A DNA stretch of 64,000 nt from Cyanophora paradoxa CCMP329 (lineage: Eukaryota; Plantae; Glaucophyta). Positions within the stretch are counted from its first letter, which is position 1, and each line of letters begins with the position of its first letter. A program made the position numbers and the translations under genes. The notes below the pieces were generated by a model, which saw nothing but the letters and a program-made list of their open reading frames with translations, searched no databases and was not told the DNA's origin. Location: contig QPMI01000602.1 in assembly GCA_004431415.1 (NCBI GenBank), positions 186,001 through 250,000 of the forward strand, read 5' to 3'. This document shows, piece by piece, positions 1 through 64,000 of this stretch.

Positions 1-1
1 T

Positions 2-115
2 CCGCGCGCGGAAGTCATCAACGGCCGTGTGGCAATGCTGGGACTGCTCCTTGGCTGGCTCACGGAGCGCATCACAGGCTTCACGTTCCTGGAACAGATT
101 GGGCTCGGAAACTAA
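2..115 (+). CDS. 3' end of HLIP/OHP/SEP-type light-harvesting-like protein (starts before the window)
   Basis: Frame 2 reads PRAEVINGRVAMLGLLLGWLTERITGFTFLEQIGLGN*, containing the chlorophyll-binding motif ExxNGRxAMxG. Too short for the ORF track. Confidence 0.85.
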   Translation, partial: PRAEVINGRVAMLGLLLGWLTERITGFTFLEQIGLGN

Positions 116-149
116 TAACTTTCTTCTCCCCCTTGTGCATTTTTGTCTT

Positions 150-361
150 CTCGTAATCGTAATCAAAAGACGTCCGACCTAAGCTCAGTCATCCAACCCC
201 TAATCGTAATCGTAACTCAGTAATTCAAAGACGCCCAACCCCCCATGATCAGGGCCTTATCGTAATATTAATTCAAAGACGTCCGACCTAACTTAGTAAG
301 CTCAGCCACATGGTCAGCCAACCCCTAATTATATAATCGTAATCGTAACTCAGTAATTCAA
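150..361. repeat. Short degenerate repeat cluster
   Basis: TAATCGTAATCGTAACTCAGTAATTCAA at 201-228 and 334-361; AAAGACGTCCGACCTAA twice; a related motif recurs at ~10335-10375. Confidence 0.7.
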
Positions 362-1489
362 TCCTGTACACAGCGATTACAGTGCACATCCTATGCATAG
401 AAACAAGGGGGAATTTGGGAGGATAGCATTTGGACACGAAGATCGCAACGTCCGGGCCGCCGGGCTACATGTACAAGTGCTAATGTGGAATGTGCACTGC
501 TGCAGCTGCAGGCCAGCCCGGGCTGAGCCCAACGTTAACAAGCTTAAGCTCGCACCCTCGCCGGGGGAGCCCAGCTAGGCCTCGCGATCAGAGTACGTAT
601 AGGAGGTTGTTGATTTCCGTAGTTCATTTATATTAATATTATATATAGCTAGGAGAGAGAGAGAAATGCAGTAGACACATCCACGCCAGCAAGACTGGGT
701 ATGACAAAGCCGCAGAGGCCCCGAATGGGACGTGCAAGGCCCGTCAGGGACCCACTAGCGTGGGGAGTGAGTGGAAGCCACGTACAGGACCCTGGGCCAC
801 CACCCCCAGGGCTATAGCTAGGCCTATAGCTATAGCTAGGCCTTTAAATTTGGCGGTCATCGGATGCCGTCACGATCATTGATCTTGCCAAGTTGAATTG
901 ATGCCGTGATGCTGTCGGATGCCATTGGAGGCTTGACTCAGTGAGCTGTTAAGACGATCGAGCAGGTATACGTACCGGTACCGGTGCATGTGGAGACTAT
1001 ATAATATATATATATCTTAGTATCACTGTACATGTCTCATGGCATCAAAAGTCATGTGGCAATCACTGAATTGTGCATGCCATGCATATGATGCATTGCT
1101 CTGAGCTCGAGGCTCCGGGCCTCGCTGCTGCCAGGGCCCCGGCTGCCGCAGTGCGCCTGGTCCTTACTCTTACCTCCCGTACTCCCATTCCCGGTTCCTG
1201 GAACAGTTTGGGCTCAGAGACCTATGACTTTCTTCGAACTCTCCGATCATTTAATTCATCATATGAAGATGATTTGGGTTGGACGGGAGGTTGCCCAGAT
1301 TTGGACTCTCCATAGAGGCCCGCGGGAATGGCAGCCGTAGTGTACATCCCACACTTGTCACTTGCGATTGAAGTACGTGTCCAAATGCTTTAAAGAAAGG
1401 CCTACGAATACATGCGACGCGGCCACAGTGTACATCCCACACTTGTAGCCCGGACTTGCGTAACCAAATAATGGAAAAGTTGGAAAAGG

Positions 1490-4400
1490 TCAGCCAGTGT
1501 TACGGAGGCCAAGCGAGACAGCATTGATGGTCCTGAGGAGCATATCAACCGAATAACAGGCAAGCAAAGAACACAAACTGCCCCACCTGAGAAGGGGGTC
1601 CATCCACACCTTCCGCTCCTCTGGAGGAAGATCACGGCACCGCCGGAGAAGAACAAGTTGAATATAATTGAGAGGGTCGAGGTACATGTTGCGTCTCGCA
1701 AGTGAAAGAGCCCCAGCGGGGTCCTCCTCCATTAGACTAACAAGGTGCCCAGTCATGGTGATCTGCGTCATTAGTTCAGTGAGGATTGTAAAGCGGCACA
1801 AGCGGAAAGCATACCTGTGTGGAAGTACGTTCATACTCTGCACGGATGAGGGAGTAGATGCTGTCCTGCACGATGGGATCCTTGCAAAGTTTAGCATATT
1901 CACGAGCAATGTTCATTTCAGTCTTGAACATGGCCATCTGACTGTTGGAGAGCAGCGCAGAGAGGAATGGGAAGTTCTTGTACATTTCCCTGCAAAGAAC
2001 AAAACCTCAGGATCAAACAAAAACGCAATACCTGGTGGTGCACACCTAAGCTTCGCAAGGCGACCATATTTGTGAATGCCCTCAGGGTCTTCTGCACGCC
2101 ACTGCAGGATGGCTGCATTCACAGAGTCAGGTCTCACCGAATGTGTTTTTGGCAAAAGAATCAGATCCTTACCACTTCCAATGCCATACCATGCTGGCAA
2201 TGTGTGCCGGCTCTGGGCCCAACCGAAGACCCTGTGGGAACCGTTGATTGGAGATTCACTGAGAAAGCGCATAAAACCACGGACCACGGAATGGCACGGA
2301 CAGAGCCGAGGCTGCGATCACCCTTCTTGCGATGGGATGGCCGCGAGCCGATGTTCAACAGACCAATTTCGTTGACTGGAGTAGCCTGCAGACAATAGAT
2401 TGATGGAGTCTGCACTGTCACGAAGAAGTTGGATTGCATACCTCGTAAAAGTAGTCAAGAAAGTTGGAATCCTCCAGTAATGTCCGGTAGGCCTTCTCTG
2501 AGTGGTTTGACAGCTCTTCCATGATCTGTGTGTACTCGTTGTTCTCCTGGGCACGCTTGGTGATGGAAGTTTTCAGGAGCCCCGATAGCCCCATTGTCAA
2601 CTCGTATGCTGCTGTTTCCTGCGAAGGGAGATGTTAGAATTCAATCTGCAAGAACAAATGCATGCGTGCTCACGATGTTGCTGTACTGCACAAACAGATT
2701 GTCAAATATTCGAACATACAGTAATAGAAATTAATGCGCAGCACCTTGTAGGTGATGACCTCTCCCTGCTCTGTAAACTTGATGCGCCCCTTGACAGTTC
2801 CCGGTGGCTGAGCCATTATAGCGTGGTGAGTTGGGCCGCCACCACGGCCAACACTGCCTCCGCGTCCATGGAAGACACGGATCTAAAACAGATGCCCACT
2901 CAGTCAAAGCCGGTGACACTTAAAACAAAAGCACATACATTGATGCCGTATTTTTCGGACAGGTCGGCCAGGTTCAACTGGGCTTCGTAGAGCTTCCAGG
3001 ACGACGTCAGAATGCCACCATCCTTGCAGCTATCACTGTAACCGAGCATGATTTCCTATGTTAAAGCCACAGTCAGCATAGTCACACAGAACAAGGCTCA
3101 GTCATGAACCTGCAGGCTTCCCGATGCAGCAAGGAGTTGGCTGTAGACTGGGTTTTCACAGAGCTGCAGACAGGTGAGGAACAGATAGAAATCCTCAATG
3201 CAACAATTACGTGCACGCACGAGGGACATAACCTCAACCATATTGTTAAGATCCTCTACCGTCTCAAAAAGAGGGGTGACCTTGAGATTGCAGACCCACT
3301 GCTCATCCTCATCTGCTCCTGGCTCGGGCTTACGAACAAGGCCTGCGAGCTTGGCCATAAACATAACCTGCGTTCAAGGTGAGCAAAGTGCCCACATAGT
3401 GCAGAGACAACAAGACACCTCCAAAACGTTGGAAGCAGATGTGGTCATGGAAATGACATATGAACCAAAGACACGAGGACTAATCTCATCCCGCATCTTC
3501 ACGACGACATCGAAAACTGAAGAAAGGATTCAGAGGCGGTGCGTAAAGTTCGCAGGATGTTCATGCGTACCATCGAGGGTCTCAATGGTCTCCGATGTGA
3601 GCTTAGAACGATCGAACTTGAGAGGTTTGTCAGAAGCTATCAACTCCGAAAGGATGGCAACACGCTGGTGCTCTGGCATGTCGGCATAGCCCTTCCGACC
3701 AGCTGCGTCAAGAAGCTCGGCAACCGCGCTGACATGGCGGGAAGAGTGTTGGCGGATGTCCAGCTCCTGCGAAAAAGGGTCAGCATCTGTGGCAAAAAGA
3801 AAGGCTGTCACATACCTGGAGGTGGAAGCCGAATGTTTCAGCAAGGCGGATGATGTCCTTGATCTTGGACTCCGCGATGCCGAAGGCACCATGGCTAACA
3901 AGGGAGTCGCGAATGCAATAGAGGTCCTCCAAGAACGCATGGTCGTTGGGGTACACTAGCGCAGAGCCAGGGCTACTCATTGCAGCCTTCAAGTCCTCGT
4001 CCGTCGCCTGGGAGTCACAGAGAACTTCCAGCTGGTTAACTCGCTGCTCAAGACGATGAGTCATCATGCAGAGCTTGCGGCGGTACGGCTCGCGGCTGTA
4101 GCGCTCGGGATCATCACCGAAAATCTGCAGAGCTGTTGAGACCAAACCGGCGAAGCCTTGAAGAATCGAACTCAAATGCGGTTACCCCAAGGCCGGACTT
4201 CAGGTTGGTGGCATGAGCGGCGGCCTCAGAGTCGCGCTCAATGGACATGAGAAGCTCCTCCGAGACCTTGCAGAACTGGCTCGAATGTGAAATCTCATGG
4301 GCTAGCGCGGCCATCCGGCGGATGTACTCGCGAATGATCCTGTAAGACCATGAGCACGAGCCGCGAAACAGAGAGCATGCGACGCACTCCCGAGACTGCA

Positions 4401-5806
4401 GGCGGCAGGCCATGGTAGTGACAGCGGGAGTCACGAAGGGGTTCCCGTCTCTGGTTCGGAGAGAGAGTGAGCCTCTTGCATGTCTTAAAGACTGCATCAT
4501 CCGCGCACCGGTCACCGCCGATCCAGGAGCCAAACCGGAGAATAGTTGGGACCCGCAGCGGGGTCCCCATTTCGTCTCCATAGATCCGATCGAGGGCCCG
4601 CTCAAGATAACGGTAGCTACTTCGCCTCAAAAAAAAGAAAAAAAGAAACGGGAGGGAAAACATACGTCTGGAGCGTTGCCGAAAACAGCGACTCCCTGAA
4701 GTAAAAAAGGCCTGCGTGCAGGCAAAAAACACTGTTTCATACTAACAAGGAAGATAAAGAAAACCACACACCATTCTTGACCTCATCGCGGACCTGGGGC
4801 CGCTGGGTGCGGAGTTCGTCCGTGCACCAAAGGACGTGGATTTCGGACTCCAAGTACTTCATGGTTTCCTCCTTGTCCCCCTTGGACATACGGGGGTCGT
4901 CGAGGCTCTCGGAGAGTTTGTAGATGCGTCGGAGGCACTCCATGGTCGTCCGGCGCCGCGACTCAGTCGGATGAGCGGTCAGAACGGGAATGTACTCTAC
5001 GAAAGCAGTTAAGTAATGTAGATGCTATTTGGCGGGAGGGTGCTAGCAGGCCGTACCCAAGGAATCGAGGAGTTTCTGCATCTGTTTCTGAGAGACCCCC
5101 TTGGCACGGAACTCGCGTACTGTATGGTCGAAGCTCCCGAACCAGAGCGGCTGATCATAGGCGAGCTTCTTCACGAGCCGCCTCCGCGTTCGGTGTTTAA
5201 TCTGCTCCTCCGCAACCGCCAGGAGGTTGAAGTACACGTTGAACGCGCGTACCACGTCACGCACTGTTTGGAAGATGTTGTGATAGAGGGTAAAACAACG
5301 AAAAAGTAACGCGCGCACCGGCCGTCGGGTCCAGTTTGTATATGTAACGCTGCAGCATTGCGCGCTGGGCTGGGTTCTCTTCCTGCACGACGCATGACAC
5401 ATGCGCTTCGGGATCGCGACAGCACGCGCGCCTTTCGGAGAGAAATGAAGCCCTTGCGGAGAGTCTCTACCGCCTCCAGCACTCCCGTGCCAGCGGATTC
5501 GCGCAGGACCTGCGCGGAGGTCAAGCTCTCATCGAAGCGCGCGACAACTCCAGAAGCGAGCCTTGTCGAGAAGGCTGGAGAGAATCTTGAGCTTTTGCTT
5601 GATTTCCCGTTCCTCGCGCGCAGACTCGATAGTGGCTGCTTCTAGCTCCCCAGCATCCTCGAGCTGGCGGCTTCAGGATTAGCGCGATGCCTTCCGATCG
5701 GCGCGGAGCGCTATCAAACCTTGACGCTCAGCGCCTGGAGGCTCTCAAGATTGTGCTCGGGGCCACCGATCGGAGGGGGCGAGACCGACCGGGCGCGCGG
5801 AGCCAT
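1490..5806 (-). CDS. ppc: Phosphoenolpyruvate carboxylase, multi-exon
   Basis: Exons carry [52 protein letters not shown] and the C-terminal GLRNTG*. Likely start [12 protein letters not shown] at 5806. Confidence 0.95.
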
Positions 5807-6329
5807 ACAAAAAATCTCTCGCCGCGGTGCGCGCTGGAACTGACTAGTTCTGCGAGACGAGAAGAGAGATATTAAGGCACTGAATGGCCGGCGCAAGGGC
5901 ATCTACAGAGCAGACCTAACCGAGGTCGACGAAACGGGTGCCCCAAGAAATCGGCTTCGCAGCACATTGCGCGAGCTGTGCTGAACGGTGCAAACATCTG
6001 AATCTGCTCCCGGAACGCAGCGGGAGGCCGCCGTGCCGGCGGGCGCCGGCGCAGGTGCCAAGAACGCCATGGGCTCCGGAGCAACGCGCCGGATGGCGTC
6101 GGAAGAACGGCCGCTACAAAGGCGCTTCGATCCCGTGCGATACTGCAGCGGCCGCGCCGCGGCCTTTCCGATCGAGCGTTATCGTACCCCCAAGAACGAA
6201 AAGGCAGCGCACGCGCCGCGCGCGGTGCCGGTCTTGTCGCTTTCTATTGTCGCTGCGCGCGGTGGTCGCTTTCTAGCGGCCACCGGAAGGGTCGGCGGGC
6301 CTCGGTTGCAGGTTCTCGCGTGTTCTGAT

Positions 6330-9234
6330 ATGTACCCCTTTCCCGACGTTGGATTCAAAGCTGGCGGCTTTGCCGGGCCTCGCCGAGCCTTCGCAGTGCC
6401 GCAGAGCGACTCGCAGCAGTGTCTTCAGCGCAGTTCAAGCGGGGCAGCCACCTTGAGCACAGTAGCCGTCAAGCAAGGGGCAGCGACTGCCAGCAAGGGG
6501 CGCGCATCAGAGCGGCGCAGTGCACGCCCTGAACACGCGAGCTAGAGCGGCGACACCCAACGCGCTTCTTCTGCCAGGAAGCTTGTCGCGGCCCGGTCGA
6601 CCAGCCTCGCCCAGCTTGCTGCAGCACTCAGGGCGTTTCTACGTTAGCCAGGCAAGCGCTGCAGCGCTCAGGGAGTGCTGCGGATGGAGGAAGAAATCAT
6701 TAGGTTGCGGGAGGAGAACGATGCCTTTGCGAACAACTTCGAAATCGTGCGCCGCGGCGCGTTGACGTTCGCCTCGCTTGCTTACGATCAACCGGGCGGG
6801 CGGGCAGCTGAAGGAGGCGCACATCAAGCTTCAAGATGAGAACAAAGAGTTGAGGGCGCAAGTTGCCGAGATCGCCGAGCAGAAGGCGCGTGCTTTTCGT
6901 CCGCATGCGCTTGCTAGGGCCGATGTCCGGTGCAGTTAGCCTCGGAGCGGATGCATGACGAGATGCTCCGCTCGTGGAAGGTCGAGCTCGAACGCAAGGC
7001 ATTCGAGTTCGATGAGTTGCGCTCGCAGGTGGTCCCGCAACGGTGTGCCTTTCTTTCTGCAGATGATTGCTGCCACCGATTTCGTCGCCGCTCTGCAGTG
7101 AGCTTGAAGTAGCGCGATTGAAGGTGATTGAGGAACTGGAAGCCCCTCATCGAGAGAAATGCCAGGCCCTCGAACGGGTGCATGGGCATTTTTAGAATTT
7201 ATTAATTGTAAATGAACGCCTACCACAGGAAATTGAACGGTATCAAGACATGGCAATGCGGCTGCGGCGGGAGCATGAACTTCTAAAGCTCCATCTTGAA
7301 AGCACGGTGCACAGTTCCCTGCTTGTCCCTGAAGCTGGATTGCTTCTGAAATTTCATACAGATGCAGGAGCACGCTAAACAGTTTGAGGAATTCACCCTG
7401 GAGCGGGATGCAGCCTTCAAAGTACTCTCAGAGAGAAACCGATTCCTGGAAGAAGCGCTTGGTGCACATTACGATCAGTTTTTAGAATGCCTATTCTAAT
7501 AGCACGCAAACAGAGAAGCAGGTTGACGACGATCGGCTTAGGATGCTCCAGCGCGAAAATGCGGAACTTGCCAACAGATTGAGCGCGCTCACAGATGAGA
7601 TTTTCGATATCAGGTGATCATCTTTCGATTGCGGTTGTCACTATTTTTTATGCATCTTGTGTAGAACCGCGAAGGAGGCCATTCGTGTTGATAAGGAGCA
7701 GTTAGTTGCGTCTCACAATACAGCTCTGAATGACCGTGATCTTACGATTAAGAACTTGTTCCTTGAAAAAGATGCTCTTGTTCGCAAGGTTCTTGTGTTT
7801 CGCATTTTGTTGCCCGATTGCTTGTTTTTGAATCTTGCACAGATGCAGCAGTATGAATCAGCCCACCGAGAATCCAGCCAAGAGCTGGAGCTTCTGCGAA
7901 ATCAAGTTACTTCGCTTGAGACACAGCTGAGCCAAATGCGGATCGAGCTTGAGCAGTCTCATCGGATGCACCAGTGCGGTTATGGCTAGGTGAAGATAGT
8001 CAAAACGATCTCTGAATGGCTCTCGCAGGGCAGACAAGGCCATGCTTCAGAATGCACTTATGGAGCGACAGAGGGAATGGAGTGCGGTCAGAGACGAGCT
8101 TGTCGGCCATGCAGACAGCCTTTCAACGTTCGTCTGTGTTTGTTTGTACTCTGAGTGATCCAAGCACACAGATTTCTTAAATTGCGAACTGATTTTCAGG
8201 CGCCTGGAGGAGATGGAAGCCCTTCTTGCATCACGCCTGGAGCAGGCTGAAGTGGATGCAGCAGATCGGATTCAAAGAGTGCGGGTTGAAGAGGCCGAAC
8301 GGAGAAAGCGATTGGAGCAGGTCTGGTAATGACACTTGTGGATTACGCACAGTGCTGAGCCATTAATACGAAAACAGGACCGAGCAAATCTACAACAGGA
8401 GGTGGCTGCATTGGAAGCAGTCAAAGGAGATGCGCAAACAGCTCTGCAAGATGAGGTTGATCAGCTAACGAAGGAGCTCGAGAGCATCAAGGGACAGCTG
8501 CGAAATTCGGAGGCTAGCTGTACTGTGCTGCAGGAAAAGAACAGCAGATTGATCGCCCAGGTGACCTTACCGCCTAATTTTTTACCGCTTGCTTGTTAAA
8601 TGGCTGGTAGGTTGACGAAATGCGCTGTGATGTGGAACGGATCTCTTCAACTTTGCAGGAGGTGCAAGCGGAGTACATAAGACTGCAGGAGATGCATCAA
8701 AAGCTGCTTCACAACGAGTCGTCTGCAGTGTTCGTATTTTCCAATTTCTGGATGTTTTGTGGGTGTTCATTGTCCAATCATTGTTTGCAGTCGGCAGGTG
8801 GACGAGTTAACTGGAAAGGTTCGACAGTTGCAAGACGAACTACTTGCAGCACTTTCGATTACGGAAACCACGAAATCTCAAGCAGTGGAGTTGGTGGAGA
8901 TTGCAAAAGTAGGAGTGCAACCCTGTACATCACACATTTCCATGTTCCAACCTCTGTACGCAGGGCAAATGGGCTGCTGAACGCACCAGGCTTTTGGAAG
9001 AGATCGAGAGGAAAGACTCAGACATAACTTCACTGCGGGCAGATCTGAAGCGCTGCATAGCACGATCCATGAAGGTATGCGACCCATACAATGCGCCACA
9101 CCCAAAATCTTACCATGTTCTCTCAGCGAAAGCACAAATATCAACAAAAACTTCGGGTGGCTATAAGTGAGTTGGAATCTCTTAAGAGGGCGTTGTCAGG
9201 AACAGCAGAACCTGGACCCTTTGAGAGTAGGTAG
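6330..9234 (+). CDS. CEP83: Coiled-coil centriolar distal-appendage protein, CEP83/CCDC41-like, multi-exon
   Basis: Spliced product includes NNFEI-LKEAHIKLQDE and LEVARLKVIEELEAPHREKCQALEREIERYQDMAMRLRREHELLK, matching the CEP83 N-terminal pattern as I recall it. Start codon uncertain. Confidence 0.7.
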
Positions 9235-10432
9235 TTTAGTATTTGGACACGAACTACGCATTTGTGTGGACGAAGTGTGGGATGTTTACGCATTTGAACA
9301 CGTACTAAAACGCAGGTCCGGGCTACAAGTGTGGGAATGTACACTGCGGCCTCCGCGTCCGCGGGCCCAGCCCACCAGCAAGCTGGCCGGCCGGGCCCTG
9401 CGTGGCCCCCTAAGGAGAGTGATGCGCCTCCCCGCGGAAACTCTAGCTAGCTAGAGCTACATGTGCCCGCACGTGCACGGCGTGGTGCATACATCGCGTC
9501 TTGTGGCGGCGGGGGGTCGTCGACGTCTCGGGGCGGTGGCGGGAGCCCCCTACGGAGCATATGCATGTCTGCTTCGATTCTAATTATAATTCTAGATCTA
9601 GCGCTAGCTACTAGGCTATATAGCTATATATATATATATATAGATCTAGATCTGATATCAATTTAACATCGATCATCTGACAGTGATCATCGGATATCGA
9701 TCTCAGATCTAGAGTCTGGCGGCAGTTCGACCGACTTGGCGATGATCATATATAATCATGACCGCGCACACGCCGTGACGCTCTGCTGCATGCACATGTG
9801 CGCATGCACTGCGGCATGCACACATGCGTGCATATGCATGCGCATGCATGCATATGGCCGGATGCGCAGATGCTGATTCATTAATTTGCAAATTGCATTG
9901 GAAAGATGCCGCAGTGCCTCATTTGCTCGAGCTCGAGGCCTAGGGCCGGGCCTCGGGGTTCGCGTGTTTACGTACGTCACGGACAGATCCTCGGATCATC
10001 GGATGACAGATGCTGACTCATTTGCTCGAGCTCGAGGGCCGGGCCTCGGGGTTCGTGCGTATACTAGTATATGTACGTGCTCGACTCGGCGATCGCGATC
10101 GCGAGCTCGACAGTATACCGTAGTACGTACTCAGTGACTGAAAAAATCAACCCAGCGGGGGTATGCGTATCAGGTCAGGCCAAAATAGTGCCACGGTGCC
10201 CGAGCTCGCTTGGTAGCGCCGTGGTTCTCCGCAGAGACTCGCTTGTTCTCAGGAAAAAAGATCGTGGCGAAGACGTCGAAGACCGTAACTATATGCCGAG
10301 CCGTTTTTAGATTGGATACTGGTGGCATCGCAAACAAAGACGTCCTAATCGTAATCGCAACCAAAGACGTTCTACCTAGCTTCGCCCTGGGGGCTGGACT
10401 TCACCTTGGTATTCTCTAGCTAAATTTGAAAT

Positions 10433-13428
10433 TCATCTCCGAGCGCCCTTTGTGGTCCCATTCTGATTGTATCGATTAATGTAGCCGCCCTTTTCCCTGT
10501 CCGAATCCTCCTCGTCGGATTTCTTGGCAGTGACTCGGGTTGTCCTCCGCCCCAGTTCCCGAATGACGGCCTCCTTCTGTTCACCTCGAATCCGGCCTGC
10601 GATGGCACTTTTTCTGCAAGAAATTTGCGTGAGTTCACACTCATTCGTCATGGATGTTTACACACTCTTTATTGAGGGCCTCCAAAAGCTTCTGTTCCCG
10701 GATCCCCTTCGGATTCAGTGCAGCAATGAGCAGCTCAATCTGACGTGATCAAAAGGCAATCAGCTGTTGCGACCGTGTGTCATTCCAGTGCAAGAATAAA
10801 CACACCTCATCTTGGCCACTGTAGCAGCTCCAAGAATCGTTGCTCCTGCCTCCAACGAAAACACGAGGGTCCCAGCGGAAAGCCCAATACGTGTTGTGAT
10901 GTCGATCCTGACCCAGACATTTATGCCGAATCGACAGTTTGCTTCGAAGTGAAAAGTTGTCAGAGAGGGACACTTGAGCAATAACCGAACAGAGCACCTC
11001 AACTCGCGCTTGAACACCTCCATCCTTTTCCTGTGACTCTCGGCCTCCTGAACCATCTTCGCCTCCTCCTGTTATGGTGCACATGGTTACACACATGTTT
11101 ACCAGACAAATGACCTTCAAAGCGACGACGACATGCGTACTTGAAGCCGCTGCTTGCGTTCTGCCTCTTCCTTCCGGGCCTGCTCTCTGGATTGTTTTGC
11201 AGAACTGTTGCTTTTCGGATCCTTCTCGGCATCCTTGGAATCTTTGGCAAGGGCCTCCTGTCGTTTGATCTCTTCGAATTTCTTCTTCTTGTCACGATAC
11301 CCCGAATCGTATTGCCATTTTTCCTAAATTGATGTGAGCATGCCATCACGGCCTTCTGGTTCAGCAAGAGGAACCTTGCGCAGAACATCAGCTTGCAGTG
11401 TTATGTTGTCGATCTCATCACGAAGCAGAGAAGTGTCAAGGGCCTCATCGCCAAGGAACTTCAAAATCCTCTGCACACGAATGCATCAGCCCAATGCGAT
11501 AATGGGTCGACTAGCTGACCAGCTTGTCAGAGACAGCAAGTTGATTGTAAGCAGGGATGGTGTCTTCAAGCCAGATGATCATGTCTGAAGTCAAGTCGCC
11601 ATCCTATTGAAGCGAAACTAAGAGACAAGAAAGTCAAACCCTTTGAAAGGGATGTACCTTTTGAGCTTCTTTGAGATACTGAGAGAAACGTTTTCATGAG
11701 AGAAACGTTATGCTGAGAGATAGCGCATGATGAATACCTCACGAACTTGTCGTCTCCAGGAGGTGTGGTTGACCTCGCCCTCAGTGTCCCTGCTTTTCCT
11801 CTTCCCCCGAGAGCTCTTCTTTACCTCGCGTTTTCGTTCTTCTTCCTCTTCCGAATCTCCTTCAGTGGTGCTGTGGATAATATCTGTAACGTTAACAATA
11901 CTGCCAAGGGAAAGCAGTTTGCCACCTAGTGTGGAACTCCTCCTTGATATGCTTGAACAGTTGAACATGCAGCTGCTTTGACATAAGCATGGGAGAGGAG
12001 CAGAAGCTATGGGAAAGATGACCTCACCTCATTGAGCAAAACCGGATCATCACGTACGCTCGGAGGATCGAGGGCAGCAAGGAGCTGATCGTAAGTGAAA
12101 GGAGAAAGTTTCAACGCCTTCCCATATCGATCGATTAAGTCGCATAGGTAAATGAGATCGCCTGCATACTGCCCGGGGAATCAGCAGCTGTCAACCAAGC
12201 TGCTGTGTGTTTGGGTAGACAAACAGGCGGAAGTGGCATTGGTTTGGGAAGAGTCAAGAAGCGCCTGTCGTTAGACGTGTCCTTCAAGAGCTCTGCACAG
12301 GACAATTGGACGAGTTCAAAGAAAATCTACACGACTACGCACCCAAGTCCTCCATCGGGTACTTCTTGACTGGAGCAGCATCCCTCACTTCGGAGGGCCC
12401 GCTTTCAGGCTCAGTGCGCTGTTTCTTCTTTCTCCCTTCGTCCACAACTTTTTGGAGGTTGGGTGGAAGAGTTGAGGGGACGGTTGGAAATTCGGACACG
12501 ACCTTGGCCTGGCGAGGAAACAGTTTGAGATGGTGCAGGATAGTTTGCAGCGGAAGTGACTTGCCCGAACGATCCATGGCGCCTGGGGGTATGTGTCCTT
12601 GAAAGCTACCTCGCGAATCTTTTGTTTCTGCAGAAAGACATGATTCATACTCGCTGGATTTTCAGGTGCAATCCACGCACCAGAATTTGTTTCGAGAAGG
12701 GTGCTTTCGGCTTTCGCAACTGGGAGGAAGGCAGCGTCTTTGCCTCGCCACTGAAGTCTACCTCGTACTGAACGCGCTTGGGGGAGCTGTTGCCAGACTT
12801 CTTATACCAAGATCCTAGCACCCGTGTCACGCGGCCTGCCGAGCCTCTGCGCACACATGAGAAGACTCGAAGATCGAGGTCCAGGCTCCCACGCACGCGG
12901 TCGCGTCGCTCTCGCCCGCGAGATGAACCTCCTCCCCCTCGATGAACTCAGACTTGAACTCTAGGCCGGCGTGACGCGGGGCAAGCGCGTTTTCGTGCAG
13001 GCGACTCACTGTCATACACAATGTCGACGAGCTCGTTGAGCTGGCGCTGGCTGTGCTGGACGAGGAACAGCACTGCACGACACGTGAGGCGCGACCGGGT
13101 CCGCGGGGGGTGTACCAAAGCATACGCACGCGGCTCCATCCACGCGCGCGGGAAATCCACCTTGGCTTGCGCTGCCCGTTGTGTGAGAAGGGCCTGCTCG
13201 TACGTGAGACCGCTCTTTCCCGTCACCGGGCACGACCTGTATTCATTTCAGATTGCGACGCGCCAGCCCGCTTCCGTCGAAGCGGCGCAACATTGCACAC
13301 CATATCGGCAGGCGGTAGCGGATGACAGTGTCCGCGTACTGCTCGTAGTCGCGGAACTCCTCGCCCGTGAAACGCACCGTGAATCCCTCGCTCTCATCGT
13401 CGTCAGCTGAGCTCGAGCGCTTCGGCAT
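10433..13428 (-). CDS. WAC + DDT + WHIM domain ISWI-complex subunit (ACF1/BAZ1/Itc1-like), multi-exon
   Basis: WAC motif FTVRFTGEEFRDYEQY...CPVTGKSGLTYEQAL; DDT-like GDLIYLCDLIDRYGKALKLSPFTYDQLLAAL; WHIM2-like LGQDRHHNTYWAF. Confidence 0.85.
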
Positions 13429-13634
13429 ATTTGAATGCGCCGTGCGCGCCGGAAGCTCGCGGGCTCCACTACACCAAGATGCGCTTCTCCCGTTTGCACG
13501 CGAGGGTGGCGCGTGAGTTTGGGGCAAAGAAGCCCGCGAAATCTGGGTACGACAAAATCACGTTTGAACGAGTCTCCCGGCGGCCGTTCGAACGAGCCTC
13601 CGAGCGATGATGAGCCCGTGAAACATCGCATCGC

Positions 13635-16600
13635 ATGGACGGCATGCAAGGGTCGCATCCGCCAGACCTCGACCTCATCGCGGACATCATCCGCGATGCG
13701 GAGAGAGCGAGCGCTGGCTCCAAGGTCACACTCAACAGGTAAGAAGCCTGCCCTGTAGCATCAAGCCCGCCCCGCCCTGCCTCGCCCCGCCTCGCCCCGT
13801 TGGCGCAGCGCGCAGCTGACGCGCTTCAGAATCCTGCACAGCTATGACAAGATCTTCCGCGCTCGAGGGGCTGATCCAGCCGCGGATTCGAAGGTGTACA
13901 GACACATTCTGAAGATGAGCCTCGACGCCGGAGATTGGAATCAAAAGCTGGCGGCGCTGCGGAGTTCCACGATGCAGGCGCGGGGAGACGATCATCTCAA
14001 TGGCGCGTCCCCGTTCACGTCGCGAACCGCGGAGCCGGTCGCAGCGGCTCCGACAAACCTGGGTTCCCCGAGTTCAAGACACGCGCAACGCCGCCTGTTC
14101 CCTCCACCCGGCCGATCGGTGCGCAGTCAGTGCTGACTCGCATCTAAGGCTTCCTCTTATTCCGCGACCATCTGCAGGCTCGCTCCCCCCATGCAGATGC
14201 TTCGATTCTTTCAGTTCCAACGGCGGGCGCAGCCCCTCTCAGCGCGTGGACTGCAGAGGCACTGCGTGACGCATGCGAGGAAGCGTCAGCCTACGTGAAC
14301 TTCCGAAGACTCGGTCGTGCTTTCCGAGCATGGAGAAAGTTCGCGCACTGCCTTAATCGACGCACGACACCTCTCATGTGTCTGCAGGCGCGTGGAGGTG
14401 GGGAGGCTGCTCCAGGCGAAAGAGGAGCAGGCCGTTGTAAATTGGAAAATCGCAGTCGACTTCTGGCAGCGCTCGGCGCGCGCGCGCGCGCTGCGAGCCC
14501 TTGCAGCGGGCGTCGCACGCACTCGCAGCCTGGAGACGTCCGCCGAGGCTTGCAATTTGTCCCTACTACGACTTCAATCGCTCGCTGATCCCTTTTATAG
14601 GCTCTTTATCTGCGACGCATCGTTCGTGTCGGCTTCGCGGCGTGGCGATCCTGGATTCTCGCAAGGCGGGCGCCATGGCAGGAAGCCCCTCGCGGTCGCG
14701 GGCAGTCTGGGCCGTTCCTGCGCGCATCCTTCCGCTGGCTCCATCTCAGTCTCGGCTTCCGCTGGAGTCACCTGGCTCCCCCAGGGCCAGTATTGGCCCA
14801 CCGCCTTCCCAGGCGGGTGCCTCCGCACCGCCTTGTTCCGATCAGTTGTGGAGCCAGCGCTCTTGGCCGGGACATCTGCAGACGCATCATTCTGTTCTGG
14901 CGTCGCTCTGCGCGGTGCGCCGACCTCGGTCCGGCGATTCGCTCGCTGAGCGAATTTTGCAGAGAGACCGCGGGCTTTAGGCGACGCGTGATGTCACTGA
15001 GACGGCAGCGGCAACAGGCTTCAGTGTTTGGGGCTTGGCGCGCCGCAGCCAGGCGTCTCGGCACTTTGAACCGCGCTGCCCGCCAAGTCAGCACTGCGAA
15101 GGCGGAGAGGCTTGTGCGAGCTGCCTGGAGTCAGTGGGCGGCAGAGACTCGAAGGGGGCGCGAACTTGCTCGTCGTGCGGGAGTGATGGATCGGAGGCTG
15201 CGCGCCCGAAGGCTTGTAGCTTCTTTCGCAACCTGGCTAGGAGTCTAATATCCTTTGGGACCGCGCCCCGTCGCTCCGCCGCAAAAATAGCAAAAATCCT
15301 TTCTCTCTTCCCTTGACCAGCATTTACTCGCGAGCGAAGCGAGGAACAAACTCTGGACAGCCGCGCGACTCGTCATAGGAGGTCCATGCTGCTGCGAAAG
15401 GCATTCCATCAGCTGTCACGTTACACCGTGCAACGACGCGTGCGAACTTCCCTTCCGTTTGTCTTTGCATCTTCTCTACAACCTTGCTACAGGCTTCAAA
15501 GAGCAAGAATCGGACGGCCCTGGCTCACTTTGCGAGGCAGGAGGCGCGGGCCGCGCTCGGGGCGTGGCGCGCCCGTCTCCGAGAGAAAGCACGCTCGCGG
15601 GCGAAGCGCGAGCGCGCGGACGTCCATTTCGCCTGCATGTGCAGGCGCCGGTCGATGCGGCTCCTGGCGGCTTACGCGCTGTACCGCGCGCACTGCCGCC
15701 TCTCTGCCTCGGTCCGATTCCGCGGTTGCGAGGCCTCTTGCATAATCTGACAGTCCGTCTCCCGCAGGTAACGTTGAGCGTGAAGGCCGCTCGGAGCCTC
15801 GTCAGCCCCCACGACGGGTGCCCTGCGCTTTCTTAATCTCGCTTCCATGACTGCGCTCACAGTTCTCAGGGCGGGGCGGGGAGCGGGCTCTGCGGAACTT
15901 GAGCGATTCGCCCGAAGGCAGAAGGACGGCCGCGTCGCCACCTTCGCCGCCCACCTGGCGGCAAAGCAGCTGGCGAACGAGCGGGCCATCGCCCAACTCT
16001 CTGTCGCCTCCGCCCGCTCGGCCCTCAGGCGCCTCTTTCGCTATATGCTCGCAAGGCGGGCGCGAAGGACGCAGCTCGCGGAGGGGCTCAAGGCGCTGGA
16101 GCTGTTCCGAGGGCGCCTCGTCCTGAGCATGTGGCGCAACGCCGCCTCGGGTTCGCCCTCCAGACTGCCCGCACCCTTCGTGCTCCCTAACTCTGGTTTT
16201 CCAGGCGTGCGGGCTGAGAGGGCACGGACAGAGCAGGCGCGCGCCGTGCTGCTTTCGCGCCGCATCATGCGCATCCTCTTCCGCTGGCACAAGTGGGCGT
16301 ACGAGCGAAAGCAGTCGGCCCGACGAAAGTTCATCGCAAATGCGAAGTACCGCCGCTCGCTCGCCGCCTCGTCCTTCCGCCAGTGGCGCCGCTTTGTCTC
16401 TTCCCGTGTTCTTTGCGCCAAGGTGCGGGGCTCATTGTTTTGCCCTATATTCCCTTTCAACGTGGAGTGGCAGCGGTACTCGGAGCTGACGGCGGCTCGG
16501 CGCTCGCGCGGCGTGCGTAACGTGCTGCGGGCTTGGTACCAGCTCTACCGATCTCTCAAGGCACGCTTGGTCCCCGATATTTAATTTTTCGCCTCTCACG

Positions 16601-19600
16601 GTTCTCGGGCAGGTCGAGCGGCTCGCTGCGGCCCACATTCGAACCCTGGAGGTCGGTCGCGCGTGGAAGGGCTGGCGCAGATACGTCGATGGCCGCTTGC
16701 ACAAGCGGGTGCGCCACTCCACGCCTACCTTCTGAGTGTCTTCCGAGCCGTTAAACCGATCGCCAGGCTCAAATGGCGCGGGCCATTGGAGCGCGGCGGC
16801 GTCGCTTGAAGACCGTCGCGCTCCGCGCTTGGAAGGCCGCAATCGAGGCTCGTTCTGCCCTGCTCTCGTTCTCGCACGTCGTGTCTCAATCCACCGCAGA
16901 TCTGGCGTCAGAAGGCCGCGAAACTCGCGAAAGCCCAGATATGCTGGCAGAAACACGCGCACCGGAGCGTCCTGCGGAGCTGGAAGGTGTCCTTGACGGC
17001 CTCCCGCAAGAAGGCACGTGGGCGTCCCGTGGCTTCGGTCCCAACCTTGGCCTCCCGCGCAGCTGACCCTGCCCCTGCAGGCTGTCACATACCAGAGGGT
17101 GCAGGCGCATTTCAGCGTGGTTCGCCAGCAACAGGTTCGGCGTGGTCTCCTATCTACGCCTTGTCGTTCATGACCGAGGGCCCCCAGATACTTCGCGCTT
17201 GGCGCCGTGTGGCCTGCGAGCAGCGGGACATGCGCGCTCGAGTCGACGCGCACGTGAGGAAAGTGCTGCAGGTGCGCTCTTCGTCGCCCTTTTTCTATCC
17301 TCCGGGCCGAGGCCGCGCCCTGCAGAATCAAGCGCGTGAGGTGTTTCGCGCTCTGCACAAGACCGCTCAGTGCGTGTCCCATCCGAGGCCCCCGCCCCCG
17401 TGGCCGACCTCTTCCCACGCCCCCTGCCCCTCCTCGCAGTCGGCAGAGCCTCCGTCGGAAAGCGCTGAGCGAGACTGTCCGCCGCGTGCGAGGCCGCTGT
17501 GTGCGGCGCGTCTTTGCCGCGTGGCGCCTCTGGGCTGCTGCCCGTCGCCGGGCCCTTCATCTGAGCCGCCGCGTCGCCGCTCGCGAGTTTCGCGGTCGGC
17601 GCTCCTCCTCCCTTTCGTCGCCCTTTCTGATCCTCCGGGGTCAGGCCGCATCGCCAGCGCCTTTGACGCCTGGCGTGACTACGTCGACGTCCGCCGCTGG
17701 AAGCGCTCGCGCCTCGCCGTCGCTGGTGCGATCTACTCCGGGCCCTTTTCCCTCCTCGCCTTGAGCCCCCGCAGACCGCTTCCATCGGCGGGGCCTTGCC
17801 CGTTTTGTGCTCGCTGCGTGGCGTCTCTTCGTCGCGCTGGCGGCTGACTCCCGAGACCTGAAGAAGCGCGCCGCCGCCCATTATCGCCGCGCCACCTTCG
17901 TCAAGACCCTGCGTGCGCCCGGTCCCGCTCTCACCTCGATCGCCCCAGCCGAGTTTTCCCAGGCGGCTGGCGCCTGGCGGCTGTGCGCGAGCGGGAGGTG
18001 CGGCGGCGCCTTGAGGAGCGGCACGGAGCCCGGACGACACGGGGCCTCACATCCTCCATCCGGGCCATGGCATCGCACGCCCGCGCGCGCCGCCTCAAGC
18101 GCGTCCTGCAGGAGCGCGCCGACACGCACTTCCGCCGTGGCCGCCTCCACCTCGTCTTGGCCGCCTGGAAGGCACGCGCGCGCGGATGGGCCTGGAAGCG
18201 GGGCGCCACTGTGCTGGCCAACGACCTGCGCGCGCGCCGTGCCCGCGGACGCTCCTGGGCGGCCTGGCTCGCCTTCGTGCGCATCCGGCGCTATCAGCAC
18301 TCCCTCGAGGTCGCGGCCGATCGCCTCGCCGCCGACCGGCGCCGTGCCGCATGCTGGCGCGGCTGGAAGGATGCCCTCGCCGTTCAGCGGCGCGAGCGCA
18401 CGTTCGAGACCACCGCCGACGCCCTGCGCCGCGCCGCGCTACTCCAGCGCTCCTGGCGCCGCCTGCTCTCCTGGGCGGCCCTCGGCCGTACCCGCACGGC
18501 AGCCGTGGCCCGCCTGCTCTACCTCCGCTGGCGCCAGGAGGCCCGCCTCGCCTTCGGTGGCTGGAGGTCCGCTCAGCGCCCACTTTCGCTTGGTCACCCG
18601 CCACTCACGAATCGCCCCGCAGGTCGATCGCCGCCCTCCGCCGCAAGGGCCGCCGCGCAGCTGACGCCAGGCGCCTCGCGGTTCTCCGCTCCTCCTTCGG
18701 CTTCTGGTCCTCCGCTCTTCCGCCCCGCAAGCGCCATCTCGCGTGCGCCCTGGGTCCCTCAAACTTCCTCCTGGCGCCCCCTGACTCTCTAAGCAGCCGC
18801 GTCGCTGCTGCCGCGTGCCGCCTCGAGTCTCGTTGGCGTACACAACTCGTCCAAGATGCCTTCCGAGCCCTCGCCAAGTGTGCACGCCCCATCTCATGCT
18901 GCTTCCGTGCCGACGCCTCGTGCAGGCACGGGCTTCTGCGGCGTGTCAAGGTGGCTGTTATCGCCGAGTGGCGTGCCCGCACGCTGTGCCGGGTCTTCCC
19001 GTGCTGGCGGGCGGTCGCGGCCCACTGGCGTGAGGACAGGTTGGGCATCGAGGCGGTGCAGCACATGCAGGCCGGACGCATTCTCCGCGAGGCCCTCTTC
19101 TCTTGGCGTGTCGAGGTTCGTCCCAGCGCACTCGTGCTCGCCCCCGCCCCTCTCACGCCCCTCGCCCCTCTCACGTGCTCCCCCCAGCTCGCCCGCGGGG
19201 TACAGCTTCTCCAGCTGCGGAACCGCATCCAGGATCGCGGCCTGCGGGCCGCCGCTGCCGCTTGTCTCCTCGCGTGGCGCTACTACCGTCCGCCCTACCC
19301 TCGTCGGTTTTCTTTCGCTCGCTAAGCTTCTGCAGGGGAGCGCAACGTGCGGGTCCGGGCCTTTGTTATCGCGCGGGCTCGGAGCTTCTGGGGCCAGTCC
19401 TTCTATTCGTGGCGCATCTGGGCCCGCAGCCGCGGCATCCGTAACCGATGCGTTGCCGTGCGCCCTGCTTCCCTATCCCTTTCGATCACACCGCTGACAC
19501 GACCGCAGGGTGCCCTCGAGCGCCGATCCCTCCGCGCGAAGAGCTCCTCCTTCGCCGCGTGGCGCCTCTTCGTGGCGGGCCGCGCCCATAAAAAGGCCAT

Positions 19601-22600
19601 CGCCCGCGCCTTTGCGGCCCGCTACGCCGCCGCCCGCGCCACCGCCGGTGACCGGCGCCTCCAGTTCGCCGCCCGCCGCTGGCGCGCGTGGCCTCTCCCC
19701 GCCGCGTTCGATTCCATGCGCGCCTACGCCCTGCGACGCATAGAGAAGCGGTGCGCTCCTGGAGGCCCTTCCGCGCGTTTCATGCGCCCGCCGATCCGCG
19801 CCGCAGCGGGAAGCTGGCCGCCGCCGTCGAGCACTTCGGCCGGCGGCTCGCCCACGCCGCCCTCGTCGGCTGGCGCGACGTCGTTACGGCTCGCCACTCG
19901 GCCCGCGCCTCAGACGCCTACTGGGCTCTGCAGCGCAAAGGCTCGCCCTTCGCCCTGCTTCACTTCTCGGTGCCTCTAAGAGCCAGCCCGCTGCAGGCTA
20001 CTGGCTCCGCCGGTGGCGCAAAACGGCGGAGTGGCGCGCGAGGCGCAAGAGAGAGTACACGGCGGCGATGCTCTTTTGGGCCCAGGTGCCTCTGGCCGCT
20101 TCCGAGCCCCTCTCCCGTCTTGACTTTCTCTCGAAAGCACTCTGCGCGTCGCATGCTGCGCGGCTGGCGGGACGCAGTCCTCCGTTCGGCTGACCTTCAG
20201 GCGCGACTGGAGGCCGTGACGGAGGCGGCGGCCGTCCGCGCCATCGCCGCATCATTCGCTCAGTGGCGCACGCGCCTCGCCAAGCGACGCGTGCGCAGAA
20301 CCCCCCCCCCCCCCCCCCCCCCCCCCCACCCCCCCACTCCCCCCCCCTCCCCCCTCCCCCCCTCCCCCAACCCCAACCCTCCCTCCCCCCTCCCCCCCTC
20401 CCCCCCCCCCCCTCCCCCCGCTCCCCGGCCCCGCCCGCCCTCATCCCAGCCCACCCCTTCGACGTCATTTGAGCGGATGTTGCAGGAGGAGCGGCTCGCT
20501 GTGGTTCGCGCTGCGGTTCACGCCGACTATGCCACCGTCCGCCGCTGCATGAGCGCATGGGTCGAGGCCCTGGCCGACCGCCGCGCGAAACTGGCGTACC
20601 TGGCGCACCGACTGCAGGAGGCCCGCCACGCCCGCCTCCGCGAGCTTCTGTTCGAGTGGCGCTCCGCTGCCCGCAAGATCCACCGACTTCGGACCCAGGG
20701 TCCGCTCTGCCTCGCGCCCCTCCAGGCTTGCTCATAATGCTGCTTGGCAGGGGGGGAGCTGCGGCGCCGCACCTTGAAGCGCAAGCGCGACCTGTGTTTC
20801 TCGGTGTGGCGCCAGTGGGCTGCACGACACAAAGTGCGACCGATCCGATGCGCTTTGCCCCAACGTTCTCGATCGTTCAAACCCGCTCGCAGTACTGTCG
20901 CCGGGCCGTAGCGATATTCCAGCGCGAGAAAGTAGCGGCTCTAGTCTGGCAAGCGTGGAGGACCTACGCTGGTTTGGCGCGCTGACGCCCTCGCTTCCGC
21001 TAAATAGTTCTTAAGAGCTTCTGCTGAACGACCTGCAGGCCCGGTGGACTCGCCAGAGCGAAGCGGCGGCGACGGAGTCTCTGAGCTCACGGCTGGCGAG
21101 GCGCTGCTTCTCAGCATGGCGAAAGAGGCGAGTATACCTCGCTTTTGAATCATTTTTTGAGGGACTTATTTTTCGCAGACTTCGGGACAAGCGGAACCTC
21201 CGCGCGAAAGAGGAGCTCCTCGCGCGGAGGACGACACTTCTAGTGCCCTCGCCCTGCACGTTCAAGACTTTTCTCGTCTCTGAGCGGTTCGGCAGGCCAT
21301 GAGTCGGGCGTTGAGGTGGTGGCGAGTGTACTCGAAAGCTCGCGTGCTTCGACGCGCGTGCGCCGACGCCCTCCTCGCCCGTCACCTCGTCCCGCGGGCG
21401 TGGCGCGAGTGGCGCCGTCGCACTCTCCATAGGGCAAGCTCCCCTGGTCCTCGCCTCCGCCCAGCCGCCGCCGCTCAGCCCCTCCTCCCCGCAGCGTGCA
21501 GCCGCGACCGCATGCGCGGCGATCGCGGCCCGCTGGCAGCGCACTGAGCTCAGCGCCGTGCTGCTGGGCTGGCTCAGGGTCGTCGCAAAGGCATGCCCTC
21601 CCTCCTGCGGCTGCGAGCGCGAGGGCGGTAGCTGAGCTCGGCCTGCAGCGGAGGGCGAACGCGGACTTGGTGGGGGCACACCGGCGGCTGCTGCAGGGAC
21701 GGCGGCTGCAGGCGGCGTGGCGAGCGTGGCGCCTCTTCCTCCTCGCGCGCCGCGCCAAGGCCCTCAACCAGCGCGTCGCCGACGCACACCGCCGCTCCCG
21801 TGCCCTGGGCGGGCCGTTCCGCGCATGGCGAGCCACAACCCGCTCCCTCGCTTCCGCAGGATTCCGCTAAGGGCCTCGCAGGTACGATCTTACGGCAACG
21901 CAAGTGGAGAGGGCGGCGCGTGTGGGAGAGATCGCGGAGAATCTGAGGCGCCGCGGCGCCTGGAGTCTCGCGGCGGTCTGCTTTCTCTCCTGGCGGCATG
22001 AGACCATGCGGGTCCGCTACCCTTGCGCAGAACTCCGGGTCCGCTACCCTTGCTACCGAACCTGACGCACTCTCTGCAGAGCGCTTCGCTGCGCGGCCGG
22101 CAGCGGACCCTCGAGCGGGCAATCCGCGAGCGGCGGCAGGCCGTCGTCCTCCGCCACTGGGCCACCCGCCTCCACATGCGCGCCGCCAAGCGCGACATGC
22201 TCGTTCGGCGCGACACCCCCTTCCCCCTCCGCCGGCCTCGGCCCGTCCGCCCCTAACCCGCGTCCGCGCAGAACGATCGCGTGGCTCGCGCGGAGCCGCG
22301 CGGACCGAGTTCTGCGCCACTGGTGCGCCTGGGCGCAGCACGCCGCCGCCCAGCGCCGCGCCGTCCGCCAGCAGGTGACCCGCCCCCGCCTTTCGCGGCC
22401 CCCGATCCCCGCGCCCACGCCCACCCCGCAGGTGTCCCGCCGCATGGCTCACGCGGCCAGTGAGGCCCTCGAGGCCCTCCGCATGTACGCGGCGCGCCGC
22501 AGGCGAAAGAAGCGGGCCACCGCGATCGCCCGCCAAAGGCGCCTGCAGCTCGCGCTGAGCGGCTGGGCACGGCACCACGCCATGCACCTTCTCGTCACCT

Positions 22601-25211
22601 TTGTGGTGGCGACGCGCGACGCGCTGCGAACTGAGGCCTTCGGCCGCCTGCGCGACTACGCCCTCCGCAGGCGCGAGAAGCGGGTCGCCGACGCCGTCGC
22701 GCGCCTCCACTTCGGCCACCGCGTCCTTCGCATCGTACGCCTCGTACCCGGCCTAGTCTTTTCCAGAGGCCCTCCCCCTCTTACTGCCTCGCAGGCCCTC
22801 GCGGCCTTCCGACGGCACGCGCGCACCTCTTCCCGCGCCCGTCTGCTCCTCGCCACCTCTCGCGCCCGGCTCCTGTCCATCATCATGCGGGAGTGGTGCC
22901 GTTGACTCCTGCCCTTGACTCCTGTGACCTATCTCGCCCCGCCCATCCCCACCGCTGCCCCCCAGGTCGGCACACGCGGCCCACTCCGGCAACATCCGAT
23001 ATGCTTACCGCCGGGTGCGCGGGCCCTTCGGCGCGGCGCTCCTTAGCCCTGGCTGCCCTGACTCACCCGTGCGGCAGCTCACGGCGGCTCGGCAACTGCG
23101 CTGCATGACCGGCCCCTTCGCTGCCTGGCGGAGCTACGCGGCGGGCCGGTCCTTCTGGCGGCACCGTCTGGCCGACGCCTCGGCGCGCATTGCGGAGGGG
23201 GCGCTGCGGCGGGCGCTGGGCGCGTTGTGGGAGTTTACGCGCGGGGCGCGGGCCACGCGCGAGTCCATCATGCGGCGCGAGCGGGCGGATGCAGCGCTGG
23301 CGCACGCCCTAGCGCGGGCCCGGGCTCGCGTCCTCAAGGCCGCCCTCCTTGCCCTCCGCATCGCCGCCGCCGACCGGCGCCGCCTCCGCTCGTGCGCTGC
23401 TGCCGTCGCCGACCGGCGCAACGTGCGGCTCGCCGCGGAGGCCCTCGGAGCGTGGCAGGGGGCCGCAGCGGACCGCGCGCACCTGCGGAAGGCCGCGGAG
23501 CGCATGGGCATGCGGTTCCGCTGGGCCGCCGCGGCCGAGTGCCTCTCCGCGTGGGCGGCCGTGACAAGGGTCCGGGCGGCGGCCCGCGAGCGCCTTGTCG
23601 CCCTTGGCGCCCGCGTCCGCAGCGCCGCCCTCGCCGCCGCCTTCGGCGCCTGGCGCCGCCGCGTCTCTGTCCTCCGGTGCGGCGTCAGATGTTTGAAGCC
23701 CATGCATCACCCTCTCACGCTCGCGCCAGGGTCGGCCGTGCAGCGGATAGTCTCCGGAGGCAGCGTGCGCTAGCGAGCGCGTTCGAGGCCTGGGCCGACG
23801 TGGCCCGCGAGGAGCGGGCCAAGCGCTTCGAGGGCGCCCGCCTGCGCCGCACCCTCGGCCTCGCTTTCGGTGCATGGGCCTTCTTCACCGCCTACCGCCG
23901 GCGCCTCGCGGCGGGGCTCGAGACGGCCATCGCGACACGGGAGACGCGGGCCCGCCGCGCGGCCTTCAACGAGTGGAGGTCGCGTTCCGCGCGGGAGGCC
24001 CGCCGCCGCGAGAGCGGGGAGCGGGCCGCGCGGCACCTGGCACGCAACCGCTGCCGCTCCGTCCTTCGCACGTTCTCTGCGGTCCTGCAGGAGCGGCGCG
24101 AGCGGCGCGAGCGGGCAATGAGGACAGCGGCGCAGCGGAGGGCCTCGCGGAGCCTCCGCTCTTGCCTCCGCGAATGGCGCCTCGCCGCCAGCTCGCTCGC
24201 CACCCGCCGCGAGACCCTCGACGTCGCCGCACGGCGCATGGTGCCCTCTCGCGATTCGCAGGCGACCCATCTCTCCCTGACTGCAACGCCCCGCTGCGTC
24301 GCCCGCAGGCGCTCCGCGGGAGGCTCCGGACGCTTGGTGGGTGCCTGATCGCCTGGCGGGACCGGGCGCAGCGCGAGGCTACCGCGGGCCGCCTGGCGGA
24401 GCTGCGGCGGGCGCGCGTGGCGGCGGGCGTCGTGCGGGCGTGGCGCGAGGCGTGCGTGGAGCGGCGCGAGGGCCGCCGCCGCGTGGTCGCCGCCCGCGAG
24501 TACCGCCTCCGCCGCCTCGGGCGGGTCGCGTTCGCCGCCCTCCGCGCCGCCGCCCGAGCCGCCAACTGGCAGCGCGGCCTCGCTGCCCCCGCGGCCGCCC
24601 CCCGCGCCGCCCCGGAGCAGCAGCCGCAGATCCGCACGGCTGTCCGGCCCCGCGCAAGGGCCCGCGGCGAGGACCAGGCCTCCCTGGAGCTCTCGCCCAT
24701 CGCGCTTCACGAGCAGTCGTCGGAGGCCGAGTCTAGCGAGCCCTCGCCGAAGCCCCTCGGGCCCCTGTCCGCCGCCGCCCGCCTCGCTACCGACTTCCTC
24801 GCCTCCGCCACCGTCCGCCCGCAGCCGGCCCCAGGCTCTGCCCTGCGGCCTCCCCTCTGGGGCACCCCTCTTCGGTCCCCGCTCATCTCCCCCAACGTCG
24901 CCCTGCCAGGCAGCCTCGGCCCCGTCCCGGCCTCCCCCGCTCTAGGCCCTTACTCCGGCCCTCCCGTGACAATGAGGCGCCTGCCCGACCCCCTGGCCTC
25001 CTCCTCCTCTTCCGGCGCCAGCTCTCCCGCTGGCGGCCCAGTGGATGCAGACAGCCCGCCAGCCCCGCAGCGCGCACAGCCCGTCCCCCGCGCGAACCGA
25101 CCAGGCCTCGTCGCTCCTTCTTCCGCCCCCGTCCAGCGCTACGGGCGCCGACCCAGCCCCTCTCACGGTGTGGCCGCGACGCCAACGAGTAAATCTCTGT
25201 TGTGGCAATGA
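13635..25211 (+). CDS. SFI1: Sfi1-like centrin-binding protein, very long and multi-exon
   Basis: N-terminus LHSYDKIFRARGADPAADSKVYRHILKMSL followed by dozens of Arg/Ala-rich repeats ending (A/F)xxW(R) across ~11 kb; Pro/Ser-rich tail ending SKSLLWQ*. Confidence 0.8.
20301..20440. repeat. Poly-C low-complexity tract, probably intronic
   Basis: Long C runs; length unreliable. Confidence 0.8.
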
Positions 25212-25367
25212 CGTGACCTTGTGCTGATTTGTAATTGAATTCGAACGAGGCGATGCCTGTGGACGCGCTGCATTGAATTGCGCGCGCCGGCGCGGCTGCC
25301 AAGTGAACAGGGCCCGCCTGCCATCACGGACTCCGGCCCGGATGGAGCGATTCGTCCTGTCTGTCAT

Positions 25368-25439
25368 GCCTTCGTAGCTCAGCGGCAGAGCGCGCGCTTC
25401 GTAAGCGTGAGGTCGCGAGTTCAAACCTCGCCGAGGGCT
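25368..25439 (+). tRNA. tRNA-Thr(CGT)
   Basis: Acceptor stem GCCTTCG/CGAGGGC, D arm TAGCTCAGCGGCAGAGC, anticodon loop TTCGTAA, T loop GTTCAAA; 72 nt. Confidence 0.95.
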
Positions 25440-25970
25440 TTAATCTCGTCCTCCTTTGAGGACTCGGCCCCAGTGAGTAAGAGAGGGGTGCACCCCTGTT
25501 GCCGCCGCCGCAGCTTTTGCTGGTTCCAGCGGCTATGTTTCCCGGCTCTCCAGCCCGCTACGATGCGGGCCCGGCTGCTCGCGGTCCTGGCGGTCCTCAG
25601 GCCGCAAGAACTGGCGGCGCGTATGTTCTTTGCAGGCGGACGCCCAAGGACGCGCAGAACTGGAACTACCTGCTCGACACACGAGTCCGAAGCGACTTTC
25701 TGCGTGCTAAGGGATGCCTTGGCGAGCCGTTGGTGCACCTTGAGCAGTCGAGCACCTGCCCGACCGCTGACGGCCGTCCCAGGTCTTTGTAGACCAGTCG
25801 ATTGTCGAGCCTCAGTTCTCTGAGCTAACGATCATCTTCGAATGGTTTGTGCCCGTCGCCGTCGTTGTTTCCGCCACCTCGTTAGCTTATCCGTTTTGCA
25901 GGGTGCGGCAGGCGTTCGGCCTGGGACTGTGCGCACGCGAGTGCTTACGCGCCTGACGCCTCAGGAAAGC

Positions 25971-27404
25971 ATGGACAGCGCGAAGGAGTTCTTCCGGTGC
26001 GGATGCTGTCTGCGCCGGACCGAGCGCGGCGGGCTGAAGCCACTGCAGGCCGGACAACCCGGAAGTCGACGAAGTGCTCCCATCGACTCTCCTGGCTGAC
26101 TCGAGCTCCCGTAGCTTCGCTTTCTTTGAGAAGGTAATCCCCGCTCAAGCATGGGCACGCACAAGCTGATCAGTGCCCCCCGCTCCAGCCTGCACTCAAG
26201 GGCGACAATGTTGAGGAAGTGCGCGCAGCAGAATGCGTTGCTGAAACTTATCACTTACGTGCCGTGGCAGGAACTGCGGAAGCGTATGCACGCGCTCGAT
26301 GCTCAGCGGACGGCCCAGCTCACTCGTGCCCTGCGCGATGCGGATGGGCTGACGTCCCGCCTCACGGGCTTGCTGAAGCATCTCAACAGCGTGACGCTGC
26401 CTCCACAGGCTAGCCTTTGCCGCCCCTAGATGGCGCTTCTGCTTTCTGAAAGATTCGCAGTTTACTGGTGGACAAGCTCTGATTGGCGATGCGAACAACC
26501 GGTTAGTACTGTACGTGGAGAAGGGCACCGCAACTCGCATAAAGCTATCTCTGGAAGAGAAGCAGGTGCGACTCTTCTGTTGGGATGCTTTCCTCGCAAG
26601 CTCACGCCTTAGCTGCCACAGGTCCCCTACGCTGTGTACGTTGTCGATCTCGAGCAGAACATGACAGATGTGAAGGCAATGAACGCAAGGGGACTTCGTA
26701 AGTCTCACGCTTGAGAATGGCTGGGTTCTCCCTGACCATTATGTGCAGTGCCCATTTTGAAGGATGGCGATGTCATCGTTCATGAAACGGCGGCTATTCT
26801 GGAGTACATTGAGATGACTTTTCCTCAGAACCAGATGCTCTTCTTTGCTGATAGAACTATGCGTGCACGAGCGCTGGTAAGCGACTGTCACGGTAGCTAG
26901 CAATTTCACTGCTCAACTGCATGCAGACTCGTTTCCACGAGACTCAAGCCTTCGCTCTGGAAACAATGGAATTTCTCACCTACGTTTCCAGTGAGCCGGA
27001 CGAGGGCAGGGCACGGCAAATCGCGCAAAGCAGCCCCCTGGCAGAACGCTTCCGTGAGAACCTGGCCATGTACGAGAAGTACCTGACTGGCTCTGGGTTC
27101 GATCTTTTTCAACTCTTGCAGTGTTTTTCAATCTCACCCATGCTCGCAGTGGCCAAGACCCCGAGTACGTTGCTGGAGACAAACTCACGTTGGGAGACTT
27201 CGGTCTGTACGTGTGCATTGCTGCAGGTATGGGCTCTGGCCTCCGTTGAATTTCATTCAACTGTGCCTGACACCCGATGCAGCAACCACTATGCTCCCAC
27301 GCCTGGGCATTGACTTCAATGAACAGTTCCCCCGCATTTTCAGGCACTATCAAAGGATAAGCAAACGGCAGAGTGTGCAGAAAATCACATCAGAGTCCTC
27401 CTGA
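25971..27404 (+). CDS. Glutathione S-transferase family protein with probable N-terminal helical extension, multi-exon
   Basis: LVLYVEKGTATRIKLSLEEKQ, VPILKDGDVIVHETAAILEYIE (GST-N) and YVAGDKLTLGDF (GST-C). Start and upstream exons uncertain. Confidence 0.75.
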
Positions 27405-27477
27405 TTTCTGTTCAATAACACCACTATTTTATCGAAACGCGAAAAAGCATGTAAAAATAATAAGACATGCAGAAATT

Positions 27478-27640
27478 GCAGCCCCCTGGCAGAACGCTTT
27501 CGTGAGAACCTGGCCATGTACGAGAAGTACCTGACTGGCTCTGGGTTCGATCTTTTTCAACTCTTGCAGTGTTTTTCAATCTCACCCATGCTTGCAGTGG
27601 CCAAGACCCCGAGTACGTTGCTGGAGACAAACTCACGTTG
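27478..27640 (+). repeat. 163-bp direct duplication of GST segment 27030-27192
   Basis: Identical except two C/T differences; includes an intron. Confidence 0.9.
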
Positions 27641-27641
27641 T

Positions 27642-28833
27642 TCACTTCCAGCCGTATTTCTTCTTCATTTGACGGGTGAACTGTATGAGTTTCCGCATGG
27701 CAGCTGAGCAAGAAGTGAATCGGTGTGGGGATAGGGTACAGAAGCTCAAGCACCATCCTCCTCCATGCCCTTCCACTTGTGCCAGGCGCTCCACTTCATT
27801 CGTGCAGCAACTTCAAAGACGCCAGGCGATGGAAGAATCTGCGTTGGAGGCATCAGAACTCAAGCTCAAGAACATCGGCATCTCTATTGTACTCACATTA
27901 TCGCCGTCACAACCCTGTTTGTCTGCAGAAAATATTAGATTGCATATGCGGAACTTGTTCACGGGACTCACAGAGACCATAGGATACTAATTTCTCGTCC
28001 ATACTCATTTTATTGACAAGAGCTTTCCCATCCTCTGCCTCCTTCAGAAATTCTGACAGAAGTTCGGGATCGGCCCGAGATATGGACGGTGCCCTTGGAG
28101 CTGCATGTTAAATGTTGAAGGTCAGAGAAGGACCGGGGGGGGGGGGGGGGGGGGGGGGGGGAGACTAGGTCGATATCCTAGTTATATTAGATTTCCGAGG
28201 GTCACAAACTCCACTGTCCCGATGCCCAATCGATGTCCAAAAAAGCGAACCCAAAGTGACTTTCCGATGCGGTGCCTTTGACTTGCGAGGGTATTTCTTG
28301 TACAAAGCATGCACAAATCTAATCTGAGCAAGCGACCTCAGAATCAATAACAAGCTCATCAGCAAAACTGCTCGCACCATCTCCTCCATCTTTTGACGGC
28401 TCTTCGTGGCCTGTACGTCGCGCTGAAGAGCGTAGAATGTCTGAACTTCAGCGTTGTGGCATTTCCACAAAACGAGCTTTCCTTGCTCGACAGCATCCGT
28501 GTAGCTGACCGTCAGCGGCTTCCCTTTCACGCTGAAGTCTTCTTCGGCTTCATCTTCGGGTACTGTGGAGTCGCATGCGCATCCGAAAGCGGAGAGCAGC
28601 GTGAAGAAAAGCGTGCCGTCCGACGGAATCTCGCCGCCGAAACTGCCCCGTCGGTTAGCGCCGGAAGGCGCCGGACTTCCGCTGAGCGCCGGCGCCGTAT
28701 CGTTGCCGGCGCTGCCCTGCCGGTTGTACTTCTGAGGCACTGGGCTTGCGGACGCAGGATCGCCGCCCACGCTGCCCCGTCGATTAGATGCATAGTCGCC
28801 AGCCACGCTGCCCCGCCGATTCGCATCCGCCAT
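27642..28833 (-). CDS. Hypothetical multi-exon protein with N-terminal RRGS repeats
   Basis: Starts MADANRRGSVAGD with NRRGS three times; probable end MRKLIQFTRQMKKKYGWK*. No family recognised. Confidence 0.55.
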
Positions 28834-29137
28834 CTGTCTCCAGCTCGGGGGACGCGTCCCTGGTGCGGCAGCTGTCAAACTAGAAGCCAGCCAGTGCGCG
28901 CCGGACGGTATCCGGACTCGGCAATGAACGTCGATGGCCTCTGTGAAAAAATGCCACGGTGCCGAGTCGACGTCGCGTCGGCAACCGAGCGAACGATCAG
29001 AGAGGCGCGCGCCGGGTCCAATCAGTGCGCCCGCTCGAGCTCCGCACCTGCGTTGCGCTCTCTGGCCGCCTGGTGAACAGGGCCCGCCTGCCACCACGGA
29101 CTCCGCCGCGGATTGAGCGGTTCATCTCATCCGTCAT

Positions 29138-29209
29138 GCCTTCGTAGCTCAGCGGCAGAGCGCGCGCTTCGTAAGCGTGAGGTCGCGAGTTCAAACCTCG
29201 CCGAGGGCT
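29138..29209 (+). tRNA. tRNA-Thr(CGT), second identical copy
   Basis: Same 72 nt as 25368-25439, followed by a T run. Confidence 0.95.
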
Positions 29210-29381
29210 TTTCCGCTTTAGGATCCCCGTTCGACTCCGCGCGGAGCCCGTTCTCGCCACCTCTCGAGCGCGCCCTGAGCAGCGCCGCTGGCCCGCTTTT
29301 TGCCTACCGCGCCGCTGTGGATGGTTGGGTCGCCTAGCTAGTTGAGTGAAATTACAGCGAGGCCTCCCGGGCTCGCACGCG

Positions 29382-30729
29382 ATGATCTCATTCAAGGACC
29401 TTGTCGGCGTCCACAAGAAGGTCGTGCGGTACGTATTAAACCGCGTGCGAACTCATCTGGCCCATCTTAGATCCCCCTCCCGCAGGTGCCTCGAATTTGC
29501 GCCCGGCGGCAAGCGTCTCGCCACTGGCAGCGCTGATGGCACCATCCGCCTGTGGGCTCTGGATCATAGCAAAGAGATAACGCTCACTGCACATGATGGC
29601 TCCGTCGACGCGCTCAGGCGCCCTGCAGCTGTTTCTGGCTTCGTAATCCGTACGCGCTTTCTTACACTCAGCAGATGGAACCCGGCGAACGGAGATATGT
29701 TCGCAAGCGTTTCTGGTATTGACAAGAACTTGAAACTATTTGACGCGCGAGCGGGCAAGTCGTCCTCCACGTTGCCCATGCAAACCGATCTACTGAATGT
29801 GTGATCTGTTGTGTGGCCGCGCCCTCGCGCGCGTTCCTGATGTATTGCGCAGCTAGGCTGGAGTTCGGACGGGGCGCTCATCGCTGTCGGGAACAGGGTG
29901 AGCCGCCAGCTATTGCATCCCTGGGCGTGCACATTCTGAGGCTCTCCAAGGACGATGTTGTTACGATCCTGGACGCCCGAAAGCTAAAACCCGTCAAGGT
30001 TATCAAGGCAGAGAACGAGGTTCTCTCTTCAGAGTAGTTGTATCTGAGCAATTTTGACTTGAACTTGCGGCAGGTCAACGAGATCAAGTGGAATAGGAAA
30101 GGGGATCTTTTCTTCATGACGAAGGGCACGTACATCGATGTGTACAAGAATCAAAGCTGGGAAAAACCAGTATCGTCATTGCAAGGCCATACTGGGCCTG
30201 TGTATTGCCTGGACTTCTCCCATGATGGGCGGTGTGCGAAATTGATGCATGTCGTCATTCAATGAGCAAACTAACTTTCTTTCTTTGGGGCAGTTATTTG
30301 GCATCCGGAGGCGCAGATGCCCTGGTCTGTATATGGGACCTAACTGAGGTCATTTGCCTGCGAACATATGGACGACCAGAGTGCGCTCTGACCTTCACTC
30401 TCTTGTACACATTGTGTTTTACTTCCTTCTTGCTTGGCGGCAGGAATCAGATCCGAAGTGTTAGCTTCTCACGAGATGGTCAGTTCCTTGCTGCTGCGGT
30501 GGAGGATGTTGGTGTGGACGTTGTTGCCGTCGAATCTATGAATGTTCTGCACCAGTACCGGACATCAGCGGATGCAGTGGCATGGAGCCCAGCAGATCCG
30601 ATATTAGCCATTGCGAGCAGCGAACGGGATAAATACAATAACGATGGTGCGCCTTTGGTGCCAGCGTTGCAATGTCAGGTCTGACCTGACGCAATTACAG
30701 GTGTCGTCAAACTTCTGAAGGTTGCTTAG
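29382..30729 (+). CDS. THOC3: THO complex subunit 3 / TEX1, WD40 protein, multi-exon
   Basis: GKRLATGSADGT, HDGSVDALRWNP, IAVGNRDDVVTILDAR, EVNEIKWN, YLASGGADALVCIWDLTEVICLRT. Confidence 0.85.
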
Positions 30730-31067
30730 CCTTCGCTGCCAGTCGCATCAAGACTTCGAGAGCCAGCTGCAGCTGCAGGGGCCGGCGCGCACCGGCCCTG
30801 GTTGCGCCGTCAGATCGAACTTTGTGAAATCAAAGATCAAAAAGGTTTAATCAGAGCGAAACAAATGCTTGTGCCTAAGTTTAAACACGGTACCGGTCTT
30901 CAACAGGAGGCCACTTGCAGTTTTAGACGCGGCGGCCACAGCCATCTCTCTCGGCGAATCTCTTGCATCATAGCGAATCTCTTGCATCATATTCAAACGC
31001 TGCGAGCCCAAACGGGCCCCTTCCTACCTGTCTATGCTAATGTACATCCTACTATATGCACAAATGC

Positions 31068-32198
31068 TCATGCCGCTTCGTTCTCCTCAATCTTGGGGGC
31101 CAAGAAATACTGAATGTGGCCCAGATTCTCAATCTTGTACTCGATGCAAACTGGAACGTCGGGGGAGAGCTTGATGTACACAGAGCTCGAAAGGCTTGTT
31201 GCCTGACAAAAACAATCGAACACAGATAAGAATATTCGGAAGCCAAAGTCGCACCTTGGTGAAGTTGTTCAGGTACTTGAGGGCGAAAGAAAGCGTCACG
31301 GGCTCTTGCAGGTCAATCGACACTTGCTCCTCCGGCTTCTTGTCCGAAGCCGACGACTGTACTCATGTAAGGTACTGAACTGCACTTGCAACACGACCAC
31401 TGCACCTGGCGGAGCACGACTTGGCCAGTGCCGACGTCGCCCGAAACCGAGAATTTGATGCCATCCTTCGTCACCGCTTCGCAGAAGGACTCAGCATGCG
31501 CGTCGATCCCTGAATTGCAGGTACGTACCCATGGTGACTGCATCGCCAAAGGAGGAGAGGTCCTTGCACACTCGCTGGAACTCAGACGCGGGCATCTTCA
31601 CGGTCGCGGCGTACTGCGTCTCTGGAATCCCAAGGTGCTGCGCGGCACAGATTCGGCGATTGATCGTCCAGACGTGAGCGCGCAGCCCACCTCGACGTCG
31701 ATGTCCATCAGCTTCATCTCGAACTCCGAAATCTTGTCTGTCTCGCTGTTCTCGAACACCAGACAAATCGTGTCCGTATCATCCTCGGCTTTCAGAGTGA
31801 GCTTGTCGTCGTTGCCAGCGCACTTGATGATCGAGGACAGGTTCTTGAGGTTCATGCCAAACGAGCGCCCGCGGTCGCAGCGGAAGTGGTCGAATCCCTA
31901 CCGGCGAACGCGTTTGAGCGGCATGCGCTTTACGCGCGGTCCTCGGCTAACTGCGGGCACCTCGGCCTTGAGCAGCAGAGAGACGAGCGAAACGTGGCTG
32001 CTGTCCATCGCCTGCAGCGAGATGCCTGTGCTCGCGGCATCGAACGACCCATCGGTGATGAGCTCCTTGATGGCGTCAAGGATCTGCGTGGGACGGGCGC
32101 GTGCCGGGCGTCGGTCTCGCGGCGTGCCGTCAGCGCGCGTCGGGAGGTAGGCGTACCTTCTTGAAAATCGCTGCCTGGCTGAGGTGCGCCTCAAACAT
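31068..32198 (-). CDS. PCNA: Proliferating cell nuclear antigen, multi-exon
   Basis: [57 protein letters not shown]. Confidence 0.97.
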
Positions 32199-32422
32199 CT
32201 TGGTAACACGCTGAGTTGGAGCTGCTGATGGTAGTTCGAATTTGAACTGTGGCGCGAACTGGGGGTACGTGAGATAAAGGCATTTACGTACCCCGACGAG
32301 AGCCCATCTGCGCCCAGAAGAGACCAGAAAGAGGCTGAGAAAACACATCCACCCAGGCGTAGCCGCCGCAGAGTATCTCCGTGTCTCGCAGGACACCCAG
32401 CCTCCGCCGATCAACGCGCGGG

Positions 32423-32865
32423 ATGGTGTGCGACAAGTGCCAGAAGAACCTAACGAAGGTGGTTACGCCGGAAGTGTGGAGTGCGTGTAGCCTCCTCGCC
32501 GCCACGAGTCCACTTGAACTCAATCGCTCCCCTTCCGCAGAGGCCGGCGCGGGCAAGGCGCCGGCGCCCGGAAAGACGAATGCCGTGCGCCGTCCCCTAC
32601 TCGCGCGCTCGCGGGGCTCTTGTGAGCTGTGCGCCTCTGCAGGCCCTCACGAAGCGCTACATGCCCTACGGAACGCAGCGCTGCACTGTCTGCAGAAGTC
32701 AGCTTCATCAACCAGGTGCGAACTGAGGTCCGCTTCAGCTTTCAGGCGCGCCTCAGCCACCCGGCAGGAAAGTACTGCAACGGATGCGCTTACAAGAAGG
32801 GCGTGTGCTCCATGTGCGGCGTGAAGGTCCTAGACGTGAGTTACTACAAGCAGTCGACGCGATAG
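32423..32865 (+). CDS. CRIPT: Cysteine-rich PDZ-binding protein, multi-exon
   Basis: MVCDKCQKNLTKVVTPEVW...CTVCRSQLHQPGKYCNGCAYKKGVCSMCGVKVLDVSYYKQS. Confidence 0.93.
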
Positions 32866-33221
32866 CTCCGGGAGCATCCAGCCACACTTCCTGGGTATCC
32901 GGACCCTCCTCCTCCAGGGGGAGCCTCCAGGTCGCACCCTCCTTCGGCTTGCATTCCCCTCCTGCCTTCGGCCATTGTACAGTCAGTCGCCCGCCCGCCT
33001 TCTGTCGAAGGCCCACCCCACCCCCCTCAGCAAGGAAACGACTTTCGAATCCACAATTCGATTTTCTGTACTCTACACTCGAAAGGGATGTAAGCTGCTG
33101 CTGGCATTCACCGGAGGCATCGCAGCATGGGTCGGAGGGGGGGGCGCAGGGTCATTCTGAGAGAGGAAAGGGGCTGGGGCGGGCGTGGGGGTGGGCTGTA
33201 GGGAAGCGCGGCCGCGGCCGC

Positions 33222-36200
33222 TTATGTCTTGAACTTGGCAAGGCGCTTGACGATTTCGTCGAAGGTTGGCCGGGCCGCCGGGTTGGTCGCCCAGCAGTCC
33301 TTGATCAAATCGCGGTACGCCGGATCGCAGTTGCTCGGGATCTTGGGCCGCAGGCCCTGGTACGCTGCACGCCCGAGCGGTGAGGCGGGCGGCGGGGCGG
33401 GCGGCGGGCGGGCCGCACCGATCTTCATGGCGGCGGTCATGGGGTGCATGTCGCCGTAGGGCTCCTTGTGTGTGATGAGCTCCCAGAGGACGATGCCTGC
33501 GGCGCGCGTCACGGGCGACCCCCGACGGCCCCGCGCCCCCGGCGCCCCCGCGCACCGTACGAGTAGATGTCGGCCTTCTCGTTGTAGCGCTCGCCCTTGA
33601 GCACCTGCAGGCCAGGTCAAGTCCGGGCGGGGGGCGGGGCAGGGGGCGGGGCGGGGCGGGGCGGCGCGCCTCGGGGGCCATGTACTTGGGGGTGCCGCAC
33701 TGCGTCATGGTGGTGGAGTGGGACTTGACGCGCGCGAGGCCGAAGTCGGCGATCTTGATGGTGAGGTCCTCCGTCGCCAGCAGGTTCTCCGACTTGAGGT
33801 CACGGTGCACGACGGCGGGGTTCTGCGAGTGCAGGTAGGCCATCCCCTGCGCGATGTCCGCCGCCATCTTGATCAGGTTCTTCCACTCGATAGACTTGCC
33901 CATCTGCTGGAGGACGGTGCGGAGGGAGCCCTTGGAGACGAACTCGGTGACGATGCAGAGGTTCGGGGGCGTGAGGCAGGCCCCCACGAAGCGGACGACG
34001 TTGATGTGCGAGAGCTTGCTCTGCATCTCGACCTCGTTCCGGAAGTCCAGCATGTCCTCCTTCGTCATGTGCTGCGAGAGCAGCTTCTTGATGGCCACCT
34101 CCTCGCCCTTGTACGTCCCCCGGAAGACCTCGCCGAAGCCGCCCACGCCGACCCGCTTCTCCAGCACCAGCTCGTTGAAGTCCACCGTCCACGGCCCCAG
34201 GTTCGGGATCGAGATGGGGTCCATGGGCGCCTGCGTCGCCTCCGCCCCCTGCAGGTTCTGCAGCGCCCGCCCCGCCTCGCACTGCACCATCACGTTCCCG
34301 CAGCGGTTCAGCTCCTTCAGGAGGTCGAGCCCCACGTGCTGCACCACCATCTCCTTGTTTTGCGCTGCGCCCCCGCCCCCGCCCCCGCCCCCCGTCGGTC
34401 CCGGCACGCGGCGATGGCGACGCCGGGGCGTGGGAGGGGTCGGGCGCACGCTTCTGGGCGAGGTTGGCGATGGCCCAGGTGGCGCAGAGCTTCACCTCGT
34501 CGTCCGCGACGCTCGCGAGCGCCTTGAGCGCCTGCAGCACCTCCTGCCGGCACATCTTCACGTTGTTCGCGTCTGCCGGGAGGGCGCCGCCCCGTGCGCA
34601 TCAGCGGGGGCCGGTGGCCGGCGTGGAGCGGGGCACTGGCGCACCGTCGTTGGCGCATTGGCCGAGGATGGAGGCGACGTATCGCTGGATCTCCGCGCTC
34701 TTCGTGTTCAGCACGAGCTGCGAGAGCGGCAGCAGGCCCCCCTTCTCGATGATCTTCGGCTTGTTCTTGTCTGCAGGCACGGGTGGGTGAGCGACCGGGG
34801 CCGGCGGCAGGGCGGCGAAGAGGGCGGCGGGCGGCGGACCATGGGCGGCGAGGAGGGAGAGGGCGCGGCAGGCGTGGGCGTGGGTCTCGGGGACGCGGCT
34901 CTTCACGAGGTTGATGAGCGCCTCGATGCCGTTCTCGTCCACGATCACCGCGTGGTTCTCCTCTGCGCGGGCCCGCGTGAGGCGCCCCGCCGCAGTGGCA
35001 CGGGCCGGGCCGAGCCGGGGAGGCGGACCGCTGGACGCCAGGTTGGCGAGCGCGGCGGCGGCGGGCCCGAGGGCCTGCGGCTCGCCGCTGCCGATGAGGG
35101 CGATGAGGACCTTCAGGCCGCCCTCCTTGATGATCTTCGCCTGATCGGGCGCTGCCGGCCGGGACCCCTCGGCGGCCTGGAGAGGGGGGAGAGAAGCGAG
35201 GGCGCGTACCCCCCGAGGCCGTAAGGTTCGCTAGTGCGACGGCCGCCAGGTACCGGATGTCGCGGTTGCCGTTGGCTCCCAGCGTGATCAGCGGGCTCAG
35301 GCCGCCGCCGTCGACGATCTTGCCCTGGTTCTCGGCTGCGGGGCGCGCGAGGAGTCAGCGCCGGGGCGCGAGCTGCGGGGCGCGGGGCGCAGCGAGGGGC
35401 GCACGATTGGTCGAGACGCGGGCGAGGGCGAGAGCGGCACACAGCTGCGCCTCCGCATCGTCGCTCTTGGCAAAGTTAATGAGCGCCGCGAGCCCGCCGT
35501 TCTCCACGAGCTTGGTCTTGCACTCCTCTGGGCCGGGGGTGAGCGGCGCCTAGAGGGGTCCCGCGCAGCGCGCGGTGCTCACCGTACGCCGCAAGGTTGG
35601 CGATGTTAACTGCACCGCAGTGGCGGACCTGGGGGTCTTCCGAGCTCGCGAGGAAGATCGCAAGTGTGGGCATGTCGCTCGCGAGTGCTGCCGCCTTGTT
35701 CTGGTCTGCTCAAGGGAGCACGTCAGCGCGCGGGAGCGGCGGGCTGGCCGGCATCTATCGAAGACATGCCGTTCGAGACACAAGCAGTGATGGCCCGAGC
35801 GGCCTGCTTCTTGACCTCCAGGTTCGACGACCGCGCAAGAGTGCACAGCACCGGCAGGCCGCCCTCCTCTACGATCTTGACCTGGCTAGCTTTGCCTACA
35901 AGCGAAGAATGCGTAAGAGAGGAAAGAAAGCGAGAGCGGAGATCTCCAGCGCACTGTTTGCAGAGAGAACGGAGAGGGTGCTGGCGGAGCCAAGCTGCAA
36001 ATCGGGGTTGTCCGACTTCGCGATAGCGATGATTCGAGAGAGACCGCCGTGATTCACAATCTCGGCATTGTGCTCGGCTGTGGGTCGCTCATGTCAAGAA
36101 GGCACTTTGGCCGTTCGCGGAGGGGGGGAGCGTGCGCACGTTTTTGCGCGAGCATCATAAGAGCAGCTAAACCCGCGCGCTGAACCTGGACGTCGGTGGT

Positions 36201-36695
36201 CGCCAGCAAGGCAAGCATCGCCTTCAGCCCTCCGTCCTTCACTAGGATGGCCTGATTCTCGGCTGCATAGCTTGTCAAGCGCGAACAAACACACGTGCTC
36301 CGTACATGACAATGAACGAACCATTTGTGGCCAGCTGCGCGAAGCAAGCTGCAGTGCTTCGCTGAACCTCAACGTCTGCAGACCCGGCAAGGGCGACCAA
36401 AGTAGGGAGCCCGCCCTCCTTTAGAATCTTCACCCTTGTCGCATCTACGACAACTTCGAACACTTGCGAAAGATGATGGGGCGCGATGGCCACGCACCGT
36501 TCATGGAGCTGAGCTGCAGCAATGCGCGGGCAGACTGCCGCTGCGCATCGGGCGATGAACTCGCCGCTGCCTGAAAGATCTGCTTCAAATCGATTTCACC
36601 CGCTGCGCCGTTCGTTCCGGGCGAGTGAGCAGAAGGAAAGGAGCCAGCACAGCAGCCCGGCAGGCCCAGGAGGACGCACGTTGGGCGGCCGCCAT
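33222..36695 (-). CDS. Armadillo-repeat + TKL (Raf-like) protein kinase, multi-exon
   Basis: Repeated KIxxxGGLxxLxxL ARM units, then GVGGFG, VAIKKL, HRDLKSENLL, DFGLAR, GTPKYMAPE. Confidence 0.9.
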
Positions 36696-36957
36696 GGTTC
36701 TTATACTGTCTACGACACACTCCGCGCTGCTACCTTCCCCTGCTAGCGAGGTTTTGAGTGGGGGCGAGGTCAAGGAGCGATGGCGTGTAGACTTACGCGG
36801 TTCAAGTCGTCAGTAGCTTGTACAGCGCAGTAATGCGCCTCGGGCTGCGATCGCCTCGTGCTGTAATCGCTGACGGGGCAGGCAATAACCCTGTACCCAG
36901 ATCAAGAGCTGGCTGCTGTCAGAGCTGAAACTCGAGTTGCCGCCTCCCGCACACGCG

Positions 36958-39900
36958 ATGGACAAGCTACGAGCGCAGAAAGTTCTGCGCTGGACAAGGG
37001 AGGGTAAGATATCACATTACGAGTGCGCCGCCGCCGCCTGCGTCGCGCTCCGCACTCGAGCTCACGCCGGCGCCAGCTACGACACTTTGCTAACCTACGG
37101 ATTCCTCGCCTCGGGGCGCGGATCGGCGCTGAAGAAATCGCAAGTGCGTTTTTTAGGATTCCGAGTTCATTGCTGCGGCGCCGCGGCGCAGCAGACGAAT
37201 GCTAACCTTAATGGAGCACTTTGCTGAGCTTAATGCGATGGCTGTTAATGCGCTGGTTGCAGCTCGCGCTCTCGGCCCCGCGTTTTCCTAAATGCGCTGG
37301 GTGCAATTCGGCCTCCAGGCACTGTCCATCCTCGTCGTATGCGGGCTTGCTACGATCTGCGCGTACTGGACCTGCCGAGATGCAACTGCAAACCCCGACC
37401 ACTTCGACCCGTGGAAGGTGCGATTACACCATGCCAGCCGTCTGTGCTCGACTCTCCTAGGCAGATGCGAACTTGGAAAAACGTCTGTTTCGCCGTCATC
37501 GACAAAGACTCGGCTCTCACGATCTCGCGAGTCTTCCCCGCCCGCAGTTTAATTTTTGGCGTCGCTCATCTACCGTAGCGCGCTCGTCTCTTTCCTGCTC
37601 GGGTTGTTCGTGTCCCTCACCTTCGGGCGTTGGTGGACTATGCGCTCCAACGTGCGCCCCCCCCCCGCCCCGCGCCTCAGCCCGAAGCGACCGGCGGGCG
37701 CCGGCAGATCGGGGTCGTCTCGGGGCGCGTGGTGAACATCTCCATGCTGGCGCGCTCGTCGCTGCGCTCGGACGACCCCCGCGGCCTCCACGCCCGCGCG
37801 GACCTCGTCCGCCTCGCGAACGCCGTGCGCCCCGCCCCCGTCGACCGCTCTCGGCTCGAGCCTCCTCCGACGCCCTGCCCCCCCCTCAGATGCTCAGGTG
37901 CGCTTCCTGCTTCCGCCTCCCTCCGCCACCTCTTGAGGGGATAGGGCGCGCCCCCCCGCGACCCCGACAGCCTCGTCTGCACCCAGGCGGCTCAGGACGA
38001 CCGTTCGCCCGCCCTGCGCCCCCCTCGTGCCTCGTCTGCCCTCTCGCACGCAGGGTGCGAGGGCCTGGTGCGGAGCGGGGTCCTGCGGCGCGACGAGTGG
38101 GAGTTCCTCGAGCCGCTCCCCAGCCGATACAGTGCGCGCGCGGCGGCCTCCTCGCTCCTGCAACCGCGCCCCGCCCCGCCCCGCCTCACCTTCGAATTCT
38201 CGTCAGTCATGGTCGCCGCCTGGCTGATCGACGTGACCCAGGCGAGTCGGGCGCTGGCCCCTGTCCCTCGGCGCCACGGCTGCGGCTGATGCGCCCCGCG
38301 CAGGCGGCGGCAGAGGCGAAGCTCTTCCGGCCAGACGCCGGCCCCGGGACCATCATCGGTGCGTGCGCGCCTGCGCTCCCGCCGACCCTCGGCCCTCCCG
38401 CCCCGGCCCCCAGCGGGGGGGCGGCAGACAATGTGCTGGCGGCGCGGGGGGCGGTACATTTTTAAATGAACTTGCAATTCGCAAAGTACCAATATGTGCA
38501 GGCCGCCGACGTCTTTATGCACCTCTCAACTCAGATCCCGTCCGCGCGCCCCGCAGGCGCCGCGCACCTGCCCACCTCCCCCCCTTCCGCCCTCGCAGGT
38601 TCCCCTACGTGCAGATGCTGGTCCTGCTCTCCCGCGTGCGCGCCGCGCCGCCCCGCCCGGGCCCCCGCCGCTAGTTATACCTGCTGATCTTTTTAAATAT
38701 GTTTTATTCATTTCTTAACTACTTTCAATACTACGTGGCTCTTTATTTTTGATAGTCTTCCAGATCCACCTGCTCTTCGTCTTCGGCTTCTCGTACAGCC
38801 TCATCTCCGCCGGAATCGCCGCCCAGTTGCCCCCGCCGCGGCCCTCCCCCCTTTCTCCCCCCCTCTCACGCCCCGCAGGTCCGCCTTCAAGATAGCCTTC
38901 GGTTACGGTGCCCCTCCCACGCCCCACCGGTGCCTTGTACCCCCGGCGGAATCTCACTCCCCCTCAGTCGTCCTTGTCGCAAATATGCTCCTCTATAACG
39001 GTAAGTCGCGCCCCCGTGAAGGGCTCTCGCCGGGCCTGCAACCCCCGCAGGCCTGCTCCAGATCCACGGCGAGCTCTCTAACCCCTTTGGCGCGCTGTAC
39101 CCCCCTCCCGCCCTCCCTTGCCCCGCGAGCTCTGGCAGCGCAAGTGCGAGGCACGTGCTCGCAGGGCGCGGGGCGACGGCGTTCCCCTCGCAGCAGTACC
39201 AGGACGCCACCGTGCGCCGCAGCTCGCCGCGGCTGGAAGCGCGCCGCGCCACCGGCCCTTACGCCGGCGCAGTCCTGCGTCTCGCGGGCCGCCGCGTACC
39301 TGCTGCCGCCCCCGCCCTCCCTCTCCGCCTGGGGCCGCCCCCTCGAGCCCGGCAAGCTCGAGCTCGCCGGGGCCGACCTCGACGTGCCCCCGCCCCCCGA
39401 CTCGGACGCCAGCCTCGGTGCCTCCGACTCCGAGGATGGGTGCGCGGCATCCAACGCCGCCTCAAGCGTGGAGCGCCTGAGAGGGCCGTGCAGGTCCTCG
39501 GCGCTGGCGGTCGGGCCCTCCGGCTCCGCGCCGGCCTCGCCCTCGCTCCCCCGCTCGAGCTCCGCACGTGGCGCGCCGGCTCCCTCCCCGCCCCGCAGCG
39601 CGCCCCGAGCCCGAGGCCGGCGCCCGCCACGCGCGCGTCGCTGCCCGCCGCGCCGGGCACGCCATCGAGGTTCCCCGGCCCGCGCGCGACGACTCGGCCT
39701 TCCCTCGGCTGCCCGCCTTGCATTCCTTATTCTCTCCCTCGCCCGCAGGTGGTCGACGCCCCGCAAAAGGGCGCGCGCCGTCGCGAGGCGAGCGCACCCG
39801 CCCCGCGCCGGCCGCCCGCTCGAGCTCGGCGGGGCGGCAAGCCGCGCGCCCGCCCACCGTGCGTCCTCGCGGGGGGCCCGCCGCGGGCGGGGCCCCTGAC

Positions 39901-40023
39901 GGGGCGCATGCACAGGCGGTGGTGGAGGCGGCCCCGCGGGGCTCCCTCGCCCTCGCCGGGCGCCTCTCCGTCGGCGTCGGCTCCGCCCTCTTCACCTCCT
40001 TCCCCGCCCGCGACGCCCTCTGA
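36958..40023 (+). CDS. Multi-pass membrane protein (possibly DUF2157-like N-terminus), multi-exon
   Basis: MDKLRAQKVLRWTREGKIS followed by several hydrophobic exons such as FILIVFQIHLLFVFGFSYSLISAGIAA. Gene model weak. Confidence 0.45.
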
Positions 40024-40661
40024 CCCCCGCGCCACCGGCCCCCCGCCCCCCCGCCCGCCGGCCCGGCTCGCGGATCGAGGCTTGGCGATTACATCATTCA
40101 CACTGAGTCAAAACAAAGCCGCGGCCGATGGCCGTCACTGTGCTGATGTAGCCTCCCGGGGAGCTCGAGTACTAGTCCTAGTCCGGGGCAGGCTCAGCGG
40201 CTCGGCCCTATATAATTTAATGATTTAGCAGGCCCATGGCCAGTGGCCATGGCCATGGAAGCCTGATTATTTAATTAGTGATCATGATCTGGTTTCTAGA
40301 GTTCAATCATTAAATCATGATCAAGTTCAAGTTTCTGGGCCCTGCAGCTGCGCATGCCCGCTGTAGGGCCTGCCGTAGTACCGTAGTACCCCGGGCTCCC
40401 GGAGTCCGGGATCCGATTATAATTAATATTGGAACTGAGAGATCGGATGATCTTAAACCGCATGATCCGCATCAATACCGGAGCCCTGCCTCGGAGCTCC
40501 ATGCCATTTTTTAAGCCTTTTTTTGAAGTTAGGGTAATCGGTAATCGAGCTCACTCAGTGACTGTCAACTTGGCAACAACTACATATTGGACACATATTC
40601 ACTGCGGTGCTGGTACACTATGCCTATCACTGAGTCACTTCGCTCACTGCACTGCTGTGCT

Positions 40662-40948
40662 TCACACATAGTAAAATGCGGAGTTTTAACCCTCGGCTTA
40701 TCTTAATTGATTTTGTTGATATATCTCGTATATTCTATTTCAATCAATCGATAATCTGTGTATATCTTATCGAATATTCAATTATTTCGATTATTTTGTA
40801 TTCTTTTCGATATTTTATCGTAAATCTCTCTTATTTTCCGATTAGTCTTACTGAGTCTATCGATAATCTGTATATATTTCCGAATAATATAACTGAATCT
40901 CAATTAGATCTTGCCTCTGGTTAAAACTCCGCATTTTACTATGTGTGA
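40662..40948. repeat. 287-bp unit bounded by perfect 30-bp inverted repeats at the host/virus junction
   Basis: TCACACATAGTAAAATGCGGAGTTTTAACC (40662-40691) and its exact reverse complement (40919-40948). Confidence 0.9.
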
Positions 40949-41200
40949 TTGGTCTAAAAGTTAATTGATTTAATCGATATTATATTCATGTACTTTCTCG
41001 ATTAAATTTAATTAAATTTAATTCATTTAATCGGAAATATATCGCTAAACTCGATTAAGATCCATAAAAGATTCATTTGTTTAATAAAACAAATCGATCT
41101 CTTATTGAATTCAATCGTAATTATACATGAAACTTATATGATTTGATCATTGTTTTATTGAGTCTAAGGGGGGACCCTTAGGAATTTAATGAATAATTGG

Positions 41201-41290
41201 GTGTCACAGGTGTCACAGGTCCATCCATCGAAAGGGAAAATCACTCTTTATAGGGCTTGAGCTGGGATAAACCTGTGACACCTGTGACAC
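41201..41290. repeat. Inverted iteron cassette, copy 1
   Basis: GTGTCACAGGTGTCACAGGT, 50-bp spacer, ACCTGTGACACCTGTGACAC: a perfect 20-bp inverted repeat built from tandem 9-mers. Confidence 0.85.
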
Positions 41291-42329
41291 ATACCATATT
41301 CAGTAAGGACCTCATATATTGTTAAAATCTCAGTGTTAGTTGGTGTAGTTGATTCAAAAAATGCATTTATACTCTGATTCATTGTTATTTCCTGTGAAAT
41401 TTGAGTCAACTCAACCCACTTAGTCAACCCTTGCATTGAATTCGTAACAAAATCCATATACTATTACTACTTTTACGATTAATATGAGTCAACCTTGAGT
41501 CCACTTAAATATAAATATAATATAATAGGGGGAATGAAGGGGATATGCTACTAAATGCAGTGCTAGATTGATGGGATCATATATGTAATTACGTTTATCA
41601 AAGCAATATAATATAGGTGATTATTCGATATCATAAGTTGATCGAAACGATAAGTATATGGTTATAAATCGCGATTTTTGAGTTATAATCGAATTTAATC
41701 GATTTAATTTTGAATTTCAAAACTCGCTTTAATCGTAATAACGATCTATACACATTGAGATTCGTATATGTGATTGCAAGTTATTGTTATGTAGGATATA
41801 TGTGATTATATTCGACCGTCAGTGCATCGATTTGATAACTTCCTAGTGATCTATATTAAAAACTCACGTTTAATGGATTTTAATCGAATTTAAAATCAAA
41901 ATTCAACATCGGTTTCATTGCGATTTGGAGTCACAGGTATCGAAAATCCTCAATGTGATAGTAGCGCTGTGACCGCCTTAAAATGCTCGATTTTATGACG
42001 TTTGCAGCGCATCGATTTGAGCATGTGGTGTTGAGCTATCGTAGCAAACGTGAATATTGAGTTTCTAGACGGGTACAGCATTAATCTAGAAAAAAACGCG
42101 TTTTTTTTTTACTTTTCAAGTTTCACGGCGAACGAAGTAAAGGTTCCCGGTCGGATTGAACCTCAGCATCTTCAAACGGTTATATCTCATCACCAGATCA
42201 TCAAAACGCAACGTTCTGCATATCGCTGTGAAGCGCTTGATAAGAGCTACAAGACTATGTGTATATCATATGCATATATGTATATCAGTCATACATATAT
42301 TTGGAAAAAACGAGTTTTTGCCTAGCAAA

Positions 42330-43715
42330 CTAGCTAGTTTTGGTCCTTTCTCTTAGTGTTCTTTGAGGTTTAGGGGCTGTATATGACTCCTTAGTAGTCT
42401 GAAAGTCATTATACCATCTCTGGCTATTCACTTCTGAAAGTTTCTGTGTCCCTGCTATAGTGAGCTTTTTGAGTTCCCTATTAACTTTGCCAGCCTTCTC
42501 CTTTCTAGCCTCTATCAAAGGCTTATCTGGGACTTCATTAGCAGCTTCTATGCCTTCTCTCCTTATAGCAGCATCAACCCTGGCTTCCTCCTTGGCTTGC
42601 TCTAAGGCATCCACTGTAGGGGTTTCTAGATATTCAACTGCATTCACAGGCAACAGCTCATGGAAAGCAAACCTGTTTTCTATGATCTCACCAGTGGGAC
42701 TCCTTAGCTTAAACTTAAAGCCTTCCCTACTATCAACAGTGTAAACCATCCTAGACCAATTGTTACCCTGTTTAGCAAAGGGATTTTTCTCAACTTTCAC
42801 TCTAACAAACATGCCAGGCTGCATGGTATCAAGGTAAGCTATTGATTTCTTGAATCTTTCATCTTCTAATCCCACTATATACCTATAATGCTCCTCTGTA
42901 GTTTCGCCTGGCTTCATCTTAGTAGCTGAGTGAACTGTATTATTGTAATTATACTCAATATCACCTAACACATCAAAGAATCTAGCTGTGTTATTAGCTA
43001 TGCAGTAGTTTGTGATCAGTCTCTTAATCTGCTTGTTAAAGGCTTCAATTCGACCTTGGCTTCTATGGTCAGCAGTTCCACTCACTTGGTGTTCTATGAA
43101 TTTACTAGATAAATACTCCTGGAATATTCGATTTTGGAATTCACTCCCAGCATCTGATTGAACTTTTACTATGGGTCTTGCCACTCTCATTTCAAGCTGC
43201 TTAAATGCAGCTAATGTAGTGAGAGCTGATTTATCTCTTATAGGTATGATATACCCAGTTCTCAGTGTTGATTCCATAGCAGTCATAAATGTATCATAGC
43301 CATTGTTTTGTTTCTTATAAGCTGGGAAAAAGAGCAAATCAATCACATAGGTATCAAGGGGTTGCCTTATTGGAACCATGGGATCTCTCTTCCTAGATAT
43401 AGCAGGTGCATTGATCTGAACTACCTCTTGTTTTTTATAGAACTCTTGCAATTGCTTATAGGATTCATCAGGTAACTCAGCCCTCATGGCTTGAAGCCCT
43501 TTATAACCAGTTCTCACATCATAGAATCTCTTGGCAATCTTGCTGGTTTCTTTCACTGCAATTGCAACTGGAATCTCTACTGGGACAAGCTCTTTCATCT
43601 CTGACTTTTTAACAATTCGAGATTCTCCCTTTTCCTCCTTGGGAACTGTGATGGGCAGTAGGTTACCTTGTAGTTGCTCAGTGGTTCTCCTAACTATTCT
43701 TCCAGTTGCTGGCAT
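42330..43715 (-). CDS. Retroviral-type (rve) DDE integrase
   Basis: YVIDLLF (D), VQSDAGSEF (D), QGRIEAFNKQIK (E), YNNTVHSATKMKP; Polinton/mavirus-type. Confidence 0.93.
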   Translation of the reverse strand: MPATGRIVRRTTEQLQGNLLPITVPKEEKGESRIVKKSEMKELVPVEIPVAIAVKETSKIAKRFYDVRTGYKGLQAMRAELPDESYKQLQEFYKKQEVVQINAPAISRKRDPMVPIRQPLDTYVIDLLFFPAYKKQNNGYDTFMTAMESTLRTGYIIPIRDKSALTTLAAFKQLEMRVARPIVKVQSDAGSEFQNRIFQEYLSSKFIEHQVSGTADHRSQGRIEAFNKQIKRLITNYCIANNTARFFDVLGDIEYNYNNTVHSATKMKPGETTEEHYRYIVGLEDERFKKSIAYLDTMQPGMFVRVKVEKNPFAKQGNNWSRMVYTVDSREGFKFKLRSPTGEIIENRFAFHELLPVNAVEYLETPTVDALEQAKEEARVDAAIRREGIEAANEVPDKPLIEARKEKAGKVNRELKKLTIAGTQKLSEVNSQRWYNDFQTTKESYTAPKPQRTLRERTKTS

Positions 43716-43718
43716 CTC

Positions 43719-46700
43719 TTAATTAAAAGGAACAGAATTAATACCATCTGGTAAGATGTATCTCTTTGCATCAAAGCAGTTTAGGGCAACCCTTCTACTT
43801 ACAGTATCTATTATTGTGTGATCTGCCCTTCTCTTCTGCTTTGCAGTCACAGTCTTGCTGATACCTGCAAATAAACACTGCTTAAAATCATTAAATTGGA
43901 GTTCCTCAGTGGAAGTCCCAGAGAGCTTACTTCTCTCAATCTCAGCAGTTCTGAAACTGTAAACTTTTGCTCTCAGACCTACATACTCCAGTATTGCAGA
44001 GCCAGGCATTTCATTTTTGTATTTACCTGGGGTCATTCTGTTAGATCGCCCTAGGTCCAAGGCATAAGATATATTCTCTATATCTTTTTGTAAGGTCTTA
44101 GATTCAATATATAGACAGAAGGAGTCAGTATCATGGAATAGTAACTTTGCTTTTGTCCATTGGGACCTTACAGTATCATAGAAGAACTGGTAATTATGCA
44201 GTTTGGCTGCATCCAAAACATAAGCCCCAATTGCAACAGGCTTATCTGGTTTCACATGCTTTGTGTAAAACTCAAAGGCAACTGCTTTTTCGTTTATGGG
44301 GCTTGTTGATTTCACCAATGGGGAAGCTGCATATTTCATAAATAGTTTCTCACTGTTTGCAATCTTAACCACAGATCTACCTCTACATGATTCAATGCAT
44401 TTCCCATAGATTGAATTATTCATGAGCTTATAGAAATCAGCCTCGAATTTATTCACTGCTTTCCTTCTCATGTCAGTATTCAGCTCAATATAGGGTTTCA
44501 TTACAGGAGCCACAGTAAATGATAGGACCCTGTGAACTTTCTTTAATTTCACCCCTTTGTCCAACAGATATTGCAGAAGAGGCTCAGAAATCACATAGTT
44601 TGCCACAGAACCAAAGGTTGCAGTTAGCTTTGGGGTTTTATCAAGCTCTTCTCCTGAAAGATCTAAAAGGCTCTTTTGATATTGTGATAATTCGGCATAA
44701 TCTATTATTTTCTTGTTAATGATTAGGGGGAAATCACTGTGATCTAGAAACAGCCTAATTGGGTAATCCAGATCAACTTCCAGGAAACTGGATCTGTTAT
44801 CTTGTGGGTTGAATTCGGTCTCCCATCTAAAATCACCAACTGGGATTGGCTGACTCAAACAGTAGCCATACAAGTTGTTAGCATCAAACAGCATAATGTG
44901 GGAGTTTTCACCATCAGCCTCAGCATACCTACAAGGCATTGTTGCAAAGCCACCCCTGATTCCCCTCTCAACAAATTCGTATTGCTCTACATCACTTATA
45001 AGCTCTATTTTTGCCTTGGTGGTCCTTAACATAGAATCCCAAGATAACCCAGGGGCAGATACATAATGAACTGGGTCAAGTCCATATACTGAGTGTGAAA
45101 GCCTTCTAAAAGCCTGGAATTTGTTCATTAACTCATCTACATCAGCAGCCCCAAAGTCCATGAAATTACTTGCATCAATGAACTTGTAAAGACCCCATTG
45201 CAATGAAAGGTATTGATCAAAGTTTTTTGAGAGGATTTCGATTCGTTTTTTATCTCCCAAGCCTGCTATTTTTCTGAAAATGAATGTCCCACAGTCATCC
45301 ATTTGGTCAACAACAACTGCAACTTTGGTTTGCTTTGAGATTCTCCTATGGAGATTGCAGTTTCTGCATGCAGGAGCAATGTAATGACCTGTGTGGTGGT
45401 CATGATCTCTGCATTTAAAGTTTTCCTTGGTGAACCTCTCACTGCAAAGGTAACAGTGTTTGGTAGCTCTGTAAATTGCTTTCTGCTCATCTGTGAGTTC
45501 ATTCATAGGAATATTGGTAAACAGAAAATCGATCAGTTCTCTTGCTTTGGACTCCAAGCATTCAAACAGACCTCCCATTGGATCATGCCCCTCAAATCGA
45601 AAATCTTGAACATCTGCCCCAGTGACTATTCTAATGTTGACTGCTGAGACTTCCCTCTTGGATTTCGATGCATCAATGGGGATGCTTCTATGTGCAATCT
45701 TGCAGTAGACCACAACAGGAAGCCACACAGTTTTCCTGAGGTTTTTCAGTCCAAACTCTATGGTGGTCTCAGGTTTAGGGGTGATTCCCTTTGAGAGTCT
45801 CCAATCAATGCATCTGTTTGAGTCCACATGAGCAGTGAGTTTAGCCTCAGACCTGAATCGAGATAAGCATGTGTCACAGTAGTGTAACTTTTGATCCTTG
45901 GTTTTATCAAGGGCAACTCTTAGAAGTCTTGAGAGTGACATAATAGTAATATAGTGACCATTCCCTTCATCATCATGAATGAGCATGAGATTAATCTTTT
46001 GCTTTCTGCCTGGGTTGCTGGATTGATGCAGTGGATATATAACATCTCCATCCATTCCAAAGATGTTTATGCTAATGCCTGCATTTTGAGCTTCGAATTT
46101 ATCAATGATTTCAGCATCACAAGGAACAGGGAATGGGATATTGTCGAAATTGAGAGCCAAAGGATTGTATGTGGTTGGTGAGTATTTCCATTTGCGATAT
46201 TGTGTAAGCTCACTTCTCTTGTGGGAATTTACATCTTTCCTATGGATCCATGCCAAAATGGCATTTTCAAAGCAAGAATCATCAATATTTCGAATATTCA
46301 CTGTGGCTCTCTTGGCTGCAATTGATTCTGGTGTTTTAACATAGCAACCACCAGTTGGGGCATAACTCATAATAGCTACTCTGAGCATTTCGATTCTCTC
46401 AAGTCGATAGCTATCAACCACATTCATCTGCTCCTGACACATTTGGGCTGCTTTATTCAGCTCAGTTCGAATATTTCTCGATTTAGTTAATACAAAATAA
46501 TCGCTGTAAACGTATTTCGATATCCAAACCTGTGGATTGCTGACTTTAACGAACTTGCAGATAAACGACAAGCGAACTTTGATTGCCCTGAATTGATCCA
46601 GACTATCCCTTAAACGTTTTGGTAGAGAGGTTGCAATTCTATCTAAATATTCAATCACATCTACCACAACTTCCCTTCTGGCTCTGTATGTGAGCCAGCG

Positions 46701-46964
46701 ATATAATTCATTCATGGCTGTGCCATCTTCTGCCTCTGGTTCTATTTGCCTCAGGCGATCGAGTTCATCAAGAGTCTCAACTTTGTCATAGAGGTTATTG
46801 GCTTTTCTGGTTAATTTGGACAAAGTGGGTCTCCCCCTTGAAATAAATCCGATTTCGCGGTCATATTCAGCCTCAGTGATTTCATGGGCTGCATACAGTG
46901 TTCCCAGTAATCCCATGAGTTCCCATTTCTTCTCTCTAATGAGTCTGTTGCTAATTCGGGGCAT
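43719..46964 (-). CDS. Protein-primed family B DNA polymerase (Polinton type)
   Basis: Motifs FDANNLYG, KLMNNSIYGK, HDTDSF, EYVGLRAKVYS; C2H2 finger; endonuclease-VII-like CYLC...RDHDHHTG...CRNCN. Confidence 0.95.
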   Translation of the reverse strand: MPRISNRLIREKKWELMGLLGTLYAAHEITEAEYDREIGFISRGRPTLSKLTRKANNLYDKVETLDELDRLRQIEPEAEDGTAMNELYRWLTYRARREVVVDVIEYLDRIATSLPKRLRDSLDQFRAIKVRLSFICKFVKVSNPQVWISKYVYSDYFVLTKSRNIRTELNKAAQMCQEQMNVVDSYRLERIEMLRVAIMSYAPTGGCYVKTPESIAAKRATVNIRNIDDSCFENAILAWIHRKDVNSHKRSELTQYRKWKYSPTTYNPLALNFDNIPFPVPCDAEIIDKFEAQNAGISINIFGMDGDVIYPLHQSSNPGRKQKINLMLIHDDEGNGHYITIMSLSRLLRVALDKTKDQKLHYCDTCLSRFRSEAKLTAHVDSNRCIDWRLSKGITPKPETTIEFGLKNLRKTVWLPVVVYCKIAHRSIPIDASKSKREVSAVNIRIVTGADVQDFRFEGHDPMGGLFECLESKARELIDFLFTNIPMNELTDEQKAIYRATKHCYLCSERFTKENFKCRDHDHHTGHYIAPACRNCNLHRRISKQTKVAVVVDQMDDCGTFIFRKIAGLGDKKRIEILSKNFDQYLSLQWGLYKFIDASNFMDFGAADVDELMNKFQAFRRLSHSVYGLDPVHYVSAPGLSWDSMLRTTKAKIELISDVEQYEFVERGIRGGFATMPCRYAEADGENSHIMLFDANNLYGYCLSQPIPVGDFRWETEFNPQDNRSSFLEVDLDYPIRLFLDHSDFPLIINKKIIDYAELSQYQKSLLDLSGEELDKTPKLTATFGSVANYVISEPLLQYLLDKGVKLKKVHRVLSFTVAPVMKPYIELNTDMRRKAVNKFEADFYKLMNNSIYGKCIESCRGRSVVKIANSEKLFMKYAASPLVKSTSPINEKAVAFEFYTKHVKPDKPVAIGAYVLDAAKLHNYQFFYDTVRSQWTKAKLLFHDTDSFCLYIESKTLQKDIENISYALDLGRSNRMTPGKYKNEMPGSAILEYVGLRAKVYSFRTAEIERSKLSGTSTEELQFNDFKQCLFAGISKTVTAKQKRRADHTIIDTVSRRVALNCFDAKRYILPDGINSVPFN

Positions 46965-47031
46965 TGTTCCTAACTTGTTCCTAATAAAAGGAGAGGTTTT
47001 AAATGGGGTATTCTGAACACAAAATTTGATG

Positions 47032-47070
47032 AAAACTACTTAAAGAAATATCTTCTATATATATAAAAAG
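47032..47070 (+). promoter_or_regulatory. Conserved viral upstream motif (putative promoter)
   Basis: AAAACTACTTAAAGAAATATCTTCTATATATATAAAA, nearly identical to 48323-48360; shorter variants at ~47870 and ~50890, each upstream of an ATG. Confidence 0.7.
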
Positions 47071-47073
47071 ACA

Positions 47074-47856
47074 ATGGCAGAGAAGAGATCTTATTGCCTG
47101 GAAATATTGAAAGCTGAACTTTTGAGAATATGTGGATCTGATAATTTCAATAATTATGTTGCTCTGGGTAGTAACAGAAAGCTGCTCCCCCTTTGGGCAA
47201 AACTTGCCAAGTATGGATTAAGTGACACAGACCTGCCCCCAGAGTCTAAGAATTGCGCTTGCAATCATTATATTCAAGAGCAGTGCTATATTTTGCATGT
47301 GGATAAAAAGATTGTGGTCATAGTTGGCAACTGCTGCATTAAACGATTTATGCCAAAGGGTGCCAGGGGTCAAGATATATGCGAAAAATGTGGAGATCGG
47401 CATAAAAACCGAAAAGATAATTTCTGCAATAAGTGCAGGATTATCAGAAAGCAAGAGGAAGAAGAAAGACAAAAGCAGCTTGAAATAGAGAAAAGAGAGA
47501 CAAGGCAGAGAGAATATGAAGAAGAAAGGGCAAGAAAGAAACATGCAGTGAACCTTTTCCTGATTTGGTGCAACCAGTTTATACCAAAAATGGATAATCT
47601 TCGCAGAGATGATATAGAGAGGTTCAGAGAGGGCAGATCTGCATTGATTGAAATGTATGCAGAACTCAGTACTACAAATACATTGGTTGCTGGGTTTCAG
47701 GTGCCATATCTTAAAAAGGATATTGCAAAAGGACTAGATTGCAGATGGAATAAGGACAAGAAAACATGGGAGACCTTGGAAATCGAACCATTTGTAGCAT
47801 TGCTAGGTAAGCATTTCAAACTTATGTATATTGAGCGATTTGGACAAAGAGGTTAG
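47074..47856 (+). CDS. Viral Cys-rich protein with C-terminal DUF5710-like motif
   Basis: CACNHYIQEQCYI...VGNCC, CEKC...CNKC, a charged coiled coil, then VPYLKKDIAKGLDCRWNKDKKTW. Confidence 0.75.
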   Translation: MAEKRSYCLEILKAELLRICGSDNFNNYVALGSNRKLLPLWAKLAKYGLSDTDLPPESKNCACNHYIQEQCYILHVDKKIVVIVGNCCIKRFMPKGARGQDICEKCGDRHKNRKDNFCNKCRIIRKQEEEERQKQLEIEKRETRQREYEEERARKKHAVNLFLIWCNQFIPKMDNLRRDDIERFREGRSALIEMYAELSTTNTLVAGFQVPYLKKDIAKGLDCRWNKDKKTWETLEIEPFVALLGKHFKLMYIERFGQRG

Positions 47857-47912
47857 AGAACAAAAAATGATTTAAAGAATTCTCTATATATATTAAGAGA
47901 GAAAGAGGAAAA

Positions 47913-48167
47913 ATGCCACTCAGTGAAGCGCAGAAGAGAGCTATGAAAAGATATCAGCAAACTGAAAAAGGTAAGGCTCAAATCAAAAAGTTTAACGAAA
48001 AAATAGCCACACAGCTTAGAGATCTATATAACACTGATGACACCTATAGAGCCATGAAAATAGCAAGTTCATGTCAGCGAAAGTATGCAGCCAATGCAGT
48101 CTGCTTTGTCAAGTATTTGTATGATGTCCCTTACTCAAATCGAGGGAGAAAATCGAAACATGTCTAA
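47913..48167 (+). CDS. Small basic viral protein
   Basis: MPLSEAQKRAMKRYQQTEKGK; preceded by the TTAAAG motif. Confidence 0.65.
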   Translation: MPLSEAQKRAMKRYQQTEKGKAQIKKFNEKIATQLRDLYNTDDTYRAMKIASSCQRKYAANAVCFVKYLYDVPYSNRGRKSKHV

Positions 48168-48322
48168 ATTATTTTTCCCAGCATATTACTAGGCTGGGAT
48201 ATGCTGTTTATTCGCTGAAATACTACTTTATCGTTTTTGTATCTGAACCACTCGATATATGATGTGGATAAATTTCGTAGGGATACTTTCTCGATTTCCA
48301 ACAAAAAATGATTGGGGGACCC

Positions 48323-48360
48323 AAAACTACTTAAAGAAAAATCTTCTATATATATAAAAG
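48323..48360 (+). promoter_or_regulatory. Second near-identical copy of the viral upstream motif, flanked by an inverted repeat
   Basis: ATTGGGGGACCC - motif - GGGACCCCCAAT, directly upstream of the primase-helicase. Confidence 0.7.
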
Positions 48361-48379
48361 GGACCCCCAATCGCTGAAA

Positions 48380-50706
48380 ATGAACGCCAAACAGACCAAG
48401 TTAATTAAATCGCTCGCTAACTGGCTTCGTTCTGATGAGGAACTGTCCAAAAACATGATTATCCCTGTGAAACCTGACAGCAAAGACCCTGTTTTCAAGC
48501 ATAAGGGAGGTGCTTGGTCCTGGGAAAAGTATGAGGAAGCGCTGGCAACTAATCAGTATGTATCTTGGGGCATTCTGCTCTCAGAAAACATGATGGTTAT
48601 TGACTTTGATGATGAGGAGAACTTCGAGAAATTCCGGGATATGTTTCCTGATGACTTTGATGCCAATCAACCCATGGCAAAAACTAAAAAAGGCTATCAT
48701 GTCTACTTTAAACGACCTGAGGAGTTCAATAAACTCAAAATTACCGATACGGCTCCTGGCTTTAAAGGCTTTGAGAAGGTTGACCTGAAAACAATCACTG
48801 GAACTGGAACTTCTGGATTAATTAATGTTTGTCCCAGTGTCAACAAGACCTGGGTAATTGCTCCATGGGATGATACCTGTGATTTCAATGAGCCTACTGA
48901 TGAGTTTAAAAAGTGGATTGCAGAGAACTATATCTATAAGAGTGAGTATACTGCTAGTGCTAGCTCAAATGATGAACTGGAAAAGAGTATTCTTAAAGAG
49001 CTGGTGGATATGGGCTTTATGCATCCCAATATAATCTCTAAAACTGAACTGGGCTTTAACTTTGATGCTGCCAATAAGGGACTCAATTGCCCATGCTGCA
49101 ATGGGTCACATGAATCGAATAACTGGTATGTTATGAAAGCCAAAGGGGAAGATAAAAAGTATATTGTGTCCAGCTACAGTGGCAATTGCAAAAAACGATT
49201 TATCTTCATTGGAATGCAATCTGATATCTTCAATCTCATTGATAAATCCGCTGGCTCTGGAGGCGCTCATTATGATGTCAGTCTTGTGTGCAAAGAGGTC
49301 CTACAACACACTTGGAGATACTCCAAAAAGTCATGGTTCAAACTCAATACTGATACTGGGATTTGGGAGCATGATGACACAAACCAAAAGATTTACCTAG
49401 ATATTAGTTGCCTTGTTGTCCCTCAATACCTTGGCAGGGCTGTGCATTATAGCCAAAGAGCTTTGAAGGATGAAGAGAATAGAACAGCTTTCGAAGAGAA
49501 ATCGAAAACATTAATTTCTATTGCCAAAAATCTTAAACAATCAGGATATCGCAAATCCCTTCTGACTGATCTGCTCCCTCTGCTGAATGATGATGAGTTC
49601 TATGAAAAGATTGATACAGTTCCATATGTAATTGGATTCGATAATGGTGTATTTGATCTGACAACTATGACTTTCAGAAAGGGTAAACTGGAAGATATGG
49701 TGAGCAAGAGTGTGGGTTATGATTTTACTGAGAATGTAGACCCCAAGAAAGTGGAGCATCTCAATCAGATTTATAGAGAGATTGTAGATGATCCAGCAGA
49801 GCGAAACTATCTTCTGGCATCTATTGCAATTGCTTTGAGTGGATCAACAAAATCACAGAAGTTCTATATGTGGACTGGTGCTGGTGCTAATGGTAAATCA
49901 CTTGTTCAGGAATACTGCAAACAGATATCTGGGGCTTATTACAGCCCTCTCGAAATATCCTATTGGACCAAACCTAAGAAGAACTCATCAGATGCTACCC
50001 CTGAACTTGCCAAACTCCTGGGAAAGCGACTTGTATTCAGTAATGAGGCTGAAGATGGTGATAAACTGCAAATTTCCAAAATTAAGGAGGTCACAGGTGG
50101 AAATGAAATGACTGTGAGAGCCTTGTTCAAAGACCCAGTAATCCTCACTCCAATGTTCCAGGTTTACATTACAACTAATGACAATTTGACTATAAATAAA
50201 CCAGACTTTGCAATTCAAAGAAGGCTTTCATACCAGAGATTCAATAATATATTCAGAGAGAAGCCTGAAGCTGGTCAAAAGAAAGCTGACCCAACTCTGT
50301 TCACACTTCTTCACAATGATGATGAGTATAAGATGGCTCACATGAAGATATTACTGGATATGTGGAAGAACAAAGAAGTTGAAGAGATCTTAAGAAATCC
50401 CCTCAATCGATTATTGAGCAGGGAATAAACTTTATAGCTGAAAATGACAAGATTGGTGAATGGCTTAGGGATAATTTCGAAGTTACCCATAATGCAAACG
50501 ACTTTGTTTCGAGTGATACCATTTACAAATCATACAGAAGTGTCGATGATAAAGTTGAATGTGTTTCTGTGATGAAGAGAGTAAGGGAAATCTTCAATGT
50601 GAAATCAGAGGTTAAACGAATTCAGGGAACCAGAGCAAGGGGCTACATTGGACTTCGAAAGATAACAAGGGTTCAAGAAGACAATGGAGAGGATGTTGAA
50701 TATTAA
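48380..50706 (+). CDS. Prim-Pol primase fused to D5-like SF3 helicase; frameshift at ~50400
   Basis: Prim-Pol motifs VIDFD and KTKKGYHVYF; CPCC...H; D5_N IGFDNGVFDL; Walker A GAGANGKS. The C-terminus continues in the -1 frame (PQSIIEQGINFIAENDKIGEWL...RGYIGLR...*) to 50706. Confidence 0.9.
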
Positions 50707-50766
50707 ACAAAACGATTTATGATTGAAATGTATATGTAATTTTTATAGCCTTACTGGAAATGGTGT

Positions 50767-50859
50767 TGTTCACAGGTGTCACAGGTCCATCCCATCTAGG
50801 GGGCTATAAAACGAAAAATGACCAGGGGACGATAAAAACCTGTGAACACCTGTGACACC
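50767..50859. repeat. Inverted iteron cassette, copy 2 (candidate replication origin)
   Basis: TGTTCACAGGTGTCACAGGT, 51-bp spacer, ACCTGTGAACACCTGTGACACC; 60 bp downstream of the helicase stop. Confidence 0.85.
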
Positions 50860-50926
50860 TATCGAAAAAGACCAAAATTTGACAAGAATACTTAAAGCTT
50901 ACTTGATTGTGTATAGTGAAGACAAA

Positions 50927-51148
50927 ATGGCAAAGACTCTTGATGAGATGACCATGACTGAGTTAGATAAATGCATAAAGCATGGAGATATAGGGGCATA
51001 TATCGAAATGTCACAGAGATTGATAGGTTACAATATGTATGCAGCTAAACCAAAGAGAAATAGATCAGTAAACATTCACATTACTGTTTCAGTATCTGAG
51101 AATGTAAACAAAAAACTACAAAAGCAAATTTACAAAGCTTATCTGTGA
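50927..51148 (+). CDS. Small hypothetical viral protein
   Basis: ATG (MAKTLDEM) lies 35 nt after TTAAAG; the track's GTG start falls inside the iteron. Confidence 0.5.
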   Translation: MAKTLDEMTMTELDKCIKHGDIGAYIEMSQRLIGYNMYAAKPKRNRSVNIHITVSVSENVNKKLQKQIYKAYL

Positions 51149-51241
51149 CTTGCAATTGATTGCAAGTATAAAGCCAATTCCTTTGTATATATTTTTATAG
51201 CTGCCTCAGTGGCATACTGAGACCGCTTTTTCTCGATTATC

Positions 51242-51487
51242 TTATAGACCTGGGGGTCCATTGCTACTATCAGTAGGCAAATAATATTTAATCGGTCTCC
51301 CTCTGGGTCTCTGCTCCTCTTTTTGGGCTTTTCTGCGATAATAGGATGCCAGGGCTTGCTGCTTTTTATACTCTCTATATGCTGGGTCCTCTCTATATCG
51401 TTTCTGCATTGCTAGTATGTGTCTGATAGAACCCTCAGTAACAGGTTCATCACTGGTAAACTCGATTAAACTAATAGTGTCCTCCAT
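51242..51487 (-). CDS. Small basic viral protein
   Basis: RYREDPAYREYKKQQALASYYRRK...RPRGRP (AT-hook-like); overlaps its neighbour. Confidence 0.6.
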   Translation of the reverse strand: MEDTISLIEFTSDEPVTEGSIRHILAMQKRYREDPAYREYKKQQALASYYRRKAQKEEQRPRGRPIKYYLPTDSSNGPPGL

Positions 51488-51743
51488 TTATATTCCCAGA
51501 GAAAACGTTTTCTGCTGGCAGAGAACTTCTCCTTGGATACTCCTGTTGCTCATATGTATACTCTGTGGGGTCTGCTGGCATTGACTCCACTGAAGCTGTT
51601 GACCTCCTTCTTTCTCTTGCCTCAGATACATTATCCTCAGTATCTGACATCTCAAACTCTATTGTTGTGTCACAGCATCCACTGTGGCAATTGCTTACCA
51701 CATGCAGACTGAGCATCTCAATAAACTTTCGTATTATATCCAT
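51471..51743 (-). CDS. Small hypothetical viral protein
   Basis: ATG-started ORF packed in the minus-strand gene run; contains SNCHSGCC. Confidence 0.55.
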   Translation of the reverse strand: MDIIRKFIEMLSLHVVSNCHSGCCDTTIEFEMSDTEDNVSEARERRRSTASVESMPADPTEYTYEQQEYPRRSSLPAENVFSGNINGGHY

Positions 51744-51765
51744 GTCTCTAATAAAACAGAGAAAA

Positions 51766-52500
51766 TTAAAGCCAAACTCGTCTTTTATATACTGTGGGAG
51801 CTACTCCCTTTTCTACTTCAGCTTTAGTGGCACCAGGTTCAATGGTTCCCTTTTGGGTCTTTGTTTTCATTTCATCTACTGCTTGCTCATCGATTTGGGT
51901 CTCTTTCTTAGCAATAAACTGTTTATCTGGGACACCAGTAATGCCCATTTTATAAACTTCCTTTCGAAGCATCTCCTTTAGCTTAGCCCTCTCTTTCTTC
52001 TCAGTAACATACTGCTCCAAGGCACTGGATTTGGCTTCCAAGTCTTTGAGTTTAGCAGTCATCTCATCCCATTGAGCTTTGGGAATTCGATGAATATTTT
52101 GAGTGGGAGCAGTCTTATATGTGACTTCACCAGCCATAGACTGAATTACCTTGTCTGATTCCTTACTAAGACCTTCACCTTTGCGAGCCAGTGAAAGATC
52201 TTGCAAGCCTAGACCTTTATCATCAGCAGCACCAATAATTCGCCTGGCACCCTCAGCAACAGCTTTCATTTTTGAGGCTTCTGGTGAGATGTTGAGTTGG
52301 TCACTGGTTGAAGCCTGTGGGGCTTTGTCATCGACTGATTCCTCATAGGCAGCATTAAGAGGGTCTTCTTCTTGTTGTGAGGGCTTCACCTCATTCATAC
52401 CATTGAACTTCAGTGGTTCAGTGTTAATGGATCCATTGTTTCCACCACCTGAATAGCCAACAGCCCCAGCTGGGATCCCTATTTTTCGTTTGGGAGGCAT
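51766..52500 (-). CDS. Hypothetical viral protein with coiled coil (possible core/structural protein)
   Basis: 244-aa ORF starting MPPKRK, next to the packaging ATPase. Confidence 0.7.
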   Translation of the reverse strand: MPPKRKIGIPAGAVGYSGGGNNGSINTEPLKFNGMNEVKPSQQEEDPLNAAYEESVDDKAPQASTSDQLNISPEASKMKAVAEGARRIIGAADDKGLGLQDLSLARKGEGLSKESDKVIQSMAGEVTYKTAPTQNIHRIPKAQWDEMTAKLKDLEAKSSALEQYVTEKKERAKLKEMLRKEVYKMGITGVPDKQFIAKKETQIDEQAVDEMKTKTQKGTIEPGATKAEVEKGVAPTVYKRRVWL

Positions 52501-52528
52501 TGTATCTTTATTAGAATGAGAGATAATT

Positions 52529-53311
52529 TTATAAACCGCGTTTATATCTCATCAATTTATTGCTATGGATTTGGCTTTTCACTTCTTTAGGGGCTTCCTC
52601 TTTCTCTGGTGGTTTCAGTTCATCTTCTTTCTTTTTTGGCTTTCTGTGGAAGCGAGGAAATGGGAAATCTTTCACAAGCTCAGCTTTATCTACATAGTAT
52701 TTAACTGAGTAGTTTGCAGAGGACCAAATAATATACTGATAGGAGTGAACATACTCTTCAAACATCTTGTAAAAATCCTCTTTATTTCGCATTATATTGT
52801 ATTCTTCCTCTATGGCTTCCAGTTCTTTGCGATTTGCAGCACTTAAAAACATAGCATAGTCCGAATTAACTCGAATTGTTGAAGAAACCTTACGCAGTTT
52901 CTGAGTTATGCAAAAAATGCTTATTTGGGAATGGCGCCCACGCGAATACAGAGATCCTATTATTTTATCCCTGGTCAAATCGACTATTTCATTATCGATT
53001 AAATCATCTAAAACCACACATAACTGATTAACAGGTTCTCCCTTTTCTATTTTCTCTTGCCTCTCATCTAGCAATTTAGCAATGTAAGGGGCATCCCATT
53101 TTCCCAGTTGCAGTGTTGCCACTTTATCCCAGAAATGATTGAAGCTGGTTCCACTCACAACTAATACAACATCAATCTTTTTGGCATCATGCAGTTGCTT
53201 CAACCAATACTTTACAGCTTCTGATTTACCAGTGGCAGACTTGCCAATTGCTAATACACGAAATGGTGGTTCTATCATTTCACCAGCCACAAATTCATCC
53301 AAATCATTCAT
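52529..53311 (-). CDS. A32/FtsK-like genome packaging ATPase
   Basis: Walker A GKSATGKS, Walker B LCVVLDD, RGRHSQISIFCITQ, IRVNSDY. Confidence 0.93.
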   Translation of the reverse strand: MNDLDEFVAGEMIEPPFRVLAIGKSATGKSEAVKYWLKQLHDAKKIDVVLVVSGTSFNHFWDKVATLQLGKWDAPYIAKLLDERQEKIEKGEPVNQLCVVLDDLIDNEIVDLTRDKIIGSLYSRGRHSQISIFCITQKLRKVSSTIRVNSDYAMFLSAANRKELEAIEEEYNIMRNKEDFYKMFEEYVHSYQYIIWSSANYSVKYYVDKAELVKDFPFPRFHRKPKKKEDELKPPEKEEAPKEVKSQIHSNKLMRYKRGL

Positions 53312-53376
53312 TGTTGTATATCTTTCTAAATAAATACAGATAAAAATAATGCAGAGAGACTGAATATCGTAACAAT

Positions 53377-54747
53377 CTATAAATTAATTCTTCGGAGACC
53401 ATCCTTGTCCAAAATTATATAGCTATGCATGAGAGCGCGAACATTGACATCGATTACCTTATCTGAAGGCATGTAGAGGGTGAGGAAGGAAGAAGAGGAA
53501 TTTGTTAAATCGACATAACCAGACTGGGCAATATTTCGAATTGCCTTCTCTCCATCAATGCAGAAACTTAAACCTGAAAGGACATAGCGATCAGCAACCT
53601 TATCCATGTTAGAGCATTTGAAGGCATCAGCAATTAGCTCAGCACCTTTGAGTAGGGAAATTGGCTCAGTGGCATAAAGTCGCTGTCCATTAATTTCAAC
53701 AGTGAAAGTAATATCTTTGGAGTTGGCATAGGTCTTAAGAACACTGTGGGAGCCAGTGGATTTATCAACAGTTGCATTATCACGAACTGAAACAAGCAGA
53801 GCATAAACAAGACCTGAGATTTGAGAGAGGTTAATTCGATTGGGTTGGGCATTGCCCTTGGCAGGGAAAGCACTAGCATCTACAAATCCAATATCAAGGG
53901 AGGGAATAGCCATGCCAGTAGTCTTTACTTTTTCAATTACAGTAGCGAAAAGCTCATCAGAAACATTAATAGCATGCATGTAAAGGCGAGGAGAAGTAAT
54001 AGAAATGACAGGGGTTGTTGCACCAAGAGTAAAGTCTGTGATGTTTTGACCAACATTTGCCAGAACAGTTTCAGCAGGGGCAGTTCCAAGACCATCATCT
54101 TTTGAATAATCTACATCAGCTGCTGCAACAGTAAGACCACGACCACCATAGGAAGTTTCAACATAACCCTTTCCAGCATCCTTAAACCAAACAGTAACAA
54201 CCATTTCACCAGATAAAGCACCAAGGGGAAGGTAGTGATTTAGCCAAGGCACAGGGATTTCAACAAAGAATGAGCCACCAAGGCGGTTGGTTCCATGAGC
54301 AGGGATGCCATGAACCATGCCCATTGATTGCTTCTTTTTAGCTAGTTGATCCTCCGAATAATAGACCAGGGGGAAATGAGCAAGGAAATCAGAGGGAATG
54401 TGGTAGGTGTAAGATCCATAGGTAATTTCGAGTCGCTGAACTAAAGCACCAACTGGGCGAGTGTATCCATTGCGAACTAGGTCAGTATCACCAGCAAATG
54501 TGATGGCTGGAAGGTCGAAAGCAAGTTCGAGTTTTCCACAGAAATTGTAGCGAGGTAGCTTGAAGGAAATGCGATTTCCAACATTATTCTCAAAAGTATT
54601 GCTGGGATTCACAACAACTAGAACTGGCTTAGACTTGGATTCGAGACCAAGCATTAGGGAGTTATCCAGGAAAAAGGCTTTCGCCTCCTCTGGGGTTGTT
54701 AGGGCTTCTTTCAGCGAAAGTCTTTGAAGAGTGGAAGTGATATCCAT
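53377..54747 (-). CDS. Major capsid protein, probable double jelly-roll
   Basis: ~456-aa beta-rich ORF between the ATPase and minor capsid genes; GNRISFKLPR...LELAFDLP...LVQRLEITYG and ITFTVEINGQ resemble DJR strands. Likely start MDITST. Confidence 0.8.
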   Translation of the reverse strand: MDITSTLQRLSLKEALTTPEEAKAFFLDNSLMLGLESKSKPVLVVVNPSNTFENNVGNRISFKLPRYNFCGKLELAFDLPAITFAGDTDLVRNGYTRPVGALVQRLEITYGSYTYHIPSDFLAHFPLVYYSEDQLAKKKQSMGMVHGIPAHGTNRLGGSFFVEIPVPWLNHYLPLGALSGEMVVTVWFKDAGKGYVETSYGGRGLTVAAADVDYSKDDGLGTAPAETVLANVGQNITDFTLGATTPVISITSPRLYMHAINVSDELFATVIEKVKTTGMAIPSLDIGFVDASAFPAKGNAQPNRINLSQISGLVYALLVSVRDNATVDKSTGSHSVLKTYANSKDITFTVEINGQRLYATEPISLLKGAELIADAFKCSNMDKVADRYVLSGLSFCIDGEKAIRNIAQSGYVDLTNSSSSFLTLYMPSDKVIDVNVRALMHSYIILDKDGLRRINL

Positions 54748-54800
54748 TATATTCTCTTTTATTATACTGCAACATAAAAAATCTACCAATGATCCTTAAT

Positions 54801-55832
54801 TTATGCGAAGCTTGTAATAACTGGATAGGAAGGGTGAAGCTGCGACATTCTCATCTTAAAGTATTCATAAACTGGGTCTCCTGCTGGCTCATCACCATAG
54901 CGAATTTCAAAGGTCAGATGAACAGGTTGACCCTCAAAATCAATTGGTTCATTTACAGCATTAACAATATCAACCGAGAAAGTGGATAATCCAACCTTCT
55001 TATTATAATATTTGTAAAGTGGGTGAGCTTCTGTTGAATTGTAAACAACATGCTCACCATAGTCTTTATCAGGGACCACTATTTTGTGAAAGTAACCAGT
55101 CAGAAGACCATCCCCACATTGAACCAGATCACCCAGCTCCTTTACTCTCACAAACAAAACACTGTCCCTGGTCTTCTCAGGCTCAAAAGAAGATATAATG
55201 CCATTCACTCGACCATCAGTAAAGATTCCATCAGTGAGAGCATCATAAACTTGGGATTTGATTGGGGAATTCCCATATCTTCCAGGATCAAGACCAAGCA
55301 GTCTAGCTGAACTCAATAGCTTTTGGATTGTTTGTTGGCTTGGGTTTACAGCAAGTGAGAAAGCCAGGTAAAAAGGCACTGCCGACTGGAATATAATTCG
55401 TTTCAGTGACTCATCCCATTTGCAGCGAATGGATGGTTGGGGAGTTCTGCCAATGAATTTTGAGTTGATTACATTCACCAGCTGTTGGTGGCTTTGGATG
55501 GGGGTCTCGCGATTTACCATGAATTGTTTCCATTGTTCAAAATCAGCAGCTGGGCGAGTTGTTGGAATTCCTGAGCTTCCAGCTCCTGGAGTTTGTTCAG
55601 AATAATAAATACTAAATGTGTTATCAACTGTTACATCTCCTGCTTTGGTTTCACCACTCACCATAGGGATGCTGTTATAAAATTCGGCTGAGACCAGTCT
55701 CACAGCCCTCACATTCTCATAAGTACTGGGGAGTCTAGCCACAAAGCTTGAAGTGGGACCATCACCAGAGATTGTATTAAATGAGCTAACCTCGATGTAA
55801 TCCACAGGCATTCTTCTTTTATCTATATTCAT
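54801..55832 (-). CDS. Minor capsid (penton-like single jelly-roll) protein 1
   Basis: SFVARLPSTYENVRAVRLVSAEFYNS ... LFVRVKEL ... LSTFSVDIVNAVNEPIDFEGQPVHLTFEI. Confidence 0.8.
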   Translation of the reverse strand: MNIDKRRMPVDYIEVSSFNTISGDGPTSSFVARLPSTYENVRAVRLVSAEFYNSIPMVSGETKAGDVTVDNTFSIYYSEQTPGAGSSGIPTTRPAADFEQWKQFMVNRETPIQSHQQLVNVINSKFIGRTPQPSIRCKWDESLKRIIFQSAVPFYLAFSLAVNPSQQTIQKLLSSARLLGLDPGRYGNSPIKSQVYDALTDGIFTDGRVNGIISSFEPEKTRDSVLFVRVKELGDLVQCGDGLLTGYFHKIVVPDKDYGEHVVYNSTEAHPLYKYYNKKVGLSTFSVDIVNAVNEPIDFEGQPVHLTFEIRYGDEPAGDPVYEYFKMRMSQLHPSYPVITSFA

Positions 55833-55840
55833 ATATTAAA

Positions 55841-56773
55841 ATGAACCGGCTCGTTAATATTGATAGCAGGGATAGAAGCCAAGGACAAAATGAAAACTCT
55901 TACAGGGTCACCCTCACAACTCCAGTAGAGAGACCAAGGGAATGCAGGGTTCTATATGCAGAGATTCCAAACAGCATCTATAACAGTGTTGGAACTGATC
56001 ATCTAACAGTTCAGTTTAATTACCAAGATGGTTCATATAACCAAGTGATCACACAACAAGTGTATCCCCTTCCCAGTGGCTACATCAATCAGGGTCATTT
56101 TGGGGTAACACACCCTTATAATTACGGGCTGAACTATTCAAGCTTCCAAACAATTGCAGGCAAAACAGTAGCTTTTGAGTTCAAGATATTCTATAACCCA
56201 ACTACCTATAAAGTGGAGTTTTACAGTAACCATGAGTTTCGTTTTATTGCAAGCAACCAGAGAATAGGGAAGCTTTTGGGTGTAAGCTCTACTGAATATA
56301 CCAATGGGTATTATAGCACTCCTCCTGTTGGTGGATCTCCCTATCGACCTGAGAACCTTTTAAAGTATGATGGCAAACCTATTACACCTGATCACCCAGC
56401 ATGGGGAATCACCTTCTCAGGACCCAGACTCTCCTCTAAGCCCTTGCAATATTATTTTGACAGCAGGAAGATGTCTGATATGAATGCTGAGCAGTATCTG
56501 TACATGCATATTAAAGAGCTGTCCCCCTTTGCCAGCAGACACAATATAATTCCAAAATCGCAACCACAAAACCAGGGAGCTATCCTTAGATTGCAATTGA
56601 GTAAGGATATAGGGGGCTATGTTTACCATAGTGGTGAGCATGCAGAATTTATTCAAATCAATGACAGAAACCTGGTGATAAGGGAACTCACAGTTGAGTT
56701 TAAAGATTACTTTGGTGAACTGATTGATATGAATGGAATCGATAATTCGTTTCAGTTGGAGTTTATCGAATAA
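55841..56773 (+). CDS. Minor capsid (penton-like single jelly-roll) protein 2
   Basis: VNIDSRDR ... AEIPNSIYN ... YLYMHIKEL ... LTVEFKDYFGELIDMNGIDNSFQLEF. Confidence 0.85.
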   Translation: MNRLVNIDSRDRSQGQNENSYRVTLTTPVERPRECRVLYAEIPNSIYNSVGTDHLTVQFNYQDGSYNQVITQQVYPLPSGYINQGHFGVTHPYNYGLNYSSFQTIAGKTVAFEFKIFYNPTTYKVEFYSNHEFRFIASNQRIGKLLGVSSTEYTNGYYSTPPVGGSPYRPENLLKYDGKPITPDHPAWGITFSGPRLSSKPLQYYFDSRKMSDMNAEQYLYMHIKELSPFASRHNIIPKSQPQNQGAILRLQLSKDIGGYVYHSGEHAEFIQINDRNLVIRELTVEFKDYFGELIDMNGIDNSFQLEFIE

Positions 56774-58097
56774 AGGCACCTGTAAAGTCCACTCTCATTG
56801 TGGGAGCATTCACATACACAAGGGGATAAATGCGAATATATTTAATTCTGAGAGAAAAACCTATGTAAAAAGCATCCTTGATGCTGAGAGGGAATCCACT
56901 CAATAAAGCCACATCACCTGAGTTGTGAGCATTGTTAATGTTCTCACAGACATACATTTTGTTTTGCCCATCTGATCGAATAAAAGACCAGTTGATCCCA
57001 TCAGTGGATGTTGCCACATTGAAAGTCTTAATAAAAGCATTGGTGTCACCTGAGCCATAGGCAATCACAGAGGAGAGTTCAAAAGTGTATGGGAAAGCAA
57101 CTTGAAGGTATTCAGTGGGGGTTTCCCATATCTGCTCAGGAGCATAGGCTCCAGCTTCCCAGCCAAATGCTGAAGGTCTAGCCATGAAAGGCTCTTTACC
57201 AGTCACAGAGGATGAGGCAGTGAAGGCATCATCTGCAAGCTGATACCAATTAGCATCCAAAGGTGGTGATGTAGTGAGAGTGGATGAGATGTAAGCCTTT
57301 GTAGGGTTCTTTAATTCATAGTTTGCTACTAGAATGCTGCAAAGCTTATTAATCATATCATTGTTTGCTGCTATGTATGTTTCTGTGAAAGAAAGCATAT
57401 CTGGGATTTTAGAAGTGTCATCCAGGGAGCTTACTATGTGATTCGGAAGAGGGACTGATAGCCTATAGTATCTCCCATAATCCTGATCATAGTTGTAGGG
57501 TAACAACTCCTCCATTTTATCAAGGGCAGAAAGCTCACTTGCAGCCATGAGCATGTTAATCAATGGGCTTCCATCTGTTGAGGCAATCCATGAGAGAATG
57601 CCCCAGCTGTTCACAGTCTCATAAGCATAACCCACATAGTCAGACTCTAAATGTGGGTCCACCTCTCCACAAGAGATGCTTATTACTATAATATCATCAT
57701 CATCACTGTAAATCTTCTTTGCATGGCTGTAACCACACACACTGGGATTATTGTTTCCCGAAATGGCACCATCAATGAGACAGACATATACTCCCCGATT
57801 GAAATCAACAATGCTTACAGGAGAGAAATATGTAGGAGCAGCAGAAGTAGCCCTAGCAGCAATCTTACAAGGCATAAAGTTGTAATTGTTATCATTTGTG
57901 ATAAATATTGGTTTCATATTCTGAGTATCAAAGGATGTAATCACAATGTCCTTTAGGGAATCTTGTATTAGTGATTCACCAGTAACTGAATTGATTGCAG
58001 TCTCCAAGGGTCCCACATCATACTTTGTATTAAAAAGGGCATTTTCGATTATATTTCGAGGATTTGCGAAAATCAAGGGCAGTTGAGTTAGGTAAAT
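56763..58097 (-). pseudogene. Patatin-like phospholipase fused to F5/8 type C (discoidin) domain; 5' part displaced by the insertion
   Basis: ATSAAPTYF and IDGA patatin motifs; discoidin EYLQV...STDGINW...YIRIYP...MRVDF. No ATG, DGGG or GxSxG motif before the sequence turns GC-rich. Confidence 0.85.
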
Positions 58098-58656
58098 TGT
58101 TGCCGATAGGGTTTCCTAGCCGTTAGTGCTTCGTTTGCACTTCGTTCGCAGTAGTACCGTGACTTGACCCGCGGCTTCTCGCGATTTCCTGAGTCACTGT
58201 ACCCCTGTACGAAGATGCGACCCTAGCTACTTTTTCTGACTCTAGCTTGATACTTTCCGGTAGCCGTGTCCTAGGGTACACAGTAGTCTGTGATTAGCAG
58301 CTTTCTCTTGCAACGTGACAGCCTGCTCGCCTGCTGCTGGTACGCTACGGGAAGGTTGCTAAGGTCTACTGGGACGTATAAAACCTCCTAAAACATCCTC
58401 GCCGGGACCAGCGCACGCCAGCTGACGGACTTGCTGCGCACGTCCGTTGGCCGCGAGCGTGAACCCGCTGGACTACGAGGAGGCGAACGCTTGACGCTTT
58501 CGGAGAGCACCGCTACTGGCGGACGCACTCCGCTGACCCGCCTCGCCGCCGACGCTTCCCTTCTCGAAGCTTCGGACGCGCCTCCGCCGCTCACTCGCGC
58601 AGTTGGGGAGCAGCCCGCCGTACCGCGGCATCGGCTAGCTCCCTGGCTCATCGTTC

Positions 58657-61600
58657 GTGCCGCGCGCGCATCGGGGATCGGTTGCGGCGGTCCGACTCGA
58701 ACGACGGTCACGGGCCAGCTCGCGTACCGTACTGCGGTCGCGGCCCGACGGCAACGTCTACGTCGAACGACCGCGTGATGGAGCGCGAAGGCATGACTTC
58801 CGGCGAGATGGCCCGACCTTCCCCGGCCAACTGACAATGCTCAACCGCACGGCCCGAGTCGCAGCGGCGCACGCCGAGGAGATCGCGCGCCGGCGGGTCA
58901 TGGGCGCGGAGCCGCCGCAGGCGATCAAGATGGAGGACGGCAAGATGGGCCACACCACCGGGATTCCCGTCTCGCCCAACGGCGTCTTCCAACATCACAA
59001 CGCCATCCGTTCGGCTACTCGCGGAGACAAGAAGTACTCCCTGCTGGACGACGGTTCGCAGGCGGCGTACCACGCCGTCGATTTCGGTGTCCGTTCGCTG
59101 CCGGCGGGACTAACGGAAGTCTACCGTTCGACGGTCGAGTTGCACCGGTCTCTCGTCGAAAACCTCGTCGACGCAGAGAGCGAGCTCACGAAGGCGAAGG
59201 CGACACTCGCGACGGCTACGGAGGAGGCGGCCAAGGAGGCGGCGCAGAAGGCCGTCCAGACGCGACAGGCCGTCGTCGACAAACTCCGGGCTGAGATGCC
59301 CTCGGACATTATTCGCGGCGTCCCCTCGTACATTAAGAGCCTCGTTCGCATGATTGACCCCGCTGAGCGCAAGCGTCTCAAGGAGGAGCTCATCGCGGCG
59401 TACGATGGCACTCAACTGGACCGTATTTTCGCCAACATCTGTGACCTCATCGCGTTCACTGACCTGCCGCGTGACAAGACGGGCCACACTGTGCAGGCGC
59501 TGGACGTCTATGACACGCTCGAGCAGCAGATCACGGAGCGCAAGACGCTACACCACGGCCTGTACTCCGGCCTCCCGTACGAGCAGCAGCGCAAGGCCAA
59601 TTACGACCTGGCGCTGAATCTACTGCCGAAGCTGAAGACGATGGCGCAGGACCTGTCGCCGACCGATGGGATGACTCCCAAGGACAAGGAGACCTGGTTT
59701 AACCTCTTCTGCACTCGTGCGCAGTCGCTCATTCGGGAGGCGGGCTTTCTGATTGTGACGACGACTGCTGGGGAGCCCTCGATTCCTACTGGGAATTCGA
59801 AGAAGGGCGCCAGCATCAACGCGGCGAACGTCGACGGGTACGATTACGACAACGATGGCGACGACGGGTACACGGCGCCGTACAGCGGCACTCCGTACAC
59901 CCCACCGCCTTCGTCGTCCCCTGCGCCCTCGGCCCCGCACTCGCAGTTACTCGGCTCTTCGGTCAATCTCGTCCACACGACGCCGTCGACCCCGCCGATA
60001 ACCAATCCGATCTACCAATCCGCCCTCCCCGCGCCCCAGCAGCCGGCGCCGGGCCACAAGCCCGTCCCCGGCTGCTGCGACTGGCACGCACCGGTGCCCG
60101 GGAAGGACTACGGCAATCGCCCGCCCATCGGCCGCCCCTACGATTACGCCCGTACGCAGACGGTCACGGCGATCCGTACGAGCCAGGGCTACCCGCGCGA
60201 CGCGCGCCCGAGGGTGAGGCCCGGCACCAACGATCACATTTGCACACGTTGTCGGTCGTTGGGAGCCGCGGACATCCATCACTACTCTGACGACTACCAC
60301 GAGTGTTGCTCTCACCCGTACCGTCGGGAACTACTCAAATTCGTCAACCAAGGCTGCCAAGACCCCGAGGTCCTGGCTGCGGCCCGCCTCTGCGGCCTCA
60401 TCCCTGGCGGCCCGCAGGCACCGTCCTACAACGCGGTCCCCCGCCGTCGAACTCTGTACCCGTCGCTCCGGCGCAGCTACAAACCGCCCCTTGCAGGAAC
60501 TGCGGCGAGCACGGCCACCACGCGTCGGCGTGCACGAAGCCGGTGCGCTGCTACAACTGCGGAGGGGAGGGTCACACGCAGAACCGCTGCCCCAGTGGCA
60601 AGCGCCAGCACGACGGCGGTCCCCCACACGGTCCGTCCCCGAAGCGTGGCCCCGATGGTGGTGCTGGCGGCGCAGGAGGCGGCGGGCACCGTGGTGGCCA
60701 TCGCGGCGGTGGCAGGGGCGGCTACCAGAGCGGCGGTGGAGGCGGCGGCCAAGGCGGGACGGGATCTAACGCCACCCTCCTCGGCAATCCCGCCCCGATG
60801 CAGCGCCCGACTGGCCCCGTTGTTGACGCGCCGTCTTCGCGCCCGACTGGCCCCGTTGTTGACGCGCCGTCTTCGCGCCCGGCTGGCCCCGTCACTGACG
60901 CGCTGCCTTCGCGCCCGACTGGCTCCGTTGCTGACGCGCCGTCTCCGCGCCCGACCGGCCCCATCGCTAACGCGCCGCCCCCGAACCCTCGCCCGACTGA
61001 CCACGGAGACGCCGTGCAGTCCGGTGGTCCTGACTCGGGCCGGGAGACCGAGGCTACGACGGACAGCCTGGCCATGGTACCGATCGCTCCGGTGCAAACT
61101 GTCCCGATCACGCCGACGCAGCCCTCGGCATCGGACATCGCGCACTTCGTTCGGGACGTCAACGCCACGACGGCGACGCAGCCGGTAACGTCGGCGGCGG
61201 AGAGGACGGCCCCCGTCCCCGTCGCCATCCCCGTCGCTGAACCCGCGTCGCCGTCCCCCTCGTCGACTCACGCGACCGGCCCGTCGTCGCCGGCCCCGTC
61301 TGACTTGTCGACAGAGATGGAAACGGGAAGCCGTACTGCGGCCGAGTCCCGTGTTCCAATTCGGTGTGCGCAGCCCCGGCGGGGCGTCACTGCCGGCAGT
61401 ATCCGCGACCTCATCAACGCTGGCCTCCGCCGGCACGACCACACTCGCATGTCCGCCGCCTTGGCTCCCGTCACGTCCAAGAAAACCCCGCTCTTCACTC
61501 GAAACTTTGGCCGTATGCACCGCCCGCGCCCGAACGCCATCAATCCCGTCGCCCGCGTCGCAGTCACGAGGTCGCTCACCTTCGCGGCCGCCCCCTCGGC

Positions 61601-64000
61601 GAAGAGCACGAACTCCGACGCTGACTCTGTGCGGGAGCCGAAGACCCGGACGTACTGCGCCCTGGGGGACCCCGTCACAGAGTCGCCGATGGACACTGCA
61701 CTCGGCCCGCTAACCTCCAAATCGAGCACCGACTCCCCCGCAGCCACCTCGCAGCAGGAGGGGAACGTCTCGAAGGGAAGTGGGCGGCCGACCCCGAACT
61801 ACAAGGCCCCGCCCGCCAAGATGCCCGAAATCGACTCGCTACCGGCGGTCGAGGGCTGCGAGTCCTTGGTACCCCTTTGCACTGACTGGCTCGACAACGT
61901 TGCTTACAACATGCACACTCGCCGTGTTAACAACCGCATGCACGTCGACGGCATCCAGTGCACTGACTGGCTTCGTGATGGCATCCCTTCGAGCGACCAG
62001 CGCCAGATCCACGCGCGTACCATCCTTTACTGCCCCGCCCTCCAGATGCTCACGACGTACCTCGAGCCGAAGGGCCCCGGTGTCTGCTGGGCTCGCGTCC
62101 GCAACGCTATCGATGCGGAAGGCGACTCGGAGGAGGCGCGCGCGCACCGCTTCCCCAAGCCCCACGACAACATGTACCCCGTCTTCACGCAGGCCTCCAA
62201 TTACCGTACCGCGGTATTCACGGAGGATGCGCACATGCCTCGCCGTCGGGACCTGTCTTTCGCCAACGAGACGTGTGCTGACTGCCACCCCCATGTCGTC
62301 GGCCGCCAGGAGAATGGTACCCTTGTTGCCCGCCCCATTCCCTCGGCACACCGTCGTGACGCGCCCAATGACGGACTTCGTACTGCTCACTCCGCGCTCA
62401 TCGCTGCGCTTGAAAGCCTCCCTACGTCGCACCCCGTTCGTGACCCGACCAGGGAGATGGAGTTCTTTGTGATCGCCCGCGACATCTCCGGACACGCGAA
62501 GAACGGGCGGTTCCCGATCCCGCCGGCGCTCGACGTGAACCCCGGCATCCCGTGCGCTGACGGCACTCACGCTCACCACAGCCACCCGCATTGGCACTTG
62601 CTGGCGGCCCGCCCGCTCATCAACCCGAAAGGCCACAGTGAGCACAAGCGTCTGAATGCGGCCGTCACACGCATCATTGCAGACACGGCCACTGAGGATG
62701 ACGTGACAACGTTGCGCACGTGGATCGCAATCGCCCGTGAGACGACGACTATCGCGGCAATTAACACTAACATCTCGAACACCAACGAGCAGCTTCGCCG
62801 GCCCTACCGGGGCGCTGAGGGCGAGCAGCTGTTACACTTGGTTGAAATGGCAGCGATGGCCATCACGAACACGGGCGCCCCGCCGCCTCGCACGCGGCAG
62901 GCTGCGGCCAACCACGTCACGAGTGTACTGCGTAAGGAGCTCGAGGCATTCGATGTTGACACTACGGTTCAGGCAATCGTCAACGCTCTGTGCGCCCGTC
63001 GTGTCTTCACTTTCACCGACGGCGCCATGGACACAACCGACGCGCCGCCTGCACCTACGACAACGCTGACGCTCCCAGGAGCTGCTGTCGTCGAGTCCCT
63101 CCTGAACCGTGTCAAGACGTCCTTCACCGACGCGCAGAACCGCAGCCCAACATTCATGCGCCCCAACCGACGAACGGCCGCTGTCAATTACGTTGAGAGC
63201 ACACTCCGCACGTACCTCCGTGGCTACGACGTCGAGTCTACGATCCTACTTCTCGTCTACATTCTCGAGCGCGAGGGTGAGCTACGGTTCGCCTCAGGCC
63301 CTGACGCGACTTCGGCAAAGGCTGCTGACGCCTACGCTCGTTTCGTCGCGGCAAACGCTCCGACCGACCCCGTCGCCGGACCCAGCTCTGTCGCGACGGC
63401 AGAGGGCCTCGCCCCTGAGGACAAGACGCCAATCGTCCCGCCGACCACGCCCACTCCACCCGCGCCCGCCGTACTGCGGCCCAAGGCGTCGGAGGACAGG
63501 GCTGACAATGACCCCATCAACCGCAACCGGAAGTTGCGCGAGATGCTGATGGACATTGCGGAAGACTCGATCACGCTCATCGCTCGTCGCCACCAGGCAG
63601 CGGGAGGTATGAGCGCGAGGGTGGAGACCGCGTCTTCGCCTCTCGCACGGTCGAGAAGATCATGGTCAGTGTTGGGGGACAGCAAATTCTTCTCTTCCTG
63701 TCGCCAGTCGACATGCCTGCACCGTGCCACACGTGCAGCATCGGCCCCGATGGCTCACCCGTCATCGTGAACCACCGGCTCCGTGCATCAGTGATCAGCA
63801 TTGCGCACCGCTACTACGAGTACATCGACTCGACCACGGGCAACACGGTGACAATGACTAACGTCGAGCTTCAGGAGCACTGCCGCCTCTGCACAACGCC
63901 GCCGTACATGGAGTTCGTCCGCAACTGCCCCGTGCCGTCGCCAACTTCACGCCAGCGCACGCCGTACCCGAGTACTCTGCGACCTGACGATGCACCGGCG
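58657..64000 (+). CDS. Gag-like polyprotein with two CCHC zinc knuckles; apparent frameshifts at ~60440 and ~63590; runs off the window
   Basis: CRNCGEHGHHASAC and CYNCGGEGHTQNRC, then a Gly-rich segment. Overlapping ORFs 58657-61188 and 60303-63770, plus a third frame open to the window end. Start codon uncertain. Confidence 0.7.
60804..60979 (+). repeat. 36-bp coding tandem repeat, ~5 copies
   Basis: Unit CGCCCGACTGGCCCCGTTGTTGACGCGCCGTCTTCG encoding RPTGPVVDAPSS. Confidence 0.9.

Follow-up and report, generated by a model that had tools for sequence, protein, structure and literature searches.

The stretch of DNA analysed here (the window, 64,000 nucleotides) contains at 40662–58097 an AT-rich island of 85% coding density, its GC content of 0.39 contrasting with 0.61–0.65 in the flanks, as the earlier note on this DNA had described. 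The genes and features of the island are collected in Table 1. Both a double-jelly-roll major capsid protein (MCP) and an A32-like packaging ATPase are present, which makes the element a Polinton-like virus (PLV) in the wide sense, and its visible length of at least 17.4 kb lies inside the ~14–40 kb genome range of such viruses.

Table 1. Features of the element and of the nested retroelement at its right side (window coordinates).
Feature	Position	Strand	Basis or remark
Left terminus with internal inverted repeat	40662..40948		Perfect 30-bp arms, 40662-40691 and 40919-40948
Palindrome of doubled TGTCACAGG repeats	41201..41290		Putative replication origin
rve integrase, 461 aa	42330..43715	-	PF00665 E 2.6e-4, IS481 E 3.7e-12
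Polinton-type pPolB, 1081 aa	43719..46964	-	EndoVII insert; vOTU and Pol A/B/C intact; exonuclease motifs gone
ORF260	47074..47856	+	Cys-rich N-terminal part, weak DUF5710; in variable module of lower depth
ORF84	47913..48167	+	No convincing family match
Prim-Pol (AEP)-D5/SF3 primase-helicase	48380..50706	+	Family profiles; frame break near 50398
Second TGTCACAGG palindrome	50770..50860		Immediately after helicase gene
Four ORFs: 73 aa (+), then 81, 90 and 244 aa (-)	50927..52500		No convincing family match
A32-like packaging ATPase	52529..53311	-	PF04665 E 4e-10; Walker A/B and RGRH motif intact
Major capsid protein, 456 aa, double jelly-roll	53377..54747	-	Predicted fold
Probable minor capsid protein 1, 343 aa	54801..55832	-	Atlas 0.97-0.98 to viral clusters, DUF5901 in 13% of members; recognition below threshold
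Probable minor capsid protein 2, 310 aa	55841..56773	+	DUF5901 E 0.012
Patatin-like phospholipase fused to F5/8-C discoidin	56763..58097	-	N-terminal part removed by LTR element
LTR-like repeat, 298 bp, TG...CA	58098..58395	+	Nested GC-rich multi-copy retroelement, running past window; contig breaks and depth step

The left border had been placed at about 40662, which proves close, as the first base common to the copies lies at 40662–40664 and high-depth contigs begin at 40664; a variant subfamily retains the inner arm of the inverted repeat in read contigs. A check of the 40.66-kb junction in reads had also been proposed, and contigs from two of four runs, independent of one another, carry it at single-copy depth with no differences (40015–40691 in X2 and 39898–40691 in X4), entering the element by 30 bases only, one short of the bridging threshold; no junction contig was found in run X1. 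A chimeric assembly, in which a free or episomal virus was joined to host DNA, would fit the fact that the stretch is not covered from end to end by any one piece, but is very improbable given that the left junction is found in two independent runs, that the depth ratio is steady from run to run and that the right boundary coincides exactly with the TG end of the LTR. The description of the element as near-intact does not hold, since the LTR element that starts at 58098 splits the lipase gene, with the loss of its first ~65 profile positions, and conceals the right end; in other copies the lipase region continues beyond 58097 in read contigs. Because the lipase is cut in this way, the right end and the target-site duplication are out of sight, and neither these nor a terminal-repeat pair was seen in the window, which stops inside the nested element. 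No terminal-repeat partner of the left end was found within the window, and read contigs laid over that end revealed neither a terminal-repeat boundary nor the flanks of other copies.

Other genomic copies, which the earlier note had proposed to count, number about 100 as suggested by the depth of one pPolB contig relative to single-copy contigs, contig depth being a rough measure. Depth points to chromosomal copies, and the estimates (85–110 in X1, 98–103 in X2 and 95–144 in X4) are alike across runs of three years. The core-gene differences listed between copies are synonymous in 16 of 20 cases against 22% expected (p 4e-8), and recent activity is supported at the level of the family. Read set X20, from organism B and RNA by guess only, gave patchy cover at low depth. 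We conclude that 40662–58097 is a real, integrated Polinton-like virus; in its full form the best explanation, to which we assign a probability of roughly 0.85, is a chromosomally integrated virus whose family has about 100 or more copies in a likely Cyanophora host, a host indicated by viral relatives rather than by a gene of its own, this copy being likely disabled by the LTR element in its lipase gene.

The probable double-jelly-roll capsid of ~456 residues proposed earlier is borne out by its predicted fold, for which Foldseek gives PBCV-1 and SGIV as best matches (E ~1e-18) and VIA gives a Z of 28.8 to PBCV-1 (rmsd 3.4, 349 aligned; 27.7–28.8 for faustovirus and PBCV-1) against 16.4 to Sputnik and 15.9 to mavirus. 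By sequence the protein has no Pfam match, a PDB search with its profile gave no real match, and six relatives were found among 1.84 billion representatives. The closest named capsid relative is from Cyanophora paradoxa. As the capsid has almost no database relatives, profile-based surveys miss the family. Scans of IMG/VR and JGI contigs that took the MCP pair, P0006 or a distant MCP alignment as queries yielded no related loci; they depend on exact short motifs, so that absence of a match is not absence of relatives.

The capsid fold might be taken to indicate a small virus related to the Nucleocytoviricota (Zoravirus/VC218-like, often with rve) rather than an ordinary PLV, as NCLDV capsids take every top place among the fold matches, Atlas neighbours carry the Nucleocytoviricota label and the MCP clusters in no PLV group named in the published tables available. 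However, most Polinton and PLV MCP models in PMC10120064 look like NCLDV capsids, and for this reason the fold test cannot discriminate PLV from NCLDV (no PLV capsid is among the structure matches listed) and we gave the NCLDV-like fold no weight for placement. Pfam matched no HUH endonuclease or VLTF gene, marks of the Mriyavirus-related viruses, with six ORFs of the element lacking an assignment, and we consider this affiliation unlikely.

For the remaining structural genes the evidence is uneven. The two pentons of the earlier note survive as weak leads, through DUF5901 and Atlas (Table 1); the AF2 model of minor capsid protein 2 is unusable (pLDDT 35), and the two proteins compared with each other by pairwise BLAST gave no significance. 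Just one homolog of the ATPase was found, and a PDB sequence search with it gave no real match. What had been called a lipase is indeed one, refined here to a patatin–discoidin fusion, which is truncated; such fusions, and nested retrotransposons, are described in PMC12220804. Family profiles matched no maturation protease, the adenain-like type of Polintoviricetes included, in the visible part, the right end lying outside the window, which agrees with the earlier statement that no cysteine protease lies there.

In the replication module, the integrase retains its DDE triad (D126, D188 and E224). The reading frame of the helicase is interrupted at ~50398 of the window; most read contigs have one extra base there, and the break is probably an assembly error. 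The intact reading frames reported for the integrase, pPolB, ATPase and capsid were found, whereas the helicase frame is broken, the lipase cut and the pentons weakly supported. The motif TCTA, which we take to be a mavirus-like promoter motif, was found at 5 of 13 genes against 2.9 in shuffled sequence (p 0.14, not significant), and such a promoter was rejected.

The pPolB contains the endonuclease-VII-like insert of Polintons, as noted earlier, and its vOTU catalytic residues Cys231 and His337 and motifs Pol A/B/C are present. All acidic residues of Exo I/II/III are missing, together with a deletion of ~94 residues that leaves an exonuclease remnant. The same loss is seen in P0010, which is 46–51% identical to the window pPolB and likewise intact in Pol A/B/C and vOTU residues, but in 0 of the 119 other best hits, two coral proteins included, to which the window pPolB is 33–39% identical. 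A PDB sequence search with pPolB gave no real match, and a rapidly built tree (62 rows, with neither mavirus nor another outgroup) shows the window protein and P0010 as one long-branched pair, which falls short of proving an independent loss. This loss, absent from the earlier note, is a new finding, the most interesting feature of the element and a real parallel with mavirus; the available parts of PMC10120064 and PMC12220804 hold no mention of it in Cyanophora PLVs. It has been proposed that pPolBs lose the exonuclease upon gain of a helicase, with two independent cases named, the domain being already mostly gone in both (10.1101/2024.03.18.585575). With mavirus and the pPolB-SF1 fusions as the first two, the present case is on sequence grounds a candidate for a third independent loss of proofreading next to a helicase gene, and pPolB without proofreading likely relies on the neighbouring helicase instead.

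Alternatively, the exonuclease-dead pPolB may be a decaying passenger in a family that depends for replication on its AEP-SF3 primase-helicase or that moves chiefly by transposition, the int-pPolB block being a captured transpoviron-like module. One element does hold two replicase classes, the branch of pPolB is long, and the integrase, pPolB and helicase are bracketed by repeats, an arrangement reported for other replicase modules, a Cyanophora element among them (10.64898/2026.10.13.758929). Against decay, the window pPolB and P0010, divergent as they are, both keep their Pol A/B/C and vOTU residues, three of the four listed pPolB differences between copies are synonymous, and int/pPolB depth exceeds helicase depth; we therefore think the passenger explanation improbable. 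The helicase module has a binned depth 3–5 times below the core, and therefore not every copy with this pPolB has this helicase.

Comparison with known systems supports the mosaic of modules suggested earlier. With the Polintons/Mavericks (Polintoviricetes) the element shares pPolB with vOTU and EndoVII insert, the pairing of this polymerase with an rve integrase, the double-jelly-roll capsid and the A32 ATPase, but its exonuclease is dead, an AEP-SF3 helicase is added, no maturation protease is seen in the visible part and the published tables put its capsid family outside the Maverick-Polinton clusters. The pPolB-SF1 helicase fusions of PLVs and transpovirons (Tlr1-like) have likewise lost the exonuclease and gained a helicase; the present element differs in having an SF3 helicase encoded by its own gene and an exonuclease that is only partly deleted. 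Mavirus, a virophage (Virophaviricetes), carries a lipase, as does the element. The rve integrase, exonuclease-deficient pPolB and stand-alone SF3 helicase of the element recall mavirus as well (10.1101/2024.03.18.585575). Nevertheless, a mavirus-like endogenous virophage can be given hardly any weight, as the capsid fold is far nearer PBCV-1 than mavirus or Sputnik, protease is absent from the visible part and found in 0 of 156 family elements (PMC12220804), pPolB is the long, full-length Polinton type, in which EndoVII and a remnant of the exonuclease are present, and the TCTA promoter test was not significant. The lipase also differs in being patatin-type, and the helicase in its fused AEP. 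Judged by fold alone, the 456-residue MCP is not of the virophage type (PMC9952930), and the element is a Polinton-like virus with a Polinton-type pPolB and a PLV/NCLDV-like capsid, as the earlier note had it.

The gene combination, which that note considered unusual, is not new, because the family already figures in the counts of two papers' supplementary tables. Table S2 of PMC10120064 enters close capsid relatives as confirmed MCPs, among them P0001, 58% identical to the window MCP, and a 465-residue protein that matches it by eye at 44 of the first 50 residues. Table S6 of PMC12220804 holds 156 glaucophyte elements with A32 (139), rve (85), pPolB (PF03175; 49), D5 (40) and lipases (89), no proteases or tyrosine recombinases, and matches to Polinton/PLV MCP models in two. 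A gene set with rve, pPolB, D5 helicase and lipases but no protease is thus already tabulated. Together the tables (PMC10120064 S2 and S4; PMC12220804 S6) give 366 MCP hits in two unnamed clusters and 7.3% of the genome, and place the MCPs outside the Maverick-Polinton clusters and in no named PLV group. The lineage, called possibly undescribed, has therefore been counted, yet still appears unnamed and unplaced: beyond counts, no description, name or placement was found in the available parts of the two papers.

Taken together, a life cycle can be proposed for intact members of the family. The rve integrase, with its intact DDE triad, would put the linear genome into host DNA. The pPolB would likely prime at the termini through a putative N-terminal terminal-protein region, freed by its own vOTU protease, whose Cys and His are intact, and, having lost the Exo I/II/III residues, would polymerise without 3'-5' proofreading. 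The neighbouring Prim-Pol/SF3 helicase may supply unwinding, with the TGTCACAGG palindromes as putative origins, and the capsid, of double-jelly-roll type with two pentons and no maturation protease, would be filled with DNA by the A32 ATPase. The patatin-discoidin protein may serve attachment and membrane entry, as proposed in PMC12220804.

As an endogenous PLV alone, the element would be ordinary. Its family may account for several percent of the host's genome. Because a full-length Polinton-type pPolB retains an exonuclease remnant beside a helicase gene, the proposed exonuclease-helicase trade-off becomes testable biochemically and across many copies of one genome. Tentatively, and at somewhat less than even odds, we suggest that a deep, unplaced lineage of small double-jelly-roll viruses belongs to the glaucophytes alone and has recently been active at hundreds of copies; its Polinton-type polymerase would be midway through a third, independent exonuclease loss, with swappable helicase modules (SF3 in this copy, SF1 in others) taking over. 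If so, the family would be a natural intermediate between Polintons and replicases of the mavirus-like and pPolB-helicase kinds, and the idea could be tested on its individual copies in an alga that can be cultured.

The integrated Polinton-like virus (PLV) is real, but the copy is broken; the glaucophyte PLV family to which it belongs is catalogued though unnamed. Its left flank carries eukaryotic genes in fragmented form (PEP carboxylase, PCNA, a THOC3-like WD40 protein and a kinase), and contigs from two sequencing runs cross the left junction with zero differences (40015–40691 in X2, depth 95; 39898–40691 in X4, depth 30), reaching 30 bases into the element, one below the bridging threshold. 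The insertion described in the earlier note is borne out at this junction by X2 and X4, but runs X1 and X20 contain no junction contig. Six element ORFs beyond those tabulated gave no convincing family match.

Features of the element and its surroundings (coordinates within the window)
Feature	Coordinates	Remarks
Host DNA	1–13000	GC near 0.5, with the fragmented PEP carboxylase gene; farther right GC 0.65–0.78
Flank beside junction	40200–40660	GC 0.38–0.56, below its surroundings; many short palindromes; depth of a single copy; may be what is left of an older mobile element
Element	40662–58097	GC 0.39 (0.61 left, 0.65 right); 85% coding
rve integrase		DDE triad intact
pPolB		1081 aa, endonuclease-VII insert
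Prim-Pol/D5 (SF3) helicase		Catalytic motifs intact
A32 ATPase		Catalytic motifs intact
Capsid protein		456 aa, no Pfam match
Two probable pentons		
Patatin		C-terminal F5/8-C domain
Inverted repeat	40662–40948	Terminal 30 bp repeated inverted 227 bp farther in
Doubled TGTCACAGG palindromes	41201–41290, 50770–50860	
37-bp direct repeat with TCTATATATAT	47032–47068, 48323–48359	36/37 identical; upstream of ORF260 and helicase
LTR-like element	58098–64000	GC-rich; roughly 10–13 times single-copy depth; two ORFs (783 and 990 aa) with no convincing Pfam match
Tandem repeats in LTR-like element	60767–60988	36-bp units

At least half of the sampled words were present in 19 of the 24 listed runs, all of one organism, and one of these 19 may be the window's own source. 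High-depth contigs begin at 40664, placing a shared terminus at 40662–40664; no terminal-repeat partner of this left end was found within the window. The depth of one pPolB contig relative to single-copy contigs was 85–110, 98–103 and 95–144 in three runs of different years, a ratio that is a rough measure and not a true copy number, and its stability favours chromosomal copies of this multi-copy family over episomes. Of the 40 differences listed, with 1028 more beyond the listing, 34 fall in ORFs, of which 24 are synonymous; leaving out the 14 in ORF260, the count is 16 of 20 (22% expected, p 4e-8). The many related copies therefore diverged under selection on their genes and expanded recently. 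Recent integration, as proposed earlier, holds in this sense for the family, and it may hold for the window's own copy. Patchy low-depth pieces of the element, 86–99% identical, occur in X20 under a second organism label, so the family may reach a related species.

Binned depth over 46.8–51.4 kb (ORF260, ORF84, helicase, ORF73) is 3–5 times below the core, indicating a variable or more divergent module. The core TCTATATATAT motif also lies upstream of ORF84, its copies being close to start codons, and the repeat is likely a shared promoter of this module. The inverted arms at the left end could fold back into a hairpin of ~285 nt, and a variant subfamily in X4 retains the inner arm. The right-hand TGTCACAGG palindrome contains TGTTCAC, which resembles the origin repeat to which the primase-helicase of phage P4 binds. 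Two-replicase elements with repeats bracketing the replication module, one from the Cyanophora paradoxa genome, are described in the available text of 10.64898/2026.10.13.758929; the same bracketed arrangement is seen here, formed by the TGTCACAGG palindromes.

The element is not near-intact, as had been thought, because an LTR-like segment interrupts the patatin gene at 58097/58098. The patatin frame is open to 58097 and its profile match begins only at position 68 of 317; beyond 58097 other family copies continue with different sequence. The 298-bp segment from 58098 has TG at its start and CA at its end, read contigs break at 58366, and depth over the segment exceeds that over the sequence behind it, all of which fits the LTR of a multi-copy retroelement. 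No reverse-transcriptase domain was detected within the scanned part of the window, and no standard TGG primer-binding site directly behind the LTR. The helicase frame shift near 50398 is probably an assembly error, as contigs with one extra base account for all aligned depth in X2 and X4 and for 2774/3668 in X1.

The capsid, modelled with AlphaFold2 from a 7-sequence alignment (pLDDT 67, pTM 0.73), is a double jelly-roll and not of virophage type, in agreement with the original assignment. Its structural matches were the capsids of PBCV-1 and iridoviruses (E about 1e-18) and, less closely, of Sputnik (4e-13); VIA-align gave Z 28.8 for PBCV-1 (rmsd 3.4, 349 aligned) and 27.7 for faustovirus, but no more than 16.4 with Sputnik and 15.9 with mavirus. 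This NCLDV likeness gives no placement, because most PLV capsid models are NCLDV-like too (PMC10120064, available text). Both pentons remain probable candidates. The capsid sequence is isolated, with 6 matches among 1.84 billion representatives. Three distant relatives from ENA assemblies (P0003, P0005/P0008, P0006; 21–23% identity), on contigs of 3–15 kb and with no Pfam family found, are possibly free-living kin of this lineage.

The best capsid match, P0001 at 58%, comes from Cyanophora paradoxa, and this viral relative, not any host gene, points to that alga as the likely host. In the accessible parts of PMC10120064, P0001 and a closer 465-aa relative are listed as HHpred-supported MCPs, with two unnamed clusters that together hold 366 MCP hits and make up 7.3% of the Cyanophora paradoxa genome; its main text mentions neither 'glauco' nor 'paradoxa'. 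The accessible parts of PMC12220804 tabulate 156 glaucophyte elements (A32 139, rve 85, pPolB 49, D5 40, SF1 helicase 34, lipases 89, proteases 0, tyrosine recombinases 0), only two recognised by its Polinton/PLV MCP models, and describe a discoidin-patatin fusion and nested retrotransposons. The gene combination, considered unusual in the earlier note, was therefore already catalogued. Literature searches turned up no dedicated study of the family, and the available part of a 2026 framework preprint (10.64898/2026.06.19.733378) does not mention Cyanophora; preprint supplements may place the family. Related papers include, as far as available, 10.1101/068312 and PMC12344493.

Among the best 120 of 2470 matches, the closest pPolB relatives are Polinton-type polymerases (33–39% identity, including two named coral proteins), together with one closer protein, P0010 (49%). 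The window pPolB and P0010 both lack the proofreading residues Exo I Asp/Glu, Exo II Asn/Asp and Exo III Tyr/Asp, and have 34 residues between two anchor motifs where the other 119 have at least 122 (median 128). In those 119, Exo I D/E is kept in 99/99 covering the site, Exo II D in 119/119 and Exo III D in 118/119. In both proteins the residues of Pol A, B and C are intact, as is the Cys/His of the vOTU protease domain. A quick 62-row tree with no outgroup groups the two as a single long-branched pair (SH-aLRT 100). This pairing marks the exonuclease loss as a lineage trait and not decay of the window's copy.

Two independent losses, one in mavirus, whose SF3 helicase is separate, and one in pPolB-SF1 fusions, are described in the available text of 10.1101/2024.03.18.585575, where a helicase is proposed to compensate; that of 10.1101/2023.08.22.554363 reports that some 22,000 integrase-linked Polinton pPolBs conserve the exonuclease motifs. 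Because the sequence is Polinton-type and an exonuclease remnant is kept, we infer a loss independent of that in mavirus. No exonuclease-dead Polinton-type pPolB of this kind was found in the literature searched, including the available parts of PMC13215967 and PMC12721341.

The element is no virophage (criteria in PMC9952930, available text) and works as a Polinton/PLV does, its class being unplaced. Judged by their motifs, the integrase, polymerase, vOTU, ATPase and helicase are intact and the exonuclease is dead. Replication would be protein-primed and proofreading-free, aided by the SF3 helicase; the rve integrase would mediate integration, virions would form without a maturation protease, and the lipase may assist entry. 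The PLV family itself was already catalogued, and what is new here is its seemingly unreported exonuclease-dead pPolB variant.

Follow-up and report, generated by a model that had tools for sequence, protein, structure and literature searches.

A multi-copy, endogenous polinton-like virus (PLV), embedded in what is likely the genome of the alga Cyanophora paradoxa, carries a family B DNA polymerase of the protein-primed type (pPolB) that has lost the conserved residues of its proofreading exonuclease, together with an intact Prim-Pol/Zn/D5-SF3 primase-helicase whose gene is followed directly by an origin-like palindrome. We consider it likely, judging from sequence, that the two proteins cooperate. 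The arrangement that we tentatively favour, although we stop just short of calling it probable, is a single replisome in which the primase-helicase would load at the origin and prime, and the pPolB would elongate without proofreading.

The element and its genes

The element occupies 17.4 kb (about 40662–58097) of the window, by which we mean the whole 64,000-nucleotide stretch of DNA that was analysed. Its GC content is about 40%, against 60–78% in the flanking host DNA. The left end lies near 40662: low-depth flank contigs in public contig sets X2–X4 end at 40690–40691, and a repeat search with folding identified a terminal segment (40662–40948) flanked at both ends by inverted arms of 49 nt. 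On the right, the element is truncated at 58097 by another element, and other copies continue beyond this point with different sequence; no terminal inverted repeats or target-site duplication were found between the two ends, the true right end being missing here. All modules share a GC3 of 0.32–0.41 and CpG depletion, as would be expected if they had long resided together.

The polinton/Maverick pair of pPolB and rve integrase is present. The integrase (461 aa; 42330–43715, minus strand) lies directly downstream of pPolB; its Pfam rve match is below the cut-off (E 2.6e-4), and it matches integrases in the loci of relatives with E values down to 1e-38. An A32-like packaging ATPase is encoded at 52529–53311 (minus strand; Pfam Pox_A32, E 4e-10), and an F5/8-domain gene of 384 aa at 56763–57917 (minus strand; Pfam and ORF list). 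No Ulp1-type maturation protease was matched by Pfam among the 13 ORFs scanned in this right-truncated element.

The likely major capsid protein is a 456-aa candidate (53377–54747, minus strand) suggested by weak Atlas features, with a value of 0.98 to clusters in which 12–83% of members carry Capsid_N/Capsid_NCLDV (recognition 1785, weak). Its sole homologue found is a C. paradoxa EukProt protein (58%); there was no close relative in IMG/VR and no PDB sequence match. The candidate did not match the capsids of polinton, adintovirus or MELD relatives: an alignment of 10 mixed relatives' sequences gave an hhalign probability of 0.7%, Pfam DJR-like_dom had no match in the element at E 0.1 while four relatives' capsids match it, and the virophage model Sputnik_MCP had none while three relatives' capsids match. 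Two likely minor capsid genes (54801–55832, minus; 55841–56773, plus) are proposed on the strength of where they lie, how large they are and a single weak match.

Loss of the exonuclease from pPolB

The first-pass annotation had recognized a protein-primed type of polymerase, and this identification is borne out by Pfam, by a phi29-like structural model and by a terminal-protein fold; the label nevertheless hides the destruction of the proofreading exonuclease. The gene (1081 aa; 43719–46964, minus strand) matches DNA_pol_B_2 above the cut-off (E 1e-13), and its product comprises a terminal-protein fold (residues ~75–202), a vOTU domain (~210–345), a Zn finger, a dead exonuclease (~411–612) and the polymerase. 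The AF2 model (pLDDT 88) has phi29 polymerase as its best solved match (Z 20.4, rmsd 3.2, 481 residues aligned), covering phi29 residues 5–575 in a whole-model alignment that would take in the TPR1 and TPR2 subdomains.

Among 143 homologues, the ExoI D and E, the ExoII D and the ExoIII Y are kept in all, and the ExoII N in 142; all five are lost in the element's enzyme. The region contains both an Endonuclease_7 (EndoVII) insert and a deletion of about 100 residues; 201 of the 310 exonuclease columns are filled, compared with 279–308 in 23 IMG/VR relatives, and no comparable deletion occurred in 80 metagenome loci. The degenerate region lies at 45135–45710 (minus strand), with the ExoI site near 45710, the ExoII site near 45308 and the deletion junction near 45160; the junction is bridged gap-free by a public contig (X19 record 2, 45048–45215). 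The polymerase domain has kept its motifs A, B, C and KxY, and the enzyme is predicted to polymerize without proofreading.

The pPolB is 30–39% identical to exonuclease-intact polinton-type enzymes and has no close relative, the best of 7,995 candidates reaching 39% identity (4 loci); a PDB sequence search returned nothing significant. A fold search gave E 5e-54 for an adintovirus polymerase and 2e-12 for mavirus, which ranks far below adintovirus and bidnavirus polymerases. A polymerase-domain tree (FastTree, 41 sequences, mavirus absent) places it within relatives whose exonuclease is intact, and its branch is long (1.43 versus a median of 0.49).

The N-terminal domains bear on whether protein priming persists. 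Residues 75–202 of the model resemble Y-family little fingers (Z 8.3–9.3, rmsd 2.5–2.8; best match Z 9.3, rmsd 2.5, 106 aligned). The OTU fold is likewise recovered (Z 6.3–7.3; best Z 7.3, rmsd 3.0, 92 aligned), the protease Cys and His are kept, and OTU/Zn-finger conservation is 29 of 36, like that of relatives. A serine, S185, lies in the expected linking loop, but one position off the column that holds Ser or Thr in 139 of 143 homologues, and the loop is about four residues shorter and without the nearby Gly/Pro reported as general.

The retained folds and the serine would suit an arrangement with precedent in mavirus, as described in PMC11071308 and PMC13215967: the ends would be protein-primed, the SF3 helicase would only unwind for pPolB, the palindromes would be helicase loading sites and the primase would have a minor role. 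We regard this as rather unlikely, in view of the altered loop, the intact catalytic residues of the primase and the internal position of one palindrome (below).

The primase-helicase

The divergently transcribed fusion of Prim-Pol, a Zn-like segment and a D5 helicase that was noted earlier is confirmed by Pfam domains, a Cys/His cluster and its orientation opposite to pPolB. The two genes point apart, with two small plus-strand ORFs between them. As assembled, the ORF spans 48380–50428 (plus strand, 682 aa), with Prim-Pol, D5_N and DUF5906 all above the Pfam cut-off. Prim-Pol residues D75, D77, H107 and D135 are conserved, as are Walker A, Walker B and motif C of the helicase, with E556 and N600. 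The Cys/His cluster at ~237–270 is shared with relative P0133; this Zn-like segment is modelled with pLDDT <50.

Downstream, a 107-codon frame that ends with the stop at 50706 carries the helicase on in a different frame and matches the C-terminus of full-length relatives and of PHROG primases. The continuous gene (48380–50706) would encode 775 aa, the length of its closest relative, P0133 (40% identical). The break in frame near 50398 probably reflects a slip in the assembly, because almost none of the public contigs at the site show it: in-frame read-through is found in four contigs of X2, one of X3 and five of X4 (all of the depth there in these three sets), in one of X19 and in three of X1 (2774 of 3668 depth). 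The C-terminal domain is likely a winged helix, although Pfam gave no winged-helix match there. As a single query, the primase-helicase retrieved no relative loci.

Of the two intervening ORFs, the 260-aa one (47074–47856, plus strand) is Cys-rich, with a C-terminal DUF5710 (Pfam E 1.9e-4, below cut-off; Atlas 0.87, a lead only), and is likely a replication accessory; the other is an 84-aa basic ORF (47913–48167, plus strand) known from the ORF call. An upstream motif is common to the three plus-strand genes and is missing from pPolB, which suggests that the three may form a separately regulated cassette.

Origin-like palindromes

Two origin-like palindromes were found. Palindrome 1 (41204–41287), near the left end, consists of two TCACAGG repeats, a spacer and two inverted repeats. 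Palindrome 2 (50770–50855) has an A-rich spacer and begins 64 nt past the helicase stop; it lies inside the element, with about 10 kb separating it from the left end and 7 kb or more from the right. The palindrome 16-mer has three matches in the window and none in 100 shuffles. At palindrome 2 the layout is of the SaPI type, with a helicase gene followed directly by iterons, at least two on either side of an A/T-rich spacer and in opposed orientation.

The 16-mer occurs in 71 IMG/VR stretches, of which 14 carry an SF3-type helicase and 57 showed no SF3 gene (raw counts). In 10 of the 14 it lies 11–320 nt after the helicase stop, and six of these 10 were not profile seeds. The palindrome pattern was absent from 111 PolB-relative loci, and no iteron-like repeats followed the D5 genes in 80 loci, mostly of giant viruses.

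We considered whether the palindromes could mark, as terminal repeats, the two ends of a sub-element nested at 41200–50860. The repeat pair, 62 nt and 77% complementary, is in keeping with this; the repeated DNA, however, reaches about 540 nt further left.

Variation between copies

Among the differences listed between copies, six of eight were synonymous in pPolB (p 0.007) and 12 of 18 in the primase-helicase (p 4e-4), without stops in either; these counts draw on 68 coding positions listed, from tables with over 1,500 further rows, and linked sites are not independent. The corresponding fractions were 11 of 13 for the 260-aa ORF, six of eight for the 84-aa ORF and, within the exonuclease remnant itself, three of four. 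Both replication genes thus appear constrained, and neither appears to be decaying, as the first-pass annotation had allowed that one might be.

That one gene is a relic, or that the arrangement is an assembly chimera, is accordingly very improbable. The frame break in the window, the long pPolB branch and the truncated right end might suggest it, as might the fact that both genes are spanned by no contig among the public contigs listed; but hardly any contig at the site has the break, the listed differences are mostly synonymous and include no stops, and all 30 bins are covered by public contigs in four of four runs. Two runs presumed to be RNA gave six and three low-depth contigs, which have no bearing on expression.

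Contig depth is lower over 47040–51105 than over pPolB, although it is not a copy number, and diverged variants are seen across this primase-helicase cassette. Some copies may lack or replace it. Together with the cassette's own upstream motif, these features would fit a mosaic of two independent replicons, in which a self-sufficient primase-helicase was acquired with its origin and its Prim-Pol does the synthesis itself, pPolB, terminal protein and integrase serve a linear or integrating cycle, and replicases are in the course of being exchanged. A preprint (10.64898/2026.10.13.758929) describes elements that have two classes of replicase, and internal repeats on either side of a replication module. 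We nonetheless find this somewhat unlikely: integrase, pPolB and primase-helicase all lie between the palindromes, which do not frame the primase-helicase cassette alone, composition is uniform across the modules, and the loss of proofreading in the element's pPolB alone would be left unexplained.

Comparison with known systems

The first-pass annotation left room for the pairing to be routine in the closest clade. It was absent from all 111 pPolB-relative loci (31 from IMG/VR and 80 from metagenomes), none of which had a D5/VapE-type helicase; many of these loci are partial, 36 are at least 10 kb, and they are only 26–39% identical. Conversely, no pPolB occurred in 80 D5-relative loci, mostly giant-virus contigs. 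The pairing of pPolB with an AEP is itself rare but already in print, and is not new. In openly available text, figures and supplements aside, we found neither an exonuclease-dead polinton-type pPolB with an AEP-SF3 protein nor iteron origins in PLVs.

The element resembles polintons, adintoviruses and MELD viruses (loci L001–L031) in size and in its TP-vOTU-Zn finger-exonuclease-polymerase layout, and several of these loci in the order pPolB then integrase. Unlike the element, they keep all exonuclease motifs and have no D5-type helicase in the DNA examined. In mavirus-type virophages and pMVRE group 1, an rve integrase likewise adjoins an exonuclease-defective pPolB, and a separate SF3 helicase beside pPolB is routine, according to PMC11071308 and PMC13215967. 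The element differs from this group in having a pPolB of the polinton/adintovirus type with an EndoVII insert, in which most of the exonuclease scaffold remains, a helicase joined to an intact Prim-Pol domain, and a capsid that is not virophage-type.

Domain order and fold of the primase-helicase are those of PLV AEP-S3H replicases, NCLDV D5 and ASFV C962R. Such AEP-S3H/D5 replicases normally occur instead of pPolB, whereas the element has both. Many PLVs have AEP-SF3 as their one replicase, and Prim-Pol domains can polymerize alone. The nearest parallel for the origin is the pri-rep-ori of SaPI PriRep5, where, according to PMC9371898, a fused primase-SF3 helicase with a C-terminal domain is followed immediately by two opposed short-repeat pairs around an A/T-rich spacer. 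SaPI is a bacterial satellite that uses the host polymerase, and its iteron binding has been shown; in the element binding is inferred, and there is a second palindrome copy near its end.

Multi-replicase polisuviruses also combine pPolB, a DDE integrase and an AEP replicase. The portion of the preprint available (10.64898/2026.10.13.758929) contains no occurrence of "exonuclease" and takes the repeats to indicate mobility rather than iteron origins. One of its example contigs has the prefix QPMI01, which PMC8502044 links to C. paradoxa, and a relative of the element may be drawn there, possibly in Figure 6.

A model of replication

We return to the single replisome. In it, the inverted-repeat palindromes would be the loading sites of the primase-helicase, whose C-terminal domain would presumably bind the iterons; the primase-helicase would unwind and prime; the primers would be handed to pPolB and extended without proofreading, and the terminal protein and OTU protease may still serve to prime or finish linear ends. 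This reading is favoured by the exonuclease loss and intact motifs, the constraint between copies, the position of the 16-mer after SF3 helicases, the precedent of mavirus and PLVs, the lack of D5/VapE-type helicases beside exonuclease-intact pPolB, and the shared composition. We count against it the self-sufficiency of Prim-Pol, the plus-strand-only upstream motif, the lower cassette depth and the 57 stretches without SF3.

In mavirus and in PLVs with pPolB-SF1 fusions, loss of the exonuclease goes together with the gain of a helicase, as set out in PMC11071308. The pairing is not obligatory, since an SF1 helicase fused to an exonuclease-intact pPolB exists (PMC12721341). If the replisome reading is true, the element would be a further independent case, differing from the earlier ones in that the exonuclease scaffold is only partly removed and a primase is attached.

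The first-pass annotation had offered either two replication modes or a takeover of initiation by the primase-helicase. The palindrome beside the helicase gene does fit initiation by that protein, and a transition would agree with the altered loop around the linking serine; retention of the terminal-protein fold and OTU protease speaks against a takeover, and cooperation, a third option, fits the exonuclease loss better. In the mavirus group, pPolB is routinely found with a separate SF3 helicase, and two-replicase elements are already reported. A stronger version, which we think unlikely, is that the element is a living intermediate between protein-primed and origin-and-primase initiation in a small double jelly-roll virus, whose pPolB, without proofreading and losing its linking residue, would extend primers from a D5-like primase-helicase that loads itself at SaPI-style iterons. 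Our literature search did not find this layout for eukaryotic viruses of the polinton/PLV group.

Replicase turnover in polintons, PLVs and virophages has been inferred mostly from end states, and this element family holds both systems intact. With many diverged copies in one likely culturable alga, three ideas become directly testable. One is that a polymerase of the protein-primed type can be switched to primase use; a switch of this sort is what is usually placed between polintons and giant viruses. The others are that the loss of the exonuclease and the gain of a helicase offset one another (PMC11071308) and that AEP-SF3 proteins of these viruses act on defined repeat origins, as proposed for terminal repeats (PMC11296320). 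If the cooperation is true, the element would offer a case in which to test how small DNA viruses come to start their replication differently.

Results

The pairing of the two replication genes is real. As the first-pass annotation had claimed in describing two replication modules in one small element, a protein-primed PolB gene (pPolB; 43719-46964, minus strand) and a Prim-Pol/Zn-like/D5-SF3 primase-helicase gene (48380-50706, plus strand) lie in divergent orientation. Both belong to an AT-rich island of about 40% GC that is set within GC-rich eukaryotic DNA, together with genes for an rve integrase, an A32 ATPase and an F5/8-domain protein, two small ORFs, one likely major capsid gene and two likely minor capsid genes. 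Only one homologue of the capsid turned up, a EukProt protein of Cyanophora paradoxa with 58% identity, which suggests that the element's host is probably an alga of this type.

In contigs from four public sequencing runs of one organism, depth over the island is in the thousands, compared with roughly 30-95 across the left flank. The contigs of this flank stop at 40690-40691, which places the left end near 40662, and beyond 58097 other copies run on with different sequence in public contigs. The depth contrast and the divergent continuation together indicate that the window copy is one truncated member of a multi-copy family. The right end is truncated by a GC-rich repeated element (58098-64000) with long ORFs at 58837-61188 and 60798-63770 and 36-nt tandem repeats; it is likely a retrotransposon, and Pfam gave no informative match to it. 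The left end (40662-40948, 287 nt) has inverted arms of 49 nt and folds back at -49 kcal/mol; it may represent a terminal hairpin or else a short element that inserted there. CpG is strongly depleted in the element's coding DNA (42330-58097; observed/expected 0.2-0.35 by module); neither the non-coding DNA at its left end nor the flanking host DNA shows this depletion. A host gene at 33073-36300 (minus strand) encodes a protein kinase domain and has repeated exons.

In the window, the primase-helicase ORF meets a stop at 50428, and its C-terminal part resumes in another frame to 50706. Contigs from runs X2, X3, X4 and X19 read through the break in frame at all depth there, and those from run X1 at 2774 of 3668; the closest relative is 775 aa, as long as the gene would be if uninterrupted. 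An assembly slip is thus the most likely cause of the break. An alignment of 44 sequences shows conservation of primase residues D75, D77, H107 and D135 and of helicase Walker A, E556 and N600, and the predicted model resembles ASFV C962R and poxvirus D5/E5.

Contig alignments listed 75 distinct differences between copies, of which 7 were non-coding and were dropped, leaving 68 that were scored. Among the differences listed, 6/8 are synonymous in pPolB (p 0.007, fourfold transition weight), 12/18 in the primase-helicase (p 4e-4) and 11/13 in the neighboring 260-aa ORF, counts that are a small sample of linked sites rather than a dN/dS; none of the 68 creates a stop. These sequence comparisons point to purifying selection on pPolB and the primase-helicase. 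Neither gene shows decay, having a synonymous excess and no stops, and we consider it highly improbable that the pairing reflects decay or artefact.

For its exonuclease, pPolB was compared with 143 proteins, 23 from IMG/VR and 120 database homologues. All 143 have ExoI Asp and Glu, ExoII Asp and ExoIII Tyr, and 142/143 have ExoII Asn; the window protein has lost all five, with a match left at ExoIII Asp alone. A deletion has removed about 100 residues from the domain, and a contig from another run spans the junction gap-free. Judged from its sequence, the window pPolB cannot proofread. Among 80 metagenome pPolB loci (best 80 of 556), at least 5 have exonuclease-motif substitutions and none has the deletion. 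The polymerase motifs are intact; the polymerase domain is divergent (116/198 conserved columns, tied lowest of 24) and forms a long branch among exonuclease-intact relatives. A structural model (pLDDT 88) contains a terminal-protein fold and an OTU fold. The loop expected to carry the linking residue keeps a Ser, but is shortened, places that Ser one position out of register and lacks the neighboring Gly/Pro that PMC11071308 describes as general. Protein priming may or may not persist in this enzyme.

Among the IMG/VR relatives of pPolB, three loci (L018, L025 and L029) combine virophage-type capsids with a polinton-type, exonuclease-intact pPolB, a combination that reportedly resembles that of rumen virophages (PMC4409740). 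The pPolB ORF of L025 (4475-10000) is 1842 aa, about 550 aa over its relatives, with a C-terminal extension. In another pPolB-bearing viral contig, L024, an ORF at 6207-7595 shows weak similarity, by Pfam, to domains of the phospholipase A2-like and ADP-ribosyltransferase types.

No D5 or VapE-type profile match was found in 31 IMG/VR and 80 metagenome loci with related pPolBs (best 80 of 556), and Pfam detected no primase or SF1/SF3 helicase in 52 large ORFs of the IMG/VR pPolB loci. Conversely, pPolB was found in 0/80 D5-relative loci (best 80 of 249), mostly giant-virus contigs. The pairing is thus not routine among reachable relatives (0/111 loci); all of these are distant (26-39% identity) and only 36/111 reach 10 kb, so that the true sister clade lies outside the sample.

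Two palindromes, at 41204-41287 and at 50770-50855 (64 nt past the helicase stop), each have two TCACAGG repeats opposite two inverted copies. A 16-mer from the palindromes has 3 matches in the window versus none in 100 shuffles. It occurs in 71 IMG/VR stretches, with an SF3-type helicase gene in the flank of 14 and no such gene seen in 57, as raw counts. In 10 of the 14 it lies 11-320 nt past the helicase stop (four of these are profile seeds and six are not), in one 622 nt past, and in three 84-555 nt upstream of the helicase gene. Unrelated IMG/VR contigs with the 16-mer directly past VapE-like/SF3 helicase genes are L042, L054, L057, L062, L063, L065, L070, L080, L083 and L093. The distribution suggests that the 16-mer may be a widespread origin motif of the VapE-like/SF3 helicase class.

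Discussion

Co-occurrence of the two modules is rare but already known, and is not new: it is absent among the sampled relatives, yet elements with a second replicase have been published. PMC3671162 remarks that the combination does not seem common, and passages in 10.64898/2026.06.19.733378, PMC12220804, PMC10120064 and PMC4642659 treat the modules as mostly alternatives. Some elements in 10.64898/2026.10.13.758929 are described with a second replicase, and with internal repeats flanking a replication module; one example there has a contig prefix that PMC8502044 ties to Cyanophora paradoxa.

SaPI origins, according to PMC9371898, lie directly 3′ of a primase-SF3 helicase gene. In them an AT-rich spacer is flanked on both sides by at least two opposed iterons, to which a C-terminal winged helix binds. 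PMC11296320 includes a proposal that inverted repeats are origins for PLV primase-helicases. The palindromes of the window element would be putative loading sites of its primase-helicase, which would then unwind and prime; pPolB, lacking proofreading, would extend the primers, and the terminal protein would continue to serve the linear ends. We tentatively regard this joint scheme as the most likely.

It is also possible, if rather unlikely, that the element is a mosaic of two independent replicons. A motif, TTAAAGAA...CTATATAT, lies upstream of the three plus-strand genes of the primase-helicase cassette (at 47040, 47872 and 48331), whereas pPolB and a 90-aa ORF have TTTTATTAG instead, which favors independence. 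Contig depth is also lower over the cassette, although depth is no measure of copy number and the contigs in this region include diverged primase variants (two versions at 49356-49693, with 3 and 33 differences, and a loose end at 48803). Against independence, and in support of a single system, the palindromes enclose integrase, pPolB and primase-helicase as one block, and the modules are alike in GC3 and CpG depletion. A mavirus-like arrangement, in which priming remains protein-based, also seems unlikely.

In both mavirus and pPolB-SF1 fusions, helicase gain accompanies exonuclease loss, as PMC11071308 notes, and SF3 helicases are frequent in mavirus-related group 1 according to PMC13215967; the window element follows the same pattern in a different pPolB lineage. 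A counter-case, an exonuclease-intact pPolB with a fused helicase, appears in PMC12721341.

What makes the element worth pursuing is an exonuclease-dead polinton-type pPolB, as judged from its sequence, beside an intact primase-helicase with a predicted iteron-type origin, in a many-copy family.

Follow-up and report, generated by a model that had tools for sequence, protein, structure and literature searches.

Origins of replication that lie beside primase-helicase genes are an already known kind, comprising P4-type iteron origins and pRN1-type origins. In SaPI/PICI elements, which are integrated and helper-dependent, the rep gene encodes a primase/helicase-type initiator, and the origin, in which iterons border an AT-rich stretch, directly follows its 3' end. 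In the annotated record of P4, crr is located 46 nt after the alpha gene and ori 4.7 kb away; in each 120-bp repeat of crr, type-1 units occur twice with a 9-bp period and precede inverted units. For pRN1, the accessible part of the source describes an origin of ~100 nt (stem 21 nt, loop 58 nt) that lies 54 bp downstream of the rep gene, which encodes a PrimPol-SF3-winged-helix protein, and mentions similar stem-loops after phage replication genes, for example that of BIP-1 (PMC4234260). With regard to polinton-like viruses, inverted repeats beside the primase-helicase have been hypothesised to serve both as origin and for integration (PMC11296320, as far as its accessible part goes). In the literature searched, no experimentally defined replication origin of a polinton-like virus or virophage was found, the terminal-repeat hypothesis in the accessible part of PMC11296320 being the only proposal.

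Two cassettes were characterised in the window (the whole 64-kb stretch of DNA that was analysed). Judged from their sequence and from the genes beside which they recur, they are probably iteron-type origins or loading sites of the element's own primase-helicase, similar to crr/ori of P4 and to the origin of pRN1. New in this case are the polinton-like-virus setting and the finding that one precise cassette is common to helicase genes of Bacteria, Archaea and phages.

The cassettes and the element that carries them

Cassette A (41201-41290, unstranded) contains two TGTCACAGG units, a spacer of 52 nt and two CCTGTGACA units; its arms are TGTCACAGGTGTCACAGG (41202-41219) and CCTGTGACACCTGTGACA (41272-41289). 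Cassette B (50767-50859, unstranded) contains the units TGTTCACAGG and TGTCACAGG, a spacer of 53 nt and the inverted units CCTGTGAACA and CCTGTGACA; its arms are TGTTCACAGGTGTCACAGG (50767-50785) and CCTGTGAACACCTGTGACA (50839-50857). Both follow one layout, in which two 9-bp units TGTCACAGG face two inverted units at a 9-bp period (2+2). The two cassettes of ~90 bp with this arrangement had been reported in a preliminary description and were seen again at the same positions, the spacers being slightly longer than the 50-51 bp given there. Inverted-repeat analysis returned arms of 26 nt with 92% complementarity for cassette A. In cassette B a 1-nt insertion is present in two of the four units, at non-mirror positions. 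The motifs TCCATCC (3' of the left arm) and GATAAA (5' of the right arm) are common to A and B and the spacer interiors are different, which bears out the earlier remark that arms and adjacent CCATCC/GATAAA are conserved around a divergent interior. On the side of each cassette that points toward the 9.5-kb interval, a flank of ~19 nt is conserved as well: the flank of A (41290-41308, unstranded) is an inverted copy of the flank of B (50749-50767, unstranded), and the whole inverted match between A and B amounts to 62 nt at 77%.

The exact 9-mer occurs six times in the 64-kb window, each time within cassette A or B. For GGTGTNACA, five matches were obtained in the window, all of them in the cassettes, at an expected number of 0.82; at least five matches were reached in none of 100 shuffles. 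A chance origin of the units was ruled out by the confinement of the 9-mer to the cassettes together with this shuffle test. The third copy envisaged in the preliminary description was not detected by the unit search within the 64-kb window, and the right end of this element copy is missing. The spacers in the window have a GC content of 42-43%, above the island mean of 39%, and AT-rich DNA (27-33% GC) is located just outside the cassette arms and not in the spacers. No obvious unwinding element is recognisable in the window spacers, unlike those of the marine relatives described below, which are AT-rich (14-24% GC).

Both cassettes are contained in a low-GC island (40662-58097, unstranded; 17.4 kb, 39% GC) in surroundings of 60-79% GC. 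The following genes were assigned in it: an rve integrase (42330-43715, minus strand; Pfam rve with E 2.6e-4, below the cut-off of that family, and a PHROG transposase with 7e-11), a protein-primed family-B polymerase (43719-46964, minus strand; DNA_pol_B_2, 1e-13), two small plus-strand genes between the polymerase and the primase-helicase, and a packaging ATPase of the Pox_A32 type (52529-53311, minus strand; Pox_A32, 4e-10). The interval from A to B is made up of the integrase, polymerase and helicase block. A patatin-like lipase is also encoded. Two further proteins were assessed with a language model, and the results serve as leads only: a 470-aa protein with look-alikes among NCLDV-type capsid proteins (0.97) and a 343-aa protein with likeness to viral proteins of unknown function (0.98). 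A search for a close relative of the capsid-like protein in viral contigs gave none. Its gene set suggests that the island is a polinton-like virus in integrated form, or an endogenous virophage-like element, and the GC-rich DNA around it is probably eukaryotic. A eukaryotic host is suggested by public runs of one organism in which the element is present and whose contigs amount to 69-124 million letters, and by the high-copy family described below. The preliminary description had spoken of an origin in the style of a satellite phage; the gene set is not that of a phage satellite.

Contigs of the single-copy flank stop at 40690-40691, and other copies of the element run beyond 58097; this copy therefore spans ~40662-58097 and is truncated at its right end. 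A long inverted repeat joining the two ends of the island was not found in a test that is weakened by the right truncation. Cassette A is located ~540 nt from the left edge of the island, in agreement with the earlier placement of one copy as subterminal, and ~1 kb past the 3' end of the integrase gene. Cassette B is located 60 nt 3' of the stop codon (50704-50706) of the C-terminal frame of the helicase.

The primase-helicase and the described systems

The primase-helicase ORF (48380-50428, plus strand) was assigned with Pfam and PHROGs and carries Prim-Pol, D5_N and DUF5906/SF3 helicase domains. In this copy the uninterrupted ORF stops at 50428 owing to a 1-nt frameshift at a C run near 50398, and the C-terminal frame (50383-50706, plus strand; 107 aa plus stop) with a predicted winged-helix DNA-binding domain is separated from it. 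The distance of 60 bp between primase-helicase and cassette in the preliminary description thus holds for the frame 50383-50706 and fails for the uninterrupted ORF with its stop at 50428. In most other copies an extra C is present after 50398 (all of the depth in the sequencing runs X2, X3 and X5, and 2,774 of 3,668 in X1). With this extra C both frames would be joined into a predicted protein of 775 aa, the coding sequence of which would end 60 nt upstream of cassette B.

The 107-aa piece was modelled with AlphaFold2 from an alignment of 18 helicase C-termini (pLDDT 82.7), and the elements of the model follow in the order helix-helix-strand-strand-helix-helix-strand-strand-strand. A Foldseek search with the model returned RFX DNA-binding domains at the top (E 8e-5 and 1.4e-4) and then other winged-helix regulators. 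With a second structural aligner, Z scores of 10.1-10.3 were obtained for RFX, of 7.1 for the C-terminus of the ASFV PrimPol-helicase and of 6.4 for the P4 origin-binding domain 1ka8 (rmsd 2.5 over 72 residues), the values of 7.1 and 6.4 lying in a range where many winged helices tie. From these fold searches and a confident model the 107-aa domain is assigned as a winged helix, and it occupies the place of the origin-binding domain in proteins of this family. Searches by sequence gave nothing below E 0.08 in Pfam and nothing significant in the PDB (RFX1 with E 1.2 when a profile was used). The piece could be aligned collinearly with the C-termini of the cassette-associated helicases described below, with which it has the wing motif R-x-R-G-Y-x-G-L-R in common, and one of these helicases gave matches to Pox_D5 and RFX_DNA_binding. 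The helicase core of the window is only 25-29% identical to those of the cassette-associated helicases. No close relatives of the helicase were found in viral contigs or in metagenome contigs, and the best protein homologues are at most 32% identical.

The likeness to P4 extends over several features. In both cases the initiator is one polypeptide with a primase, an SF3 helicase and a C-terminal winged helix, the last being predicted in the window and frameshifted away in this copy. Short units at a 9-bp period, direct and inverted, are present in P4 crr and in both cassettes of the window. One site lies just after the initiator gene (60 nt for B, 46 nt for crr) and a second site lies at a distance (9.5 kb for A, 4.7 kb for ori). 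The P4 unit TGTTCACA is identical to the first 8 bases of the variant unit of cassette B, and the helicase cores of the window protein and of P4 alpha are 26% identical (E 3e-10). The two systems differ in the type of primase (PrimPol in the window, Toprim in P4), in the length of the unit (9 bases versus 8 bases) and in the composition of the sites, which is one 2+2 cassette per site in the window, whereas P4 has two 120-bp repeats in crr and six units with type-2 repeats in ori. Further differences are that the window element looks like a polinton-like virus in probably eukaryotic DNA, equipped with a protein-primed polymerase, and that the C-terminal domains are without detectable sequence similarity (BLASTP to P4 alpha).

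Compared with SaPI/PICI elements, the common features are the location of the site 3' of a primase/helicase-type initiator gene and the integrated state of the element; the spacer in the window is not AT-rich, and the initiator family and the unit sequence differ. The geometry of the pRN1 origin, as given in the accessible part of its description, is nearly the same as in the window, where arms of 18-26 nt are separated by 38-53 nt and the cassette lies 60 nt downstream of the gene. According to the same part of the source, the pRN1-type stem-loop is kept in structure and not in sequence and has no iterons, (PMC4234260), whereas the arms in the window consist of repeated units of recurrent sequence. 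The hypothesis in PMC11296320, as far as it could be consulted, concerns the same class of viruses and likewise has a primase-helicase act on neighbouring inverted repeats. It refers to terminal inverted repeats and tyrosine recombinases, whereas in the window the cassettes are short, one internal and one subterminal, and match those of prokaryotic elements in sequence, and the element encodes an rve integrase together with a protein-primed polymerase. The tandem unit sequence was found in no paper of the literature searched.

The cassette beside helicase genes elsewhere

Viral contigs were searched with the 17-mer of one arm, which gave 44 loci. At 15 of these, units were present on both strands and were located in short non-coding stretches. 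A helicase ORF was found at most 223 nt away at 11 of the 15, its 3' end pointing toward the cassette in ten cases and its 5' end in one; the helicase ORFs were identified by BLASTP to Pfam-verified VapE/DUF5906/D5_N primase-helicases. By Pfam, the genes adjacent to viral cassettes are VapE-like/DUF5906 with PrimPol, Toprim or DUF6371, or Prim-Pol/D5_N/DUF5906. The other 29 loci carry units on one strand, nearly all of them inside long ORFs as repeats of the Gly-Val-Thr type, and were used as control set; a weak helicase match, 624 nt off, was obtained at one of them (Fisher p = 1.9e-6 versus the two-strand loci). In a complete phage record of 80 kb the cassette occurs exactly twice, at a distance of 36 kb, and one copy adjoins the helicase gene. 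A 23-mer including TCCATCC had no match in the viral contigs. When the central base was left free, the pattern was matched at only two viral loci, of which one was already known and the other had no helicase within 3.5 kb.

Metagenomes were searched with a two-arm pattern, which yielded 52 loci (~1 expected by a rough estimate). At 21 loci the 3' end of a helicase gene is located at most 72 nt from the outermost unit, with the stop codon typically ~10 nt from the cassette; at four loci the 5' end of a helicase gene is found at 22 nt, and at one locus the units are inside an ORF. The remaining 26 loci are without an adjacent helicase: eight lie within 120 nt of a contig end, three are chance matches in coding sequence, three represent the second cassette of one phage family, and ~10 are solo cassettes located beside a 190-aa ORF or ordinary bacterial or host genes. 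The 190-aa ORF beside solo marine cassettes was considered as a helicase fragment and is not one. The adjacent helicases in the metagenomes are mostly proteins of 700-800 aa with the Prim-Pol/PriCT/D5_N/DUF5906 organisation, which is the architecture found in the window. On the far side of these cassettes ordinary bacterial genes are encoded (transporters, dehydrogenases etc.), and one locus (L089) reads AlpA, helicase, cassette, host genes. With a helicase on one side and ordinary host genes on the other, the metagenome cassette marks the end of an integrated island.

Eight loci were retrieved from prokaryotic contigs (one genome per species), five of which have a helicase or a fragment thereof within 131 nt. 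In SAR116/Puniceispirillum, in an alphaproteobacterial MAG and in a Bryobacterales MAG ~10 nt separate the end of the helicase from the cassette; at another SAR116 locus there is only a helicase fragment, at a distance of 131 nt, and in the haloarchaeon Natronobiforma a DUF5906 fragment is located 83 nt upstream. The other loci are a second SAR116 contig without a helicase, a solo cassette in a Halobacteriales MAG and one chance match in coding sequence. Twin sites are not general, two genome loci of 20 kb having one cassette only.

In total, 40 cassette-adjacent helicase ORFs were clustered at 40% identity, giving 14 clusters, one of which is a fragment (~13 lineages). The helicase genes usually have the 3' end toward the cassette. 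Among the 55 loci with two recognised arms, the spacer is 49-51 nt in 42 (35-65 nt being permitted), compared with 52 and 53 nt in the window. Since the unit sequence was required in all collection searches, these numbers describe where the sequence occurs and its association with helicase genes, not its conservation, and many of the marine loci are close relatives of one another.

The related-element search considered in the preliminary description thus placed the cassette beside primase-SF3-helicase genes of phages, bacteria and archaea. As regards absence from relatives, which had been named there as a counter-argument, the cassette is present beside ~13 helicase lineages and absent beside all of the best 79 of 587 helicase relatives in the viral collection (mostly contigs of giant-virus type with D5 helicases, 26-33% identity). 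For these best 79 of 587, the best inverted repeat within 400 nt downstream had a median arm of 11 nt, which is equal to the upstream value, and arms of at least 16 nt were found in two of 75. Because the cassette was found near none of these best 79 of 587, it is no general feature of the D5 helicases of eukaryotic viruses, and the nearest cassette-bearing counterparts of the window are prokaryotic.

The cassettes could also be transcription 3'-end or terminator hairpins, or operators for the winged helix of the helicase, with no role in the start of replication. The transcripts of giant viruses end at hairpins, the cassettes are often located between convergent genes, and the single strand of cassette A folds far better than its shuffles (-26.5 kcal/mol, z -7.5). 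Cassette B, the arms of which pair poorly, reached -18.4 kcal/mol and z -2.9, and cassette A is not at the end of a gene. No fixed sequence is required of a terminator, whereas the helicases of ~13 lineages are accompanied by one and the same 9-mer; intrinsic terminators do not resemble a stem of ~18 nt that encloses a loop of ~51 nt and lacks a T run, and in cassettes of the L028 type the cassette is located upstream of the helicase gene. In P4, moreover, the terminator is annotated as a feature of its own, located between alpha and crr. Such a terminator or operator function is considered unlikely. The pairing of the arms was also evaluated on its own. The arms of cassette B and of the viral locus L007 are incompletely complementary, the three left units of L007 differing from the three right units at the central base. 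This mismatch and the non-mirror insertions in B suggest that the arms need not pair and appear to fit protein sites better than a hairpin; a hairpin-only reading was judged less likely.

The occurrence of one cassette beside related helicase genes of bacteria, archaea and phages argues for helicase-binding replication-start sites, and the site type given earlier, an iteron site of the adjacent primase-helicase in the style of P4 or SaPI, gains support from the ~13 helicase lineages and from the crr/ori layout of P4. In the mechanism proposed, the P4-alpha/D5-type primase-helicase would bind the cassettes via its predicted C-terminal winged helix, load and start replication. Helicase protomers would recognise the units and form a head-to-head assembly on both arms; the DNA would be opened either in the spacer of 52-53 nt or in the AT-rich DNA outside the arms, and primers would then be laid by the N-terminal PrimPol domain. 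The pair would work as in P4, with B in the role of crr and A as a distant second cis site near the left end. Since the element appears to be an integrated polinton-like virus, an internal, helicase-driven origin beside a protein-primed polymerase is proposed. Further points against an origin come from the element itself. Protein-primed polymerases are usually thought to start at genome ends, and with such a polymerase encoded in the element an internal origin is not obviously required. In addition, the helicase of this copy is frameshifted away from its predicted DNA-binding domain.

A wider reading, which is put forward tentatively and is rather doubtful, is that primase-helicase and GGTGTNACA cassette together may form a self-contained, portable replicon that has been exchanged between islands of bacteria, phages, elements of haloarchaea and a polinton-like virus of a eukaryote. 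Its DNA address (9-bp unit, 2+2, spacer of ~50 nt) would have been retained, and the proteins would have diverged to 25-29% identity; in the present case the replicon would be one of several interchangeable replication modules in a high-copy virus family. If this is true, a protein-primed virus would gain a second, internal start of replication. One origin-like cassette accompanies helicases of the P4-alpha/D5 type across Bacteria, Archaea, phages and a eukaryote-resident virus, which bears on the exchange of replication modules between prokaryotic and eukaryotic mobilomes. With two precise sites of 90 bp and a domain of 107 aa named, the origin question is directly testable. Islands of this kind, such as those of SAR116 bacteria, could also be located by means of the cassette, which provides a simple DNA marker.

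Copies of the element within the organism

In four public runs of the same organism, copies of the element are represented by thousands of short contigs with 80-100% likeness. The summed depth is 2,000-40,000 for the element versus 37-1,500 for the flanks, which places the element in a family of high copy number. As copy numbers cannot be read from summed contig depth, the contrast within one short stretch was used for the cassette: in run X1 (resolution 13 nt), the arms of cassette A have a summed depth of ~5,000-20,000 and the spacer interior one of ~1,100-1,500, which indicates that many copies share the arms and few share this spacer.

A quite improbable explanation is that the cassettes are recombination or end sequences, namely remnants of terminal inverted repeats, integrase substrates bounding a swappable replication module of 9.6 kb, or sites at which the module is inverted. 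The cassette starts with TG and ends with CA, like the ends used by retroviral-type integrases, and A and B with their 19-nt flanks are mutually inverted around the integrase-polymerase-helicase block. The summed depth of the helicase block (47.3-51.2 kb) is 3-5 times lower than that of its neighbours; the right step is near B, but the left step is near 46-47 kb and not at A. Among the joints listed, no strand-changing, inversion or excision joints were located at the cassettes, and target-site duplications were found neither around cassette A or B nor around the A-to-B block. The cassette is also present in bacterial islands and phages, and the integrase type of the window is absent among the ORFs scanned near cassettes. 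The hypothesis that ties the inverted repeats of polinton-like viruses to integration and to origin function (PMC11296320, accessible part) may be counted in favour of a role in recombination, which is in any case compatible with an origin and does not exclude it.

It is very improbable that the cassettes are small, selfish, MITE-like palindromic insertions that landed twice in the element. Their size of ~90 bp, the terminal inverted arms and the solo copies that some marine contigs and one haloarchaeal MAG carry between ordinary genes would suit such insertions, but no copy is present in the host part of the window (46 kb), the absence of target-site duplications noted above applies here as well, and the position relative to helicase genes is strongly non-random. 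In the four runs, the cassette does not exceed its flanks in depth, and only 0-1% of the contigs continue into unlike sequence. The scatter through host DNA for which the preliminary description had allowed was accordingly not encountered, the cassette being confined to the element in the window.

Variants of the arms were recorded at loose contig ends. The left arm is found there as TGTGACAGG (GGGTGTGACAGGTGTG...), and the mirror variant of the right arm, CCTGTCACA (CCTGTCACACCTGTCACAC...), is found on short contigs separate from those of the left-arm variant and may or may not belong to one cassette with it. In one variant copy from the runs, ..AAACCATATT is retained after the right arm, which supports the conserved flank next to cassette A.

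Replication module and helicase reading frame

Variation among copies of the integrated polinton-like element (the island) was followed in four public sequencing runs of one organism, the contigs of which were compared with the window and their depths summed. The summed contig depth of the helicase block (47312-51217) was three to five times lower than that of its neighbours, taken as an integrase-polymerase block (42104-46009) and a capsid block (51218-58378), a difference that points to replication modules varying between members of the family. The primase-helicase ORF (48380-50428, plus strand) is broken in the window copy at a run of C (50395-50402) that is one C short; the extra C is present in most other copies in the four runs and would yield a helicase protein of 775 aa. 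The missing C could be a genuine mutation of the window copy or an assembly error.

Cassettes in other genomes

Exactly two cassettes, the paired inverted repeats of 9-bp units proposed as replication-start sites, were found 36 kb apart in a complete phage record (G001, loci L028 and L002; 80,684 bases, 66% GC). They lie in direct orientation with spacers 90% alike, and one is located 84 nt upstream of the phage's Prim-Pol/D5_N/DUF5906 gene. Solo cassettes, with no helicase nearby, were found in marine bacterial contigs and a Halobacteriales MAG (L056, L065, L066, L067, and L102), where the neighbouring genes on either side are ordinary ones; one arm is shortened in L056 and L065. These solo cassettes may be leftovers of decayed islands.

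Left edge and short repeats of the island

A 287-bp foldback (40662-40948; 49-nt arms, 82% complementary) coincides exactly with the left edge of the island and may be the terminal structure of the element. The 7-mer TAATCGA occurs 19 times in the window versus 5.5 expected, and eight of these copies fall within 1.4 kb (40540-41890) on both sides of cassette A (41201-41290); it forms a second short-repeat class flanking this candidate site.

An AT-rich 37-nt repeat containing ACTTAAAG and TCTATATATATA is present in two copies (47032-47068 and 48323-48359; 97% identical). It looks like a promoter, judged by its position, as the ATGs of two plus-strand genes start 5 and 20 nt past the ends of the copies. 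The second copy lies between the two arms of an inverted repeat, GATTGGGGGACCC/GGGACCCCCAATC (48310-48322 and 48360-48372), that is perfect over 13 nt; a similar palindrome, GGGGGGACCC, is located 25 nt to the left of cassette A.

Other genes of the island and host DNA

The window's first 14 kb, at about 50% GC, contain no ORF of at least 200 aa. Two tRNA-Thr(CGT) genes (25368-25439 and 29138-29209) lie 3.8 kb apart in GC-rich host DNA. Within the island, the polymerase ORF (43719-46964) carries a weak endonuclease VII-like stretch (residues 492-538; Pfam E 2.5e-4, which misses the Pfam cut-off; PHROG 1.1e-5) that precedes the polymerase domain. The product of the island's last gene (56763-58076) is a patatin-like lipase that has an F5/8 type C domain, and the start of this gene falls at the truncation point of the window copy.
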